Origin: an uncultured bacterium | GTDB lineage: Bacteria > CAYJRR01 | DNA: 34,317 bases | Direction of reading: 5' to 3' | Assembly: GCA_964372275.1 (NCBI GenBank) | Contig: CAYJRR010000041.1 | Span: 1-34,317 of the forward strand | Shown here: in pieces, positions 1-34,317 of the stretch | How the letters are laid out: each line of letters starts with the position of its first letter | Position numbering within the stretch: position 1 is the stretch's first letter | Position numbers and translations under genes: made by a program | Notes under the pieces: model-generated | Told to the model about the DNA's origin: nothing | What the model saw: the letters and a program-made list of their open reading frames with translations, nothing else | Databases searched by the model: none

Positions 1-2
1 AG

Positions 3-434
3 GAGGGGTTGCGGCGGCTCGCCGCGGCCGGAACGGTGGCGGTGCTGCTCCCCGGAGCGTCGCTCTTCCTCGGCGAACCGCCGCCCGACGCCGGCCGGCT
101 GCGCGCCGCGGGGGTGCGCATCGCGATCTCGACCGACTTGAATCCCGGGACCTCGCCGACCGAGAACCTCCCGCTGATGACGACGCTCGCCTGCTCGGCG
201 CGGACGCTCTCGATCGACGAGGCGCTCCTCGCCGTCACCCGCCACGCCGCCGCGGCGATCGCCCGCGACGACCTCGGCTCGATCGAGCCGGGGAAGCAGG
301 CCGACCTGGTGGTGTGGGACGCCCCGTCGCTGGAGCACATCCCCTGGCACGTCGGGGCGCCCCATGCGGCGTTGGTCGTGAAGCGCGGCGCCGTCGTCCT
401 GGAACGCGACGCCGCGCCCGACTGCCGGCCTTAG
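3..434 (+). CDS. hutI: Imidazolonepropionase, C-terminal part (truncated by window start)
   Basis: AVLLPGASLFL, AISTDLNPGTSP and GSIEPGKQADLVVWD match the HutI C-terminus; the frame is open to the window edge. Confidence 0.85.
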   Translation, partial: EGLRRLAAAGTVAVLLPGASLFLGEPPPDAGRLRAAGVRIAISTDLNPGTSPTENLPLMTTLACSARTLSIDEALLAVTRHAAAAIARDDLGSIEPGKQADLVVWDAPSLEHIPWHVGAPHAALVVKRGAVVLERDAAPDCRP

Positions 435-691
435 GGCTTGGTCTCCTCCGACGCCGGCGCCGCCGCATCGGCCGGAGCGGATTGCGCGGGGGCGGTCGCC
501 CCGGGGGCCGTGGCCGGCGCGTCCTTCTTGTGGCAGGCGTGCTTGCCGCCGAAGCATCCCAGCACCGCGAGCACACCGCCGAGAAGGGCGACCGCGAAGA
601 GGCCCTTCACCAGGCAGTAGCCCTTCCCGTGCCGCGCGCAGCCCTTCGAGCTCTCCGCCGACTCCGCCCCCGCCGTCTGTTGGGTCTCCAT
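431..691 (-). CDS. Small hypothetical membrane protein (86 aa)
   Basis: AAGGAGG RBS before ATG; one hydrophobic segment and an Ala/Pro-rich tail; downstream of the sigma/anti-sigma pair. Confidence 0.7.
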   Translation of the reverse strand: METQQTAGAESAESSKGCARHGKGYCLVKGLFAVALLGGVLAVLGCFGGKHACHKKDAPATAPGATAPAQSAPADAAAPASEETKP

Positions 692-746
692 GGCCGTCCT
701 CCTTCGTATTGCCTACGGAGATACAGATCCGCGCCCGGCCGATTCG

Positions 747-986
747 TTACAGCCCTTCGCTCGGCGGCTTCTTTGCCCGCAGTTCCTGGAGGATGCGGTC
801 GCAGAGGGCGTCCGGCGGGGGCTCGGGTTCGAGCCGCGACACCGCCTCGGCGGTCTGCTCGATCTGGCGGTCGTAGACCCGGCAGGCGGGGCAGAACCAC
901 AGATGCGCGCGGGTGAGCCAGCGGCGCCACCACGGGCCCGCGATCGCCTCTCCGGACACCTCGCCGATGGCATGCCGGCAGCTCAC
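747..986 (-). CDS. Zinc-binding anti-sigma factor (zf-HC2/ZAS), 79 aa
   Basis: GTG at 986 with AAGGAGG RBS overlaps the sigma stop (GTGA); MSCRH...HLWFCPAC contains HxxxCxxC. Confidence 0.85.
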   Translation of the reverse strand: MSCRHAIGEVSGEAIAGPWWRRWLTRAHLWFCPACRVYDRQIEQTAEAVSRLEPEPPPDALCDRILQELRAKKPPSEGL

Positions 987-1621
987 GTCGTTTCCTCCTT
1001 CAGGTGACGGTGCAACGCCTCGCGCAGCCGCGCTCGGCCGCGGTGCAGAAGGACGCGCTGATGCCCGTCCGCGATCCCCAGGATCTCGCACGCCTCGTCG
1101 GCGCTCAATCCCTCCACGTCCCGCAGGACGACGACGGCGCGCGCCGCGTCGGGCAGGCGATCGATCTCGCGGCGCAGCAGGTCGCGCGTCTCCTTGCGCA
1201 GCAGCAGCTCCTCCGCCGAGGCCGGCGCCCACGGCGTCGGCAATTCGATCCATCGCCCGTTCGCGTCGAACAGTCGGTCGGCGAGGTCCCCTCCGGCGGC
1301 GTCCTCCCGGCCGTCCGGTCCGGCCGCTCCCAACGCCGAGAGCGGCACGCTTCGCCCCTCCCTCGCCGCCCGCCGGATCGCGCGGTTCACCAGGATGCGG
1401 AAGATCCACGTCTTGAGCGACGCGCGGCGCTCGAAGCCGGCGATCCCGTCGAGCACCGCGAGCCACGTCTCCTGTACCACCTCCTCCGCCACCGCGGCAT
1501 CGCGGACGAAGGAGCGCGCCAGGCGCAGCATCGACGCCGAATGCCGCCGCACCAGCCACCCGAGACCCTCCTCGTCGCCGCGGAGGACCCGGGCGACGAT
1601 CTCGGCGTCGGCGGGCGGCAC
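983..1621 (-). CDS. ECF-type sigma-70 factor
   Basis: Region 2 AEEVVQETWL...SLKTWIFRILVNRA; region 4 LPDAARAVVVLRDVEGLS...VLLHRGRARLR. Confidence 0.92.
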   Translation of the reverse strand: MPPADAEIVARVLRGDEEGLGWLVRRHSASMLRLARSFVRDAAVAEEVVQETWLAVLDGIAGFERRASLKTWIFRILVNRAIRRAAREGRSVPLSALGAAGPDGREDAAGGDLADRLFDANGRWIELPTPWAPASAEELLLRKETRDLLRREIDRLPDAARAVVVLRDVEGLSADEACEILGIADGHQRVLLHRGRARLREALHRHLKEETT

Positions 1622-1652
1622 GGGCGCCTCGTCGTCCGCGCCGATCGACCGG

Positions 1653-2402
1653 TCAGGAACCGCTGCCAGCGGCGCTCTCCGCCAGCTCGGAGGTGGCGCC
1701 GGTCGACCCGAAGTCGACGAGCTCCATCGTCGTGCCGTCGCTGGTGACCGACTTCACCGTCTCCGAGACCGGCACCGAGGGATGCACCCAGGAGGTCCCG
1801 GTGACGGTGATGAAGGCGATCTTCACCGTCGTCTTCGTCTCCAGCGTCTGCTTGAACGTCCCGGCCGGGACGGTGATGTCGGCGCGCGGAGAGTTGGGGT
1901 CGACGTTCCACTGCACCATCGACGCGAAGTTCTTCCCCATCATCATCTTCATCATCGACCCTTCGGGGGCCCGGAGATCGATCGTCTGCACCGGACCGTC
2001 GTCCGCCTTGGTGACGATCTTCTTCATCGCGTCGAGGGCGCTCTGCACCGTGGCGCTCGGGTCGTTGCTCACCTCCGGCACCTTCTCGTAGCAGACCTTG
2101 GCGATGCTGCGCGAACGCGGGTCCTGCCGGACCATCTCCAGCCAGACGCCGCAGTCGTCCTGTGCCACGACCGACATCTTCTCGAAGCCGATCTCCCCCT
2201 TCTTGTTCGTCACCCGGTAGAGCGCCCACTGCCCGACCTTCCAGGGCATCGGCTTCAGCGCCGACGGCGCCGGCGCGTCGTAGGACTTCGACTGCGCCAC
2301 GTGCTTCGACAGGACCGAATCGACCGCCGCCTGGTAGGTCGGCCGGATCTTGGGACCGCAGCCGGCCAACACGATCGTTGCAACGAGGACTGCCTTCTTC
2401 AT
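1653..2402 (-). CDS. Hypothetical lipoprotein (249 aa)
   Basis: Start moved to ATG 2402 (GGGGGAG RBS); signal MKKAVLVATIVLAGC with LAGC lipobox; ITVPAGTF beta motif. Confidence 0.8.
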   Translation of the reverse strand: MKKAVLVATIVLAGCGPKIRPTYQAAVDSVLSKHVAQSKSYDAPAPSALKPMPWKVGQWALYRVTNKKGEIGFEKMSVVAQDDCGVWLEMVRQDPRSRSIAKVCYEKVPEVSNDPSATVQSALDAMKKIVTKADDGPVQTIDLRAPEGSMMKMMMGKNFASMVQWNVDPNSPRADITVPAGTFKQTLETKTTVKIAFITVTGTSWVHPSVPVSETVKSVTSDGTTMELVDFGSTGATSELAESAAGSGS

Positions 2403-2458
2403 CGTGATCTCCCCCTTCGCATTGGAGCGCTGGTCCCGCCGAATACCACCACAATGTC

Positions 2459-2580
2459 TCCCCGTCACCTCCCGACTCGCCCTCCACTCCTCCTTCCACT
2501 CCCCGCTTCTCCTACTCCTTCTCCTCGAATCTCCTCATTCCTCCTACTCCTTCTCCTTTCCGCTACCCCTCGTCCTTCCC
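2459..2580. repeat. Polypyrimidine/polypurine low-complexity tract with a 17-bp direct repeat
   Basis: Mostly C/T on + strand; CTCCTACTCCTTCTCCT at 2509-2525 and 2541-2557. Confidence 0.8.
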
Positions 2581-2613
2581 ACCATCGCCGTCCCGCAGTA
2601 CCGTCGCCCCCCG

Positions 2614-3951
2614 ATGTCGCCCCCCGCGGAACAACTCTTTCTCGCCGACCGCACCTTCCTCCCCGGCACCGACGGCGCCGAGGTTCGTGAAGGCATCGGC
2701 GTCCTCGAGCACAGCGGCGATATCGCCGCCGTGGGCCCGGCCGGCGAGCTGCGCCGCGCGCACCCCGACGCCGTGGCGGTCCCCCTCCCCGGCAAGGCGC
2801 TGCTCCCCGGCACCGTCTCCACCCACACCCACACCTTCCAATACCTGGTGCGCGGGTTCGGCGACGACCTCGACTTCTTCGACTGGCGCGAGAAGGGGAT
2901 CTATCGCTATTCGCTCAAGCTCGACGCCGACGGGATCCACACCGGCGCGCTGCTCGCCTTCGCGGAGCTGTTGCGCCACGGCACCACCACCGCCGTCGAC
3001 TTCTTCTACCTGAACGACCAGGCCAACGAGAACGCCGAGGCGGTGATCCAGGCTGCGCGCGACGTCGGGATCCGCGTGGTTCTCGCCCGCTGCCTCTACG
3101 ACTGGGACGGCGCTCCGGCGAAGTATCGGGAGACGGTCCCCGTCGCCCGCCGGAACGTCGAGGCGCTGGTCGACAAGTACCGCCACGACCGCATGGCGCA
3201 GGCGCACCCCGCCCCCCACTCCCCGCACGGCGCGTCGGCCGAGATGATCCGCGCCGGCGCCGAGATCGCCCGCGACCGCCGCGTGCCGCTGCACATCCAC
3301 GTCGCCGAGGGCCGCTACGAGGTCGAGGAGACGGTGGCGAAGCACCGGCTCACACCGATGCGCTGGCTCGCGTCGCTCGGCGTGCTCGACGCCCGATGCC
3401 TCGCCGTCCACGGCGTCTGGCTCGACGACGGCGAGCTCGACCTCTTGAAGGAGCGCGGCGCCGCCCTCTCCTACAACCCCTCGTCGAACATGTTCCTCGG
3501 CGACGGGATCACCCCGATCCCGAAGTGGATCGCGCGCGGCATCCCCGTGACCCTCGGCGTCGACGGCGGCTGCAGCAACAACCAGGCCTCGATCTTCGGC
3601 GAGATGCGAACCTGCGCCCTGCTCCAGAAGGTGAACGCGCTGGACGCCCGCGCCGTCACCGCCGAGCAGGTCTTCGCCATGGGCACCTCCAACGCCGCCG
3701 GCGCGTTGGGCCTCCCGATCGGCTCGATCGCCCCCGGCCGGCGCGCCGACTTCGTCACCCTCGACCTCGCCGACCTGTCGCTGCTCCCCGCCCAGCAACT
3801 GCGGAAGAACGTCGTCTACGCCCAGTCCGCCAAAGCGGTGCGCGACGTCTTCGTCGACGGCCGGCGGGTGGTGGCGGAGGGACGGCTGACGTCGATGGAG
3901 GAAGGCGCCATCGCCGAACGGGTCGCTCGGCTGACGGCGGGCTGGACCTGA
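2614..3951 (+). CDS. Metal-dependent amidohydrolase/deaminase (MTA/SAH deaminase- or HutF-like)
   Basis: HTH metal motif (STHTHTFQ), APHSPH, HIHVAE, AVHGVW, LGVDG, GSIAPGRRADFV. Start at ATG 2614; the upstream in-frame extension is only the low-complexity tract. Confidence 0.85.
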   Translation: MSPPAEQLFLADRTFLPGTDGAEVREGIGVLEHSGDIAAVGPAGELRRAHPDAVAVPLPGKALLPGTVSTHTHTFQYLVRGFGDDLDFFDWREKGIYRYSLKLDADGIHTGALLAFAELLRHGTTTAVDFFYLNDQANENAEAVIQAARDVGIRVVLARCLYDWDGAPAKYRETVPVARRNVEALVDKYRHDRMAQAHPAPHSPHGASAEMIRAGAEIARDRRVPLHIHVAEGRYEVEETVAKHRLTPMRWLASLGVLDARCLAVHGVWLDDGELDLLKERGAALSYNPSSNMFLGDGITPIPKWIARGIPVTLGVDGGCSNNQASIFGEMRTCALLQKVNALDARAVTAEQVFAMGTSNAAGALGLPIGSIAPGRRADFVTLDLADLSLLPAQQLRKNVVYAQSAKAVRDVFVDGRRVVAEGRLTSMEEGAIAERVARLTAGWT

Positions 3952-4002
3952 GCCGGACCCGACGAACCGATCCGTGTCGGTAGCCGTAGCGGTATCCGAT
4001 CC

Positions 4003-4021
4003 GACCCGATCGGATCGGGTC
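4003..4021. terminator. Inverted repeat between convergent genes, possible terminator or pause hairpin
   Basis: GACCCGATC-G-GATCGGGTC; no U-tract on either side. Confidence 0.3.
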
Positions 4022-4041
4022 TGACCGCTGACGGCCTGTGA

Positions 4042-5208
4042 TCAGAAGAGCCGGCCTTGCTTGAGAAGCGCGCAGAATGCGGCAACCGGCAGGACCTCGA
4101 TGCCGTCTGGGAGCCGCATCTCGTCGCGGCCCGGATGGACCAGGATCCTCCGCCTCAGTCCGGACAGCGGCTCGATCGCCTTCAGGCCCTTGATCCAATC
4201 GGCGCGGAACCGGCGGCCGGATTTCGCCTCGATCGCCACGAACGACCGGCCCTTCTTCAGCAGGAAATCGACCTCGATTCCTTTCGCCTCGGTAGGGGAC
4301 CAGTAGTACATCTCGTCGAACAGATCCCGGTAGCTCCGATAGGCGCGAAGAATCTGGGCGGTCCATGCTTCGAACAGCGCCCCCTGTTCTTCTCCGGCGA
4401 CGGGTCCGAAGTCGCCTCTGGCGGCACGCGCGATACCGTTGTCGGCCCAATACAGCTTCGGATGCCTGCGCTCGCGCAGGCGGAGCTTGGCCTCGAAGCC
4501 GGGGAGCTCGAAGGCGAGCAGGGTGTCTTTCAGGATCTCGACGTACGAGGCGACCGTGGTCCGTTCGACGCCGCACTCCCGCGCAATCGACGAGACGCTC
4601 AGGATCTGACCGTTCAGGAGACCGGCGACGGGGAGGAACCGGACGAATCCCCCCAGGTTCCGGACGAGCGCCTCGGCCTGGATCTCCTCCTTCAGATAGG
4701 TCTGGACGTAGGTCTTCAGGCGCAGCTTTCGCTCCGACGGATCGCTGGCGACCACCAGGGGAAGCGTTCCCGACTCCAGCGCCCGTTGCAGGTCGAAGTC
4801 CGCCCCCATCTCCTCGGGGACGAGCGGCAGCATCTCGCGGAGCAGCGCCCGCCCCGCCAGGAGGTTTGCTCCGCCGCGCCTGAGTTTCCGCGCGCTGGAG
4901 CCGGTAAGGATGAACCGTAGTTTCCTCGTCTCGAGGAGCCGGTGAACGTCGTTCAGAAGGTTGGGGAGCCGCTGAATCTCGTCCACGAAGATCCACGCTC
5001 CGGGAGAGGCCATCCGCTCCACGAGTCCGGAGAAAACGGCGGGATCGGCGAGAATCCGCTGATAGAGGCCCTCGTCGAGAAGATCGATCCGCGGGGCTTC
5101 GGTGAACTCCCTTCCGACCCAGGTGCTCTTCCCCGACCCACGGACGCCGAACAGGAAGAACGAGCTTTTCGGGCGCTCCAGCATCCGGCGGTAGGAGACG
5201 TACGCCAT
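4042..5208 (-). CDS. AAA+ ATPase (AAA_14) with HTH and DUF4143 domain
   Basis: Walker A GVRGSGKST, Walker B IFVDEIQ, ILTGSS, LAGRA, KLYWADNG and C-terminal EVDFLL...AIEAK; start at ATG 5208. Confidence 0.9.
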   Translation of the reverse strand: MAYVSYRRMLERPKSSFFLFGVRGSGKSTWVGREFTEAPRIDLLDEGLYQRILADPAVFSGLVERMASPGAWIFVDEIQRLPNLLNDVHRLLETRKLRFILTGSSARKLRRGGANLLAGRALLREMLPLVPEEMGADFDLQRALESGTLPLVVASDPSERKLRLKTYVQTYLKEEIQAEALVRNLGGFVRFLPVAGLLNGQILSVSSIARECGVERTTVASYVEILKDTLLAFELPGFEAKLRLRERRHPKLYWADNGIARAARGDFGPVAGEEQGALFEAWTAQILRAYRSYRDLFDEMYYWSPTEAKGIEVDFLLKKGRSFVAIEAKSGRRFRADWIKGLKAIEPLSGLRRRILVHPGRDEMRLPDGIEVLPVAAFCALLKQGRLF

Positions 5209-5212
5209 GGCT

Positions 5213-5249
5213 GATCTCATATTTCGTCGAAAATTGAGATCGATGTCAA
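5213..5249 (-). promoter_or_regulatory. TTGACA -35 element and 29-bp imperfect palindrome (operator-like) upstream of the AAA/DUF4143 gene
   Basis: TTGACA on - strand at 5244-5249; GATCTCATATTTCG-T-CGAAAATTGAGATC at 5213-5241 (12 of 14 arm positions symmetric). The -10 element is weak. Confidence 0.55.
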
Positions 5250-5432
5250 CGAGCATCGATCGTGGATCGGCGCCAGACTGCGGCACGGATCGGATCGGCC
5301 TCGGCCGGTTCGGTCGTCGTCCTTCCAGTAAGGACAAGATGTCGAGAAAACGGTCGTCCACGAAGGACAAGGTTCAAACGCGAGGGGAGTCGGGTCCCCG
5401 CAACCCGGGAACTGCGCCGGCCCGGGGTTCGC

Positions 5433-5461
5433 TTGACGGCCGGGGGGCCGGCGCGTAGCAT
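5433..5461 (+). promoter_or_regulatory. Putative sigma70 promoter of the phosphonate operon
   Basis: TTGACG (5433-5438), 17-bp spacer, TAGCAT (5456-5461), about 50 bp before ATG 5511. Confidence 0.65.
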
Positions 5462-5510
5462 GCCCGGCCGCCCGACGTCCCCCTGAAGTGGCCGAAGGGC
5501 GCGAAGAGAC

Positions 5511-6704
5511 ATGGGAATTCTCCATCGATTCTGGGGGCCTTGGGCGTCGTTGATGCAGATTCGGCGGCTGCCGGCCTCGGACCGCGAGATCGTCTTCTAT
5601 TCGGAGGGGCGGTCGGATTGGCCGCACTTGGGGCCGATCGTTCGGGAGCTCGCGGCGGGGGGGCGGCGGGTCTGTTACGTGTCCTCCGAGGAGAGTGATC
5701 CGGGGCTTTCGCTCGGGGATCCGAACGTGGTCGGGTTCCACGTCGGGGCCGACTCGGCGCGAACGGCTTTTTTCAAGACGGTCGAGGCGAAGGTCGTGGT
5801 GATGACGATGCCCGACCTGGAGACCTTTTTCCTGAAGCGCTCGGTGCATCCGGCGCACTACGTCTACGTCTTCCACGCCATCGTCTCGAGCCACCGCATC
5901 TACCGGAAGGGGGCGTTCGACGCCTACGACACGGTGCTCGCGGTCGGACCCCACCACGTCGAGGAGATCCGCCGCACCGAGGCGGTCTACGGCTTGAGGC
6001 CCAAGGCGATCGTCGAGCACGGCTGCGCGCGGCTCGACGAAGTGATTCGCGCGGCGGCGGCGCGGCCGGCGTTCGTCCCCTCGCCGGGTCCGGCCAAGAA
6101 GGTGCTGCTCGCGCCGTCGTGGGGGGAGTGCTCCTTTGCCGAGCGGCCGTACGGGGGCGACCTGATCGACCTCCTGCTCCGCGCCGGGCACTCCGTCGTG
6201 CTGCGGCTCCACCCGATGACGGTGCGCCGTCTCCCCAAGCTCGGGCCCTCGATGGAGAGCCGCTTCGCGGGACGACCGGGGTTCCGCGTCGAGACCGACA
6301 TGAGCGCGCAGGAGTCGCTGCAGACCTCCGACCTGATGATCAGCGACTGGTCGGGAGCGGCGTTCGACTACGGGTTCGGTCTCCTGCGCCCGGTGCTGTT
6401 CGTCGACACCCCGACGAAGGTGAACAACCCCGAATGGCAACGGCTGGGGATCGCGCCGCTCGAAGAGAAGGTGCGGCGGGAGATCGGCGACGTTCTCGAT
6501 CCCGGGGAGCTGGCGCGGGCGCCGGAGAAGGTCGCGGCCTTGACCGCCGATCCGACCGCCTTCGCGCAGCGGCTCCGAGCGGCGCGCGAGCGCTGGGTCT
6601 TTCATGTCGGCCGCAGCGCGCCGGTGGCGGCCGCCCACATCGCGGGGCTTTGCAGCCCCGGAGACGAGCGGATGGCACCGCTCCAGGAAGCGAAGGCGAG
6701 ATGA
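5511..6704 (+). CDS. CDP-glycerol glycerophosphotransferase (TagF/TagB-like) family protein; putative phosphonyl transferase
   Basis: VLLAPSW, LRLHP and [15 protein letters not shown]...PVLF family motifs; stop overlaps the pepM start (ATGA). Confidence 0.8.
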
Positions 6705-8362
6705 GCACGAAGAAGAAGACGGCGGCGCTGCGCGAGATCCTCACCGGCAGGGGTGCGGGGAGTTCCCCGCAGGAGCCCGAACGGGCGGACAAGCGCCTGC
6801 GATTCCTGATGGAGGTCCACAACGGGCTCTCCGCCAAGATCGCCGAGGAGGCGGGGTTCGAGGGGTTGTGGGGAAGCGGACTGTCGATCTCCGCCTCGAT
6901 GGGCGTGCGCGACAACAACGAGATGAGCTGGACGCAGGTCCTCGAGCTGCTCGAGTTCGTGACCGACGCGGTGAAGATCCCACTGCTCCTCGACGGCGAC
7001 ACCGGTTACGGCAACTTCAACAACATGCGGCGGCTGGTGCAGAAGCTCGAGGCGCGCGACGTCGCCGGCGTCTGCATCGAGGACAAGCTCTTCCCCAAGA
7101 CCAACAGCTTCCTCGGCGAGAACCAGCCGCTCGCCGACATGGACGAGTTCTGCGGCAAGATCAAGGCGGGGAAGGACGCGCAGAGCGACGACGCCTTCTC
7201 GATCGTCGCCCGCGTCGAGGCGCTGATCGCCGGATGGGGCCTGGCGGAGGCCTTGAAACGCGCCGAGGCCTACCGGCGCGCCGGGGCCGACGCGATCCTG
7301 ATCCACAGCAAGCACTCCAAGCCGGACGAGATCCTCGCCTTCAAGAAGGAGTGGGGGGACCGCAGCCCGGTGGTGATCGTCCCCACCAAGTACTACTCGA
7401 CGCCGACGCAGGTGTTCCGCGACGCCGGGATCGACGTGGTGATCTGGGCCAACCACCTGATGCGCAGCTCGCTCACCGCGATGCAGGAGACGGCGAAGCA
7501 GATCAAGCGCGAGGAGAGCTTGATCGACGTCGAGGGCCGGATCGTCGGCGTCAACGAGGTCTTCCGCCTGCAAGGGGCCGGGGAGCTGGAGGAGGCGGAG
7601 CGCCGCTACCTTCCGGCCAAGCAGGAGTCGCCGCAGGCGCTGATCCTCGCCGCCGGACGCGGCAAGGAGCTGGGGGTCCTCACCGAGGACCGCCCCAAGG
7701 CGATGGTCGAGATCGCCGGCAAGCCGCTCCTGGAGCGGACGGTGGAGACGCTGAACGCGATCGGCATCAACGACATCACCGTCGTGCGCGGCTGGAAGAA
7801 GGAGGCGCTCAAGCTTCCGAACCTGAAGTTCGTCGACAACGACGAGCACGAGACGACGCAGGAGGCGTTCTCGCTCTTCAAGGGGATCGAGAAGCTCGTA
7901 GGGCCCGTGCTGATGGGCTACGGCGACGTGCTGTTCCAAAAGTTCATCCCGATGCACCTGTTCGAGTCGGACGCCGACTTCTGCATCGCGGTCGACTCGG
8001 AGGCGTCGTCCAGCCCCGGCCAGGACCGCTACCGGGACCGCGTCGCCTGCGACCGGCCGTTCCACTGGAACCGCTTCGACCAGAAGGCGTACCTGACGAA
8101 GATGAGCGCCGGTCTCCCCCAGGCCGAAACCCACGGCGAGTGGATCGGGCTCTTGAAGATGTCCGCCGCGGGGCTTGCGCAGCTCAAGTCGATCGGAAAG
8201 GAGATCGCCGGCGGCGCTTCGTTCCGAACGATGCGAATGGCCGACCTGTTCACCGTCCTCCTGGAGCGCGGGAAGAAGGTGGAGGTGGTCTACGTCCGCG
8301 GGCACTGGCTGGACGTCGACGACCTGCACGACGTCGTCGCGGCGGCGGGCCAATACCGATGA
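6701..8362 (+). CDS. pepM: Phosphoenolpyruvate mutase fused to C-terminal nucleotidyltransferase (PntC/LicC-like)
   Basis: Diagnostic EDKxxxxxNS ([10 protein letters not shown]), HNGLSA, DGDTGYG, VPTKY; C-terminal ILAAGRG...DRPKAM and WLDVD. True start ATG 6701. Confidence 0.96.
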
Positions 8363-10599
8363 AAGCGATCGTCATCGCCGCGGGGCTCGGAAGCCGGCTC
8401 CTCCACCTCACCAAGGACCGGCCGAAGTGCACGCTGACGATTCAGGGGGTCTCGCTGCTCGACAATCAGCTCGCCATCTTCCGCGAACTGGGAATCCACG
8501 ACGTCACGATCGTCACCGGCTGGCACGCGGAGATGCTGCAACGTCCCGGGGTGAAGACGGTCTTCAACGACGACTTTCGGAACAACAACATCCTCTTCTC
8601 GCTGATGTACGCGGAGAAGGAGCTCGACGACGAGGTGATCGTCACCTACTCCGACATCCACTACGAAAAGGCGGTGGTCGAGGCGCTGCAGGCGGCGACC
8701 GGCGACTTCCTGGCGGTGGTGGATGCCGACTGGAAGAAGACCTACGTCGGGCGCGCCGACCATCCGGTGGAGCAGGCGGAGAAGGTGGTGATCGCCGGAT
8801 CCGAGATCCGGAAGATCGGAAAACACCTGACCGAGGCCGAGGCGCACGGCGAGTTCATCGGGTTGGTGCGGTTCTCCAAGAAGGGGGCGCTCGCCTTCCG
8901 CGAGGTGTTCGCCGACGTGAAGGCGAAGCATGCCGGAGGTTCGTTCCAGGCGGCGAAGGAGCTGAAGAAGGCCTACCTTACCGACATGCTCCAGGAGCTG
9001 ATCGACCGCGGGCACGCGGTGGCGCCGGTGACGATTCACGGCGGCTGGCGCGAGATCGACACCCTCGAAGATTTCCGGAAGGCGGGGGGCGACGTGCCGT
9101 CGGACATCCGCAGCGGACAGAACTTTCGCGCGATCCTCAACGACCTGAAGCGGCGTCCCGAGGACGCCGGACTGCTCNNNNNNNNNNCCTATTTTTCCGG
9201 TCGGGGGGGGGGCCCCGCGCCGCCGCCCCCCCGCCCCCCACACCCCCCCCCCGCCCCCCCCCCCCCCCTCCCGCGCCGCCCCCGGCGCGCCGCGGCCGAG
9301 CTCGGCGTTCCGCTCGCCGAGATCGAGGCGGTGATCGCCGGGAAGCGCCCCCTCCCCTCCGCGATCGTCGACAAGGCGGTCGCGGCCTGGCCGGTCAGCC
9401 CCCGCGACTTCTACCTCCTCGAGGACGACGCCCCGACCGGGGTGCGGATCTTCCGCGAAGCCGACTCGAAACGGAGCCGGCGCGTCATGCAGCGCGCCGG
9501 GAAGGACTACTACGAGTACCGCGACACCGCGATGAGCGCCGGCTCTCAGTTCCGCCCCGAATGGATCCAGGAGCTTTGCGTCGTCGACGACGACGACCCG
9601 GAGAACCCGGCCGTCCAGTGGAACAACGGTCACTTCCTCCACCAGTTCACCTACTTCGTCGGACCGGTGAACTTCTACTGGCGCGGACCCGATGGACGGA
9701 AGCGCGTCTCGGTGATGGAGACCGGCGGCTCGATGTACATCACCCCGTTCGTGCCGCACTCGTTCGCGTCGCGGCGAAACGAGCGCGGGGAGTTGGGGCT
9801 GATCCTGGCGCTCACCTACGGCAACCTGCTCGGCGGCGAGACGCGGCAGGAGATCGGCGCCCACGGGGTCGAGCTGGCGTCGCGCCTGGCGCTCGACTTT
9901 TCCGCCCCCGGCGCGGCGCGTGGCGCCCTGATCCGCTTTCACCGCGAGGGGTCGAGCCTCACCAAGGCCGAGCTCGCCCGGCGCGCCGACGTGGCGCCGG
10001 CGCGCATCGACGAATTGGAACGGGGAGCAGAGACCGCGTCCGAGGCCGAGATCCGGCGTCTGGCGGCCGCGCTGCGGGTGAACGTTCGCGACCTGCTGCC
10101 GCCGGAGCCGGAGGAGGCGGTGATCGTGCGCCATCGCAAGGACGCGCCGCGCTGGACCTACCCCGAAGCCGGCAGCAAGCCCGAAACGTCCCCCGCCTAC
10201 GAGATGGTGGAGCTGACGCCGGTGCGAAGCCTCCCCTTCTCCAAGGGGCTCGAGGTGAACGTCCTTTCCGGCGGAACCGCGGCCCCCGACCTGCAGGTCG
10301 GACTGCAGCAGTACGTCTACAACGTCGGCTCCACGCCGGTGGCCCTCTCCTGGCGGAACGGCGGCGAGTCGTACGAAACGACGCTTGGCCCGGACGACTC
10401 CGCGTATCTGAAGGCGTGCGTCCCGCACGCCTACCGCGGCGAAGGGGGACGCCTGCTGGTGCTGCGCATCGGCTCGCGGCTGGGAAGCGACGGACTGATG
10501 GAGCTGTCGCGGATCGCGGCAGCGGGTGCGGGCAATTTGGAGCGCATCGTGGGTGATGCAGGACAGTGGTTCGACAAAGCTGGGCGGCGGAATGTGTAG
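8359..10599 (+). CDS. mpnS: Fusion of nucleotidyltransferase (about 8359-9090) and methylphosphonate synthase-type Fe(II) dioxygenase (about 9094-10599), interrupted by an assembly gap
   Basis: N-terminus IAAGLGSRL...DRPK, YLTD, WREIDT; C-terminus [60 protein letters not shown], closely resembling Nitrosopumilus MPnS as I recall it. ATGA overlap with pepM. Confidence 0.88.
9169..9291. other. Scaffold gap (10 N at 9178-9187) with flanking low-complexity C-rich sequence, probably artefactual
   Basis: Ns and C/G homopolymer runs; removing these 123 bp restores KRRPEDAAAELGV. Confidence 0.8.
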
Positions 10600-10605
10600 G
10601 TTCGC

Positions 10606-11751
10606 ATGATCCAAGCGCCCGACTTTTTGGAACCCGCTTTGGCGCGGGGCTTCACCTTCTGGTCGGGTGTCCCCTGCTCGTTCCTCACCCCCTTCATCAA
10701 CTACGTCCTCTCCCGCGACGACCTCGACTACGTCGGGGCGGCGAGTGAAGGGGAGGCGCTGGGGATCGCCGCGGGGGCGCACCTCGCGGGGCGGAAGACG
10801 GTCGTCATCTGCCAGAACTCGGGGCTCGGCAACGCGGTCAATCCGCTGACCTCGCTCAACCACATCTTCCGGATTCCGACCCTCTTCATCACCACCCATC
10901 GCGGCGCGCCGGGTCTCAAGGACGAGCCGCAGCACGCGCTGATGGGGCAGATCACCGGGGAGCTGCTCACCACGATGCAGATCCCGTGGGAGGTCTTTCC
11001 CGACGACGCCGCGGCCGTCGTCCCTGCGCTCGAGCGCGCGGAGCGGTCGATGGCCGAAACCGGGCGTCCGTTCGCCTTCGTCATGAAGAAGGGGACGGTC
11101 GCCGACTATCCCCTCCGCACGAGGGAACGCCGCGCCGTTCCGCCGATGGCCCAACCGTCGGGGACGTTCACCGCCGCGGTCCGGATGACGCGACTCGACG
11201 CCATCCGCGTGGTGCGCGACGCGGCCGGGCCGGACGTGGCGCTGATCGGCACGACCGGGAAGATCGGCCGCGAGCTCTATGCACTGGGCCATAGCCCGAA
11301 CCAGCTCTACGTCGTCGGCTCGATGGGCTGCGCCTCCGGGATCGGACTGGGCCTCCACCTCGGATCGCGCGGAAAGCGGCGGGTGGTCGTCCTCGACGGC
11401 GACGGCGCGGCGCTGATGAAGATGGGCACGATGGCGACGATCGGACACGCCGCCCCCGCCAAGCTCGTCCACGTGATCGTCGACAACGAGGCCCACGAAT
11501 CGACCGGCGGACAGGCGACCGTCTCCTCGTCGATCGACTTCGCGACGGTCGGCAGCGGCTGCGGCTATCGCCATCTGTGGCGAGTCGACTCGGCAGAAGC
11601 GCTCGCCGCGGCGGTCTCGGCGGCGCTCGAGCGCACCGGCCCCATCCTGGTGCACGTGAAGGTGGGGATCGGCTCCGCCCCCGACCTCGGCCGCCCGGCC
11701 CACACCCCGGTCGAGGTGAAGGAGCAGTTCATGAGCTGGTTCGCCCGGTGA
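10606..11751 (+). CDS. aepY: Phosphonopyruvate decarboxylase (ThDP-dependent)
   Basis: GVPCS, QNSGLGNAVNPLTSL, DEPQH, VGSMGCAS, DGDGAALM, HESTGGQ; pepM operon context. Confidence 0.95.
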   Translation: MIQAPDFLEPALARGFTFWSGVPCSFLTPFINYVLSRDDLDYVGAASEGEALGIAAGAHLAGRKTVVICQNSGLGNAVNPLTSLNHIFRIPTLFITTHRGAPGLKDEPQHALMGQITGELLTTMQIPWEVFPDDAAAVVPALERAERSMAETGRPFAFVMKKGTVADYPLRTRERRAVPPMAQPSGTFTAAVRMTRLDAIRVVRDAAGPDVALIGTTGKIGRELYALGHSPNQLYVVGSMGCASGIGLGLHLGSRGKRRVVVLDGDGAALMKMGTMATIGHAAPAKLVHVIVDNEAHESTGGQATVSSSIDFATVGSGCGYRHLWRVDSAEALAAAVSAALERTGPILVHVKVGIGSAPDLGRPAHTPVEVKEQFMSWFAR

Positions 11752-11758
11752 CGCGATC

Positions 11759-12886
11759 TTGAGGAGCTTCCACAATCCCGTGTCGGTGCGCTTCGGCGCC
11801 GGCGCCCTCGGCGAGCTTCGCGACCTCGCGCGCGGGCGGCGCGCCGTCGTGCTCGCTTCCGAGGGGATCGTCCGTCGCGGGACGCTGGCCGCGGTCGAGT
11901 CGGCGCTCGACGTCACCGGCCGCTTCACCTCGATCGCCCCGAACCCGACCCTCCTCGCCTGTTCCCAGGTCGCGGAGCGCCTCGCGGCCTGCGCGGTCGA
12001 GGTGGTGGTGGCGATCGGCGGCGGGAGCGTCCTCGACACCGCCAAGGCGTTCGCCGCCCAGCGGTCGGCCCCGGACGGTTGGCTGTCGGCGCACCTGCGC
12101 GAGGGCGCACCCTTCCCCGCCGACTTTCGCCCGCCTCCGATCCTCGCCGTCCCGACGACGGCCGGCACCGGAAGCGAGGTGACGATGTGGGGGACGGTCT
12201 GGGACGAGAAGACCGGACGCAAGTATTCGATCTCCCACCCGCGCCTCTATCCGGAGGCAGCCCTCGTCGATCCGACCCTGACGCACACCCTTCCGCCGGC
12301 GACGACGGTGGCGACGGCGCTCGACGCCCTGTCGCACGCGATGGAGGCGATCTGGAACAAGGGCTCGAATCCGGTCTCGGACGGCCTCGCCCTGCGCGCG
12401 ATCGAGGTCGTCCCCGACGCGTTGCCGCGGGTCCTGGCGCAGCCGGCGGACGCCGCGGCGCGAGAGGCGCTGGCCGGCGCCGCGCTCCTCGCGGGCCTCG
12501 CCTCGAGCAACACCCGCACGGCGCTCGCCCACTCGATCTCCTACCCGCTCACCTCCGAGCTCGGCGTGCCGCACGGTCTGGCGTGCAGCCTCACCCTGCC
12601 GGCGATCCTGGAGCGTGTCGACGACGAGAAGCCGGCGCGCGCCGCGCTCATCGCCCGGGCGATCGGCCAGCCGACCCCGCGCGCCGCCGCCGAGGCGCTC
12701 CGCTCCACGTTCCGGGCGGCCGGTGTCGGCGAGGAGCTTCGACGCCGGATCGCCGGCGTCGACGCGCTCGCCGGGCTGCGTGGCTCCCTCATCGCCCCGG
12801 GCCGCGCCGAGAACTGCCTGATTGCCGCCGACGCGCCGGCGGCCGCGGAGATCCTGCGCCGGTCGTACGAAGCCCTCTGCGCCTAG
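11759..12886 (+). CDS. Iron-containing alcohol dehydrogenase, probable phosphonoacetaldehyde reductase
   Basis: GGGSVLDTAK, PTTAGTGSEVT, DALSHAMEAIW, TALAHSISYPLT, HGLAC; follows aepY; TTG start. Confidence 0.88.
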   Translation: MRSFHNPVSVRFGAGALGELRDLARGRRAVVLASEGIVRRGTLAAVESALDVTGRFTSIAPNPTLLACSQVAERLAACAVEVVVAIGGGSVLDTAKAFAAQRSAPDGWLSAHLREGAPFPADFRPPPILAVPTTAGTGSEVTMWGTVWDEKTGRKYSISHPRLYPEAALVDPTLTHTLPPATTVATALDALSHAMEAIWNKGSNPVSDGLALRAIEVVPDALPRVLAQPADAAAREALAGAALLAGLASSNTRTALAHSISYPLTSELGVPHGLACSLTLPAILERVDDEKPARAALIARAIGQPTPRAAAEALRSTFRAAGVGEELRRRIAGVDALAGLRGSLIAPGRAENCLIAADAPAAAEILRRSYEALCA

Positions 12887-12895
12887 ACTGCCCGA

Positions 12896-13669
12896 TCAGT
12901 GCGGCCGTTCGACCGCGAGGAAGCGTTCGAGCATCGCGTTGACCTGGTCGGGGACCAGTGTCATCAGAAAGTGACCACCCCCGACGGTCTGCCCGATCAT
13001 CGCCTGCGGGCACAGCTCCTTGAGCCGTCGATAGTCCGACGGGAACGGCCCGCCGATCGCGAGGAGCGGCACCCTGCATCCCCGGGCTGCGGCCTCGACG
13101 TCATGAGAAAGGAACGCCTCCCACGAGGAGGAGACGACCGATTGCGGAGTCTCGAGCATTCCCGAAACGATCCGCCCCTTCTCGCTCGGGTCATCCGTCG
13201 GCAGGAAGGCGACCTGGTCGGCGAAACCGCGCAGCACGTCCTTCCACCCAGCCGTCTTGAACGCCGGGGCCACCTCCACGAACCCCCTGGCGAGCGGCTC
13301 GGCCAGCCATAGCGCCGCGTCGACGAGGACGATCGCCGAGACCAGGTCTGCGTAGCGGGTACCGACCTCGAGGCCAAGCCCGCCCTGGCTGTGGACGACG
13401 ACGGCTGGTTTGTGCAGCCCGAGTTCTCGGATCGTCCAGGCAATGTCGTCGGCGAATCCCTCGATGGTGTAGCGCTGGTCCGGCTTGTCGCTCTTTCCGT
13501 GACCGCGCCGATCGATCGCCACAACCCGGTGCCGGGCGCGGAAGTACTCCATCTGCGGCCGGAAGTGGGTCCGGTCTCCGCAGAAGCCGTGGACAAAGAG
13601 AAGCGGCGGCGCGCCTGCGCCCGCCTCTTCGTAGTGAAGCTTCACGCCGTTGCGGTCGAGAGTCGGCAT
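12896..13669 (-). CDS. Alpha/beta-fold hydrolase
   Basis: FVHGF, DRRGHGKS, nucleophile elbow VHSQG, C-terminal GGHF; AAGGAG RBS. Confidence 0.9.
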   Translation of the reverse strand: MPTLDRNGVKLHYEEAGAGAPPLLFVHGFCGDRTHFRPQMEYFRARHRVVAIDRRGHGKSDKPDQRYTIEGFADDIAWTIRELGLHKPAVVVHSQGGLGLEVGTRYADLVSAIVLVDAALWLAEPLARGFVEVAPAFKTAGWKDVLRGFADQVAFLPTDDPSEKGRIVSGMLETPQSVVSSSWEAFLSHDVEAAARGCRVPLLAIGGPFPSDYRRLKELCPQAMIGQTVGGGHFLMTLVPDQVNAMLERFLAVERPH

Positions 13670-13782
13670 GTCCTGTCTCCTTCGCAGCCCTCCATGGGCC
13701 GATCGCCAGCGAGGCTACGGCGACGGGAGCACGCGCGAAATTGCCCGGTTCATGCATTTTCGGCCGCCGGCGATGGAGCGAA

Positions 13783-16734
13783 CTATGTAGGAGGCCGCGC
13801 GAGACCGTGGCGTATCGCCCATCCGGTCGCCTCGGCGCGCCCGTGCGCGCCGATCTTCGCGTAGATGTTGGCGATGTGACGCTGAACGGTAGTGAGGCTC
13901 AGGTACAGCCGAGATGCGATCTCCTTGTTCGTTCGCCCCGCCGCCAGAAGGCCCAGGACTTCGGCCTCGCGTCCCGTGAGTCCGCCGGGATGCACACGGT
14001 CACCGCGCGCGGCACGGACGCGCTCCACCCATGTCTGCATCCCGAGACGCGCGAAGCCGGCCTCGGCATCGGCGAGCAGGTCCGAGGCGCGGACCCGCTC
14101 ACGCGGAGGTCGGCCGAGCCGCCATCGCGCCTCGTCGAAATCGGCGAGCGCGCGGACCGGCCGCTGCCCTCGCGCTTCGGCCGCTTCCCGAGCCCGCATG
14201 AATCCGTCGTGGGCTCGGCGCGCATCGCCGGCAAGCGCCGCCATTCGGGCGATCGAGAGCTCGCGGCAGGAGAAGGGCGCGCCCCCCACTCCCTCTCGGC
14301 CCGATTCGATCGCGATCCGGAGGTAGCGCCGCGCCAGTTCCGGATCTGCCAACTCCCAGACAGCGGCCGCGGCGCAGTCTCGACTCACACCGAAGTCAGC
14401 GGTGAGCGGCGGGAGAGACTCGTGAGCGCGAACCATCGCGCTCAATAGCCGCGTCGATTCGGCCCCCTCACCCGCCATCGCGAGTCCGAGGATGACCAGC
14501 CCCGAAAGGACGAGTCCGAACGCCGTCCGTGACGTCTCCGGATCGGTAACGATCCGATGGGGCTCGCCGACCACGGTCGGCCATTCGGCGCCGCCGAGAT
14601 AACCGAGCACGGTTCGCAGTGCGGTCGGCGCGACCACGCGATAGCGGTGCCCGGATCCGAGCCGCTCGGCCACTTCACCCAGCCGTATCGCCGTACGGCG
14701 CGCCGACTCGAGTTCCCCCAGGGCGGCCTGGCTGCATCCGATCACGACGAGCGCGCCGGCTTCTCCCGGGATCGAGCCGTATCGTTCGCAAAGGGCGAGC
14801 ATCTCCTCCATGACCGAGATCGCCGCGTGATAGTCCTGGTGCCGGAAGAAGCAATCGCGCCCCAAGGCGTTGAGCGCGGCGATCCTCGCGGCCGGCGACC
14901 TCCAGCTACGCACACGGCCCAGCGCCTCGTCGGTTTCGGCGCGCGTCCGATGCCACCCGGTGTCGAGCGTCGACGCGAAGTCGTCCTCGCTTGCCTGCGC
15001 GCACAGCACGGCGATCGCCTCCGGATCGACCGGCACGCAGACCCCGACGTGGATCGGCCCTGAAAGGACCGGCTCGATGCGGTCACGGAGCAGCATCAGT
15101 CTCGCCCAAGGCGCGCTCCGCTCGCTGCCGAGCATGGCGAGCCCGCGGTCGACGAGCGGTTCCCACCACCCCCTCGGCGCGCCGCCGGCCTTGAGCGCGC
15201 GCGCGACGGCCGCGAGAAAATCGGCGACCACGGCCGCGGGAGCGCCTGCCTCCTCCAGCGCCCGCCACGCATCCTCGGTCGTCCTCGCCGCGCGCTCGAG
15301 TAGGAGCGCCTCCGCCTCCGCAAGGGCCTGCCCGCGCAACACCTGCGATCGCCGCTCCGCGGTCAGGTACCGGCCGAGGTCGCGGGCCACCGCGAACAGG
15401 GTCGCCGCCCGCTCGTGGGCCGCCCCCGCACGCGCGCGCTCCGCGGCCAGGAGGGCATGGTCGACGCCGCGCTCGGCCCCAGGAAGATCGACCGATGCGT
15501 GGAAGTGGAAAGCGATGTCGCCCGGATCGCCGCCGATTCGCTCGAGGGACTCCGCGATCCGCCGGTGTGCGCGCGCCCGCCGCCATGGATCGAGGCGGTC
15601 GTATATCGTCCGACGCACCAACGCGTGCGAGAAGTGATAGCGCCCGCGGACACCCCGCCGAATCAAGCCGGCCGCCGCCGCCTCGTCGGCGCAGGCGAGA
15701 AGAGACTCGTCTGTGAAGCCGGTCGACCCCTGGAGCACGTTGAAATCGATCTCGCCGACGAGTGCGGCCGCGTCGTGGAGCATCGCAACCGTATCGGCGG
15801 AGAGTCGAGAGAGGCGACGCGCGACGACGGCGCGAACACCCACGGGCAGTCCCAGCTCCCCGAAGCTGCTTTCCGAGGACCAGCGGCCCTCGCGCGCCAC
15901 GATCTTGCGTTCCTCGACGAGGTGGCGGAAGAGCTCGCGGAGGTAGAAGGGGTTCCCATCGGTTTCGGCGAGGAGCGTGCGTGCCAGCGCCTGCGGTACA
16001 TCCCCCCCGCTCTCCAGGGCGAGGTAATCGCGCACTTCCTCTTCGTCGAGGCCGCGGAGCGATAGGATCTGCGCTCCCGCGTCTCGCGCGAGCGTGCCCT
16101 CCAGTTCGGAGATCGCCGCACGGTCGAGACCGATCTCCGGGTCTCGCCACGTACAGAGCACGAACCACCGCCGCCGGGGAACGAACCGGGCGACGTGCCT
16201 CAACAGGCCCAGCGTGTCGCGGTCGGCCCAGTGGAGGTCCTCCAACACGACCAGGACAGGACGATCCGCCGCCACAGCGGACAGCCAACGGGTCACGGCG
16301 TCGTGGAGACGTGCACGCTCCTCGGGCGCTGCGAGCGGGGCGACGGGTGGCAGGTTGGGAAGAGCGCCGCGAAGGTCGGACGATAGCGCGGCCAATGCCG
16401 GCGCGCCGGCGCCCATCTCGCGCACAAGCCGGTCGGGCGGAACGGCACGCAGGTATCGCTCCAGCGACTGCAGCCAAGGTCCGAAGGGCCGGGTGCCGTC
16501 CGATTCGAAACACGCACCGCGAAGGACGCGCGTGCCACGGGACGCCGCCCGCGCAGCGATCTCTTCGGCCAGACGTGTCTTGCCGATCCCCGCCTCGCCC
16601 ACCAGACAGGCTGCCGCCCCACGCCCGTCCTCGGCCAGGCCGAGGAGCGTGAGCAGCCGTTCCAACTCCCGGTTCCTTCCGACGAACCGATCGCCCATCG
16701 CGCGCCGTGAGTCTACCTCCGCCAGTTGGGGCAT
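13783..16734 (-). CDS. Large ATP-binding LuxR-family regulator (ATPase, helical repeats, LuxR HTH)
   Basis: FVGRNREL, GEAGIGKT, LEDLHWAD, GNPFY, C-terminal LTGREAEVL...TNKEIA...TVQRHIANIYAK. Start uncertain (16800, 16734 or 16698). Confidence 0.9.
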   Translation of the reverse strand: MPQLAEVDSRRAMGDRFVGRNRELERLLTLLGLAEDGRGAAACLVGEAGIGKTRLAEEIAARAASRGTRVLRGACFESDGTRPFGPWLQSLERYLRAVPPDRLVREMGAGAPALAALSSDLRGALPNLPPVAPLAAPEERARLHDAVTRWLSAVAADRPVLVVLEDLHWADRDTLGLLRHVARFVPRRRWFVLCTWRDPEIGLDRAAISELEGTLARDAGAQILSLRGLDEEEVRDYLALESGGDVPQALARTLLAETDGNPFYLRELFRHLVEERKIVAREGRWSSESSFGELGLPVGVRAVVARRLSRLSADTVAMLHDAAALVGEIDFNVLQGSTGFTDESLLACADEAAAAGLIRRGVRGRYHFSHALVRRTIYDRLDPWRRARAHRRIAESLERIGGDPGDIAFHFHASVDLPGAERGVDHALLAAERARAGAAHERAATLFAVARDLGRYLTAERRSQVLRGQALAEAEALLLERAARTTEDAWRALEEAGAPAAVVADFLAAVARALKAGGAPRGWWEPLVDRGLAMLGSERSAPWARLMLLRDRIEPVLSGPIHVGVCVPVDPEAIAVLCAQASEDDFASTLDTGWHRTRAETDEALGRVRSWRSPAARIAALNALGRDCFFRHQDYHAAISVMEEMLALCERYGSIPGEAGALVVIGCSQAALGELESARRTAIRLGEVAERLGSGHRYRVVAPTALRTVLGYLGGAEWPTVVGEPHRIVTDPETSRTAFGLVLSGLVILGLAMAGEGAESTRLLSAMVRAHESLPPLTADFGVSRDCAAAAVWELADPELARRYLRIAIESGREGVGGAPFSCRELSIARMAALAGDARRAHDGFMRAREAAEARGQRPVRALADFDEARWRLGRPPRERVRASDLLADAEAGFARLGMQTWVERVRAARGDRVHPGGLTGREAEVLGLLAAGRTNKEIASRLYLSLTTVQRHIANIYAKIGAHGRAEATGWAIRHGLARPPT

Positions 16735-16826
16735 CGACGTCTCACGGACGGACACGTCGAACCCGGCCGGTGCCGACCGCAGACCCGATCGACCCGTCAA
16801 CGGACGCGCCGGCGCCCGGTTTTTCG

Positions 16827-16842
16827 TGGCATGGCCGTTGCT
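16827..16842 (+). promoter_or_regulatory. Putative sigma54 (-24/-12) promoter
   Basis: TGGCATG-GCCG-TTGCT matches TGGCACG-N4-TTGCW with exact spacing, 35 bp upstream of ATG 16878. Confidence 0.65.
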
Positions 16843-16877
16843 GGATGCGCCGACCGGAAGAAAGGCGGAGGCCGTAG

Positions 16878-17504
16878 ATGAACCGCACGATCGCCGTCGC
16901 GCTCGCCGTGCTCGTGGCCTCCTCCGGGGTCGCGCAGGCCGAGCCGTCGTCCTGCGACGGCGGCCCGCCGAACGAGCTCTCGACGCTTCGCGTCGTCACC
17001 GAGGCTCTCGACGAGACGCGCGGGCTGGAACCCACCTGGGAACGGGCAGCGGCGGCGATCGACAAGGTGGTCTTCGTCGCGGGGCTCGCCGTCGGCGCGG
17101 CGTCGATCGCCGGGACCGGCGGGATCGCCGTGCCGATCGCCGCGTCGGCGTTGATCGCCTGGCGCGCCTACCGCTCGATCGCCCGCCTCCACGATCGGAT
17201 CGCCCGCGGCCGGACGCTGCACCCGCTGCGGAGCGCGCCGGCCCGCGCCGACTGGATCGGCCTCCTGTCGAACGTCGTGGGGATCGCCGCCATCGCGGCC
17301 GGCGGGCCCGGCGCGGCGGTCGCCGCCTCGCTCTCCGCGGGACGACTCAGCGTGGCGACGTTGGCGGAGACCGTGCTCCGCGCCTCGGGACTCCAGCAGG
17401 CGGCCCGGGCCACCAGCGCGTTGTCGGCGGTGAACTTCGTCCGCGATCGGTGGTTCCACGGCCGGCGCGGACGGAAGCCGGCGGTCGGCGCGCCGGCACG
17501 TTGA
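16878..17504 (+). CDS. Hypothetical exported or membrane protein
   Basis: GGAGG RBS; signal peptide ending in AQA; two Gly/Ala-rich hydrophobic segments. Confidence 0.7.
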   Translation: MNRTIAVALAVLVASSGVAQAEPSSCDGGPPNELSTLRVVTEALDETRGLEPTWERAAAAIDKVVFVAGLAVGAASIAGTGGIAVPIAASALIAWRAYRSIARLHDRIARGRTLHPLRSAPARADWIGLLSNVVGIAAIAAGGPGAAVAASLSAGRLSVATLAETVLRASGLQQAARATSALSAVNFVRDRWFHGRRGRKPAVGAPAR

Positions 17505-17507
17505 TCG

Positions 17508-18677
17508 TCAGCCCATCGCCTGCTCGAGGTCGGCGATCAGGTCGTCGGCGTGCTCCAGACCGACCGACAGCCGCACCAGCCCGTCGCCGATGCCGATCGC
17601 CCGGCGCTTCTCCGGCTCGACCGAGGCGTGGGTCATGATCGCCGGATGCTCGATCAGCGATTCGAAGCCACCGAGGCTCTCGGCGCAGGTGAACAGCTTG
17701 CACCTCGTCATCAGCCGCCGCGAGGGCTCCAGGCCCCCCTTCACCTCGAACGAGATCATCCCGCCGAATCCGCTCATCTGCCGCGCGGCTGTCGTGTGCT
17801 GCGGATGGCTCGCGAGCCCCGGGTAGATCACCCGCGAGACGTCGCGCCGCTCGGAGAGCCACCGCGCGATCGCCTCCGCGTTCCGCTCGTGACGCTCCAT
17901 CCGGAGCGCGAGCGTCCGCAGGCCGCGCAAGGTGAGGAAGCAGTCCATCGGGGACGGCACCGCGCCGATGGCGTTCTGCAGGAAGCGGAGCCGCTCGGCG
18001 TGGGCGGCGTCGCGCGTCACGACGGCGCCGCCGACGACGTCGGCGTGGCCGTTCAGATACTTCGTCGTGGAGTGCACGACGACGTCGATCCCCAGGTCGA
18101 GCGGCCGCTGGAAGATCGGCGTGGCGAAGGTGTTGTCGACGATCGAGACCAGCCCCTTCACCCGGCAGAACTCCGCCAGCGCGCGGAGGTCGATCACCTT
18201 CAACAGCGGGTTGGTCGGCGTCTCGACCCACACCGCGCGCGTGTTCGGCCGCCACGCGCGCTCCAGGTTCGCCGGGTCGGTGAGGTCGGTGAAGGTGAAC
18301 TGGAAGCCGTCGCGGGAGAGGACCTTGTCGAACAGGCGATAGGTCCCGCCGTAGACGTCGTCGGAGACGATGACGTGATCGCCGGCGCCGAAGAGGTGGA
18401 GCACCGTGGCGGTGGCGGCGCTGCCGGAGGCGAAGGCGAGACCCTTGGCCCCCCCGGCCGGGTCCGCGTCCTCCAGGGCGGCGATCGCGGCCTCGAGCGC
18501 CTCACGGGTGGGGTTCTGCGTCCGCGAGTACTCGTACCCCTTGTGGACCCCCGGCGCCTCCTGCGCGTAGGTCGAGGTGTAGAAGACCGGCGTGGTGACC
18601 GCGCCGGTCACCGGCTCCGGCTTGGATCCGGCGTGAGTGGCGATCGTCTCCAGTCGCGGGGCGCGTGCGTGGGCCAT
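17508..18677 (-). CDS. Cystathionine gamma-lyase/gamma-synthase family PLP enzyme
   Basis: YEYSRTQNPT, FASGSAA, YGGT, ETPTNP, DNTFATP, HSTTKYLNGH (PLP lysine), RLSVGLE. Start 18677 or 18689. Confidence 0.93.
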   Translation of the reverse strand: MAHARAPRLETIATHAGSKPEPVTGAVTTPVFYTSTYAQEAPGVHKGYEYSRTQNPTREALEAAIAALEDADPAGGAKGLAFASGSAATATVLHLFGAGDHVIVSDDVYGGTYRLFDKVLSRDGFQFTFTDLTDPANLERAWRPNTRAVWVETPTNPLLKVIDLRALAEFCRVKGLVSIVDNTFATPIFQRPLDLGIDVVVHSTTKYLNGHADVVGGAVVTRDAAHAERLRFLQNAIGAVPSPMDCFLTLRGLRTLALRMERHERNAEAIARWLSERRDVSRVIYPGLASHPQHTTAARQMSGFGGMISFEVKGGLEPSRRLMTRCKLFTCAESLGGFESLIEHPAIMTHASVEPEKRRAIGIGDGLVRLSVGLEHADDLIADLEQAMG

Positions 18678-18818
18678 CGTCTTGACCATTTCGTCGACCG
18701 GGGAAACTCCCGGACCGCGGACGATAGCAAGCAGGTCTCGATGCGAGCCAGCGTGTAAAAGATTCGCCTCCCCGATGAAGAACGGGGACGCGACCGGGTA
18801 TCCTATCGCTCGTATCGG

Positions 18819-20375
18819 ATGGAAGCATACGGGCGCTATTCGCTGATCCGACGGATCGGCTCCGGGGGAATGGCCGAAGTCTGGAAGGCTCGCGCGGCGG
18901 GTCCGAGCGGCTTCCAGAAGGAGTTTGCGCTCAAGCGCGTGCTTCCTCACCTCACGGAGGATTCCGAGTTCGTCGAGATGTTCATCGACGAGGCCAAGCT
19001 CGTCGCCGGCCTCGTCCATCCGAACATCGTCCAGGTCTTCGATTTCGGCAGCGTCGGAGCGCACGAGTACTACCTCGCGATGGAATACGTCGCCGGCGCC
19101 AACCTCGCGTCGCTGCAAAAGCGACTGGAGGAGGCTCGGGCTCGATGGAGCCCGGACGTGGCCGCCTACATCACGATCGAAGCGTGCCGCGGTCTGGGGT
19201 ACGCACACGAAAAGACCGACACCGACGGCAGGCCGCTCTCCTTGGTGCATCGCGATGTGTCGCCGCAGAACGTGCTCGTCTCCTTCGGCGGCGAGGTGAA
19301 GGTCACCGATTTCGGTATCGCCCGGGCGGCCCACACCACGTCGCGAACCGCGGCCGGACTCGTCCGCGGCAAGCTCGCCTACATGAGCCCGGAGCAGGCC
19401 GCCGGCGAGCCGATCGACGCGCGAAGCGACCTCTTTTCGCTGGGTCTGGTGCTCTATGAGCTGCTTTTTGGCCGCCGACTCTTCCACGGCGGCTCCACCG
19501 AGATCGCGCGGCAGATCCAGGAGTTCACCTCCATCGCGCAGGAGGAGTTGGACGCCCTGCCACCGGCCATTGCCGACGTCCTGGTATCGACGCTCGCGCT
19601 CGATCCGCGGGCGCGCTTCCAACGGGCGGCGGACCTGGAGGCATCGCTGGCCGGCTACCTTGGCGCGCGGTTGGTCGCGGCGCGCCGGGAGCTGTCCGAG
19701 CTGATCTGCCGCCTTTTCGAGGCGGAGCGGGTCCGGAACCGTTCCGACGAGAAGGGACCGGCCGAACGATCCACCGAGATGACGGAGGAGCTCGCGTCGG
19801 AACCGTTCCGCGGTGCGATGGCGATGGCGGCCTCCGGCGAGCCGCATCGGTCGTCCGAGATCGGATCGGACTCGGTGACGTTCCACGTGCCCGGTGTCGT
19901 GATCCGGGAGCAGGCCGGAGGACCGAGCCCGGGTCCGCTTTCCAGGCGACGTGCAGCGGCCGGGGTCGCCGTCGGCGCGGCAGGCGCGTTGTTCGCCGGT
20001 CTCTTCACCCATCGCTGGCTGTCGGAACCCCGTACCCGTCTTCAAGCGACCGAACCGAAGCCGGCACCGACTCCGATTGCGGCCGAGACGACGCCCGGCG
20101 CCCCTTCACAGCGCAGCACGCCGAACCCGTCGACCGGGTACGCGACGCTGGGCGTCGCGGTGCGTCCCTGGGCGGAAGTCTGGATCGACGGAAAGTTGAT
20201 GGCCGCCGAAGCTTCGAACGTCACCTATCGCCTTCGCGCCGGCGTCCACCGCGTCCGCCTGGTCAATCCGGGAAACAACTTCTCCAAGGAGATTCCGGTG
20301 AAGCTCGATCCCGGCGCGAAGGCCACCGTCTCGGCAGACATCCGCACCGGTTCGATCCAGGTGGAGTCGCGATGA
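18819..20375 (+). CDS. Membrane Ser/Thr protein kinase with C-terminal PEGA-like domain
   Basis: IGSGGMAEV, ALK, HRDVSPQN, DFG, YMSPEQ; hydrophobic segment; VRPWAEVWIDG...LRAGVHRVRLVNP. Confidence 0.93.
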   Translation: MEAYGRYSLIRRIGSGGMAEVWKARAAGPSGFQKEFALKRVLPHLTEDSEFVEMFIDEAKLVAGLVHPNIVQVFDFGSVGAHEYYLAMEYVAGANLASLQKRLEEARARWSPDVAAYITIEACRGLGYAHEKTDTDGRPLSLVHRDVSPQNVLVSFGGEVKVTDFGIARAAHTTSRTAAGLVRGKLAYMSPEQAAGEPIDARSDLFSLGLVLYELLFGRRLFHGGSTEIARQIQEFTSIAQEELDALPPAIADVLVSTLALDPRARFQRAADLEASLAGYLGARLVAARRELSELICRLFEAERVRNRSDEKGPAERSTEMTEELASEPFRGAMAMAASGEPHRSSEIGSDSVTFHVPGVVIREQAGGPSPGPLSRRRAAAGVAVGAAGALFAGLFTHRWLSEPRTRLQATEPKPAPTPIAAETTPGAPSQRSTPNPSTGYATLGVAVRPWAEVWIDGKLMAAEASNVTYRLRAGVHRVRLVNPGNNFSKEIPVKLDPGAKATVSADIRTGSIQVESR

Positions 20376-20956
20376 CCACGCCGACCCGACGGTCCTCGCT
20401 CCGCGCCTGGCTCGGGTTCGCCGCGCTGGTCGTTTCCCTTTGGTCGTGCGGTTCGACGTCCGATACCCCCGACTGGAAAGGTCCGCTGGACCAGTACGAG
20501 ACGTGCTTCTTCTCCTGGACGAATATCTCGTGGGAACCCGGTCGATTCGACCTCTATATCGTCAGCTTCGATTCGGAGCTGCTCGAGCAAGGGACCGAGA
20601 TCGCCTACGCCGACGCCGGGATCGGCGCCATCTTCCTTCACCATACGACGCTGGCCCCCGATCCCGTCGAGTATCTCTCCGCGTCGTTTTCGACCATCGG
20701 GCGTTTCCGAACCGAGAGCGATCTTCTTTATTTCGGGTCGCCCGTTGAGTTCGAGGACTCCGTCTCCAAGCAGTTCTTCGACGTCGACGGCGGTAGTCCC
20801 GTCGGCGACGGGGGCGTCGGCACCTTCGACGGATGGTGGCGCACGCCCGAAGACTTGGATACCGAGCTCGATCGGGGAACGGGGAACATCCAGGTTACGA
20901 TCGCCGGAACGGACTTTCAGCTGGGTCTTCTCACGTCGATCGCGTCCTGCAACTAG
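20372..20956 (+). CDS. Hypothetical lipoprotein
   Basis: ATGA overlap with the kinase; signal peptide ending LWSC. Confidence 0.7.
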   Translation: MTTPTRRSSLRAWLGFAALVVSLWSCGSTSDTPDWKGPLDQYETCFFSWTNISWEPGRFDLYIVSFDSELLEQGTEIAYADAGIGAIFLHHTTLAPDPVEYLSASFSTIGRFRTESDLLYFGSPVEFEDSVSKQFFDVDGGSPVGDGGVGTFDGWWRTPEDLDTELDRGTGNIQVTIAGTDFQLGLLTSIASCN

Positions 20957-22821
20957 AAGCGCACCCGGACGCCCGCGGTGAGCAGGTGCTCCGACTCCCG
21001 CAACACGGCCGACTCGAAGGCGAACGGATTCCGCGCCGGTCCTGTTCGCTGAACACGGCGTACCGTTCCCGTGTACCCCGCCGTCACGTCGAGTCGCTCC
21101 GAGCCGGCGCACCCGTGCGTCGCCCGGAAGAGGAACGCACGGCCTGCGGCCGAGCCCCCATCATGTCCACTGGCGTTCGGTGGATCCTCGTCGAGCGTCC
21201 CCCAAACGGTCGTCCCCAGCTCGAGACTCGTCTCCTGCGCACGGGAGCCGAGGTGCCAATCCTGGGACAGTCCGACCGAGATCACGGCATCGGTCCGTCG
21301 ATGGGACGGGAGAAGGCGAAGGGCGGCGCCATCGTCATCGCGAACGTCCTCCGACCGATGGCGTTCCGACTGGATCGACGCGTTCAGGATTGCGAACCGC
21401 GGCGCGCCGTCGGAGTGGCGAATCTTCCACCGGAGCCCACCGACCGCCCGTCCACGCAGGGTGGCACCGCCGTTCACCCGACTGCGCGTTCCGTCCGGAA
21501 GTCGGACGTCGAGCGTCGAAAGTCCGCCGCTGGCGAGGAGCGCTTCGAGCGACAGGAAGAACACCGACCGCCTGGCGCCGACGGCCAACGTCGTACCACC
21601 GACCGAGAAGCCGGAGTCGAACGACGTTCCGCTCGACGCGATCGTCCGGCTCCGCAAGCCCGATACGACGGAGATCCGGCCGTCGATCTCCCAGCGACTC
21701 CACGTCGGACGGGTCGGGTCCGTGGGTGGCGTCGGGATCGCGGATGGCATCGAGGCGGCGGGCGACTCCGGGGCGGCGACGACGGTTGCGGGGCTCCCTT
21801 TCGGAGCGGTCCGAAGCTTGGCCATCGCCCACGTCGCCATCCGATCCGCCGCTTCGACGGTCGTCGGATACACGCTGCTCGCGACGTAGCGACCTCCGCG
21901 CGCCGTCGAGATCAGGATGGCGCGGCTGCCAGCCTCCATGCCACCGCGTTCCGCGACGACCAGCAACCACTCGACATCGAGAAGCCCCGCGAGGTCGGCA
22001 AGCGCTGCAGCATGGCCCGCGGACGGACGTCCCTGCCAGACGAGGCTCGTGAGAGCGCCCTCGACCTCGGCGTCGACGGCAATCGGCAGAGGAATCGACA
22101 GACTCGCGTCGGCCGTCGCCTCGACCGTCTGGCTGACGGACCGGCGACCGCGCGACGACACGACCAGCCGATGCCTGCCGGGGACCAGTCGCAAGGGGAG
22201 CGCGGTTTCCCCCCCGTCGACCGAAAACCGCGCGTCCGAAGGGGCGTCCGTGACCGAAATCGAAACCACCGGGGGCAGACGCGGCCGGAGCTCCTCTACC
22301 AGGGATTGGACAGAGCGCCGGAACTCGGTGAGATCGACCTTCAGCGCCGGATCGAGAACCAACGCCTCGATCACCTCTCGCTCCGCCTGGGAACGATCGT
22401 CGAGCAGCAAGAACACGGTCGCCCGCCACAGGCGAACGCGCACCCGCTCGGCGAGCGTGAAGCCGTCGTGGCCGTCGAGGACCGTCGCATGGGCCGCAAA
22501 GCGATCGAGCGCCAGTGCCAGGCGATTGGCGAAGAAGGCTTCGGTCGCCTCGTGATGCAGGCGCTCGGCCTCGTCCCGAACCGCCGGCGCCACGGCGGAC
22601 TCCCCTTCCGCAACGGTCGGGGCTAGCAGATCCACCAGCTTCTCGGTCGGGACCACGACGATGCCGGGTAGCTGCGAGAGACGCTCTTCGATCACGCGTT
22701 GGAAATACCCGACTCGTGCCGGTTCATCGCCGACGCAGATCAATCCGACGGTGCGAGTCGCCGTACCGCCGGTCGACACAGCGAGGACGGTCGCCGCGAG
22801 GAGGAACGAAGGTTCGATCAC
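20953..22821 (-). CDS. Exported protein with TPR-like helices, PEGA-like domain and beta-strand-rich C-terminus (possible outer-membrane protein)
   Basis: N-terminal signal; ALVLDP; DARFSVDG...LVPGRHRLVV; amphipathic strands ending AGVRVRF. Confidence 0.7.
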   Translation of the reverse strand: MIEPSFLLAATVLAVSTGGTATRTVGLICVGDEPARVGYFQRVIEERLSQLPGIVVVPTEKLVDLLAPTVAEGESAVAPAVRDEAERLHHEATEAFFANRLALALDRFAAHATVLDGHDGFTLAERVRVRLWRATVFLLLDDRSQAEREVIEALVLDPALKVDLTEFRRSVQSLVEELRPRLPPVVSISVTDAPSDARFSVDGGETALPLRLVPGRHRLVVSSRGRRSVSQTVEATADASLSIPLPIAVDAEVEGALTSLVWQGRPSAGHAAALADLAGLLDVEWLLVVAERGGMEAGSRAILISTARGGRYVASSVYPTTVEAADRMATWAMAKLRTAPKGSPATVVAAPESPAASMPSAIPTPPTDPTRPTWSRWEIDGRISVVSGLRSRTIASSGTSFDSGFSVGGTTLAVGARRSVFFLSLEALLASGGLSTLDVRLPDGTRSRVNGGATLRGRAVGGLRWKIRHSDGAPRFAILNASIQSERHRSEDVRDDDGAALRLLPSHRRTDAVISVGLSQDWHLGSRAQETSLELGTTVWGTLDEDPPNASGHDGGSAAGRAFLFRATHGCAGSERLDVTAGYTGTVRRVQRTGPARNPFAFESAVLRESEHLLTAGVRVRF

Positions 22822-22912
22822 AGACCGTTACGTCCGAGTATAGGTCGATCGGCGCCGGTGGAGAAAATGGCCGCTTCCAATCGCTCCGCATCCGCGACTA
22901 CACTGCCGCGGC

Positions 22913-24286
22913 TTGGTGCCGATTCCGCCGATCCGTTTCGGTCGGTACACCCTGCTGGCCCCGCTCGCCGCCGGAGGAATGGCCGAGCTGTTCCTCGCCC
23001 ATTGCCCGGATGAACCGGGCTCCGGAATCGTCGTCCTCAAGCGCATCCTCGGACGGCACGCCGCCGACCCCGAATTCATTCGGATGTTCCTTGACGAGGT
23101 CGAGATCGCGCGCGACCTCCGGCACGAGAACATCGTTCCGATCCTCGACTACGGCGAGCTCGACGGCCAGTATTTCCTGACCATGCCCTACGTCGAGGGA
23201 AGCGATCTTTGGGCCTTGATCGAGGCCCTGCCGCGGGTTCGCGCGCGGTTCGGCGTCGCGGAAGCGGTTCACGCGGTCTCTGCCGTTTGCCGCGGACTGG
23301 AGTTCGCCCACTCCCGCACCGACGCGAAGGGGACGTCGCGCGAGATCGTCCACCGGGACATTTCGCCGGAGAACGTGCTCGCCTCGATCGACGGGGAGCT
23401 GATGATTGCCGATTTCGGGATCGCGAAGGCCACCCACCGCAACGCACGGACGCGAGTGGGACTGGTGAAGGGGAAGCGGGCCTACATGAGCCCGGAGATG
23501 GTGTGGGGAAAGCCGGTCGACCGCCGACATGACGTCTTCTCCGCCGGCGTGGTTCTGTGGGAGCTCCTCGCCGGTCGGCCGTTGTTCGAAGGTCGGACGG
23601 ACCAGGAGTTGCTCGCTGCCCGGGTCTTCTCCGAGATCGAGAGACCCAGTCGATTCAATCCGGACGTGACGGAGGATCTCGACACGGCGGTCATGAAGGC
23701 GCTCGCATCCGACCGGGACGACCGATACGCGACGGCCCGGCAGTTCGGCGATGCGCTGGAGGACTGGCTGCGCCGCCGCCGGATCGACGATGGACGTGCG
23801 CGGATCGCTTCGCTGGTGGCGCGCTGCCACGGCGAGACGCTGGCGCGGACGCGGGAGAAGCTCTACTCCGTCCTCACCGAGCATGGGCTGCTACCACCGG
23901 ACGCATCGTCCGCGGCTCGCCTGGGCGAGATCCTCCGAAGCGACGCCGTGGCCGCAACGACGACCGTGGCGCGCGTGGTGCCGAGGCCACGAAGACACGC
24001 GCCGCCATCCCTGACGCAGGCGGCGGCGAAGACGACGATGTTCCAGGGTGCCGGCGGGGGTCCAAAGCTCGAACCATGGGAGCCTCCCTACGAGCCGGGG
24101 TTGACCGGCCTCATCCGCAAGAAGGCCGCGGAGATGACCACCGCCGTGGCCCAGGTGGTGCGACGGAGGCCGGCCGCAGCGCCGAGCGCACGCCCACGCG
24201 GACTGGCGCTGCAATGGTGGCTTCTCGGCGGGCTCTCCATCGGCGCATTGGTGGCCGCGAGCCTCGCCGCGCTCAATCGAATGTAG
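22913..24286 (+). CDS. Ser/Thr protein kinase with C-terminal membrane anchor
   Basis: AAGGMAEL, VLKR, HRDISPEN, DFG, YMSPE; terminal hydrophobic helix. Start TTG 22913 or GTG 22916. Confidence 0.92.
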   Translation: MVPIPPIRFGRYTLLAPLAAGGMAELFLAHCPDEPGSGIVVLKRILGRHAADPEFIRMFLDEVEIARDLRHENIVPILDYGELDGQYFLTMPYVEGSDLWALIEALPRVRARFGVAEAVHAVSAVCRGLEFAHSRTDAKGTSREIVHRDISPENVLASIDGELMIADFGIAKATHRNARTRVGLVKGKRAYMSPEMVWGKPVDRRHDVFSAGVVLWELLAGRPLFEGRTDQELLAARVFSEIERPSRFNPDVTEDLDTAVMKALASDRDDRYATARQFGDALEDWLRRRRIDDGRARIASLVARCHGETLARTREKLYSVLTEHGLLPPDASSAARLGEILRSDAVAATTTVARVVPRPRRHAPPSLTQAAAKTTMFQGAGGGPKLEPWEPPYEPGLTGLIRKKAAEMTTAVAQVVRRRPAAAPSARPRGLALQWWLLGGLSIGALVAASLAALNRM

Positions 24287-24967
24287 CTACCGCCGGCGGC
24301 CGGCGTGTGCGGCCACGAAGGCGTCGACGCTGGGGAACTTCATCATCGGGTTGTTCACCCGCTCGTCCTTGATCGTCGAGACCGAGCGGCTGGCGTAGTT
24401 GTGACCCGGCAGGAGCACCGTCCCCCCGGGGAGCTTGGCCAGCTCCTCCAGGCTGCGATACATCTCCTCGGGACTGCCGCCGGGGAAGTCGGTCCGGCCG
24501 CAGCTCCCGATGAACAGGGTGTCCCCCGAGACGAGCGCCCCCTCCTTCCCGGTCGACTCGAGGAGGAAGCACTGGCTGCCCGGGGTGTGTCCCGGCGTGT
24601 GGAGGAAGCGGATCGACAGGCGGCCGATCGCCAACGTGTCGCCGTGATCGCGCGTCACCACCTCGCTCCGGCCGACGAGCGCCTGCAGGATCGTCTCCTC
24701 GTTCTTGTTCACGTGGAGCTTCGACTTCGTGGTCGTAAGTAGCCGATCGATCTGGTTGGTATGATCGGGATGCCAGTGGGTGACGAGCCCGCCGACGACC
24801 TCCATCCCGTCCCCCTTCGCCTGCTCCACGACGCGGTCGACCTCCCAGGCCGGATCGACCATCACGCACGCCTTCGCCTCGGGGTCGCCGATCAGGTAGA
24901 CGAAGTTGGCCATCGGGCCGACTTCGATCTGGCGCAGGTAGAGCTCGTTCGCGGCGGGGGCCGCCAC
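24287..24967 (-). CDS. MBL-fold metallo-hydrolase (glyoxalase II / persulfide dioxygenase-like)
   Basis: THWHPDH, HTPGHTPGS, SGDTLF, GRTD, PGHNY; GTG start immediately after the CBS stop. Confidence 0.9.
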   Translation of the reverse strand: MAAPAANELYLRQIEVGPMANFVYLIGDPEAKACVMVDPAWEVDRVVEQAKGDGMEVVGGLVTHWHPDHTNQIDRLLTTTKSKLHVNKNEETILQALVGRSEVVTRDHGDTLAIGRLSIRFLHTPGHTPGSQCFLLESTGKEGALVSGDTLFIGSCGRTDFPGGSPEEMYRSLEELAKLPGGTVLLPGHNYASRSVSTIKDERVNNPMMKFPSVDAFVAAHAGRRR

Positions 24968-24968
24968 G

Positions 24969-26387
24969 CTACGCCACCCTCCCGGCAAGGAAGTCGATCA
25001 TGTCGATCTTGGTCACGATCCCCGCCACCCGGCCTCCGTCGACGACGCAGGCCACCTTCCCCTTGGAGAAGATCCCCTTCAGCGTCGCGATCGAGGCGTC
25101 GGGGGCGACGACCGCCGGATCCTTCTCCACGATGGGTGCTATCGGCTTGTCGAGGTTGTGCTCCCCCTCGAGCAGGTAGTTGAGCAGCGCCACCTCGCTG
25201 ATGATCCCGACCAGCCGCTCGACGGGGGCCTCGGGATCGCAGTCGACACCGTCCTCCCCCGGTTCGCAGACCGGGAGCTGGCTGATCCCCTTCTCCTTCA
25301 TCACGCGGATGATCTTTCGCACCGGATCGGCCGGGCGCGCGGTGATGACGCCCCCCCCCTTCTCCGCGACCAGGTCGCGCACGCGCCCCAGCTTCTCGTC
25401 GGGATCGAGGAATCCGTATTCGCGCATCCAGTCGTCGTTGAAGATCTTCGAGAGGTACTTCGCCCCCCCGTCCGGCAGGATCACGAGGATCTTCGTACCC
25501 TTCGGGAGCTTCTTCTCGCGCGCGAACTTGATCGCCCCGTTGACCGCCATCCCGCCGCTGCCCCCGGCGAAAATCCCCTCCTCCTGCGTCAGGCGGCGGG
25601 TCATCAGGAACGTCTCCTTGTCGCCGCTCTGCACCACGTGGTCGATGTATTTGAAGTCGATCGTCGAAGGCATGAAGTCCTCGCCGACCCCTTCCGTCTT
25701 GTAGGTCTTGAACAGCGTCGGCAGCACGCCGGTACGCCAGTAGTCGTAGTAGACCGAGCCTTCGGGATCGACGCCGACGATCTGGATCGCCGGTTTCTTC
25801 TCCTTGAGGAACGTTCCGGTTCCCGTGACGGTGCCGCCCGTTCCCAGGCCCAGCACCAGGTAGTCGAGCTCCTCCCCCATCTGCCGCCAGATCTCGGGGC
25901 CGGTCGACTTGTAGTGGGCGCGCGGATTCGCCGGGTTGTGGTACTGGTTGGCCAGAATCGCGTTCGGAATCTCCTGGGAGAGCCGCTTGCTCACCGAGTA
26001 GTAGGAGCGCGGGTCCTCCGGGGCGACGGCGGTCGGGGTGATCACCACCCTGGCGCCAAAGGCGCGGAGGTTCCGCACCTTCTCGTCGCTCATCTTGTCC
26101 GGCATGACGAAGACGCACTTGTACCCGCGCGTCGCCGCCACCATCGCCAACCCCTGCCCGGTATTCCCGGAGGTGGCCTCGACGATCGTCCCCCCGGCTT
26201 TCAGCCGCCCGGTCCGCTCGGCGTCCTCGATGATCTCCAGCGCGATCCGGTCCTTGACCGACCCGGCCGGGTTCATGAACTCGAGCTTGACGTAGACGTC
26301 GGCCTCGAGCCCCTGCGAGACGCTGTTCAACCGCACGATCGGCGTGTCGCCGATCGCCTCGATCACGTTCCTGAACACCCGGTGCAT
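24969..26387 (-). CDS. cbs: Cystathionine beta-synthase with C-terminal CBS domain pair
   Basis: NPAGSVKDR (PLP lysine), EATSGNTG, GTGGT, YLSKIFNDDWM, then ISQLPV and GIVTKID CBS domains. Confidence 0.92.
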   Translation of the reverse strand: MHRVFRNVIEAIGDTPIVRLNSVSQGLEADVYVKLEFMNPAGSVKDRIALEIIEDAERTGRLKAGGTIVEATSGNTGQGLAMVAATRGYKCVFVMPDKMSDEKVRNLRAFGARVVITPTAVAPEDPRSYYSVSKRLSQEIPNAILANQYHNPANPRAHYKSTGPEIWRQMGEELDYLVLGLGTGGTVTGTGTFLKEKKPAIQIVGVDPEGSVYYDYWRTGVLPTLFKTYKTEGVGEDFMPSTIDFKYIDHVVQSGDKETFLMTRRLTQEEGIFAGGSGGMAVNGAIKFAREKKLPKGTKILVILPDGGAKYLSKIFNDDWMREYGFLDPDEKLGRVRDLVAEKGGGVITARPADPVRKIIRVMKEKGISQLPVCEPGEDGVDCDPEAPVERLVGIISEVALLNYLLEGEHNLDKPIAPIVEKDPAVVAPDASIATLKGIFSKGKVACVVDGGRVAGIVTKIDMIDFLAGRVA

Positions 26388-26421
26388 GGGGCGACCGTCT
26401 ACCACGCCCCGAGGCCACAGG

Positions 26422-27303
26422 CTACGGGCTGTAGGAGTAGGCCGGGAAGAAGGTCATCACCATGATGCACATCTCGTCTTCGGTGGTCGTCCCGAAATGG
26501 ATCGGGTGGTCGGTCTCGTTGGTCCAGGTGCACTCGAAACGCCAGCCGTTGTCGGAGTCGGTGCGCAGCGGTGGGTCGAAGGTGTGCGTCGGTGGGGCGT
26601 GCCAGTCGTCGTTGGTGAAGACGCGCTCCGTCCCGGCGTCGGTGAGGTGGTCGATGGTGAACAGCGTCGCCCGCTTGTGGGTGTGCGAGGAGATCGACAG
26701 CACGTTGTAGCCGCCGATTTCGGGGATGGTCATCCCGTCGACGTACCCGGTCGTCATCGGCGGGATCTCGAAGTCGGTGTAGGGGATCAGCACCGTCTGG
26801 ATGTAGTCCTCCACCTCGTCGTGGGGCATCAGCCGGAGCTCGACGTCGACTTCGCCCGTGATCGGCCCGTCCGACGCGTTGGCGTAGTGCGTCTCGAGGA
26901 TCAGCTGCTCCCCGGCGAACAGGGGCAAGGCGAGCCCTTCGGGGAGCGACCATTCGGAGACCGGCGTCTGCGATCCGGTGACGAACAGCCGGTCGTCCAT
27001 CTCGGTGCAGTCGCCGAAACCGTCGGGGAGGTCGTTGTCCGACCGGTAGAGGATGAAGTGGTGACTCCCGGGAGCCATGGTGATCTTCACCGAGGTCACG
27101 TCGAGGGTGACGTCGGACGGGACCTTCATCGTCTTGCACCAGACGTGGTCCTCCCCCTGCGCCACCTCGAACGGCTCGATGCCGAGATGGACGGTCTGCG
27201 GATCGCCGCCGCCGTCGCCCTCCTCGCCGAACGGGCCGTCGTTGCAACCGGCCGCCACGACCGCCAGGAACAGCCCCCCTGCCAACCGGATCGAGCGCTC
27301 CAT
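26422..27303 (-). CDS. Lipoprotein with copper type II ascorbate-dependent monooxygenase-like domain
   Basis: AAGC lipobox; SHHFILY, HYAN, SHTH and DEMC match the PHM/DBH copper-ligand pattern; GGAGG RBS. Confidence 0.8.
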   Translation of the reverse strand: MERSIRLAGGLFLAVVAAGCNDGPFGEEGDGGGDPQTVHLGIEPFEVAQGEDHVWCKTMKVPSDVTLDVTSVKITMAPGSHHFILYRSDNDLPDGFGDCTEMDDRLFVTGSQTPVSEWSLPEGLALPLFAGEQLILETHYANASDGPITGEVDVELRLMPHDEVEDYIQTVLIPYTDFEIPPMTTGYVDGMTIPEIGGYNVLSISSHTHKRATLFTIDHLTDAGTERVFTNDDWHAPPTHTFDPPLRTDSDNGWRFECTWTNETDHPIHFGTTTEDEMCIMVMTFFPAYSYSP

Positions 27304-27446
27304 CCCGAACCTCCGTCCAAGTCGGTACGAAGCCTACCCGGGACTCTCCCGCACCCTGGTCTTCAAGGGGCCTCCCTCAAGGCACCCTGCCACGCCAAGG
27401 TCCAGAAGCCTATCCGGTCGACGGGCGCGTTGCCAACCCCCTCGGC

Positions 27447-27475
27447 TTGACGCCCCCCCGACCGGCGTGTATCTG
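27447..27475 (+). promoter_or_regulatory. Possible sigma70 promoter of the tRNA
   Basis: TTGACG-17 bp-TATCTG, 10 bp before the tRNA; imperfect -10. Confidence 0.45.
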
Positions 27476-27485
27476 TAGCCGGCCC

Positions 27486-27569
27486 GCGAAAGTGGCGGAA
27501 TTGGTAGACGCGCTAGATTCAGGGTCTAGTGCCCGCAAGGGCGTGGGGGTTCGAGTCCCTTCTTTCGCA
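27486..27569 (+). tRNA. tRNA-Leu (anticodon CAG)
   Basis: Acceptor GCGAAAG/CTTTCGC, D-loop GGAATTGGTAGAC, anticodon arm CTAGA-TTCAGGG-TCTAG, long variable arm GCCC-GCAA-GGGC, TTCGAGT loop; CCA not encoded. Confidence 0.96.
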
Positions 27570-27583
27570 CCCGGTGGTTGGCG

Positions 27584-27619
27584 GCCCTCCTCGTAGACGC
27601 GAGGAGGGCTCTTTTTTTT
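27584..27619 (+). terminator. Rho-independent terminator
   Basis: GCCCTCCTCG-TAGACG-CGAGGAGGGC 10-bp stem followed by TC and eight T. Confidence 0.92.
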
Positions 27620-27874
27620 GGTTCGGAGGGGCGCGGCCGGGGGTCCAGGTCGCGACCGGCACCGGGGTCGCGACCGCATCCGAGGACGCGCCGGGCCGGC
27701 GCGTGGGTCACGGCTGGGGAGGCATTGCCGTCGCACGGGCGACGCGAAAGCCCCCTCTCCCTTCCCGAATTCGCCGTTCTTCCGGTGCCTTGCCCACCGC
27801 TGGCCCAGGGCATTTCCCTTGCTTGACGCGCGGCGCAATCGGCCGCCCGTTCGCGGCCCGCGAAGGACCGCACC

Positions 27875-29035
27875 ATGACGACCCTCGGCCTTGCCCTGTT
27901 CGCCACCTGGACCCTCGCCAAGAGCGCCGCCCCGTGCTCCGCCCGGCCGTGCGAGCGGTTCCTCGCCACCTCCGAAACCGGCGAGGTGATTGCGGTCCAT
28001 ACGCTCGACGTCACCCGGACGACTCGCGCCCCGCTCGACGAGGCCCTACTGACGGCCCTCGGGCGGGGGGATCTCGCGACGGTCACCGTACGGGGGGCGT
28101 TCGTCCACGCGCGCGACCTCCCGTCGTCTCTCGGGAACTTCTTCCGCGTGGAGGCGGTCGAGCGGGCCCCCGACGCGATGCGGCCGCTTTCGTCGGGATG
28201 CGACGAAACCGACGCCGGCGCGGCGCCGCGCCTGGCCGGCGATCTGCGCGAGGCGAGGTCCTGGCGCGCGGGCGAAGCCCCGGTTCCGTTCGAGATCCAG
28301 AAGGCCACGCTCGACGAGATCCTCCGCCGTGTCCGCGCCCGGGCGCGCCAGCGCCGCGCCGACCCGGCGCTGCCGAAGCTCGTGGTGATGCTCGATCTCG
28401 ACAACACCAGCTTCGTTCCGACCGCGCGCGCGCACGCCGGGCTCCAGCGGATCGCGGCGGTCTGGAACATCGCCGAGGCGGCCGATCCGGACTCCTTCGA
28501 CCTCCTCCCCCACTACTCGAAGGCCGGCTTCCTGCAGTGGGCGGAACGAACCGGCCTGAAGGCCCGCTACCCGGGTCTCGACTGGAACGCCGTCTACAAC
28601 ACCTACTACGGCGCGACGTGGGTCGACGCGCTCGACGCCACCGAAACGCTCGTTCCGGGTCTGATCGAGTTCGCGCGGAGCGTCTCCCGCGCCGGCGGCG
28701 TGCTCGTCTTCAACACCGGCCGCCGCGAGTCCGACCGCGCCGTCACCGAGAGAACGCTTCGTGAAAACGGACTGCGCCGTCCGAAGGTGACGATGCGACG
28801 CAACGGCTTCTCCGGCAGCACCGCCGACTGGAAGGTGATGGCGGTCGACGAGATCCGCGCGAAATGGGGAGAGCCGGTCGCCTTCTTCGACGAAACCCCG
28901 GTCAATCACGCGGCGATGAACGCGGCCTACCCGGAGATCCTCGGCGTGCGCGTCTCGATCCCCGGGTTCACCACCGAGATGACCGACGAGGCGCTGTCGG
29001 CCGCGCCGTGGCGCGTCTCGACCTACCAGCGCTAG
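27875..29035 (+). CDS. Exported HAD-superfamily acid phosphatase-like protein
   Basis: Signal peptide; motif I DLDNT, motif II NTGR, WK, FFDE. Confidence 0.75.
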   Translation: MTTLGLALFATWTLAKSAAPCSARPCERFLATSETGEVIAVHTLDVTRTTRAPLDEALLTALGRGDLATVTVRGAFVHARDLPSSLGNFFRVEAVERAPDAMRPLSSGCDETDAGAAPRLAGDLREARSWRAGEAPVPFEIQKATLDEILRRVRARARQRRADPALPKLVVMLDLDNTSFVPTARAHAGLQRIAAVWNIAEAADPDSFDLLPHYSKAGFLQWAERTGLKARYPGLDWNAVYNTYYGATWVDALDATETLVPGLIEFARSVSRAGGVLVFNTGRRESDRAVTERTLRENGLRRPKVTMRRNGFSGSTADWKVMAVDEIRAKWGEPVAFFDETPVNHAAMNAAYPEILGVRVSIPGFTTEMTDEALSAAPWRVSTYQR

Positions 29036-29757
29036 GCGGGGATTCGCACACCGTAGAGGTCGATCTCGCCGACCGCCGGATTCTCACGGTCGACGAAGAC
29101 CTGCACCTCCTGCCCGTCGGCGAACCGCTGCGCCACGTGCGGCGGCACGTGCGGGGAGGTCACCTCGCGCGAGACCCCGTCGAAACCGGTCCAACCCCAG
29201 GTCACCTTCCACCACGGGACCTTGTTGACCGACAGCGTCCCGAGCCGCACCGCCACGATGCGCCCGTGGAACGGCGATCCTTCGAGCAGCGCCCGCGCGC
29301 TGCGCGAGGCGCGGCGGTAACCGACCCCGCCGAAACCGAGTCCGAGCGCCACCAGCAACGCCCCGAGGGAACCGAAGACGATCGCCTCGAGGAAGCTCGG
29401 AGGACCGTCGCTCGTGAGCCAGACGTCTTCGGGATCGGCGCCGGCGACGTACAGCTCGACCGGCATCTCGGGACGCTGCGACTCGAAGCGCTCGCGGCCG
29501 ACCGACAGGCTCGCCCGGTGCGCCGTACCGGTCCGGTCGTCGTAGACCACCTCCAGGTAGTGGTGCGTCCCTCCCTTGCTGCCGGACCGGGTGTAGGTGT
29601 CGATGACGGTGCCGGTCACCGGGTAGAAATCGCGCCGGTTCCGCTCGGCTCTCGCGCGCTCGTGGAGGCCGACGACGGAGAAGATCGTGCCGACGAAGGC
29701 CGCGATCAGACCGAACCAGAACGACGGGCGCGCGCGCAGGTAACGGAACAGGACCAT
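29032..29757 (-). CDS. Membrane protein with DUF3592-like domains
   Basis: TM - VTGTVI...VELYV..DP - TM - GRIV...VQVFVDRENP repeated architecture. Confidence 0.7.
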   Translation of the reverse strand: MVLFRYLRARPSFWFGLIAAFVGTIFSVVGLHERARAERNRRDFYPVTGTVIDTYTRSGSKGGTHHYLEVVYDDRTGTAHRASLSVGRERFESQRPEMPVELYVAGADPEDVWLTSDGPPSFLEAIVFGSLGALLVALGLGFGGVGYRRASRSARALLEGSPFHGRIVAVRLGTLSVNKVPWWKVTWGWTGFDGVSREVTSPHVPPHVAQRFADGQEVQVFVDRENPAVGEIDLYGVRIPA

Positions 29758-29810
29758 CCTTCGCTTCCCCTCCCGGACCGATCGTAGACCGGCGAGGAAA
29801 GCGGCGGAAA

Positions 29811-30752
29811 GTGACGAACACTGGTCAAGCGCCGCCGGGATGTCGTCGAGTGCGGTCGGTGAGATCGACGACGCCCCCGTTGTCCCGTTCCGCTCTTCGA
29901 GGCGCCCTGCTTCTCCTCGCCCTCGGGGGCGCCGCCTGCAACGATGGCGAGCTTCGTTCGCGGCCGGCCGCCGACGAGGAGCCGGAGGCCGACGGGACGG
30001 CGACCCCCGGCGTCACGCCGGACCCGGACGCCACCTCCACGCCGACCGTTCCCCCGCCGACCCCCTTTCCGACGCCGCTCCCCTGCCGGTTCTACGCGAT
30101 CGAGAAGAACGGCAATCTCTGGGCGCTCGATCCCGCGGTCCCGTCGGCCGACCTGGTCGGCGCCACCGGGTTCGACGGTCTCACCGACATCACCGTCACC
30201 GCGGCCTACGAGATGGTGGTCATCGGAATGCAGTCGGCCTTGCTCGTCGACCCGCTCTCCGCCGAGACGGCCCCCTACACCAACGCCACCTGGGTCTCGG
30301 GCCAGAACACGCTCGACGCGCTGGCCGACGGCCGGTTGCTGGTCGGCGGAGGGAGCGTGTTGAAGGCGATCGACCCGGGCGGCGGCGGCGCGCCCCAAAA
30401 CTATCCGTCCCTGCCCTCCGGTCGGCTCTACTCCGGCGACGTCTTCGCCCGCGCCGACGGGATCGCCTTTGCCAGCGCCAGCGTGACGCAGGGCGGCCCC
30501 GACCGCCTGATGCGGATCGACCTCGGCGGAGGCGGGGTCTCCGAGGTCGGCTCCTTCGGCGAGGAGCGCGTCTTCGGACTCGACGCCGGCTGCGACGGCG
30601 TCGTCTACGCGATCACCGAGGGGGATCCCTCGGAGGGTCAGAGTCCGAAGGTGCTGCGCGTCGCCCCCGACGCCGGAACGGTCACGACGGTCGGCGACCT
30701 GGAGGGACCGCAGAGGATCTGGGGCGCGACGGGGCCCGCCCCGCAACCGTGA
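29811..30752 (+). CDS. Hypothetical lipoprotein with Pro/Thr linker and beta-propeller-like repeats
   Basis: LLLLALGGAAC lipobox, TP-rich linker, repeated strand-DP/DG units; start uncertain. Confidence 0.7.
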   Translation: MTNTGQAPPGCRRVRSVRSTTPPLSRSALRGALLLLALGGAACNDGELRSRPAADEEPEADGTATPGVTPDPDATSTPTVPPPTPFPTPLPCRFYAIEKNGNLWALDPAVPSADLVGATGFDGLTDITVTAAYEMVVIGMQSALLVDPLSAETAPYTNATWVSGQNTLDALADGRLLVGGGSVLKAIDPGGGGAPQNYPSLPSGRLYSGDVFARADGIAFASASVTQGGPDRLMRIDLGGGGVSEVGSFGEERVFGLDAGCDGVVYAITEGDPSEGQSPKVLRVAPDAGTVTTVGDLEGPQRIWGATGPAPQP

Positions 30753-30778
30753 CGGCCACTTCGAAGGAGAACCGATCG

Positions 30779-31702
30779 ATGCGCCACCTTCTCTTCGTGC
30801 TCGTCCTCCTCTCCGCCGCCTGCGGAAACGTGACCTCCGGCGTCGACACGCGCGATCCGAACGGACCCGGTGCGTCCGACGACGACGACGACGGCGGCGG
30901 CGGCGACGACGAGGGCAACGACGACGACCCCGGAACGATGCCCTCCCAGATCGGCGGGATGGCAACCTTCGCCCGCTTTCGCGACAACCATTCCGACGAC
31001 TTCACCGGGATGGTGCAGTTCTTCCCCGTTCCGGTGCCGATGCCGGCCAACTTCCAGGAGTTCTGGGACGACTTCCCGCAGCAGCCGTTCGACACCTGCG
31101 AGGAGAAGGGTACCGCCGCCGTCGCGCTGAGCAGCAACATCCAGCCCCCCTCCGCCGGGGAGATCACTCTCGAGGGGCCCAACGGCACGCTCACGCTCTC
31201 GTCGCTGATGGAGGTGATGTACCTCTCGGTGTGGAACCCGACCACCCTGTTCGTCCCGAACGCCGAGTACCGCCTGAAGTCGACCGGCGGCCAGATCGAG
31301 GCGTTCGACCATCCGATGACCGCCCCCGGCGAGGTCCTGTCGCTCGATCCGAACCCGCTTTCGACCGATCCGTTCCCGCTTTCGCGCACCCAACCGTTGC
31401 CGGTGCGCTGGGAGTCGGTTCCGGACGGCCGGCCGCTCTACCTCTACTTCCGGCAGCAGCACGCCGCCGACGCGACGCCGCTCCTCTGGATGTGCAAGCT
31501 GACCGACGACGGCGAGTTCGACGTTCCGGTCGAGGTGCTGCAGGCGTTCGACTCCACCGTCACGCCGTGGGTCGGCGAGGCGTGGCGGGACAAGGTCGAG
31601 CTGCGCCGCTCGCGCCTCGGCTCGTTCTTCCCGCAAGGCTCGGTCGGACCGGTGCTGACCAGCTTCGAGTCCGGCTGGTTCGCCAACGTCCAGTTCCAGT
31701 AG
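30779..31702 (+). CDS. Hypothetical lipoprotein with Asp/Gly-rich linker
   Basis: AAGGAG RBS, ATG 30779, MRHLLFVLVLLSAAC lipobox, C..DDGEFDVP motif. Confidence 0.8.
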   Translation: MRHLLFVLVLLSAACGNVTSGVDTRDPNGPGASDDDDDGGGGDDEGNDDDPGTMPSQIGGMATFARFRDNHSDDFTGMVQFFPVPVPMPANFQEFWDDFPQQPFDTCEEKGTAAVALSSNIQPPSAGEITLEGPNGTLTLSSLMEVMYLSVWNPTTLFVPNAEYRLKSTGGQIEAFDHPMTAPGEVLSLDPNPLSTDPFPLSRTQPLPVRWESVPDGRPLYLYFRQQHAADATPLLWMCKLTDDGEFDVPVEVLQAFDSTVTPWVGEAWRDKVELRRSRLGSFFPQGSVGPVLTSFESGWFANVQFQ

Positions 31703-31784
31703 GACGGCGGCCGGCCGCCCACGCGCCTCACGGGCGTTTTCCTTTTGAAGCGCGGTTCGGCTTGATGCTACAAGCCCCGGTCCT

Positions 31785-33713
31785 ATGAGCGCTCTGCCGA
31801 ACGCCCCCACCGCCGCCCCGCCCCACGCCCGCAGCGATCGCTTCCCCGCCGGCGTGCCGTACATCGTCGGCAACGAAGGGGCCGAGCGGTTCAGCTTCTA
31901 CGGGATGAAGGCGATCCTGAAGGTCTACCTGATCGGCCTGTTCCTGAAGTCGATCGGCGTCCTCGACGAGTCGACCGCCACCCCCGAGCAGCTCGCCGCC
32001 GCGCGCGCCAAGTCGACCGAGGTGGTCCACCTCTTCGTGGCGGGGGTCTACGCCTTCCCGCTGATCGGCGCCGTCCTCTCCGACCGGCTGCTCGGAAAGT
32101 TCAAGGTGATCTTCTGGGTCTCCCTGATCTACTGCCTGGGGCACGCCGTGCTCGCCGTCGCCGGCCGGTTCGACGCGATCTCGATGTACCACGCGGCGGA
32201 GATCTCGATGTACCTCGGCCTGACGCTGATCGCCGTCGGTTCCGGCGGCATCAAGCCCTGCGTCTCGGCCAACGTCGGCGACCAGTTCACCAAGGAGAAC
32301 GGCCACCTCGTCACCAAGATCTTCCAGATCTTCTACTTCATCATCAACTACGGCTCGTTCTTCTCGACGATCATCACCCCGATCCTTCTCCGCCGGTTCG
32401 GACCGGAGGTGGCGTTCGGCGTGCCGGGGGTGTTGATGGGGGTGGCGACCCTCGTCTTCTGGATGGGGCGTGACCGGTTCGTGCGGGTGCCGCCGAATCC
32501 CGGCGGAAAGCTCGGGCTGCTCGACACCGTCGTCACCACGCTCCTCTTCTCCCCGCTGTTCGCGCTGATCGTCGGCTACTTCGTCCTGTGGGAAGGGTTC
32601 CTGAAGCGCCTGGGAGAGTCGCTCCCGAAGGGGGAGGAGCTGGCGGTGACGGCCGGGACGGTCGGGACCTTCTTCGCCGAGCACTGGTGGCTGCCGGTCG
32701 GGACCGTCGCCGCGGTGGCTGCGGGGCTGGCGCTGTTCCAGAAGCGCCAGTCGATCGTGGCCGACCGGACCAGCTTCCTCCCGGTGCTGCTCTTCGCCCT
32801 CCGCAACCAGTCGCGCCGGAAGCCGGGGCAAGGCTTCTTCGACGTCGCGAGGGAGGAGTTCGGAGAAGAGGCGGGGGACGGCCCGCCGGCGGTCCTCAAG
32901 ATCGTCGTCGTCTTCTCGATGGTCAGCGTCTTTTGGGCCCTGTTCGACCAGCACGCTTCCACGTGGATCGACCAGGCGAAGATGATGGACCTGACGCTCA
33001 CCTTCCCGACGTGGATCGGCCGGTGGGTGCTCGCCGCCACGATCGGCCTGTCGGTCTTCGCCGGCGTCTGGCTGTTCGCGTGGATCTCGAACCGGGCGCT
33101 GCCCGCGATCGCGACCCGGGCGACGCTCGCCGTGACCGGTGGACTCGGCGTGATCGCCGCCGTCCTCGATCTCCTGAATCCGCAGATGGCCCGCATCGAG
33201 ATGGACGCCGCGCAGCTCTCGGCGCTCAACCCGCTGATGGTGATGGTGATCATCCCGGCGCTGAACGTGCTGGTCTACGACCCGCTGCAGAAGCGCGGCA
33301 TCGACTTCTCGCCGCTCCGGCGGATGACGGTCGGGATGTTCCTCGCCGCCAGCGCCTTCGTCCTGGCGGCGGTGATCCAGAAGTGGATCGAGGTGGAGGG
33401 GAACGGCGAGGTCCACGGACTCTGGCAGGCGGTCCCCTACTTCGTGATGACGACCGCCGAGGTCCTGGTCTCGATCACCGGCCTCGAGTTCGCCTACACC
33501 CAGGCGCCCCGCGCGATGAAGTCGACGATGATGAGCTTCTGGCTCCTGTGCGTGACGTTCGGGAACCTGATCGTCGCCTTCCTCGCGCCGCTGCAGAAGA
33601 CGGTGGAGCTGTCGCAGTTCTTCTGGCTGTTCGCCGGACTGATGGCCGTCGCGGCCCTGGTTTTCGCGACGCTCGCCTACTTCTACAAGGGGAAGACCTA
33701 CCTACAGCACTGA
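31785..33713 (+). CDS. Proton-dependent oligopeptide transporter (POT/PTR family, MFS)
   Basis: NEGAERFSFYG, GSGGIKPCVSANVGDQF, FYFIINYGS, GLEFAYTQAP. Confidence 0.95.
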   Translation: MSALPNAPTAAPPHARSDRFPAGVPYIVGNEGAERFSFYGMKAILKVYLIGLFLKSIGVLDESTATPEQLAAARAKSTEVVHLFVAGVYAFPLIGAVLSDRLLGKFKVIFWVSLIYCLGHAVLAVAGRFDAISMYHAAEISMYLGLTLIAVGSGGIKPCVSANVGDQFTKENGHLVTKIFQIFYFIINYGSFFSTIITPILLRRFGPEVAFGVPGVLMGVATLVFWMGRDRFVRVPPNPGGKLGLLDTVVTTLLFSPLFALIVGYFVLWEGFLKRLGESLPKGEELAVTAGTVGTFFAEHWWLPVGTVAAVAAGLALFQKRQSIVADRTSFLPVLLFALRNQSRRKPGQGFFDVAREEFGEEAGDGPPAVLKIVVVFSMVSVFWALFDQHASTWIDQAKMMDLTLTFPTWIGRWVLAATIGLSVFAGVWLFAWISNRALPAIATRATLAVTGGLGVIAAVLDLLNPQMARIEMDAAQLSALNPLMVMVIIPALNVLVYDPLQKRGIDFSPLRRMTVGMFLAASAFVLAAVIQKWIEVEGNGEVHGLWQAVPYFVMTTAEVLVSITGLEFAYTQAPRAMKSTMMSFWLLCVTFGNLIVAFLAPLQKTVELSQFFWLFAGLMAVAALVFATLAYFYKGKTYLQH

Positions 33714-33833
33714 CACCGTGGGTGAGGAAGGTCACGTACCGGGATGTAGGAATTGCCACCCGGGCCGCACCGACCGGACGGCCGCGGATCCGATTCTCTA
33801 GCGATTCCAAGCTGTCACGGCGAACCGCCCCCG

Positions 33834-33849
33834 TGGCTCACCGGTTGCA
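33834..33849 (+). promoter_or_regulatory. Putative sigma54 promoter
   Basis: TGGCTCA-CCGG-TTGCA with exact GG-N10-GC spacing, upstream of GGAGG and ATG 33876. Confidence 0.5.
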
Positions 33850-33875
33850 GCCCCTCGTTCCATCGGAGGGGGCAA

Positions 33876-34317
33876 ATGGTCATCACGCGGGTCGAGCGGT
33901 CGATCGTTTCGTCGGGGGTCGCGGGACTTTCGCTTCTGGTGGGGGCCTGCAACGACAACACGCTGGTCGGCCTGCCCGACGCCGGCGAGGCGCCGGTCGC
34001 GGCGATCTCCGGTGACGCGAACCACGTCCCCCTCGACACCGCGGTCTTCGACGGCAGCGACTCCTACGATCCGGACGGCGAGATCGTCGAGTATCGGTGG
34101 GAGGTGGTCGGTCGGCCGAGCGGCAGCTCGGCGCCGATCGAGACGCTGGACCCGGCGCGGGCGGAGCTCTTCGTCGATTTCGCCGGCGACTACACGATCC
34201 GCCTGACCGTCGTCGACGACCGCGGGAACGAGGGCCAGGACGAGTTCGCCTTCAGCGCCGTCCCCTGGCAGCAGCTCCACGTCGAGCTGGCGTGGGACAC
34301 TCCGACCTCCGACTTCG
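33876..34317 (+). CDS. PKD-domain lipoprotein (runs off window end; not in the ORF track)
   Basis: GGAGG RBS; MVITRVERS...LLVGAC lipobox; FDGSDSYDPDGEIVEYRW and GDYTIRLTVVD PKD motifs; no stop before the window end. Confidence 0.85.
   Translation, partial: MVITRVERSIVSSGVAGLSLLVGACNDNTLVGLPDAGEAPVAAISGDANHVPLDTAVFDGSDSYDPDGEIVEYRWEVVGRPSGSSAPIETLDPARAELFVDFAGDYTIRLTVVDDRGNEGQDEFAFSAVPWQQLHVELAWDTPTSDF

Follow-up and report, generated by a model that had tools for sequence, protein, structure and literature searches.

Organization of the operon

Five genes on the plus strand (5511-12886) lie behind one promoter-like site in the window, the whole 34,317-nucleotide stretch of DNA from an uncultured bacterium that was analyzed here. 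ATGA overlaps (6701-6704 and 8359-8362) connect the first three genes, and spacers 6 nt (10600-10605) and 7 nt (11752-11758) long separate the remaining ones. These coordinates agree with the first-pass annotation, which had described five co-oriented genes with ATGA overlaps or 6-7 bp gaps behind a single promoter-like site. Every gene of the operon matches a family by profile or structure-sequence comparison, and the families named in that annotation stand; the genes it listed as PepM and MPnS, however, are really fusions, of PepM with a nucleotidyltransferase (NT1) and of another nucleotidyltransferase (NT2) with MPnS. The features are as follows.

5433..5461, + strand: promoter-like site of sigma-70 type, TTGACG-17 nt spacer-TAGCAT, about 50 nt upstream of the first start codon
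5511..6704, + strand: gene 1, TagF-like phosphotransferase (PF04464, fold match to TagF)
6701..8362, + strand: gene 2, PEP mutase-NT1 fusion (TIGR02320, PF12804), with NT1 at residues ~310-553
8359..10599, + strand: gene 3 as a whole, NT2-MPnS fusion (PF12804 and match to 6b9s)
8359..9168, + strand: NT2, N-terminal part of gene 3 (PF12804, LicC 1jyk)
9169..9291, no strand: putative assembly artefact inside gene 3 (9 unsupported bases, 10 N, ~100 nt of poly-C/G)
9292..10599, + strand: MPnS domain, C-terminal part of gene 3 (HTH-cupin, HTH-cupin; 6b9s)
10606..11751, + strand: phosphonopyruvate decarboxylase (Ppd), single-chain and TPP-dependent (TIGR03297)
11759..12886, + strand: iron-containing alcohol dehydrogenase with a TTG start (TIGR03405 as best family, Pfam Fe-ADH)

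The promoter-like site agrees with the sigma-70 consensus at 9 of 12 positions, a consensus match only, and is the single such site in 5000-13200, compared with a mean of 0.2 in shuffled sequences. An Rfam scan of the whole window returned one tRNA and nothing else, and thus no leader or riboswitch ahead of the operon. This tRNA (27486-27571) lies 14.6 kb from the operon, and a tRNA/integrase island border was rejected. Among the sequencing runs listed as containing the stretch, none is of RNA. Two Ser/Thr kinase genes (18819-20372 and 22913-24283) are present in the flank, in line with the earlier description of the DNA as kinase-rich.

Enzymes predicted to make methylphosphonate

PepM scores 378.8 bits against the curated equivalog model TIGR02320 (cut-off 319.55), matches PDB 1m1b with an E-value of 1e-119 and is the only PepM of the genome. 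Its translation contains the EDK-x5-NS catalytic motif, as defined for PEP mutase in PMC8931226 and PMC6697681. Ppd matches TIGR03297 over model positions 1-360 of 360 with 428.1 bits (cut-off 312.5). The alcohol dehydrogenase has TIGR03405 ('Phn_Fe-ADH') as its best family with 337.6 bits, below the cut-off of 423.7, while the second-best family follows ~160 bits behind at 176 bits; the Pfam Fe-ADH model gives 129 bits. Since its position in the cassette is kept in five syntenic loci, it is probably a phosphonoacetaldehyde reductase.

The C-terminal part of gene 3 aligns to MPnS of Nitrosopumilus maritimus (PDB 6b9s) with an E-value of 2.2e-122 and 412.5 bits, residues 2-432 of the query covering 36-455 of the chain, whereas HEPD (6b9r) gives 275 bits. 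His, Gln and His of the query align with H148, Q152 and H190 of 6b9s (numbering counted by hand on the printed alignment). The Phe of VNFY and the Ile of SMYITPF stand at columns where HEPD 6b9r has Tyr and Gly. In a MAFFT alignment, 150 of 157 relatives have H-Q-F-I-H at the five marker positions. NCBIfam offers no model naming this part, only HTH matches. The Phe/Ile criterion reportedly goes back to the MPnS structure paper of Born et al. 2017. As given in PMC11978286, which cites the primary work, an MPnS is defined by a 2-His-1-Gln iron-binding triad together with Phe and Ile, and these two residues next to the Gln (Tyr and Gly in HEPD) decide the product. By family and marker residues, the enzyme should make methylphosphonate (MPn).

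Two nucleotidyltransferases and a TagF-like protein

An N-terminal G-x-G-x-R-L ... P-K is the signature of LicC/PntC-type cytidylyltransferases. NT2 carries it in canonical form (AAGLGSRL...RPK), scores 47.1 bits against PF12804 (cut-off 27) and has LicC (1jyk, E 1.7e-13) as its best PDB match, followed by PntC-AEPT (6pd1). Judged from these matches, NT2 is a LicC-type nucleotidyltransferase domain. NT1 matches PF12804 with 47.6 bits over residues 313-412, and LicC 1jyk is again the best PDB match. Its signature reads AAGRGKEL...RPK, with Glu in place of the canonical Arg of G-x-G-x-R-L. The activity of NT1 is uncertain because this Arg is missing; the GRGKEL variant is nevertheless kept in 10 of 10 loci examined, and NT1 is therefore probably functional, though different from a canonical nucleotidyltransferase.

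Gene 1 encodes the only PF04464 (CDP-glycerol glycerophosphotransferase family) protein of the genome, with 29.3 bits at a cut-off of 22.1, and 10 loci show linkage of a homologue with mpnS. A PDB sequence search returned no match to it, and no NCBIfam model matches. Its AlphaFold model has a mean pLDDT of 88.1. In a fold search with this model, the top 10 PDB matches were all TagF chains (TM 0.54-0.57, E ~1e-13), with 3l7j, 3l7k and 3l7m as the best (E 2e-13, TM 0.55). H122, H128 and H234 are invariant across nine homologues and are candidates for catalytic histidines such as those of TagF. The model thus points to gene 1 as a candidate phosphonyl transferase of TagF-like fold.

Related cassettes and origin of the operon

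The first-pass annotation had suggested a search for the same five-gene synteny. The same gene order with both fusions occurs in at least five Chloroflexota MAG loci (L001-L004 and L029), where the single genes are 55-79% identical, and variants of the cassette are found in MAGs of Myxococcota, Acidobacteriota and Elusimicrobiota. The operon is thus not unique: its enzymes are of known kinds and families, and near-identical operons exist in soil bacteria. The MPnS domain is 66-70% identical to those of the Chloroflexota fusion cassettes (proteins P0001-P0042), and some relatives have already been named 'methylphosphonate synthase' by JGI. A search for mpnS in 40 unrelated genomes gave two weak HTH matches only. 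The literature searched on NTase-MPnS fusions, CMP-MPn and mpnS carriers on land contains no description of this cassette; sequences of the kind may stand in the mpnS alignment of PMC11978286 and in Dataset S1 of PMC9381506.

In the MPnS tree, the window is sister to five Chloroflexota sequences (SH-aLRT 100) on a branch of 0.31 and is not nested among them. Since the window is sister to the Limnocylindria clade and yet the composition of its contig fits its own genome, the transfer appears to be old. The partners in this exchange of the operon, long ago, would have been this lineage and the forerunners of soil Limnocylindria (Chloroflexota).

Integrity of mpnS and ownership of the operon

Gene 3 contains the only N run of the window (10 N, 9178-9187), followed by ~100-110 nt of low-complexity poly-C/G up to ~9289. 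The gap is one of 56 in the scaffolded genome, all 10 or 100 N long, and similar junk lies at contig ends at other gaps too. The NT2 frame contains no stop codon ahead of the gap, and the MPnS part 3' of it stays open over 435 codons with no stop or frameshift and a high GC3 (0.90). Among the best 120 homologues, 40 are fused (length ~700 aa); all 40 read through the gap site without an insert, and the codons on both sides of the gap fit their uninterrupted sequence. Public contigs from three runs of two studies end at 9147 or 9168 and resume at 9290 with the junk absent, and 9169-9289 is found in no public contig. Contig depth is similar to the left and right of the gap in two of the runs, with 6.1 and 5.3 in run X2 and ~4 and 2.3-5.7 in run X3; in run X1, 8776-9259 is largely without cover. 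We infer that the break is a scaffolding artefact consisting of a 10-N gap and poly-C/G junk. Because no read or contig bridges 9168-9290, the continuity of mpnS is inferred rather than seen.

Could mpnS instead be truly interrupted, whether through inserted DNA, through a deletion confined to one strain or as a pseudogene? The pathway would then end at 2-hydroxyethylphosphonate (HEP), which would be activated by NT1 or NT2 and transferred by the TagF-like enzyme to give a HEP-decorated rather than an MPn-decorated product. HEP conjugates are known, such as the HEP-bearing exopolysaccharide of Stackebrandtia cited in PMC8942020. The region 9168-9290 is bridged by no contig of four public runs (contigs only; 2-11x coverage), and two contigs from different runs both begin exactly at 9290; a strain variant, an insert or another genuine branch point might lie there. 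At this coverage, however, breaks are frequent elsewhere within the same 1.3 kb, and the loose ends listed include none, and no foreign letters, at 9147, 9168 or 9290. Together with the fit to all 40 fused relatives, the similar junk at other gaps and the open downstream part, this makes a true interruption improbable. A dioxygenase that is intact but not an MPnS in function, making hydroxymethylphosphonate and formate like HEPD or some other product, is hardly to be expected. HEPD and MPnS are close relatives acting on one substrate, and among the sequences ranked as homologues of MPnS, some have HEPD-type Tyr/Gly (L022, L041 and P0099) or mixed Tyr/Ile (L030, L033 and L034). The window, in contrast, has all five MPnS-type positions, lies 137 bits closer to MPnS than to HEPD, and holds no downstream genes for hydroxymethylphosphonate use.

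The genome is a 225-contig MAG that is 94.6% complete. Its RpoB is nearest to Myxococcota at 71% identity, which suggests a deep-branching lineage with Myxococcota as nearest kin; the first-pass label 'myxobacterium-like' holds to this extent, with the 71% identity as its sole basis. The operon itself points elsewhere, with six of six domains closest to Limnocylindria or Chloroflexia MAGs and the tree in agreement. This would also fit an operon foreign to the genome, either on a mis-binned or chimeric contig or brought in by an N gap joining two organisms, with a Limnocylindria-like Chloroflexota of similar GC as the true owner; the fragmentation of the MAG, with its 56 gaps, adds to this. The flanking CBS gene has mixed best matches (Anaerolineales 59%, Nannocystis 58% and others), too ambiguous for the contig taxonomy that was tried with it. 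On the other side, the two operon halves are each contiguous, free of N and joined to host-type flanks. With a TNF distance of 0.0104, the contig ranks 93rd among 156 contigs. Both operon halves fall inside the 5-95% background range of the genome, and the operon as a whole has a distance of 0.0149, compared with 0.0151 as the size-matched median. The Limnocylindria loci, at 0.027-0.033, fall outside the range of the genome. None of nine flank proteins tested matches any of 44 related loci. The closest relatives of the left-flank amidohydrolase are 75-80% identical, and the named ones (54-60%) belong to Deltaproteobacteria, Rokubacteria and Binatia, not Chloroflexota. Finally, the tree places the window beside the Chloroflexota clade, as its sister on a separate branch, rather than inside it. 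We therefore regard a foreign owner as very unlikely, and the misjoining of operon and host flanks that the first-pass annotation had named as a possible refutation is not supported.

Proposed pathway and fate of the product

Together, our results suggest an intact five-gene operon that makes MPn and passes it on, with the mpnS break as an artefact, an old transfer behind its distribution, and an MPn producer as host. We give this explanation as a whole a probability of about 0.78. PepM would convert PEP to phosphonopyruvate, Ppd would decarboxylate this to phosphonoacetaldehyde, the Fe-ADH would reduce phosphonoacetaldehyde to HEP, and the MPnS domain would cleave HEP with O2 to yield MPn. 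The four steps are assigned by family and marker residues, and the same chemistry had been read from the locus at first pass; it is backed by the marker residues of MPnS and by PepM and Ppd scores that exceed the cut-offs of curated models. NT2 may then convert MPn to CMP-MPn as it arises. TagF uses CDP-glycerol, releasing CMP. The TagF-like enzyme may likewise move the methylphosphonyl group from CMP-MPn to an acceptor hydroxyl with release of CMP, and NT1 may activate a second phosphonate, probably HEP, or back up NT2.

No PhnJ was found in the 94.6% complete genome. With no C-P lyase seen there, the organism would produce MPn rather than consume it. The activation and transfer proposed by the first-pass annotation are consistent with the LicC-type nucleotidyltransferases and the predicted TagF-like fold of gene 1. 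It had also placed the product on a surface polymer. The flank genes adjoining the operon include none for an acceptor, a glycan, a flippase or lipids, and polymer attachment of MPn is accordingly suggested here only as a conceivable fate.

A nucleotide-tagged pathway, as in fosfomycin synthesis, is an unlikely but conceivable variant, of which the two fusions would be the sign. Here NT1 on PepM would make CMP-HEP, and NT2-MPnS would either take the tagged compound as its substrate or pass MPn straight on to CMP-MPn. A polymer resembling teichoic acid would then be built or decorated by the TagF-like enzyme, with esters of both HEP and MPn. If this were true, MPn on land, and hence methane in oxic soils and groundwater, would have a source in a widespread undescribed group of soil bacteria (Limnocylindria, this lineage, and some Acidobacteriota and Myxococcota).

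The methane that forms in oxygenated water is accepted to derive from methylphosphonate. According to PMC9381506, the known MPn makers are marine, namely Nitrosopumilus, SAR11 and a few others. A lake study reports no mpnS at all (PMC10734540), and a groundwater study reports it in three samples (PMC11978286). In the favored reading of an MPn-producing operon, the first-pass suggestion of a producer outside the marine archaea and SAR11 is right, the host being a high-GC bacterium with operon kin in soil Chloroflexota. The mpnS cassette of the window and its relatives is conserved and complete in itself across several phyla of high-GC, soil-type bacteria. It is small (7.4 kb, five genes), and its NTase-MPnS fusion gives direct access to the question of how MPn becomes activated and attached. 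CMP-methylphosphonate is not mentioned in the literature searched. The value lies in the clade rather than in this one MAG, as the families are known and some relatives carry an automatic MPnS annotation.

Comparison with known systems

TagF, the wall teichoic acid polymerase (CDP-glycerol:poly(glycerophosphate) glycerophosphotransferase; PDB 3l7i-3l7m), has PF04464 and the best fold match in common with gene 1. Alike chemistry is expected, with a phosph(on)yl group moving from a CMP-linked donor to a hydroxyl and CMP being released. Gene 1 differs in that it is only 15-17% identical to TagF (TM ~0.55) and that its donor would be a CMP-phosphonate; its product may either polymerize or decorate.

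The fusion of PepM to a PF12804 domain, also seen here, is the commonest Ppm architecture in the survey of Ppm-PntC fusions by Rice et al. 2019 (PMC6697681), which gives it for 33% of Ppm proteins. According to the same source, CMP activation of a phosphonate ahead of transfer is established logic, and Fom1 of fosfomycin biosynthesis cytidylylates HEP. The characterized PntCs prefer 2-aminoethylphosphonate, whereas the present locus has no AEP transaminase. As that survey deals with Ppm fusions only, the NTase-MPnS fusion and MPn activation fall outside its coverage.

The Limnocylindria and Chloroflexia cassettes are identical to the operon of the window in gene order and both fusions, and differ in host lineage and flanks. 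In the Chloroflexota loci, one or two sulfatase-family genes directly follow the ADH, and such a gene follows the cassette in eight related loci; in contrast, no homologue was found anywhere in the genome of the window.

The cluster of Nitrosopumilus maritimus SCM1 encodes PepM, Ppd, Pdh and MPnS (structures 6b9s and 6b9t) together with a nucleotidyltransferase, sulfatases and glycosyltransferases, and its MPn is thought to be esterified to exopolysaccharide (PMC9381506). The four-step chemistry is alike. MPnS of the Nitrosopumilaceae loci is ~47-50% identical to that of the window with the same five marker residues, and the archaeal clusters also hold an NT2-like nucleotidyltransferase (35-39% identical). 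Unlike the marine archaeon, the high-GC bacterium studied here has an NTase fused to MPnS, a second NTase fused to PepM, and a single-chain Ppd. Its locus lacks the sulfatase-family and glycosyltransferase genes and forms a compact five-gene unit with the TagF-like gene as its sole transferase.

A compact operon for methylphosphonate

The five genes starting at 5511 form a real and very probably intact methylphosphonate (MPn) operon. The window spans all of contig C41 from a metagenome-assembled genome of 4.64 Mb and 225 contigs, with 94.6% completeness and 1.3% contamination.

5511-6704, + strand, gene 1, TagF-like protein (PF04464)
6701-8362, + strand, gene 2, PEP mutase PepM fused to nucleotidyltransferase NT1 (TIGR02320 and PF12804)
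8359-10599, + strand, gene 3, nucleotidyltransferase NT2 fused to methylphosphonate synthase MPnS (LicC 1jyk for NT2, 6b9s for MPnS)
10606-11751, + strand, gene 4, phosphonopyruvate decarboxylase (TIGR03297)
11759-12886, + strand, gene 5, Fe-alcohol dehydrogenase (best family TIGR03405)

Coordinates and junctions agree with the first-pass description of five co-oriented, tightly packed genes behind one promoter-like site: the gene 1/2 and 2/3 junctions are ATGA overlaps, and gaps of 6 and 7 nt separate genes 3/4 and 4/5. The sigma-70-like site at 5433-5461 is the sole one within 5000-13200, with 0.2 in shuffled sequence.

A PF04464 score of 29.3 bits (cut-off 22.1) places gene 1 in the CDP-glycerol glycerophosphotransferase family, of which it is the genome's single member. 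The top PDB matches of its structure model, built from 9 homologues (pLDDT 88.1), are TagF chains (E ~1e-13, TM 0.55). Gene 2, the only PepM gene in the genome, scores 378.8 bits for TIGR02320 (cut-off 319.55), matches PDB 1m1b at E 1e-119 and contains the EDK-x5-NS motif. Fusion to a PF12804 nucleotidyltransferase, as here, is the commonest PepM architecture (PMC6697681). For the N-terminal part of gene 3, the PDB ranking is LicC 1jyk followed by PntC 6pd1. Gene 4 reaches 428.1 bits for TIGR03297 (cut-off 312.5), while the phosphonate-cluster dehydrogenase family TIGR03405 ranks first for gene 5 at 337.6 bits, under its cut-off of 423.7.

Elsewhere in the window, the sole RNA gene detected is a tRNA-Leu (CAG) at 27486-27571. 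Next to cystathionine beta-synthase and metallo-beta-lactamase-fold genes, 26425-27303 (- strand) encodes a 293-aa protein with a copper type II ascorbate-dependent monooxygenase C-terminal domain (PF03712, 29.6 bits).

Gene 3 very probably encodes an MPnS rather than a HEPD

The MPnS domain aligns over its whole length with Nitrosopumilus maritimus MPnS (6b9s) at 412.5 bits, versus 275 bits for the related enzyme HEPD (6b9r). Its five diagnostic positions are His, Gln, Phe, Ile and His, and the HEPD chain 6b9r carries Tyr and Gly in place of Phe and Ile. An Arg, a Tyr and an Asn, which we take to be the residues binding free phosphonate, are likewise conserved in this alignment. PMC11978286, crediting Born et al. 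2017, defines MPnS by a 2-His-1-Gln triad plus Phe and Ile. The same His-Gln-Phe-Ile-His pattern occurs in 150 of 157 aligned sequences, comprising the window, 36 related loci (L042 and L043 were excluded for internal stops) and the best 120 database proteins.

Among close homologues, the HEPD-type Tyr/Gly pair is found in L022:3009-4295, L041:6977-8266 and database protein P0099; besides the latter, the hosts include a Marine Group I archaeon and a Pyrinomonadaceae MAG. Three SAR202/Chloroflexota loci (L030, L033 and L034) have a mixed Tyr/Ile pair, and P0049 has Ser/Ile. The products of all these variants are not readable from homology alone.

The break within mpnS

The window's sole run of N (9178-9187) falls in gene 3 and is followed by ~100 nt of poly-C/G. 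No stop codon lies between NT2 and the MPnS domain. Fusions of ~700 aa make up 40 of the best 120 homologues, and in 40 of these 40 a conserved motif reads uninterrupted across the gap site; the window's codons left of 9168 and from 9292 on match its two halves. Public contigs from three runs, which come from two studies, break off at 9147 or 9168, and others start at 9290 (two of them exactly there); among them none spans 9168-9290 and none contains the poly-C/G sequence. Read depth is alike on both sides of the break in two runs, and in the public run X1 8776-9259 is mostly without cover. Runs of 10 or 100 N number 56 in the genome, and other gaps are likewise flanked by odd contig-end sequence. 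We read the break as very likely an assembly artefact, and the reading frame as probably continuous.

At two other 10-N gaps (C11:9579- and C18:4044-), odd, low-GC or C-rich sequence that does not resemble the genome follows. Gene calls beside scaffold gaps should be distrusted.

Proposed pathway and fate of the product

Families and residues show the enzymes of a predicted route from PEP through phosphonopyruvate, phosphonoacetaldehyde and 2-hydroxyethylphosphonate (HEP) to MPn. NT2, which keeps the canonical signature AAGLGSRL, would convert MPn to CMP-MPn, and the TagF-like enzyme could then place the methylphosphonyl group on some acceptor hydroxyl. NT1 may activate HEP or a second substrate. 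Its N-terminus (7640-7700) has the variant nucleotide-binding signature AAGRGKEL, with Glu replacing the canonical Arg; the variant is conserved, as either AAGRGKEL or AASRGxEL and with Glu or a different residue for Arg, in L001, L002, L029, L044, L024, L027, L036, L038 and L042. PhnJ was not found in the 94.6% complete genome.

Sulfatase-superfamily genes (one or two, ~520 aa) lie directly 3' of the cassette in eight related loci, namely L003-L006, L024, L022 and the following:

11825-14988 in L001, sulfatase-superfamily genes
12129-13430 in L002, sulfatase-superfamily genes

A whole-genome tblastn search found no homologue of them in the window's genome, and the operon adjoins no glycan or export genes in the window's flanks. 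Both results speak against a firm form of the earlier proposal that the product is attached to a surface polymer.

Host genome and origin of the operon

The host had been called myxobacterium-like. Its RpoB, encoded on another contig, is nearest to Cystobacter and a Myxococcales MAG, at 71%. In the genome collection searched, no second genome of its phylum was found, and every relative offered shares the domain only. The name thus fits this deep lineage only loosely, and the genome may belong to a very sparsely sampled one.

The tetranucleotide distance of the contig to the genome centroid is ordinary (rank 93 of 156), that of the operon alone is at the size-matched median, and both sides of the mpnS gap are inside the background range. 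Limnocylindria loci have similar GC, and their tetranucleotide distance is well outside the genome range. Relatives of the left-flank amidohydrolase at 75-80% are solely on contigs without a taxon name; named ones at 54-60% are from Deltaproteobacteria, Rokubacteria and Binatia. On this evidence we assign the operon to this genome and take its acquisition to be ancient.

The amidohydrolase (2350-3951) is MTA/SAH deaminase-like. Its longest ORF has 533 aa, versus a 445-aa database call for this contig and relatives of 431-445 aa, so the true start is downstream of 2350.

Related cassettes and known systems

A scan of species-representative genomes identified 44 related loci. The five-gene synteny that the first-pass annotation had suggested searching for, with both fusions and identical order, is present in L001-L004 and L029 from Limnocylindria/Chloroflexia MAGs, with per-gene identities of 55-79% to the window for loci of these classes. 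L005, L006 and L044 are partial copies, and rearranged cassettes occur in MAGs of Myxococcota (L024), Acidobacteriota (L027), Elusimicrobiota (L036 and L042) and a deltaproteobacterium (L038). By these matches the operon is not unique to this host. Nine flank proteins of the window had no match in the 44 loci. In a quick MPnS tree of 37 rows, midpoint-rooted for drawing only, the five Chloroflexota sequences have the window as their sister, with an SH-aLRT of 100 and a window branch of 0.31. Several relatives are already annotated by JGI as "methylphosphonate synthase".

Published lists of MPnS carriers consist mostly of marine taxa (PMC9381506). A lake study did not find mpnS (PMC10734540); in a groundwater study, three samples contained it (PMC11978286). 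Searches of main article texts turned up no paper on NTase-MPnS fusions or CMP-methylphosphonate, nor one on mpnS in soil Chloroflexota or Myxococcota. The operon matters mainly for the possibility, open to testing, that cassettes of this kind supply MPn on land. Two separate nucleotidyltransferase regions occur in 14 of the 44 loci. Nitrosopumilaceae clusters have a single one, related to NT2 (35-39% identity). The operon is a compact, TagF-linked, double-fusion form of an established pathway, and its host is unusual.

Follow-up and report, generated by a model that had tools for sequence, protein, structure and literature searches.

A TagF-like protein encoded in a methylphosphonate operon of an uncultured bacterium is a candidate CMP-methylphosphonate:acceptor phosphonyl transferase

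The first gene of a methylphosphonate biosynthetic operon in an uncultured bacterium encodes a distant member of the TagF family, designated here P0001. We regard P0001 as probably, though by no means certainly, a CMP-methylphosphonate:acceptor phosphonyl transferase, a candidate function suggested by its gene neighborhood, its predicted fold, and its closest relatives. The operon lies in a stretch of 34,317 nucleotides (GCA_964372275.1, CAYJRR010000041.1:1-34317), referred to below as the window. P0001 represents a subfamily of TagF-fold transferases, and its donor is most likely CMP-methylphosphonate; the CMP-phosphonate framework into which it would fit is already known.

RESULTS

The P0001 gene and its operon

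The open reading frame of P0001 is real, starts with ATG, and encodes 397 amino acids (Table 1). The public gene call begins at residue 15 (P0003; 383 amino acids), but we kept the ATG at position 5511 as the start because the alignments of relatives begin at residues 1 to 11. Upstream, a 140-bp gap separates the gene from a divergent DUF4143/AAA ATPase gene (4042 to 5370, minus strand), and within this gap lies a sigma-70-like site that agrees with the consensus at 9 of 12 positions, a consensus match only. It is the sole such site between positions 5200 and 13200, the mean for shuffled sequence being 0.3. Downstream, the TGA stop codon of the P0001 gene (6702 to 6704) overlaps the ATG of the PepM-nucleotidyltransferase gene at 6701 (ATGA), a second ATGA overlap (8359 to 8362) connects that gene with the second nucleotidyltransferase gene, and the later junctions have spacers of 6 and 7 nt. 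The overlaps, the short spacers, and the promoter-like site together indicate that positions 5511 to 12886 form one tight operon. The initial annotation had described the first gene of an operon, translationally coupled to pepM and encoding a protein with no obvious signal peptide, and this observation as a whole was confirmed. P0001 contains neither a signal peptide nor a membrane segment (highest 19-residue Kyte-Doolittle mean, 1.11). The hydrophobic moment of its N-terminal helix is unremarkable (muH, 0.22; rank, 206 of 380), and membrane anchoring through this helix was dropped as a candidate for that reason.

Table 1. Features of the P0001 operon and its upstream region
Feature	Position	Strand	Basis or remark
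Sigma-70-like promoter candidate	5433..5461	+	TTGACG, 17-nt spacer, TAGCAT; ~50 bp 5' of the first gene
TagF-like GT-B phosphotransferase P0001, candidate CMP-methylphosphonate:acceptor phosphonyl transferase	5511..6704	+	PF04464, AF2 model, Foldseek, hhalign
PEP mutase with C-terminal LicC/PntC-type cytidylyltransferase (P0002, 553 aa)	6701..8362	+	TIGR02320, PF12804
Second LicC/PntC-type cytidylyltransferase	8359..9177	+	PF12804; N-terminal half of the NTase-MPnS polypeptide in relatives
Assembly gap and junk sequence	9178..9291		10 N at 9178-9187, then ~100 nt of G/C runs; breaks the NTase-MPnS frame
Methylphosphonate synthase, MPnS-type HTH-cupin dioxygenase	9292..10599	+	6b9s comparison
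Phosphonopyruvate decarboxylase (Ppd)	10606..11751	+	TIGR03297, 428.1 bits (cutoff, 312.5)
Fe-dependent alcohol dehydrogenase, phosphonoacetaldehyde reductase type	11759..12886	+	PF00465 and PF25137 matches

Product of the operon

PepM, Ppd, phosphonoacetaldehyde reductase, and MPnS are all encoded in the operon, which makes it a methylphosphonate biosynthetic cluster. P0002 matched TIGR02320 with 378.8 bits (cutoff, 319.55), and the alcohol dehydrogenase (Fe-ADH) matched TIGR03405 (Phn_Fe-ADH) with 337.6 bits, under the cutoff of 423.7. Two phosphonate-linked nucleotidyltransferase (NTase) domains had been noted initially, and both were found as PF12804 domains, one fused to PepM (residues 313 to 412 of P0002) and the other encoded by the gene that follows. 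Among solved structures, both domains have LicC (1jyk) as their best relative, and the Treponema PntC-aminotransferase 6pd1 is a further match for the second domain. The main reading does not account for the function of two separate NTase domains, which is counted against it.

The NTase-MPnS reading frame is interrupted in the window, which reads RRPEDAGLL before the assembly gap and resumes beyond it with AAAELGVPL. In a close relative (L001), the corresponding 14 residues are unbroken, and a single 704-amino-acid ORF (12796 to 14910) spans the NTase and MPnS halves. Because these halves form one uninterrupted ORF in L001, the window most likely also encodes an NTase-MPnS fusion that was split by the assembly.

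The HTH-cupin enzyme scored 412.5 bits against MPnS (6b9s) and 275 bits against HEPD (6b9r). It contains the sequences VNFYW and SMYITPF, compared with VNFYY and SMYITPF in MPnS and with VNYYF and SVWGLPF in HEPD 6b9r. Born et al. reportedly found in 2017 that the second-sphere residues Phe and Ile (Tyr and Gly in HEPD) set the outcome of MPnS, and in our alignment the MPnS-type Phe and Ile stand where HEPD has Tyr and Gly. Since the cupin enzyme is of the MPnS type and not of the HEPD type, methylphosphonate is the expected group, and the presence of PepM-NTase, NTase-MPnS, Ppd, and Fe-ADH genes indicates that methylphosphonate is the operon product, with CMP activation at hand.

P0001 as a distant TagF-family member

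P0001 matched PF04464 with 29.3 bits (cutoff, 22.1; E value, 5.6e-7). The CDP-glycerol glycerophosphotransferase motifs noted initially are present though weak, as the match is confined to residues 149 to 297 (profile positions 144 to 291 of 367) in the C-terminal half of the protein, a weakness that is counted against the assignment. PF04464 was the only Pfam family found at E values up to 0.01, LicD family domains being absent, and no NCBIfam model matched. A phmmer comparison of P0001 alone with TagF gave an E value of 2.8, also counted against the assignment. A profile built from 46 relatives and searched against the PDB matched TarL (E value, 2.8e-6) and the TagF-like capsule polymerase Cps3D (E value, 1.3e-4) and no other family at E values below 1; epimerases were not matched. 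As a canonical reference we used 27 PF04464 proteins, the profile of which matches TagF at an E value of 7.6e-22. Comparison of the P0001 family with this set by hhalign yielded 98.4% (E value, 5.5e-15) over 249 columns.

Structure prediction with AF2 gave a confident model (pLDDT, 94.8; pTM, 0.91) with a GT-B fold made of two Rossmann-like domains. The top 10 Foldseek matches to this model were all TagF chains (best E value, 1.7e-13). In VIA-align, TagF (Z score, 21.2; rmsd, 5.2; 319 aligned) and TarL (Z score, 20.2) were tied with or slightly exceeded by UDP-GlcNAc 2-epimerases (Z scores, 22.6 to 21; at 22.6, rmsd of 3.3 and 300 aligned), and the fold is therefore GT-B but does not single out TagF by itself. 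The model aligns to TagF residues 326 to 724 only, the extra membrane-targeting domain of TagF being absent, and the sequence identity to TagF is 15 to 17%. P0001 is thus a distant TagF-family member that belongs to a distinct subfamily of the TagF/TarL phosphotransferases, and in the explanation favored here it is predicted to be a soluble or peripheral cytoplasmic enzyme.

Conserved residues

Two histidines stand out in the alignments. H234 aligns with TagF H584 (the His of LRMH; residue number counted from the printed chain numbering) and, by hhalign, with the invariant H259 (YPH) of the 27 canonical members. In the hhalign comparison, H122 falls on the invariant LQHG histidine of the canonical set, and its putative equivalence to TagF H444 (TarL H300) is a motif likeness only (QHG versus WHG), since HMMER, in aligning the canonical profile with TagF, placed WHG in an insertion ~20 residues off; this is counted against the assignment. 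Searches by phmmer with the proteins of two relatives (L022 and L083) gave no usable N-domain alignment to TagF, and the hhalign bridge was used instead. Both H122 and H234 are invariant among the 46 relatives and among 81 family members. On the nucleotide side, SDWSG (residues 278 to 282) lies opposite the canonical TDYSS. APSWG is found opposite the canonical MPTWR, so that G205, which is at least 97% conserved within the subfamily, replaces the invariant R210; this replacement is counted against the assignment.

Across the 81 members, which come from many phyla and from both donor contexts (see below), 38 positions are at least 97% conserved, and many of them are polar residues of the N-terminal, acceptor-side domain (H122, S126, H128, Y131, D137, D140, H148, E152, and E157). 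No column of this alignment had a consensus of at least 75% in both the PepM-linked and the kinase-linked groups and yet differed in residue between them. As no column separates the two groups, no donor signature is visible, which is likewise counted against the assignment.

Genomic context of P0001 relatives

At E values up to 1e-3, 1,993 cluster representatives matched the family, and P0001 relatives are encoded in 435 of the species genomes that were scanned. For our census, the best 80 of these 435 genome loci were classed by tblastn, together with flanks of up to 10 kb per side. PepM/Ppd genes accompany the TagF-like gene in 28 of the best 80 loci, a glutamine-kinase-like protein (NF004508) with a C26 hydrolase and an NTase accompanies it in 27, and 25 have neither context. 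A cytidylyltransferase gene was found in the flanks in 27/28, 25/27, and 3/25 of these loci, respectively, and in 55 of the best 80 loci of any class, at a median distance of 124 bp from the TagF-like gene. When the set was limited to loci whose flanks both reach at least 9 kb (n = 33), 11 belonged to the PepM class, 12 to the kinase class, and 10 to neither.

In the PepM class, the cytidylyltransferase is of the LicC/PntC type (PF12804) in 13 loci and of the unrelated Fom1 type (PF01467) in 16; among 16 PepM ORFs scanned, 13 had an N-terminal PF01467 domain and 1 had a C-terminal PF12804 domain. The activating enzyme thus switches fold in this class while the TagF-like gene persists. An MPnS-like gene was present in 13 of the best 80 loci.

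In a quick maximum-likelihood tree (IQ-TREE, with SH-aLRT support only), the starred clade nearest to the window contains seven loci, all from Chloroflexota and each with PepM, MPnS, and NTase genes. The wider starred clade has 30 rows, of which 22, the window included, are of the PepM class, 8 have neither context, and none is of the kinase class; without the window, 21 of 29 loci are PepM/Ppd linked, and none is linked to a glutamine kinase. Most PepM-linked loci of this wider clade encode PepM, Ppd, Fe-ADH, and a Fom1-type cytidylyltransferase and have no MPnS gene. In the other half of the tree, PepM linkage is seen at least seven times. One such case is a Nitrosopumilus sp. locus (L064), in which the family member adjoins NTase and MPnS genes and the MPnS scores 656.6 bits against 6b9s, the N. 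maritimus structure.

The loci of the kinase class, which include those of Pseudomonas canadensis, P. brenneri, and Vibrio, encode a PPDK-like kinase of ~1,000 amino acids (NF004508; 890 to 991 bits), a C26 hydrolase, and a PF12804 NTase. The best NCBIfam model for the C26 hydrolases was gamma-glutamyl-CDP-amidate hydrolase, at 119 to 130 bits, under the cutoff of 250. In loci with neither context, the neighbors of the gene are often limited to a methyltransferase, a YidC-like protein, and an LtaS-like "sulfatase" protein. Of the best 80 loci overall, 31 have a YidC-like partner and 25 a sulfatase/LtaS-like one, and 2 of the 19 long forms examined are fusions to 60KD_IMP. Five genomes with neither context were checked; four of them lack PepM, the fifth has a true PepM gene ~59 kb away, and none of the five has a glutamine kinase above the cutoff. 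Some members of the family must therefore use another donor, which is also counted against the assignment. Co-occurrence with pepM, the check proposed in the initial annotation, holds for the close relatives of P0001, but the family is not phosphonate specific, given the 27 loci of the phosphoramidate type and the 25 of neither type. The assignment of the window protein thus rests on its own operon and clade and not on a rule for the whole family.

Donor supply and possible acceptor genes

The genome that contains the window amounts to 4.64 Mb and is 94.6% complete. The initial annotation saw no glycerol-phosphate cytidylyltransferase; indeed, TagD was found neither in the window nor in the genome, where the best TIGR01518 score was 38.7 bits (cutoff, 165.4). 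The P0001 gene is the single PF04464 gene of this genome, and when canonical PF04464 genes were sought across the phylum of the window, this genome alone was returned. No LtaS-like partner is encoded in it, and its only YidC-like match (28% identity) is probably the housekeeping insertase, so that both kinds of partner are absent, a point counted against the main reading and against a lipid-linked acceptor alike. The kinase, C26 hydrolase, and NTase genes of the glutamine-kinase cassette are absent from the window.

No glycosyltransferase or polysaccharide gene lies within the 34-kb window, and the lack of nearby genes for making an acceptor is counted against the main reading. The sequences flanking the cassette in four close relatives (L001, L002, L005, and L007) have nothing in common with the window or among themselves, and conserved neighbors that would name the acceptor were accordingly sought without success around the six-gene cassette. 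Transfer of methylphosphonate or HEP to a sugar had been proposed initially. The donor half of this proposal agrees with the operon, the clade, and the MPnS-type cupin enzyme, whereas a sugar acceptor is unsupported, an analogy and not a finding, since the operon has no glycan genes at its flanks, either in the window or in close relatives. The acceptor could be a glycan, a lipid carrier, or a protein.

DISCUSSION

Proposed reaction and alternative explanations

The donor, chemistry, and direction that we infer for the P0001 reaction are as follows. PepM, Ppd, and Fe-ADH would make 2-hydroxyethylphosphonate (HEP), MPnS would turn it into methylphosphonate, and the two LicC/PntC-type cytidylyltransferase domains would join the phosphonate to CMP. 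P0001 would then treat CMP-methylphosphonate as TagF treats CDP-glycerol. An acceptor hydroxyl, activated by H122 of the N domain, would attack the phosphonate phosphorus, CMP would depart from the nucleotide pocket of the C domain (H234 and residues 278 to 282), and the end product would be a methylphosphonate ester.

The same chemistry might be directed at a conserved lipid or lipid-linked carrier (diacylglycerol, polyprenyl phosphate, or a glycolipid) instead of a variable glycan, the lipid-bound methylphosphonate being either final or handed outward by YidC-like or LtaS-like partners in other lineages. We consider this unlikely, although it is the main rival where the acceptor is concerned: the 38 nearly invariant positions, many of them polar and on the acceptor side, would suit one common acceptor, as would the lack of class-specific columns, the frequent YidC-like and LtaS-like partners and 60KD_IMP fusions among relatives, and cassette surroundings without glycan genes. 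On the other hand, conservation in the N domain could reflect catalysis and not the choice of acceptor, P0001 has no membrane segment and an unremarkable N-terminal helix, and both kinds of partner are missing from its own genome. A different donor is also conceivable, namely, CMP-2-hydroxyethylphosphonate supplied by the PepM-fused NTase, with P0001 esterifying or oligomerizing HEP as TagF does glycerol phosphate and with methylphosphonate, activated by the MPnS-fused NTase, as a separate product or a chain cap. HEP has a free hydroxyl, as does glycerol phosphate, two NTase domains suggest two activated species, and the lack of MPnS in most PepM-linked loci of the wider clade, with MPnS-like genes in only 13 of the best 80 loci, would make HEP the commoner cargo of the subfamily. 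In the window's own clade, however, all seven loci have MPnS, which consumes HEP, nothing points to polymerase activity over single transfer, and the extra membrane-targeting domain of TagF is absent; we judge a HEP donor improbable.

We think it very improbable that P0001 is a mere neighbor of the phosphonate genes, acting as an ordinary transferase for CDP-glycerol, CDP-ribitol, or another CDP-alcohol or as a different GT-B enzyme (2-epimerase-like). The name of its Pfam family, the VIA-align scores of the 2-epimerases, and the relatives that have neither a phosphonate nor a phosphoramidate context, with PepM missing from most such genomes searched, would agree with such a bystander, but the ATGA overlap with the PepM gene, a gene order kept in all seven clade members and in distant phyla, and the failure to find TagD all speak against it. 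So do the PDB matches of the sequence profiles, which were TagF-family chains and not epimerases, and the finding of PepM within 10 kb in 28 of the best 80 loci, far above chance, PepM being said to occur in ~5% of genomes (Li and Horsman 2022; PMC8942020). Transfer of methylphosphonate from its CMP derivative stays our preferred reading.

Comparison with known systems

P0001 shares with the TagF/TarL/Cps3D/Bcs3 type (PF04464) the GT-B fold and the profile matches described above, both family histidines (H122 putatively, through motif likeness), and a D-x-S motif on the nucleotide side, and by analogy it would be expected to use a cytidine-linked donor whose distal phosphorus is attacked and from which CMP is released. 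It differs in having FHS for Q/WHG, PSWG for PTWR (with loss of the Arg), and SDWSG for TDYSS, in its low identity, and in the absence of the N-terminal membrane-targeting or extra domain. Its context is likewise different: the subfamily lies among genes for phosphonate or phosphoramidate synthesis and not among teichoic acid or capsule genes, and a CDP-glycerol supply was not found in the genome.

Activation of phosphonates by CMP has a precedent in the Pnt pathway (PepM-Ppd-[AEPT]-PntC). According to Rice et al. 2019 (PMC6697681), PntC enzymes make CMP-phosphonates, with the formation of CMP-AEP demonstrated, and nucleotidyltransferases occur in two-thirds of pepM clusters; LicD-like transferases are proposed there, the downstream transferase and the role of the CMP-phosphonate being left open. 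A PepM-PF12804 fusion, a second NTase, a CMP-phosphonate intermediate, and an expected downstream transferase are common to that pathway and the operon described here. However, the cargo of our operon is methylphosphonate and not AEP, MPnS being present and an aminotransferase absent, and the candidate transferase is TagF-like and not LicD-like. The terms TagF and glycerophosphotransferase have no occurrences in the main text of PMC6697681. Such a TagF-like gene is not named in the portions available of Li and Horsman 2022 (PMC8942020) or Acker et al. 2022 (PMC8931226), and the supplements of the latter contain none of the terms glycerophosphotransferase, CDP-glycerol, teichoic, and TagF. According to the parts available of PMC8931226 and PMC6697681, phosphonates sit on glycans or glycoproteins, and no transferase is named. 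A full-text literature search did not link TagF-like proteins or glycerophosphotransferases to pepM or to phosphonate transfer; Yu et al. 2014 (phosphonoglycans) and Metcalf et al. 2012, which lay outside that search, may name the gene.

The methylphosphonate cluster of Nitrosopumilus (6b9s) has the same set of PepM, Ppd, ADH, MPnS, and NTase, and the family member of the Nitrosopumilus sp. locus stands beside NTase and MPnS genes. In contrast, the window is bacterial and has PepM-NTase and NTase-MPnS fusions, and the TagF-like protein of L064 is placed in the opposite half of the tree.

The kinase-class cassette appears to resemble the pathway that supplies the O-methyl phosphoramidate donor in Campylobacter jejuni. 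We take the Campylobacter glutamine kinase, phosphoglutamine cytidylyltransferase, and gamma-glutamyl-CDP-amidate hydrolase to belong to the families of this cassette. The likeness consists in the PPDK-like kinase, C26 hydrolase, and PF12804 NTase of the 27 kinase-class loci, which would lead to a small cytidine-linked phosphorus group; the differences are that the window lacks these genes and that the C26 proteins of the family score below the model cutoff. A cassette that also ends in such a group fits with CMP as the leaving group being the constant feature of the family.

Implications

One source of the methane in oxygenated water is held to be the methylphosphonate esters of dissolved organic matter. 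To our knowledge, no route by which methylphosphonate is attached to macromolecules has been established. On the basis of its sequence and gene context, P0001 is a good candidate for the enzyme by which this methane precursor becomes attached to cell material, and the candidate is conserved in methylphosphonate operons from Chloroflexota-like soil bacteria to Nitrosopumilus. A soluble candidate of ~390 amino acids makes the attachment step directly testable, and a genetic system that is easy to use is offered by Pseudomonas and Vibrio, culturable bacteria in which the subfamily is linked to a phosphoramidate-type cassette. More tentatively, and as a possibility that we would rank below the assignment of P0001 itself, the subfamily may be a general "CMP-X head-group transferase" of bacteria and archaea that places methylphosphonate, hydroxyethylphosphonate, or phosphoramidate onto one conserved acceptor, with the window enzyme and its Nitrosopumilus relative forming methylphosphonate esters. 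If so, these two enzymes would make the esters that are thought to feed aerobic methane production.

Gene fusions and taxonomic placement

In close relatives, the second cytidylyltransferase (NTase) and the methylphosphonate synthase (MPnS) form a single polypeptide of 704 amino acids (locus L001, 12796 to 14910). An NTase-MPnS fusion is not known to have been described before. In the window, the corresponding frame (8359 to 10599) is interrupted by a scaffold gap of 10 N (9178 to 9187) together with ~100 nt of G/C-run junk.

Longer members of the TagF-like family (P0257, P0268, P0239, P0264, and P0157) also carry domain fusions. Two of the 19 long forms scanned contained a YidC/Oxa1 (60KD_IMP) domain, an ABC-transporter ATPase domain was present in two, and a formyltransferase-like domain was identified in one. 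In the TagF chain numbering, residue 548 is the Arg of the PTWR motif and the His of LRMH is residue 584; "TagF, H548A" in the title of PDB entry 3l7m is probably a transposition of H584A.

A search over the phylum of the window returned one genome, its own; the source organism may be the sole member of its phylum-level group in the genome set searched or may be unlabelled there. The nearest relatives of its phosphonate genes were found in Chloroflexota (Limnocylindria-like) MAGs.

Genomic neighborhood and the kinase-class cassette

Window genes outside the operon and the cassettes of the kinase class are listed below.

Coordinates of window genes outside the operon and of conserved cassettes containing a TagF-like gene
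Feature	Location	Positions	Strand	Remark
DUF4143/AAA_14 ATPase	window	4042-5370	-	directly upstream of the methylphosphonate cassette
Sulfur amino-acid gene run	window	17511-27303	-	
Conserved cassette	L078	3267-14483		
Conserved cassette	L080			
Conserved cassette	L033	2826-12485		
Conserved cassette	L054	5536-15460		

A DUF4143/AAA_14 ATPase was also seen in the unrelated locus L070 (7192 to 8340), where ~1.6 kb separates it from the downstream TagF-like gene, and this recurrence is possibly due to chance. The sulfur amino-acid run encodes a Cys/Met PLP enzyme, a metallo-beta-lactamase-fold protein, and a PALP+CBS cystathionine-beta-synthase-like protein. An adjoining gene encodes a protein of 293 amino acids that matches the copper monooxygenase C-terminal domain PF03712 at 29.6 bits. 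All of these genes are unrelated to the TagF-like finding.

The hosts of the four cassettes are Pseudomonas canadensis, P. brenneri, and Vibrio, all of which are culturable. The cassette comprises a PPDK-like kinase of ~1,000 amino acids (NF004508), a C26 hydrolase for which gamma-glutamyl-CDP-amidate hydrolase was the best match, a PF12804 NTase, and the TagF-like gene, as well as YidC-like, formyltransferase-like, and sulfatase/LtaS-like proteins. In L078, the N-terminal portion (residues 46 to 227) of the kinase-like protein (5501 to 8566) resembles the NTase domains of the window (26% identity over 193 amino acids; 81 bits). The cassette thus has an NTase-like domain within the kinase itself as well as the separate NTase gene. 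GDP-mannose-dehydratase and GT4 genes adjoin the cassette. The Pseudomonas/Vibrio cassette appears to be a surface decoration system of the phosphoramidate type.

What the first reader, a model, noticed from the sequence alone, without database searches (positions are those of the whole stretch)
8359..10599. Nucleotidyltransferase fused in frame to methylphosphonate synthase
Seen: no stop codon between the LicC/PntC-like domain (ending [16 protein letters not shown]) and the MPnS-like start ([20 protein letters not shown]). The junction lies upstream of the N gap, so the gap does not create it. Established: PntC-type enzymes make CMP-phosphonates; the characterised MPnS enzymes I know of are stand-alone. 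Inference: a bifunctional enzyme that makes methylphosphonate and activates it as CMP-methylphosphonate, which would identify the activating step for methylphosphonate esters.
Basis: partly seen in the sequence, partly recalled or inferred. Interest (0 to 1): 0.9.

Follow-up and report, generated by a model that had tools for sequence, protein, structure and literature searches.

The report
Nucleotidyltransferase fused to methylphosphonate synthase
An uncultured bacterium carries one gene that joins the enzyme that makes methylphosphonate, a precursor of methane in oxygenated waters, to an enzyme that probably puts a nucleotide handle on it, which suggests how this compound is built into larger cell molecules.

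Summary
ATG 8359 opens a frame that runs without a stop from a LicC/PntC-like nucleotidyltransferase (NTase, residues 1-245), through a four-residue linker, into the N-terminus of a methylphosphonate synthase (MPnS), all upstream of the N gap (9178-9187). Two independent contig sets match this junction exactly. Thirty-nine of the best 42 database homologues are about 702-aa proteins with the same junction.

The 102 bases after the gap are C-rich junk that repeats the KRRP motif. The two contig ends in fact abut, so the true protein is about 705 aa, not 746.

The MPnS half has the H148/Q152/F162/I184/H190 pattern of solved MPnS, not of HEPD. The NTase half keeps the PntC consensus and catalytic Arg/Lys/Lys. 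It folds like PntC and LicC, but has Tyr where PntC binds the amine of AEP.

The same NTase subfamily lies beside stand-alone mpnS in archaea and bacteria, so the fusion joins two genes that are neighbours elsewhere. The operon is TagF-like transferase, PepM-NTase, NTase-MPnS, Ppd, Pdh.

CMP-methylphosphonate formation is the best reading but is inferred. Relatives of this NTase also occur without MPnS, mostly as HTH fusions beside phnCDE. No paper in the searched library describes the fusion. I rate it a new variant of a known kind.

The parts
5511..6704 (+). TagF-like CDP-alcohol phosphotransferase homologue, the candidate enzyme for moving the phosphonyl group from the CMP conjugate to an acceptor
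   Evidence: Pfam Glyphos_transf, 29.3 bits against a cut-off of 22.1. No NCBIfam hit and no PDB sequence hit. Its stop overlaps the next ATG as ATGA. tblastn finds homologues in 19 of 70 MPnS loci.
6701..8362 (+). PEP mutase fused to a C-terminal nucleotidyltransferase of a second type ('P-type')
   Evidence: TIGR02320, 378.7 bits against a cut-off of 319.55. Motif [10 protein letters not shown] present. NTP_transf_3 at residues 320-419 of the frame translated from 6680. Its NTase has Glu where the consensus has Arg, and no Lys at the Lys153 position.
8359..9093 (+). Nucleotidyltransferase domain ('M-type', LicC/PntC-like), residues 1-245 of the fusion
   Evidence: Pfam NTP_transf_3, 47.1 bits. 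LicC 1jyk E 1.7e-13 with the single sequence and 7e-25 with the profile. AF2 pLDDT 95.8. Best fold match is PntC-AEPT 6pd2, TM 0.80. GLGSR-X8-PK, K155 and D99 are conserved.
9094..9105 (+). Four-residue linker between the two domains. GTG 9094 is a possible internal start.
   Evidence: Alignment A1. The stand-alone relative P0005 begins exactly at this position.
9106..9177 (+). N-terminal helix region of MPnS, equivalent to residues 14-34 of 6b9s, with a few unreliable residues at the contig end
   Evidence: E 4e-4. Alignment to fused homologues. Contigs are identical up to 9168.
9178..9187 (.). Run of 10 N, a scaffold gap
9188..9289 (.). C-rich low-complexity junk at a contig end, not real coding sequence
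   Evidence: 66 C and 25 G of 102 bases. It translates to a Pro-rich string with a garbled repeat of the KRRP motif.
9290..10599 (+). Rest of MPnS: two helix-plus-cupin repeats, the Fe site, and the stop at 10597-10599
   Evidence: 6b9s E 3e-125 over residues 27-455; HEPD 6b9r E 4e-82. H148, Q152, F162, I184 and H190 present.
10606..11751 (+). Phosphonopyruvate decarboxylase (Ppd)
   Evidence: TIGR03297, 428.1 bits against a cut-off of 312.5.
11759..12886 (+). Fe-dependent alcohol dehydrogenase, the probable phosphonoacetaldehyde reductase that makes HEP
   Evidence: TIGR03405, 337.6 bits, below its cut-off of 423.7. Pfam Fe-ADH, 129 bits.

Best explanation
Gene 8359-10599 encodes one polypeptide of about 705 aa with two active enzymes, inside a five-gene, translationally coupled operon for a methylphosphonate (MPn) decoration. 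PepM, Ppd and the Fe-ADH turn PEP into 2-hydroxyethylphosphonate (HEP). The C-terminal MPnS domain (Fe(II), O2) cleaves HEP to MPn. The N-terminal LicC/PntC-like nucleotidyltransferase condenses MPn with an NTP, most likely CTP, to give CMP-MPn. The TagF-like protein then transfers the methylphosphonyl group to a hydroxyl of a glycan or polymer and releases CMP. The fusion keeps the small, diffusible MPn next to its activating enzyme. Shown here: the fusion, both domain identities, intact catalytic residues, and linkage of this NTase subfamily to mpnS. Inferred: MPn as the NTase substrate, CTP as the nucleotide, and the role of the TagF-like protein.
For: (1) The fusion is real. The pre-gap piece is 75% identical to the first 270 residues of a 702-aa homologue. 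Thirty-nine of the best 42 hits, and 40 of the 120 listed, are proteins of 689-711 aa with NTP-transferase, HTH and cupin domains. Ten of 70 species-representative MPnS loci read through the same junction in one frame: L003-L008, L010, L037, L062 and L070. Contigs of two runs are identical across it.

(2) The C-terminal part is MPnS. It hits 6b9s at E 3e-125 against 4e-82 for HEPD 6b9r. It has F162 and I184 as in 6b9s, where 6b9r has Y163 and G184. Sixty-one of 70 loci show HQFIH.

(3) The NTase looks active. It has GLGSR-X8-PK, and K155 aligns to Tde-PntC Lys153. The rule and the mutant data come from PMC6697681 sections 8-9. AF2 gives pLDDT 95.8, and the top fold match is PntC-AEPT 6pd2. Tyr97, present in 27 of 28 MPnS-linked NTases, stands where PntC has the amine-binding Glu104. 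This fits a substrate without an amine.

(4) The NTase is linked to mpnS. An M-type NTase is present in 38 of 70 MPnS loci: 10 fused, 15 as a separate gene within 100 nt on either side, 1 at 231 nt, 11 at 1.0-1.35 kb and 1 at 6.2 kb. In L031 and L034 the NTase stop overlaps the MPnS start. In 151 genomes of one archaeal family, all 8 with MPnS have an NTase scoring 290 bits or more within 2.6 kb, and none of the other 143 reaches 290 bits. These genomes are kin, not independent.

(5) The other NTase of the operon, fused to PepM, lacks the consensus Arg (Glu in 7 of 7) and the Lys153 equivalent (7 of 7). The MPnS-fused NTase is therefore the canonical one.

(6) The operon lacks an aminotransferase and holds a TagF-like transferase.
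Against: There is no biochemical evidence for CMP-MPn anywhere in the searched library.

The NTase family is not exclusive to MPnS. Of 80 metagenome loci found with the NTase profile, only 3 hold MPnS. Many of the others have 2-6 kb of flank on both sides. Fifty-three of the 80 are HTH-NTase fusions, and 50 lie beside a PhnD-like gene.

In the archaeal family, NTases of 246-279 bits occur in 4 genomes without MPnS. One of them lies 1.1 kb from a PepM, and three are in genomes with no PepM-grade hit.

All 108 family members share the same invariant residues. Sequence therefore does not separate an 'MPn' pocket from the others.

HEP is also present in the pathway, and a HEP cytidylyltransferase is known (Fom1, as cited in PMC6697681).

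Twenty-nine of 70 MPnS loci show no M-type NTase in the DNA held, among them most of the Pelagibacteraceae loci, and 3 more have only weak hits. Stand-alone close relatives start exactly at the joint (P0005), so a separate MPnS could also be made from an internal start. Fe-ADH family membership is below the curated cut-off.
Confidence: 0.6

Rival explanations
1. The fusion is real, but the NTase activates a different substrate: HEP (giving CMP-HEP, as Fom1 does), another phosphonate, or a phospho-alcohol. MPn would then be activated by another enzyme or not at all.
For: HEP is made in the same operon. A HEP cytidylyltransferase fused to PepM is known, as stated in PMC6697681. An M-family NTase lies 1.1 kb from a PepM in a genome where no MPnS was found. 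Family members without MPnS share every invariant residue. Locus L028 has the HEPD-like pattern HQYGH and still has this NTase 41 nt away.
Against: Fusion and tight adjacency are to MPnS, not to the HEP-forming dehydrogenase. In the archaeal family the top-scoring NTases are found only with MPnS, 8 of 8 against 0 of 143. The operon has a second NTase, fused to PepM, that could serve HEP.
Confidence: 0.2
2. The domains act in the order in which they are written. The NTase first makes CMP-HEP, and the MPnS domain then cleaves CMP-HEP directly to CMP-MPn.
For: The NTase comes before MPnS in the polypeptide. In the Streptomyces fosfomycin pathway the later steps act on CMP-bound HEP (recalled; only the Fom1 step is seen).
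Against: The MPnS half is closely similar to the N. maritimus enzyme, E 3e-125 with no large insertion. That enzyme converts free HEP in vitro (PMC12619172, passages seen). Split forms with either gene order are common, 6 upstream and 10 downstream.
Confidence: 0.05
3. The NTase-like domain is a ligand-binding or regulatory module rather than an enzyme, as its HTH-fused relatives beside phosphonate transporters might be.
For: Fifty-three of 80 metagenome relatives carry an XRE-type HTH in frame, and 50 of 80 lie beside a PhnD-like gene.
Against: The catalytic Arg13, Lys23, Lys155 and Asp99 and the E232/D234 motif are invariant or nearly so in all 108 family members. A sensor without turnover would not need them.
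Confidence: 0.05
4. The fusion is an assembly or scaffolding artefact, and two separate genes lie here.
For: A scaffold gap and junk sequence lie 85 nt downstream of the joint. Depth is low, about 4-6. Open frames are long by chance in this G+C-rich DNA.
Against: The joint lies upstream of the gap. Contigs of two runs span it with 0 differences. The same joint stands in 40 database protein clusters and 10 species-representative genomes.
Confidence: 0.02

Closest known systems
Methylphosphonate synthase of Nitrosopumilus maritimus (PDB 6B9S/6B9T)
   Same: Aligns over residues 27-455 at E 3e-125. It has the same H148, Q152, H190, F162 and I184. It has the same genomic company of PepM, Ppd, a dehydrogenase and a nearby M-type NTase.
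   Different: The solved enzyme is a stand-alone chain of 457 residues. Here about 249 residues of NTase and linker precede it in the same chain.
Tde1415 PntC-AEPT of Treponema denticola (PDB 6PD1/6PD2), a phosphonate cytidylyltransferase fused to a pathway enzyme
   Same: It is the best fold match of the NTase domain, E 8e-18, TM 0.80. It shares the GXG(T/S)RX4-8PK motif and the Lys153 equivalent. It follows the same logic of fusing the activating NTase to the enzyme that makes its substrate.
   Different: The partner is an aminotransferase and the substrate is AEP. The amine-binding Glu104 is Tyr97 here. Sequence identity is only about 21%.
Ppm-nucleotidyltransferase fusions (Fom1 and the PF12804/PF01467 fusions inventoried by Rice et al. 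2019, PMC6697681)
   Same: The window's own PepM gene is such a fusion. Nucleotidyl activation is the general logic of phosphonate tailoring.
   Different: That inventory covers fusions to Ppm only, and the word methylphosphonate does not occur in its main text. The fusion partner here is MPnS, and the NTase is of a different, canonical subtype.
LicC, CTP:phosphocholine cytidylyltransferase of S. pneumoniae (PDB 1JYK/1JYL)
   Same: It is the best sequence match of the NTase domain, E 1.7e-13 with the single sequence and 7e-25 with the profile. Fold TM is 0.78.
   Different: LicC is stand-alone and acts on phosphocholine. The sequence alignment covers only the first ~113 positions well.
Class II HEPD of Streptomyces albus (PDB 6B9R)
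   Same: Same fold and the same H/Q/H metal site.
   Different: It has Y163 and G184 where the window has F162 and I184. The match is weaker, E 4e-82.

Membership tests
Methylphosphonate synthase (MPnS) | Full-length homology to the solved MPnS, better than to HEPD or HppE | tested here: met
   6b9s E 3e-125 (422 bits), 6b9r HEPD E 4e-82, HppE E 1e-6.
Methylphosphonate synthase (MPnS) | Fe(II) ligands His148, Gln152 and His190. Their role is recalled from Born et al. 2017, a paper that is not held. | tested here: met
   H, Q and H stand at the positions aligned to 6b9s.
Methylphosphonate synthase (MPnS) | Second-sphere Phe162 and Ile184, against Tyr and Gly in class II HEPD. The rule is recalled from Born et al. 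2017. The letters were checked on the PDB chains. | tested here: met
   The window has F162 and I184, 6b9s has F162 and I184, and 6b9r has Y163 and G184. The pattern HQFIH stands in 61 of 70 related loci.
Methylphosphonate synthase (MPnS) | Converts HEP to methylphosphonate | not testable with these tools
   Needs an enzyme assay.
PntC/LicC-type cytidylyltransferase (PF12804) | Consensus GXG(T/S)RX4-8PK, with Arg15 and Lys25 (PMC6697681 section 9) | tested here: met
   G9-L-G11-S12-R13, eight residues, then P22-K23. R13 and K23 are invariant in 28 of 28 MPnS-linked rows and 80 of 80 metagenome rows.
PntC/LicC-type cytidylyltransferase (PF12804) | Lys153 of Tde-PntC, which contacts the phosphonate | tested here: met
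   K155 aligns to K153 of 6pd1. It is Lys in 27 of 28 and 80 of 80 rows.
PntC/LicC-type cytidylyltransferase (PF12804) | Fold of PntC and LicC | tested here: met
   AF2 pLDDT 95.8, pTM 0.93. Foldseek gives 6pd2 at E 8e-18, TM 0.80, and 1jyk at TM 0.78.
PntC/LicC-type cytidylyltransferase (PF12804) | Acidic residues that bind the amine of AEP or choline: Tde Glu104 and Glu196, LicC Asp105 and Asp192 | tested here: not met
   Tyr97 aligns to Glu104. The Glu196 position is not covered by any alignment, so it is inconclusive. I therefore do not file the domain as an AEP-type PntC. It works like one on a substrate without an amine.
PntC/LicC-type cytidylyltransferase (PF12804) | Uses CTP and yields a CMP-phosphonate | not testable with these tools
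   Needs an assay. CTP is inferred from the nearest solved relatives.
PEP mutase (neighbouring gene 6701-8362) | Motif EDKXXXXXNS and the TIGR02320 cut-off | tested here: met
   [10 protein letters not shown]. 378.7 bits against 319.55.
Phosphonopyruvate decarboxylase (10606-11751) | TIGR03297 cut-off | tested here: met
   428.1 bits against 312.5.
Phosphonate-pathway Fe-ADH (TIGR03405; 11759-12886) | Curated cut-off of 423.7 bits | tested here: not met
   337.6 bits. It is still the best family, and Fe-ADH Pfam domains are present.
TagF-like CDP-glycerol glycerophosphotransferase (PF04464; 5511-6704) | Pfam gathering score | tested here: met
   29.3 bits against 22.1, covering profile positions 144-291 of 367 only. 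No PDB or NCBIfam match.

The most novel reading that the evidence does not exclude
This NTase family is the missing methylphosphonate-activating enzyme, a CMP-MPn synthase, used from marine Nitrosopumilus to uncultured Chloroflexota. The fusion marks its cognate substrate. Its abundant marine offshoot has the same invariant active site fused to an XRE-type HTH and sits beside phnCDE. That branch would then be a regulator-enzyme that senses or salvages imported methylphosphonate in SAR11-like bacteria, tying MPn production and MPn use to one protein family.
Probability: 0.3. Interest if true: 0.8.

Novelty: new variant of a known kind. Interest (0 to 1): 0.6.

Why it matters
Methylphosphonate esters in dissolved organic matter are the proposed source of methane in oxygenated water. 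MPnS explains how MPn is made, but I found no enzyme shown to attach it to macromolecules: no paper in the searched library mentions CMP-methylphosphonate.

A natural fusion of MPnS to a complete PntC-like nucleotidyltransferase names a concrete candidate for the activating step. The same NTase also lies next to stand-alone mpnS in Nitrosopumilaceae, Myxococcota, Acidobacteriota, Gammaproteobacteria and DPANN-type archaea. Together with the co-operonic TagF-like gene, this gives a full, testable pathway of five genes.

The fused genomes are labelled Chloroflexota (Limnocylindria) and Planctomycetota, which are not the marine groups in which MPnS has mainly been studied. The idea of nucleotidyl activation is not new, and NTases near mpnS have been noted in passing. 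The gain is therefore a sharper hypothesis, not a new principle.

Tried and rejected
- AF2 of a full-length fused homologue (P0004 with 40 rows) gave pLDDT 71 and pTM 0.44, with the MPnS half poorly modelled. I draw nothing from it about how the domains pack.
- No Logan contig covers 9169-9289, and none joins across the gap. I draw nothing from that beyond saying the stretch is unverified.
- No RNA holder was listed among the runs, so nothing can be said on expression.
- Relatives of the window's genome were all listed as 'same domain' only. Two of the 40 other genomes had NTase-only hits and none had MPnS. The taxon was not determined.
- Born et al. 2017 and Metcalf et al. 2012 are not held. 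What I take from them is recalled and marked so.
- Supplements are closed. Rice et al. Supplementary Fig. 15 and Lockwood et al. Table S2, both residue lists, could bear on the residue mapping.
- Literature searches found no description of the fusion or of CMP-MPn: 0 papers; 1 paper, unrelated; listings; passages read; 54, 55, 56, 57, 84.
- The TagF-like protein has no PDB sequence match.
- I considered complex prediction for the split NTase and MPnS pair but did not run it. The report does not claim that the domains bind each other.
- Rejected: reading the Pro-rich stretch after the gap as a real linker. Homologues have no such insert.
Full report
**What is in the sequence**

The window is one whole contig of a 4.6-Mb, 225-contig genome, with 65-73% G+C. 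From ATG 8359 a frame runs to TAG 10597-10599.

An open frame alone means little here. The same frame is open by chance from 6604, for 1331 codons. The N run is 9178-9187.

Before the gap, 273 codons are read (P0002). After it, 469 codons follow in the frame that the scaffold happens to give (P0003).

**The junction**

Residues 1-245 match NTP_transf_3 and NTP_transferase and the choline-phosphate cytidylyltransferase LicC (1jyk, E 1.7e-13). Residues 250-270 align to residues 14-34 of the solved methylphosphonate synthase 6b9s (E 4e-4 for this 21-residue stretch).

Logan contigs of two runs cover 8412-9147 and 8794-9168 without a single difference. The runs belong to one study and may be the window's own source, so this shows reproducible assembly rather than independent biology.

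The independent support comes from other organisms:
- Of the 120 best homologues of the MPnS part, 40 are proteins of 689-711 aa with NTP-transferase, HTH and cupin domains. These include 39 of the best 42.
- Aligned, they share the joint and a short, conserved linker.
- Among 70 MPnS loci from species-representative genomes, 10 read through the same joint in one frame. L003-L008, L037, L062 and L070 are labelled Chloroflexota, Limnocylindria or 'Chloroflexia', and L010 is labelled Planctomycetota.
- L006, L007, L008 and L062 have frameshifts elsewhere in the gene. L009 and L011 are cut by contig ends.
- L004 belongs to a genome flagged as unpublished.

**The gap**

The 102 bases after the N run contain 66 C and 25 G. 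They translate to a Pro-rich string ending in a garbled copy of the KRRP motif, which already stands intact before the gap. Homologues have no insert there.

Against the homologues, the pre-gap piece is good to the Ala after 'KRRPED', and the post-gap piece is good from 'AAELGV' on. The two ends therefore abut or overlap. The true protein should have about 705 residues, not the 746 codons of the frame as written. I did not write a joined sequence.

**The C-terminal half is MPnS-type**

P0003 matches 6b9s at E 3e-125 over residues 27-455, the class II HEPD 6b9r at 4e-82, and HppE at about 1e-6. No curated Pfam or NCBIfam family for MPnS matched, only HTH and cupin models. The call therefore rests on the solved structures.

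The numbering of P0003 coincides with that of 6b9s through the active site. The window has H148, Q152, F162, I184 and H190, as does 6b9s, whereas 6b9r has Y163 and G184. That F162 and I184 hold the Gln ligand and decide for MPn is recalled from Born et al. 2017, which is not held.

In the 70 loci the pattern is HQFIH in 61, HQYGH in 4 and HQYIH in 3, with 2 incomplete.

**The N-terminal half is a complete PntC/LicC-like enzyme**

Rice et al. 2019 (sections 8 and 9 read) give the consensus GXG(T/S)RX4-8PK. They show that Ala substitution at Arg15, Lys25 or Lys153 of Tde-PntC leaves under 10% of activity. They also show that Glu104 and Glu196 bind the amine of AEP.

- The window has G9-L-G-S-R13, eight residues, then P22-K23.
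- K155 aligns to Lys153, and Tyr97 aligns to Glu104 (profile against PDB).
- An AF2 model of residues 1-245 has pLDDT 95.8.
- Its best fold match is PntC-AEPT 6pd2 (E 8e-18, TM 0.80), followed by LicC (TM 0.78).

So the catalytic machinery is intact, while one amine-binding acid is replaced by an aromatic residue. This fits a substrate without an amine. The operon has no aminotransferase.

**The operon**

Five genes lie head to tail:
- a TagF-like transferase (5511-6704);
- PepM fused to a second NTase (6701-8362; [14 protein letters not shown]02320 above its cut-off);
- the NTase-MPnS fusion (8359-10599);
- Ppd (10606-11751; TIGR03297 above its cut-off);
- an Fe-ADH (11759-12886; TIGR03405 is the best family but falls below its cut-off).

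The first two junctions are ATGA overlaps, and the next two gaps are 6 and 7 nt. The flanking genes are unrelated to phosphonates: regulators, kinases and sulfur amino-acid enzymes.

The PepM-fused NTase has Glu in place of the consensus Arg and no Lys at the Lys153 position, in 7 of 7 sequences compared. The MPnS-fused NTase is therefore the canonical one of the two.

**Linkage of this NTase to MPnS**

I call 'M-type' the NTases that score higher with the MPnS-fused domain than with the PepM-fused one. In the 70 MPnS loci an M-type NTase is present in 38:
- 10 fused;
- 15 as a separate gene within 100 nt (5 upstream, 10 downstream, 3 of those convergent);
- 1 at 231 nt;
- 11 at 1.0-1.35 kb, mostly Nitrosopumilales;
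- 1 at 6.2 kb.

Three more loci have weak, ambiguous hits. Twenty-nine have none in the DNA held, among them most of the Pelagibacteraceae loci.

In L031 (Myxococcota) and L034 (Acidobacteriota) the NTase stop overlaps the MPnS start. These are split forms of the same pair.

In 151 genomes of the family of a Nitrosopumilus genome, 8 have MPnS. All 8 have an NTase of 290 bits or more within 2.6 kb. None of the other 143 reaches 290 bits. These genomes are kin, so this is not a statistical test.

**Trees**

- MPnS tree (61 rows, quick IQ-TREE). Ten short or broken rows were left out: L009, L011, L036, L040, L062, L066, L069, L070, L071 and L072. The window and seven Chloroflexota fusions form one clade (SH-aLRT 100), with the window as its first branch. 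L010 (fused) and L031 (split) join that clade at 93, unresolved. One origin of the fusion is therefore neither shown nor excluded.
- NTase tree (115 rows, FastTree). It gives the same fused clade (99).

**Evidence against an exclusive link**

I searched metagenome contigs with the NTase profile. This returned 80 loci at 42-50% identity to the window's domain. Only 3 of them (L089, L115, L137) hold MPnS, although many have 2-6 kb of flank on both sides.

- Fifty-three of the 80 carry an XRE-type HTH domain in frame before the NTase, giving proteins of about 370 aa. Fifty lie beside a PhnD-like phosphonate-binding protein gene, 39 beside PhnC and 44 beside PhnE.
- In the tree this HTH/phnCDE group is one derived clade of 64 rows. 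The basal branches of the family are the MPnS-linked ones (FastTree, many open forks).
- A third clade of 16 rows includes loci where the NTase lies next to a zinc-finger NTase, among polysaccharide genes, and in one locus a B12-radical-SAM gene.
- In the archaeal family, NTases of 246-279 bits occur in four genomes without MPnS. One lies 1.1 kb from a PepM. Three are in genomes with no PepM-grade hit.
- All 108 M-family rows keep G9, R13, K23, D99, W125, Y129, E165, F166, G168, Y206, W230, E232, D234 and D238. Y97 and K155 are kept in 107.

The family is thus tied to phosphonates in more than one way. Its sequence does not tell MPn from other small substrates.

**Mechanism proposed**

The proposed pathway is: PEP to phosphonopyruvate (PepM), to phosphonoacetaldehyde (Ppd), to HEP (Fe-ADH), to MPn (MPnS domain), to CMP-MPn (NTase domain), to an MPn ester on an acceptor hydroxyl (TagF-like protein).

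The first four steps follow from family membership and from the known pathway (passages of PMC12619172 and PMC9381506 seen). The last two steps are inference. I put 0.6 on the whole statement.

The main rival, at 0.2, is that the NTase takes HEP or another substrate. An internal start at GTG 9094 is not excluded, because the stand-alone relative P0005 begins exactly there.

**What is known**

- Nucleotidyl activation of phosphonates and Ppm-NTase fusions are established (PMC6697681, abstract and sections 6, 8, 9 and 10). Two NTases per cluster, one fused to Ppm, is a common pattern (preprint 10.1101/2021.04.07.438883, passages).
- Transferase and 'choline kinase' genes near mpnS have been noted as hints of MPn esters (PMC9381506, passages).
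- I found no paper in the held library that describes an NTase-MPnS fusion or CMP-methylphosphonate. Papers outside that library, and all supplements, were not seen.
- Database annotation already calls some of the 702-aa proteins 'methylphosphonate synthase', or 'choline kinase/transcriptional regulator'.

**Verdict**

The fusion is real, and it is an undescribed domain architecture built from two known families. It gives a sharp, testable candidate for the MPn-activating step. I rate it a new variant of a known kind, with interest 0.6.

Noticed in passing
L081:5632-6750 (also L085, L093, L104, L075 and others among L073-L152); L052:8691-9770: There is a large family of proteins of about 370 aa that join an XRE-type HTH to an NTase with the same invariant active site as the MPnS-fused domain. 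Fifty-three of 80 metagenome loci carry the HTH in frame. Fifty of 80 lie beside a PhnD-like gene, 39 beside PhnC and 44 beside PhnE. The NTase upstream of mpnS in a Pelagibacteraceae locus (L052) is of this kind. It may be a phosphonate-responsive regulator-enzyme. I found no paper on it.
   Followed up: partly
window 7625-8359 (NTase domain of the PepM fusion); the same in L003, L004, L005, L031, L034, L066: The PepM-fused NTase departs from the GXG(T/S)R consensus. It has Glu in place of the Arg (7 of 7), no Lys at the Tde-PntC Lys153 position (7 of 7), and a deletion around F196. It may use a different mechanism or substrate, or be inactive.
   Followed up: partly
window 9188-9289: The contig end after the N gap consists of 102 bases of C-rich homopolymer-like sequence (66 C, 25 G). 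It inflates the ORF by about 40 codons and would mislead gene callers.
   Followed up: yes
window 9060-9096: The conserved Ala-Gly-Gly-Asp/Glu at the end of the NTase domain is encoded by a purine-rich GGAAGGCGGGGGG stretch just upstream of GTG 9094. A stand-alone relative (P0005) starts exactly at that codon. In split forms the NTase ends in the same motif (L031). This may be a remnant, or a still working, ribosome-binding site. I did not test it.
   Followed up: no
L148:482-2299, L132:4116-5934, L076:2623-4442: A third clade of this NTase family lies directly after a second NTase of about 345 aa that has an N-terminal C2H2-like zinc finger. It sits among a flippase and a sugar dehydrogenase (L076), and an MFS transporter and a B12-binding radical SAM gene (L148).
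   Followed up: partly
L017 versus L014: The MPnS locus of a MAG labelled 'Patescibacteria group bacterium' (L017) is almost identical to that of a Thaumarchaeota MAG (L014). They are sister rows with branch lengths of 0.037 and 0.023 and have the same gene layout. The contig is probably mis-binned.
   Followed up: no
L028:2985-5061: A Marine Group I thaumarchaeote locus has the HEPD-like pattern HQYGH, yet the M-type NTase lies 41 nt away, convergent. This is a case where the NTase accompanies a probable non-MPnS relative.
   Followed up: no
window 13783-24286: Downstream of the operon lie a large AAA/LuxR-type regulator (13783-16995, minus strand) and two Ser/Thr protein kinase genes (18759-20375 and 22844-24286). 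Further genes for a cystathionine-type PLP enzyme (17508-18740), a PALP-CBS enzyme (24969-26453) and a metallo-beta-lactamase-fold protein (24287-24997) stand in the same stretch. I see no evident link to the phosphonate genes.
   Followed up: no

Follow-up and report, generated by a model that had tools for sequence, protein, structure and literature searches.

A predicted methylphosphonate synthase fused to a nucleotidyltransferase in a bacterial phosphonate gene cluster

A nucleotidyltransferase-oxygenase fusion

The forward-strand open reading frame at coordinates 8359 to 10599 of the window (the whole stretch of DNA that was analysed, 34,317 nucleotides) joins a nucleotidyltransferase domain (NT2) to a predicted methylphosphonate synthase (MPnS) with no stop codon between the two. 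Homology and structure modelling suggest strongly that it encodes a bifunctional protein, a nucleotidyltransferase together with an MPnS that would make methylphosphonate (MPn) and CO2 from 2-hydroxyethylphosphonate (2-HEP). The MPnS enzyme itself is ordinary; the variant feature is its fusion to a nucleotide-activating enzyme within a complete phosphonate cluster. The ATG start codon overlaps the stop codon of the upstream PEP mutase gene (ATGA), and homologs P0002, P0004, P0013, P0028 and P0049, with lengths of 702 to 708 residues, are collinear with the product.

The NT2 domain (8359 to 9093, forward strand) is a LicC/PntC-like member of the MobA-like NTP transferases, matching PF12804 with an E-value of 3.9e-12 and scoring 47.1 bits against a cut-off of 27; its top matches among PDB chains include LicC (1jyk, E 1.5e-13) and PntC (6pd1, E 8.8e-6). 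The MPnS domain (9094 to 10599, forward strand) has the arrangement HTH-cupin-HTH-cupin, as seen by alignment, in homologs and in a structure model, and the stand-alone homologs P0003 and P0036 start at the position equivalent to a GTG codon at 9094. The fusion is common to 39 of the 42 closest homologs (64-70% identity), which are 689 to 711 residues long and combine PF12804 or PF00483 with HTH and cupin domains, and fusions involving nucleotidyltransferases also arise independently in other clades. No paper describing an MPnS-nucleotidyltransferase fusion was found in the literature searched, which lies mostly outside the subscription journals.

The reading frame includes a stretch of about 120 nucleotides at 9169 to 9288 that has the appearance of a scaffold-gap artefact, consisting of nine aberrant bases, ten N's (9178 to 9187) and approximately 100 nucleotides of poly-C/G. 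The stretch keeps the frame, lies about 350 nucleotides upstream of the active-site signature described below and leaves the residues of interest untouched. It is missing from all seven aligned homologs, against which the flanking sequences RRPED and AAAELGV abut with no residue lost; a coding sequence running on without this stretch would be RRPEDAAAELGV. The genome contains 56 such gaps, 44 with runs of ten N's and 12 with runs of a hundred, which are the usual marks of scaffolding. A Pro-rich translation of 9188 to 9288 was considered as a real linker and rejected, as it falls inside a conserved helix, beside N's, and is absent in seven of seven homologs. That the gene is broken, with a real insertion or unresolved sequence disrupting the N-terminal helix beside the equivalent of N. 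maritimus K28, is very improbable: the stretch is present in the deposited sequence, and its right flank has the highest poly-C/G load of the 56 gaps (53 of 120 nucleotides, with only two of the 56 reaching 15), but the exact abutment of the flanks and a remaining reading frame that is open and conserved over its full length argue against it. Comparison with homologs points to a gene that is probably intact apart from the gap artefact.

The active site and the distinction from HEPD

The signature at 9631 to 9759 (forward strand) comprises the predicted iron ligands His 9631 (CAC, 9631-9633), Gln 9643 (CAG, 9643-9645) and His 9757 (CAC, 9757-9759), together with the second-shell residues Phe 9673 (TTC, 9673-9675) and Ile 9739 (ATC, 9739-9741). 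The first-pass annotation had placed these at offsets of +4, +14, +36 and +42 codons from the first His, and direct reading confirms this, with all five in the frame of the ORF ending at 10599. It had also stated that they share their spacing with the active site of the Nitrosopumilus maritimus enzyme, and that 2-hydroxyethylphosphonate dioxygenase (HEPD) containing Gln has Tyr and Gly at the second-shell sites; both points are borne out by phmmer alignments to PDB chains, in which the five residues stand opposite H148, Q152, F162, I184 and H190 of N. maritimus MPnS (6b9s), gapless in this region, and opposite H149, Q153, Y163, G184 and H190 of the Streptomyces albus HEPD (6b9r). The match to 6b9s (E 2.2e-122, 412 bits) is stronger than that to the class II HEPD 6b9r (E 1.2e-80, 275 bits), and because the signature is set within a domain of 435 residues matching MPnS at this score it is not a chance arrangement. 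Of the 120 best database homologs, 118 have the HQFIH pattern, as do 98 of 150 representatives obtained by clustering at 50% identity. In MPnS, Phe162 and Ile184 reportedly keep the Gln on the iron and steer the reaction to MPn.

Additional pocket residues are also retained. Reading of the codons identifies Arg 9493, Tyr 9517 and Asn 9622 (9493 to 9624, forward strand) as equivalents of R102, Y110 and N145, and these columns are invariant among 48 diverse homologs. The Lys within LKRRPED (9148 to 9150, forward strand) is the equivalent of N. maritimus K28, as judged from the homolog alignment and its codon. We take K28 to bind 2-HEP from the partner subunit, and presumably it encloses free 2-HEP in the MPnS pocket together with R102, Y110 and N145.

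At the two discriminating positions the present enzyme has the Phe and Ile of MPnS, in contrast to the Tyr and Gly of 6b9r and, at the Ile site, the Glu of class I HEPD. In the 2-His-1-Glu triad of class I HEPD the glutamate (Glu176) precedes the second His by six residues, a column that is Ile in the present enzyme. HppE (hydroxypropylphosphonate epoxidase) is a single HTH-cupin protein of about 200 residues with an H-x3-E...H motif, whereas the domain here has at least 435 residues and Gln in place of the Glu of 4j1x. The Tyr-Gly motif, which a passage of PMC8976061 calls 'diagnostic of class II HEPD', is absent, and Phe and Ile are found in its place.

Overall similarity is a poor divider of these activities. 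Representatives with Tyr/Gly rank 9th, 10th and 12th of 150 by E-value (45-48% identity), and a Marine Group I thaumarchaeote locus of the Tyr/Gly type is as similar to the present enzyme (47%) as are the Nitrosopumilus loci with Phe/Ile. The MPnS assignment therefore hangs largely on the two second-shell residues and on tree position, and the link from Phe/Ile to the predicted product comes from few characterised enzymes; for the same reason, surveys need a two-residue check to separate MPnS from class II HEPD.

Two trees place the protein apart from the Tyr/Gly enzymes. With FastTree (155 rows) it falls in a clade of 44 rows with 100% support, all of them Phe/Ile, and 15 of the 18 Tyr/Gly rows are in a different clade of 17 rows. 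A quick IQ-TREE analysis of a hand-chosen subset of 69 rows places it in a 100% clade of ten rows, again all Phe/Ile, within a wider set of 29 rows (99% support) containing 27 Phe/Ile sequences, two others and no Tyr/Gly sequence. Both trees include archaeal Phe/Ile relatives and leave out N. maritimus MPnS and S. albus HEPD, for which a fuzzy motif look-up recovered relatives only, with five to six mismatches in 23 residues.

An AlphaFold2 model of the MPnS domain (pLDDT 94.5, pTM 0.91) has the two-HTH, two-cupin fold, and all of the first eleven Foldseek matches are MPnS chains, with rmsd values of 1.4 to 3.7 Å. The top match is 6b9t_B (TM 0.93/0.91, 45% identity over approximately 430 columns), a 2-HEP complex on which the model superposes at an rmsd of 1.6 Å; 6b9r (TM 0.91, 38% identity) and 3g7d (TM 0.69, 21% identity) are lower.

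A class II (Gln-type) HEPD similar to that of S. albus, producing hydroxymethylphosphonate (HMP) and formate, would share its ligands and fold with the present enzyme, and the Tyr/Gly homologs are overall just slightly less similar to it than are many of the Phe/Ile homologs. With Phe and Ile where Tyr and Gly would be needed for the motif held to be diagnostic, and with the supported clades of the protein free of Tyr/Gly members, we nonetheless consider it highly unlikely that the enzyme is a class II HEPD. Alignment, the two residues, trees, fold and neighbouring genes, which make up the sequence-level tests that were feasible, all favour MPnS over HEPD, as the first-pass annotation had proposed, and MPn is the predicted product.

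The phosphonate cluster and a proposed pathway

The fusion gene lies within an apparent operon (5511 to 12886) on the forward strand. A match to a sigma-70-like promoter (TTGACG-17-TAGCAT, 5433 to 5461, forward strand) is located 50 nucleotides upstream of the first cluster gene; one site was found, compared with a mean of 0.2 in shuffled sequences, and the evidence for it is weak and of consensus only. The first gene (5511 to 6704, forward strand) codes for a homolog of TagF-like CDP-glycerol glycerophosphotransferases (PF04464, E 5.6e-7), and its place as the leading gene of the cluster is conserved in Limnocylindria, Acidobacteriota and Myxococcota loci. Its stop codon overlaps the start of the second gene (6701 to 8362, forward strand), which encodes PEP mutase (PepM; PF13714, E 3.9e-61) with a C-terminal nucleotidyltransferase (NT1; PF12804, E 2.6e-12). 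The PepM portion scores 378.7 bits against TIGR02320, for which the cut-off is 319.55, and carries the motif EDK-x5-NS at 7079 to 7108; NT1 is nearest to LicC (1jyk).

Downstream of the fusion is a gene for phosphonopyruvate decarboxylase (Ppd; 10606 to 11751, forward strand), matching TIGR03297 at 428.1 bits with a cut-off of 312.5, followed by an iron-containing alcohol dehydrogenase (Fe-ADH; 11759 to 12886, forward strand; PF00465 and PF25137). Among NCBIfam families the latter scores best against TIGR03405 (Phn_Fe-ADH), where its 337.6 bits fall short of the cut-off of 423.7, and by homology it is probably a phosphonoacetaldehyde reductase giving 2-HEP. The MPnS is clustered with PepM, Ppd and this putative reductase, all matched above family cut-offs except the reductase, and as judged from their families these flanking enzymes would supply it with 2-HEP.

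In the pathway that we propose, PepM would convert PEP to phosphonopyruvate, Ppd would convert this to phosphonoacetaldehyde, and Fe-ADH would reduce the aldehyde to 2-HEP. The C-terminal segment of the fusion protein, approximately 455 residues, would then act as MPnS, a bicupin oxygenase that depends on O2 and non-haem Fe(II) and cuts the C1-C2 bond of 2-HEP to give MPn and CO2. Three residues, His 9631, Gln 9643 and His 9757, would bind its iron. Phe 9673 and Ile 9739 would pack behind the Gln, and this packing, similar to that in N. maritimus, would direct the reaction to MPn instead of HMP and formate. The LicC/PntC-like nucleotidyltransferase of about 245 residues at the N-terminus most likely turns the new MPn into an activated form, for example CMP-MPn, although the use of CTP and MPn by NT2 is suggested by the fusion and gene context only, and the cluster holds two nucleotidyltransferases, NT1 and NT2, either of which is a candidate for acting on MPn. 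The TagF-like protein is a candidate transferase for moving the activated phosphonate onto a polymer, and may hand MPn to a surface glycan or a teichoic-acid-like polymer. The fusion provides 'Rosetta-stone' evidence on the step attaching MPn to polymers.

The same arrangement could be read differently, with a fused Phe/Ile enzyme giving another product or acting on some other physiological substrate, such as nucleotide-linked 2-HEP made by NT1 or NT2. We regard this as improbable, as the equivalents of K28, R102, Y110 and N145 with their presumed roles are all kept, the model fits the 2-HEP complex 6b9t closely, and the stand-alone forms P0003 and P0036 belong to the same clade. In its favour, the cluster has two nucleotidyltransferases and one of them is fused straight to the oxygenase, and fosfomycin biosynthesis uses CMP-HEP made by Fom1, a PepM-fused cytidylyltransferase (cited by Rice et al. 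2019, PMC6697681). Free 2-HEP is the substrate that we favour for the MPnS domain.

Origin, significance and comparison with known systems

The host is a high-GC, soil-type bacterium, with nearest relatives in MAGs of soil and groundwater origin. Clusters of Limnocylindria (Chloroflexota) resemble this one most, and the backbone genes look Myxococcota-like, which together suggest transfer of the cluster between phyla. The possibility that the contig is mis-binned Limnocylindria was rejected, since this contig also encodes a PLP enzyme whose nearest matches are in Myxococcales MAGs (64% identity) and whose best 80 matches include no Limnocylindria record. None of 40 genomes sharing only the domain carries a match.

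C-P lyase releases methane from methylphosphonate in oxygenated water. Parts of PMC9381506 describe the known methylphosphonate makers as mostly marine, including Nitrosopumilus, SAR11 and others, and a passage of a Flathead Lake study (PMC10734540) reports that KEGG annotation found no mpnS. That an MPnS can be assigned with confidence in a high-GC bacterium with soil and groundwater kin widens the range of settings where methylphosphonate may be made. It is quite possible, though we stop short of calling it likely, that soil and sediment bacteria channel new MPn by direct fusion into a nucleotide-activated form and a cell-surface polymer, using a cassette that is mobile across phyla. If so, terrestrial bacteria would be an unrecognised and mobile source of MPn for oxic methane production by C-P lyase.

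The MPnS domain can be compared with several groups of characterised enzymes. HppE (1zz6, 4j1x and 5u55) shares the HTH and cupin module, carries its iron site at the same strand positions and likewise acts on a phosphonate, but is half the size (about 198 residues), has Glu at the position of the present Gln, and is matched at E-values of 1e-6 to 4e-5. Class I HEPD (PhpD of Streptomyces viridochromogenes; 3g7d and 3gbf) is similar in overall architecture and substrate, but is matched only by profile (E about 5e-24 to 7e-24) at 21-22% identity and a TM of approximately 0.7, and the profile alignment to 3g7d places Ala at the present Gln site and Glu at the present Ile site. Class II HEPD (S. 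albus 6b9r, and AlpG of argolaphos biosynthesis) is closer, sharing the fold, the His/Gln/His ligands and 2-HEP as substrate, and the S. albus enzyme differs in having Tyr163 and Gly184, in its lower score, and in the placement of Tyr/Gly sequences in other clades.

The nucleotidyltransferases resemble PntC, LicC and the PepM fusions inventoried by Rice et al. (2019, PMC6697681), NT1 and NT2 both being PF12804 proteins near LicC 1jyk, and the PepM-NT1 type is the common fusion in the portions of that inventory considered here. However, those portions cover the partners of PepM, whereas here a partner is MPnS, and the terms MpnS, methylphosphonate and HEPD have no mention in its main text.

The most similar characterised system is that of N. 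maritimus MPnS (6b9s and 6b9t), with which the present enzyme shares the bicupin fold, the His/Gln/His ligands, the Phe/Ile pair and the pocket residues, as well as gene partners coding for PepM, Ppd, an alcohol dehydrogenase and a nucleotidyltransferase. It differs in that the nucleotidyltransferase is fused to the synthase, in place of roughly the first nine residues of the archaeal protein; in Nitrosopumilus MPnS loci the homolog of NT2 is encoded by its own neighbouring gene on the opposite strand. N. maritimus is moreover a marine archaeon, whereas the fusion described here belongs to a high-GC bacterium.

Active-site residues and predicted fold

The gene at 8359-10599 (+) encodes an N-terminal nucleotidyltransferase and a C-terminal domain that the first-pass annotation had assigned to methylphosphonate synthase (MPnS) over hydroxyethylphosphonate dioxygenase (HEPD). 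This reading is supported by residue columns, PDB ranking, trees, predicted fold and gene context, and the product of the enzyme is very probably methylphosphonate (MPn). The five signature codons lie where they had been placed (CAC at 9631, CAG at 9643, TTC at 9673, ATC at 9739 and CAC at 9757), in the frame of the ORF stopping at 10599.

The 435-residue domain 3' of an assembly gap (9292-10596) was compared with all PDB chains using phmmer. The top match is Nitrosopumilus maritimus MPnS (6b9s/6b9t; E 2.2e-122, 412.5 bits, query residues 2-432 on chain 36-455), the runner-up is the Streptomyces albus class II HEPD (6b9r; E 1.2e-80, 275 bits), and HppE entries come next (E 1e-6 to 4e-5). The alignment is gap-free from query residue 2 through the second histidine, and counting along the chain numbering places the five residues opposite H148, Q152, F162, I184 and H190 of MPnS, and opposite H149, Q153, Y163, G184 and H190 of the S. 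albus HEPD. The annotation therefore gave the MPnS residue numbers and offsets correctly.

Class I HEPD was absent from this single-sequence search of PDB chains, and is detected by a profile of 48 diverse homologs (alignment A2; 3g7d, 4yar and 3rzz, E about 5e-24 to 2e-23). In the profile alignment the Gln column is Ala in the class I enzyme PhpD, and the Ile column, six residues ahead of the second His, holds a Glu that makes a 2-His-1-carboxylate arrangement; in the phmmer alignment the Gln column is occupied by Glu in HppE chain 4j1x. The window thus shows the pattern of MPnS and not that of class II HEPD, class I HEPD or HppE.

An AlphaFold2 model built from A2 (mean pLDDT 94.5, pTM 0.91) retrieves MPnS chains at Foldseek ranks 1 to 11, led by 6b9t_B, a complex with 2-hydroxyethylphosphonate (2-HEP) and Fe(II) (TM 0.93/0.91, rmsd 1.6 Å, 45% identity), followed by 6b9r (TM 0.91, 38%) and then class I HEPD (TM 0.69-0.73, 21-22%). 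Equivalents of MPnS R102, Y110 and N145 are present in columns invariant across A2, and that of K28 is the Lys of LKRRPED directly 5' of the gap; we take these four to be phosphonate-binding residues.

Signature distribution and phylogeny

For the more-than-chance and how-DISCRIMINATING check, the domain was aligned with the 120 best matches of a 5.8-billion-protein search and with the 150 best representatives from a library clustered at 50% identity. The residues at the five codons read HQFIH in 118 of the 120 database matches, the other two being HQSIH and HQYGH; among the 150 representatives there are 98 HQFIH, 25 HQYGH and 27 with other combinations or gaps. Tyr/Gly representatives reach E-value ranks 9, 10 and 12 at 45-48% identity to the window. 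We found 44 loci in named genomes, 43 of them covering the site (HQFIH 37, HQYGH 3, HQYIH 3). The HQYGH, class II HEPD-type loci belong to a Marine Group I thaumarchaeote (L026, 47%), a Pyrinomonadaceae (L042) and an Isosphaeraceae (L045); at 44-47% identity they are as close to the window as true Nitrosopumilus Phe/Ile genes, and would be mislabelled by similarity cut-offs alone. Overall similarity therefore fails to separate the two activities, which are told apart by the two residues together with the tree. The hybrid HQYIH, with Tyr at the Phe site and Ile at the Gly site, occurs in MPnS-family genes of SAR202/Chloroflexota MAGs (L032, L036 and L040), for which the two-residue rule gives no product call.

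Neither tree has the characterised enzymes themselves among its rows. In a FastTree analysis of 155 rows (of 200, 45 were left out because their coverage was short or their signature gapped) the window lies inside a clade of 44 rows with 100% support, all Phe/Ile, and 15 of the 18 Tyr/Gly rows fall together in a separate 17-row clade (97%), the other three lying elsewhere. A quick IQ-TREE run on 69 rows hand-chosen from these places the window in a 100% clade of ten rows, all Phe/Ile, and recovers a 99% set of 29 rows, of which 27 are Phe/Ile, two other and none Tyr/Gly.

The gene cluster and its assembly gap

The cluster is a tight same-strand run with junctions that overlap or span 6-7 nt: a TagF-like glycerophosphotransferase (5511-6704, +; PF04464), PepM fused to a nucleotidyltransferase (6701-8362, +; TIGR02320, 378.7 bits, above cut-off, with the 10-residue PepM motif), the nucleotidyltransferase-MPnS fusion, phosphonopyruvate decarboxylase (10606-11751, +; TIGR03297, 428.1 bits, above cut-off) and an iron alcohol dehydrogenase (11759-12886, +) that scores highest against the phosphonate alcohol dehydrogenase family TIGR03405, though below that family's cut-off. 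A single, weak promoter-like site lies at 5433-5461 (+). This gene set encodes the textbook pathway, described in PMC8931226, by which PEP is turned into 2-HEP, on which MPnS acts. No match to PhnJ (C-P lyase) was found in the window's 94.6%-complete genome. A DUF4143 AAA ATPase (4042-5370, -) lies 5' of the cluster, and a 1005-aa AAA-ATPase/LuxR-type regulator (13783-16800, -) and two Ser/Thr protein kinases (18819-20375, +, and 22913-24286, +) are close by.

Seven homologs were aligned, and compared with every one of them the MPnS gene has 40-41 additional codons separating RRPED from AAAELGV (about 9169-9288): nine aberrant bases come first, then ten N (9178-9187) and then some 100 nt of poly-C/G. 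The flanks join on the homolog alignment with zero residues missing. Of the 56 runs of N in the genome, 44 are 10 N and 12 are 100 N long, lengths that usually mark scaffolding. The gap within the MPnS gene has the heaviest poly-C/G flank of the 56 (53 of 120 nt); a load of 15 is reached by only two of the gaps and by 0.8% of random 120-nt windows. We read 9169-9288 as two contig ends probably put together by the scaffolder; the gap and junk keep the reading frame, which leaves the deposited ORF open, with a false Pro-rich insert in its translation.

The cluster genes are 57-79% identical, in shared order, to clusters in Candidatus Limnocylindria/Chloroflexia MAGs (L003-L006 and L014), and two Myxococcota loci have a different gene order and MPnS at 47-51% identity. 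Elsewhere on this contig, a Cys/Met PLP enzyme (17511-18650) has its closest matches in Myxococcales/Myxococcota MAGs (64%); for the genome's rpoB fragment (G000:C190) they are Cystobacter and a Myxococcales MAG (71%). Both look-ups rest on peptide patterns rather than trees. No record titled Limnocylindria is among the best 80 for either gene, and for rpoB none titled Chloroflexota is either. A Limnocylindria-like cluster beside Myxococcales-like other genes suggests, although it does not prove, that the phosphonate cassette was transferred between phyla.

Domain fusion and known phosphonate systems

The nucleotidyltransferase (ATG at 8359) runs into the MPnS domain without an intervening stop. 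The same architecture is seen in 39 of the 42 closest database matches (64-70% identity), which are 689-711 aa long with PF12804/PF00483, HTH and cupin domains; the remaining three are 457-493 aa, and one of these shows no difference from a 702-aa protein where the two overlap. Five such fused proteins are collinear with the window end to end in alignment A1. LicC (1jyk, E 1.5e-13) is the PDB chain closest to the N-terminal domain, which also matches the phosphonate cytidylyltransferase PntC (6pd1). On the simplest reading, inferred throughout, this domain would activate the MPnS product and the TagF-like enzyme would transfer it.

PF12804 nucleotidyltransferase fusions to MPnS/HEPD-family domains also occur in several distant clades (P0159, P0174, P0185, P0204, P0229, P0242, P0250 and P0253), P0204 having the Tyr/Gly signature. 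In P0179 (813 aa) the fusion partner is an iron alcohol dehydrogenase, placed N-terminal to an MPnS-like domain whose two discriminating residues are Val and Met (HQVMH); P0240 has this signature too but lacks the fusion.

Among the papers covered by full-text search, none describes a fusion of MPnS with a nucleotidyltransferase; the fusions described in the main text of Rice et al. 2019 (PMC6697681) are PepM fusions only, and MpnS is unmentioned there. In Nitrosopumilus loci a gene of its own within the cluster encodes a homolog of the N-terminal domain (35-39% identity), whereas here that domain is fused to MPnS. The MPnS described here adds a member to a family already known, and only its fused architecture and its non-marine, possibly mobile cluster are unusual.
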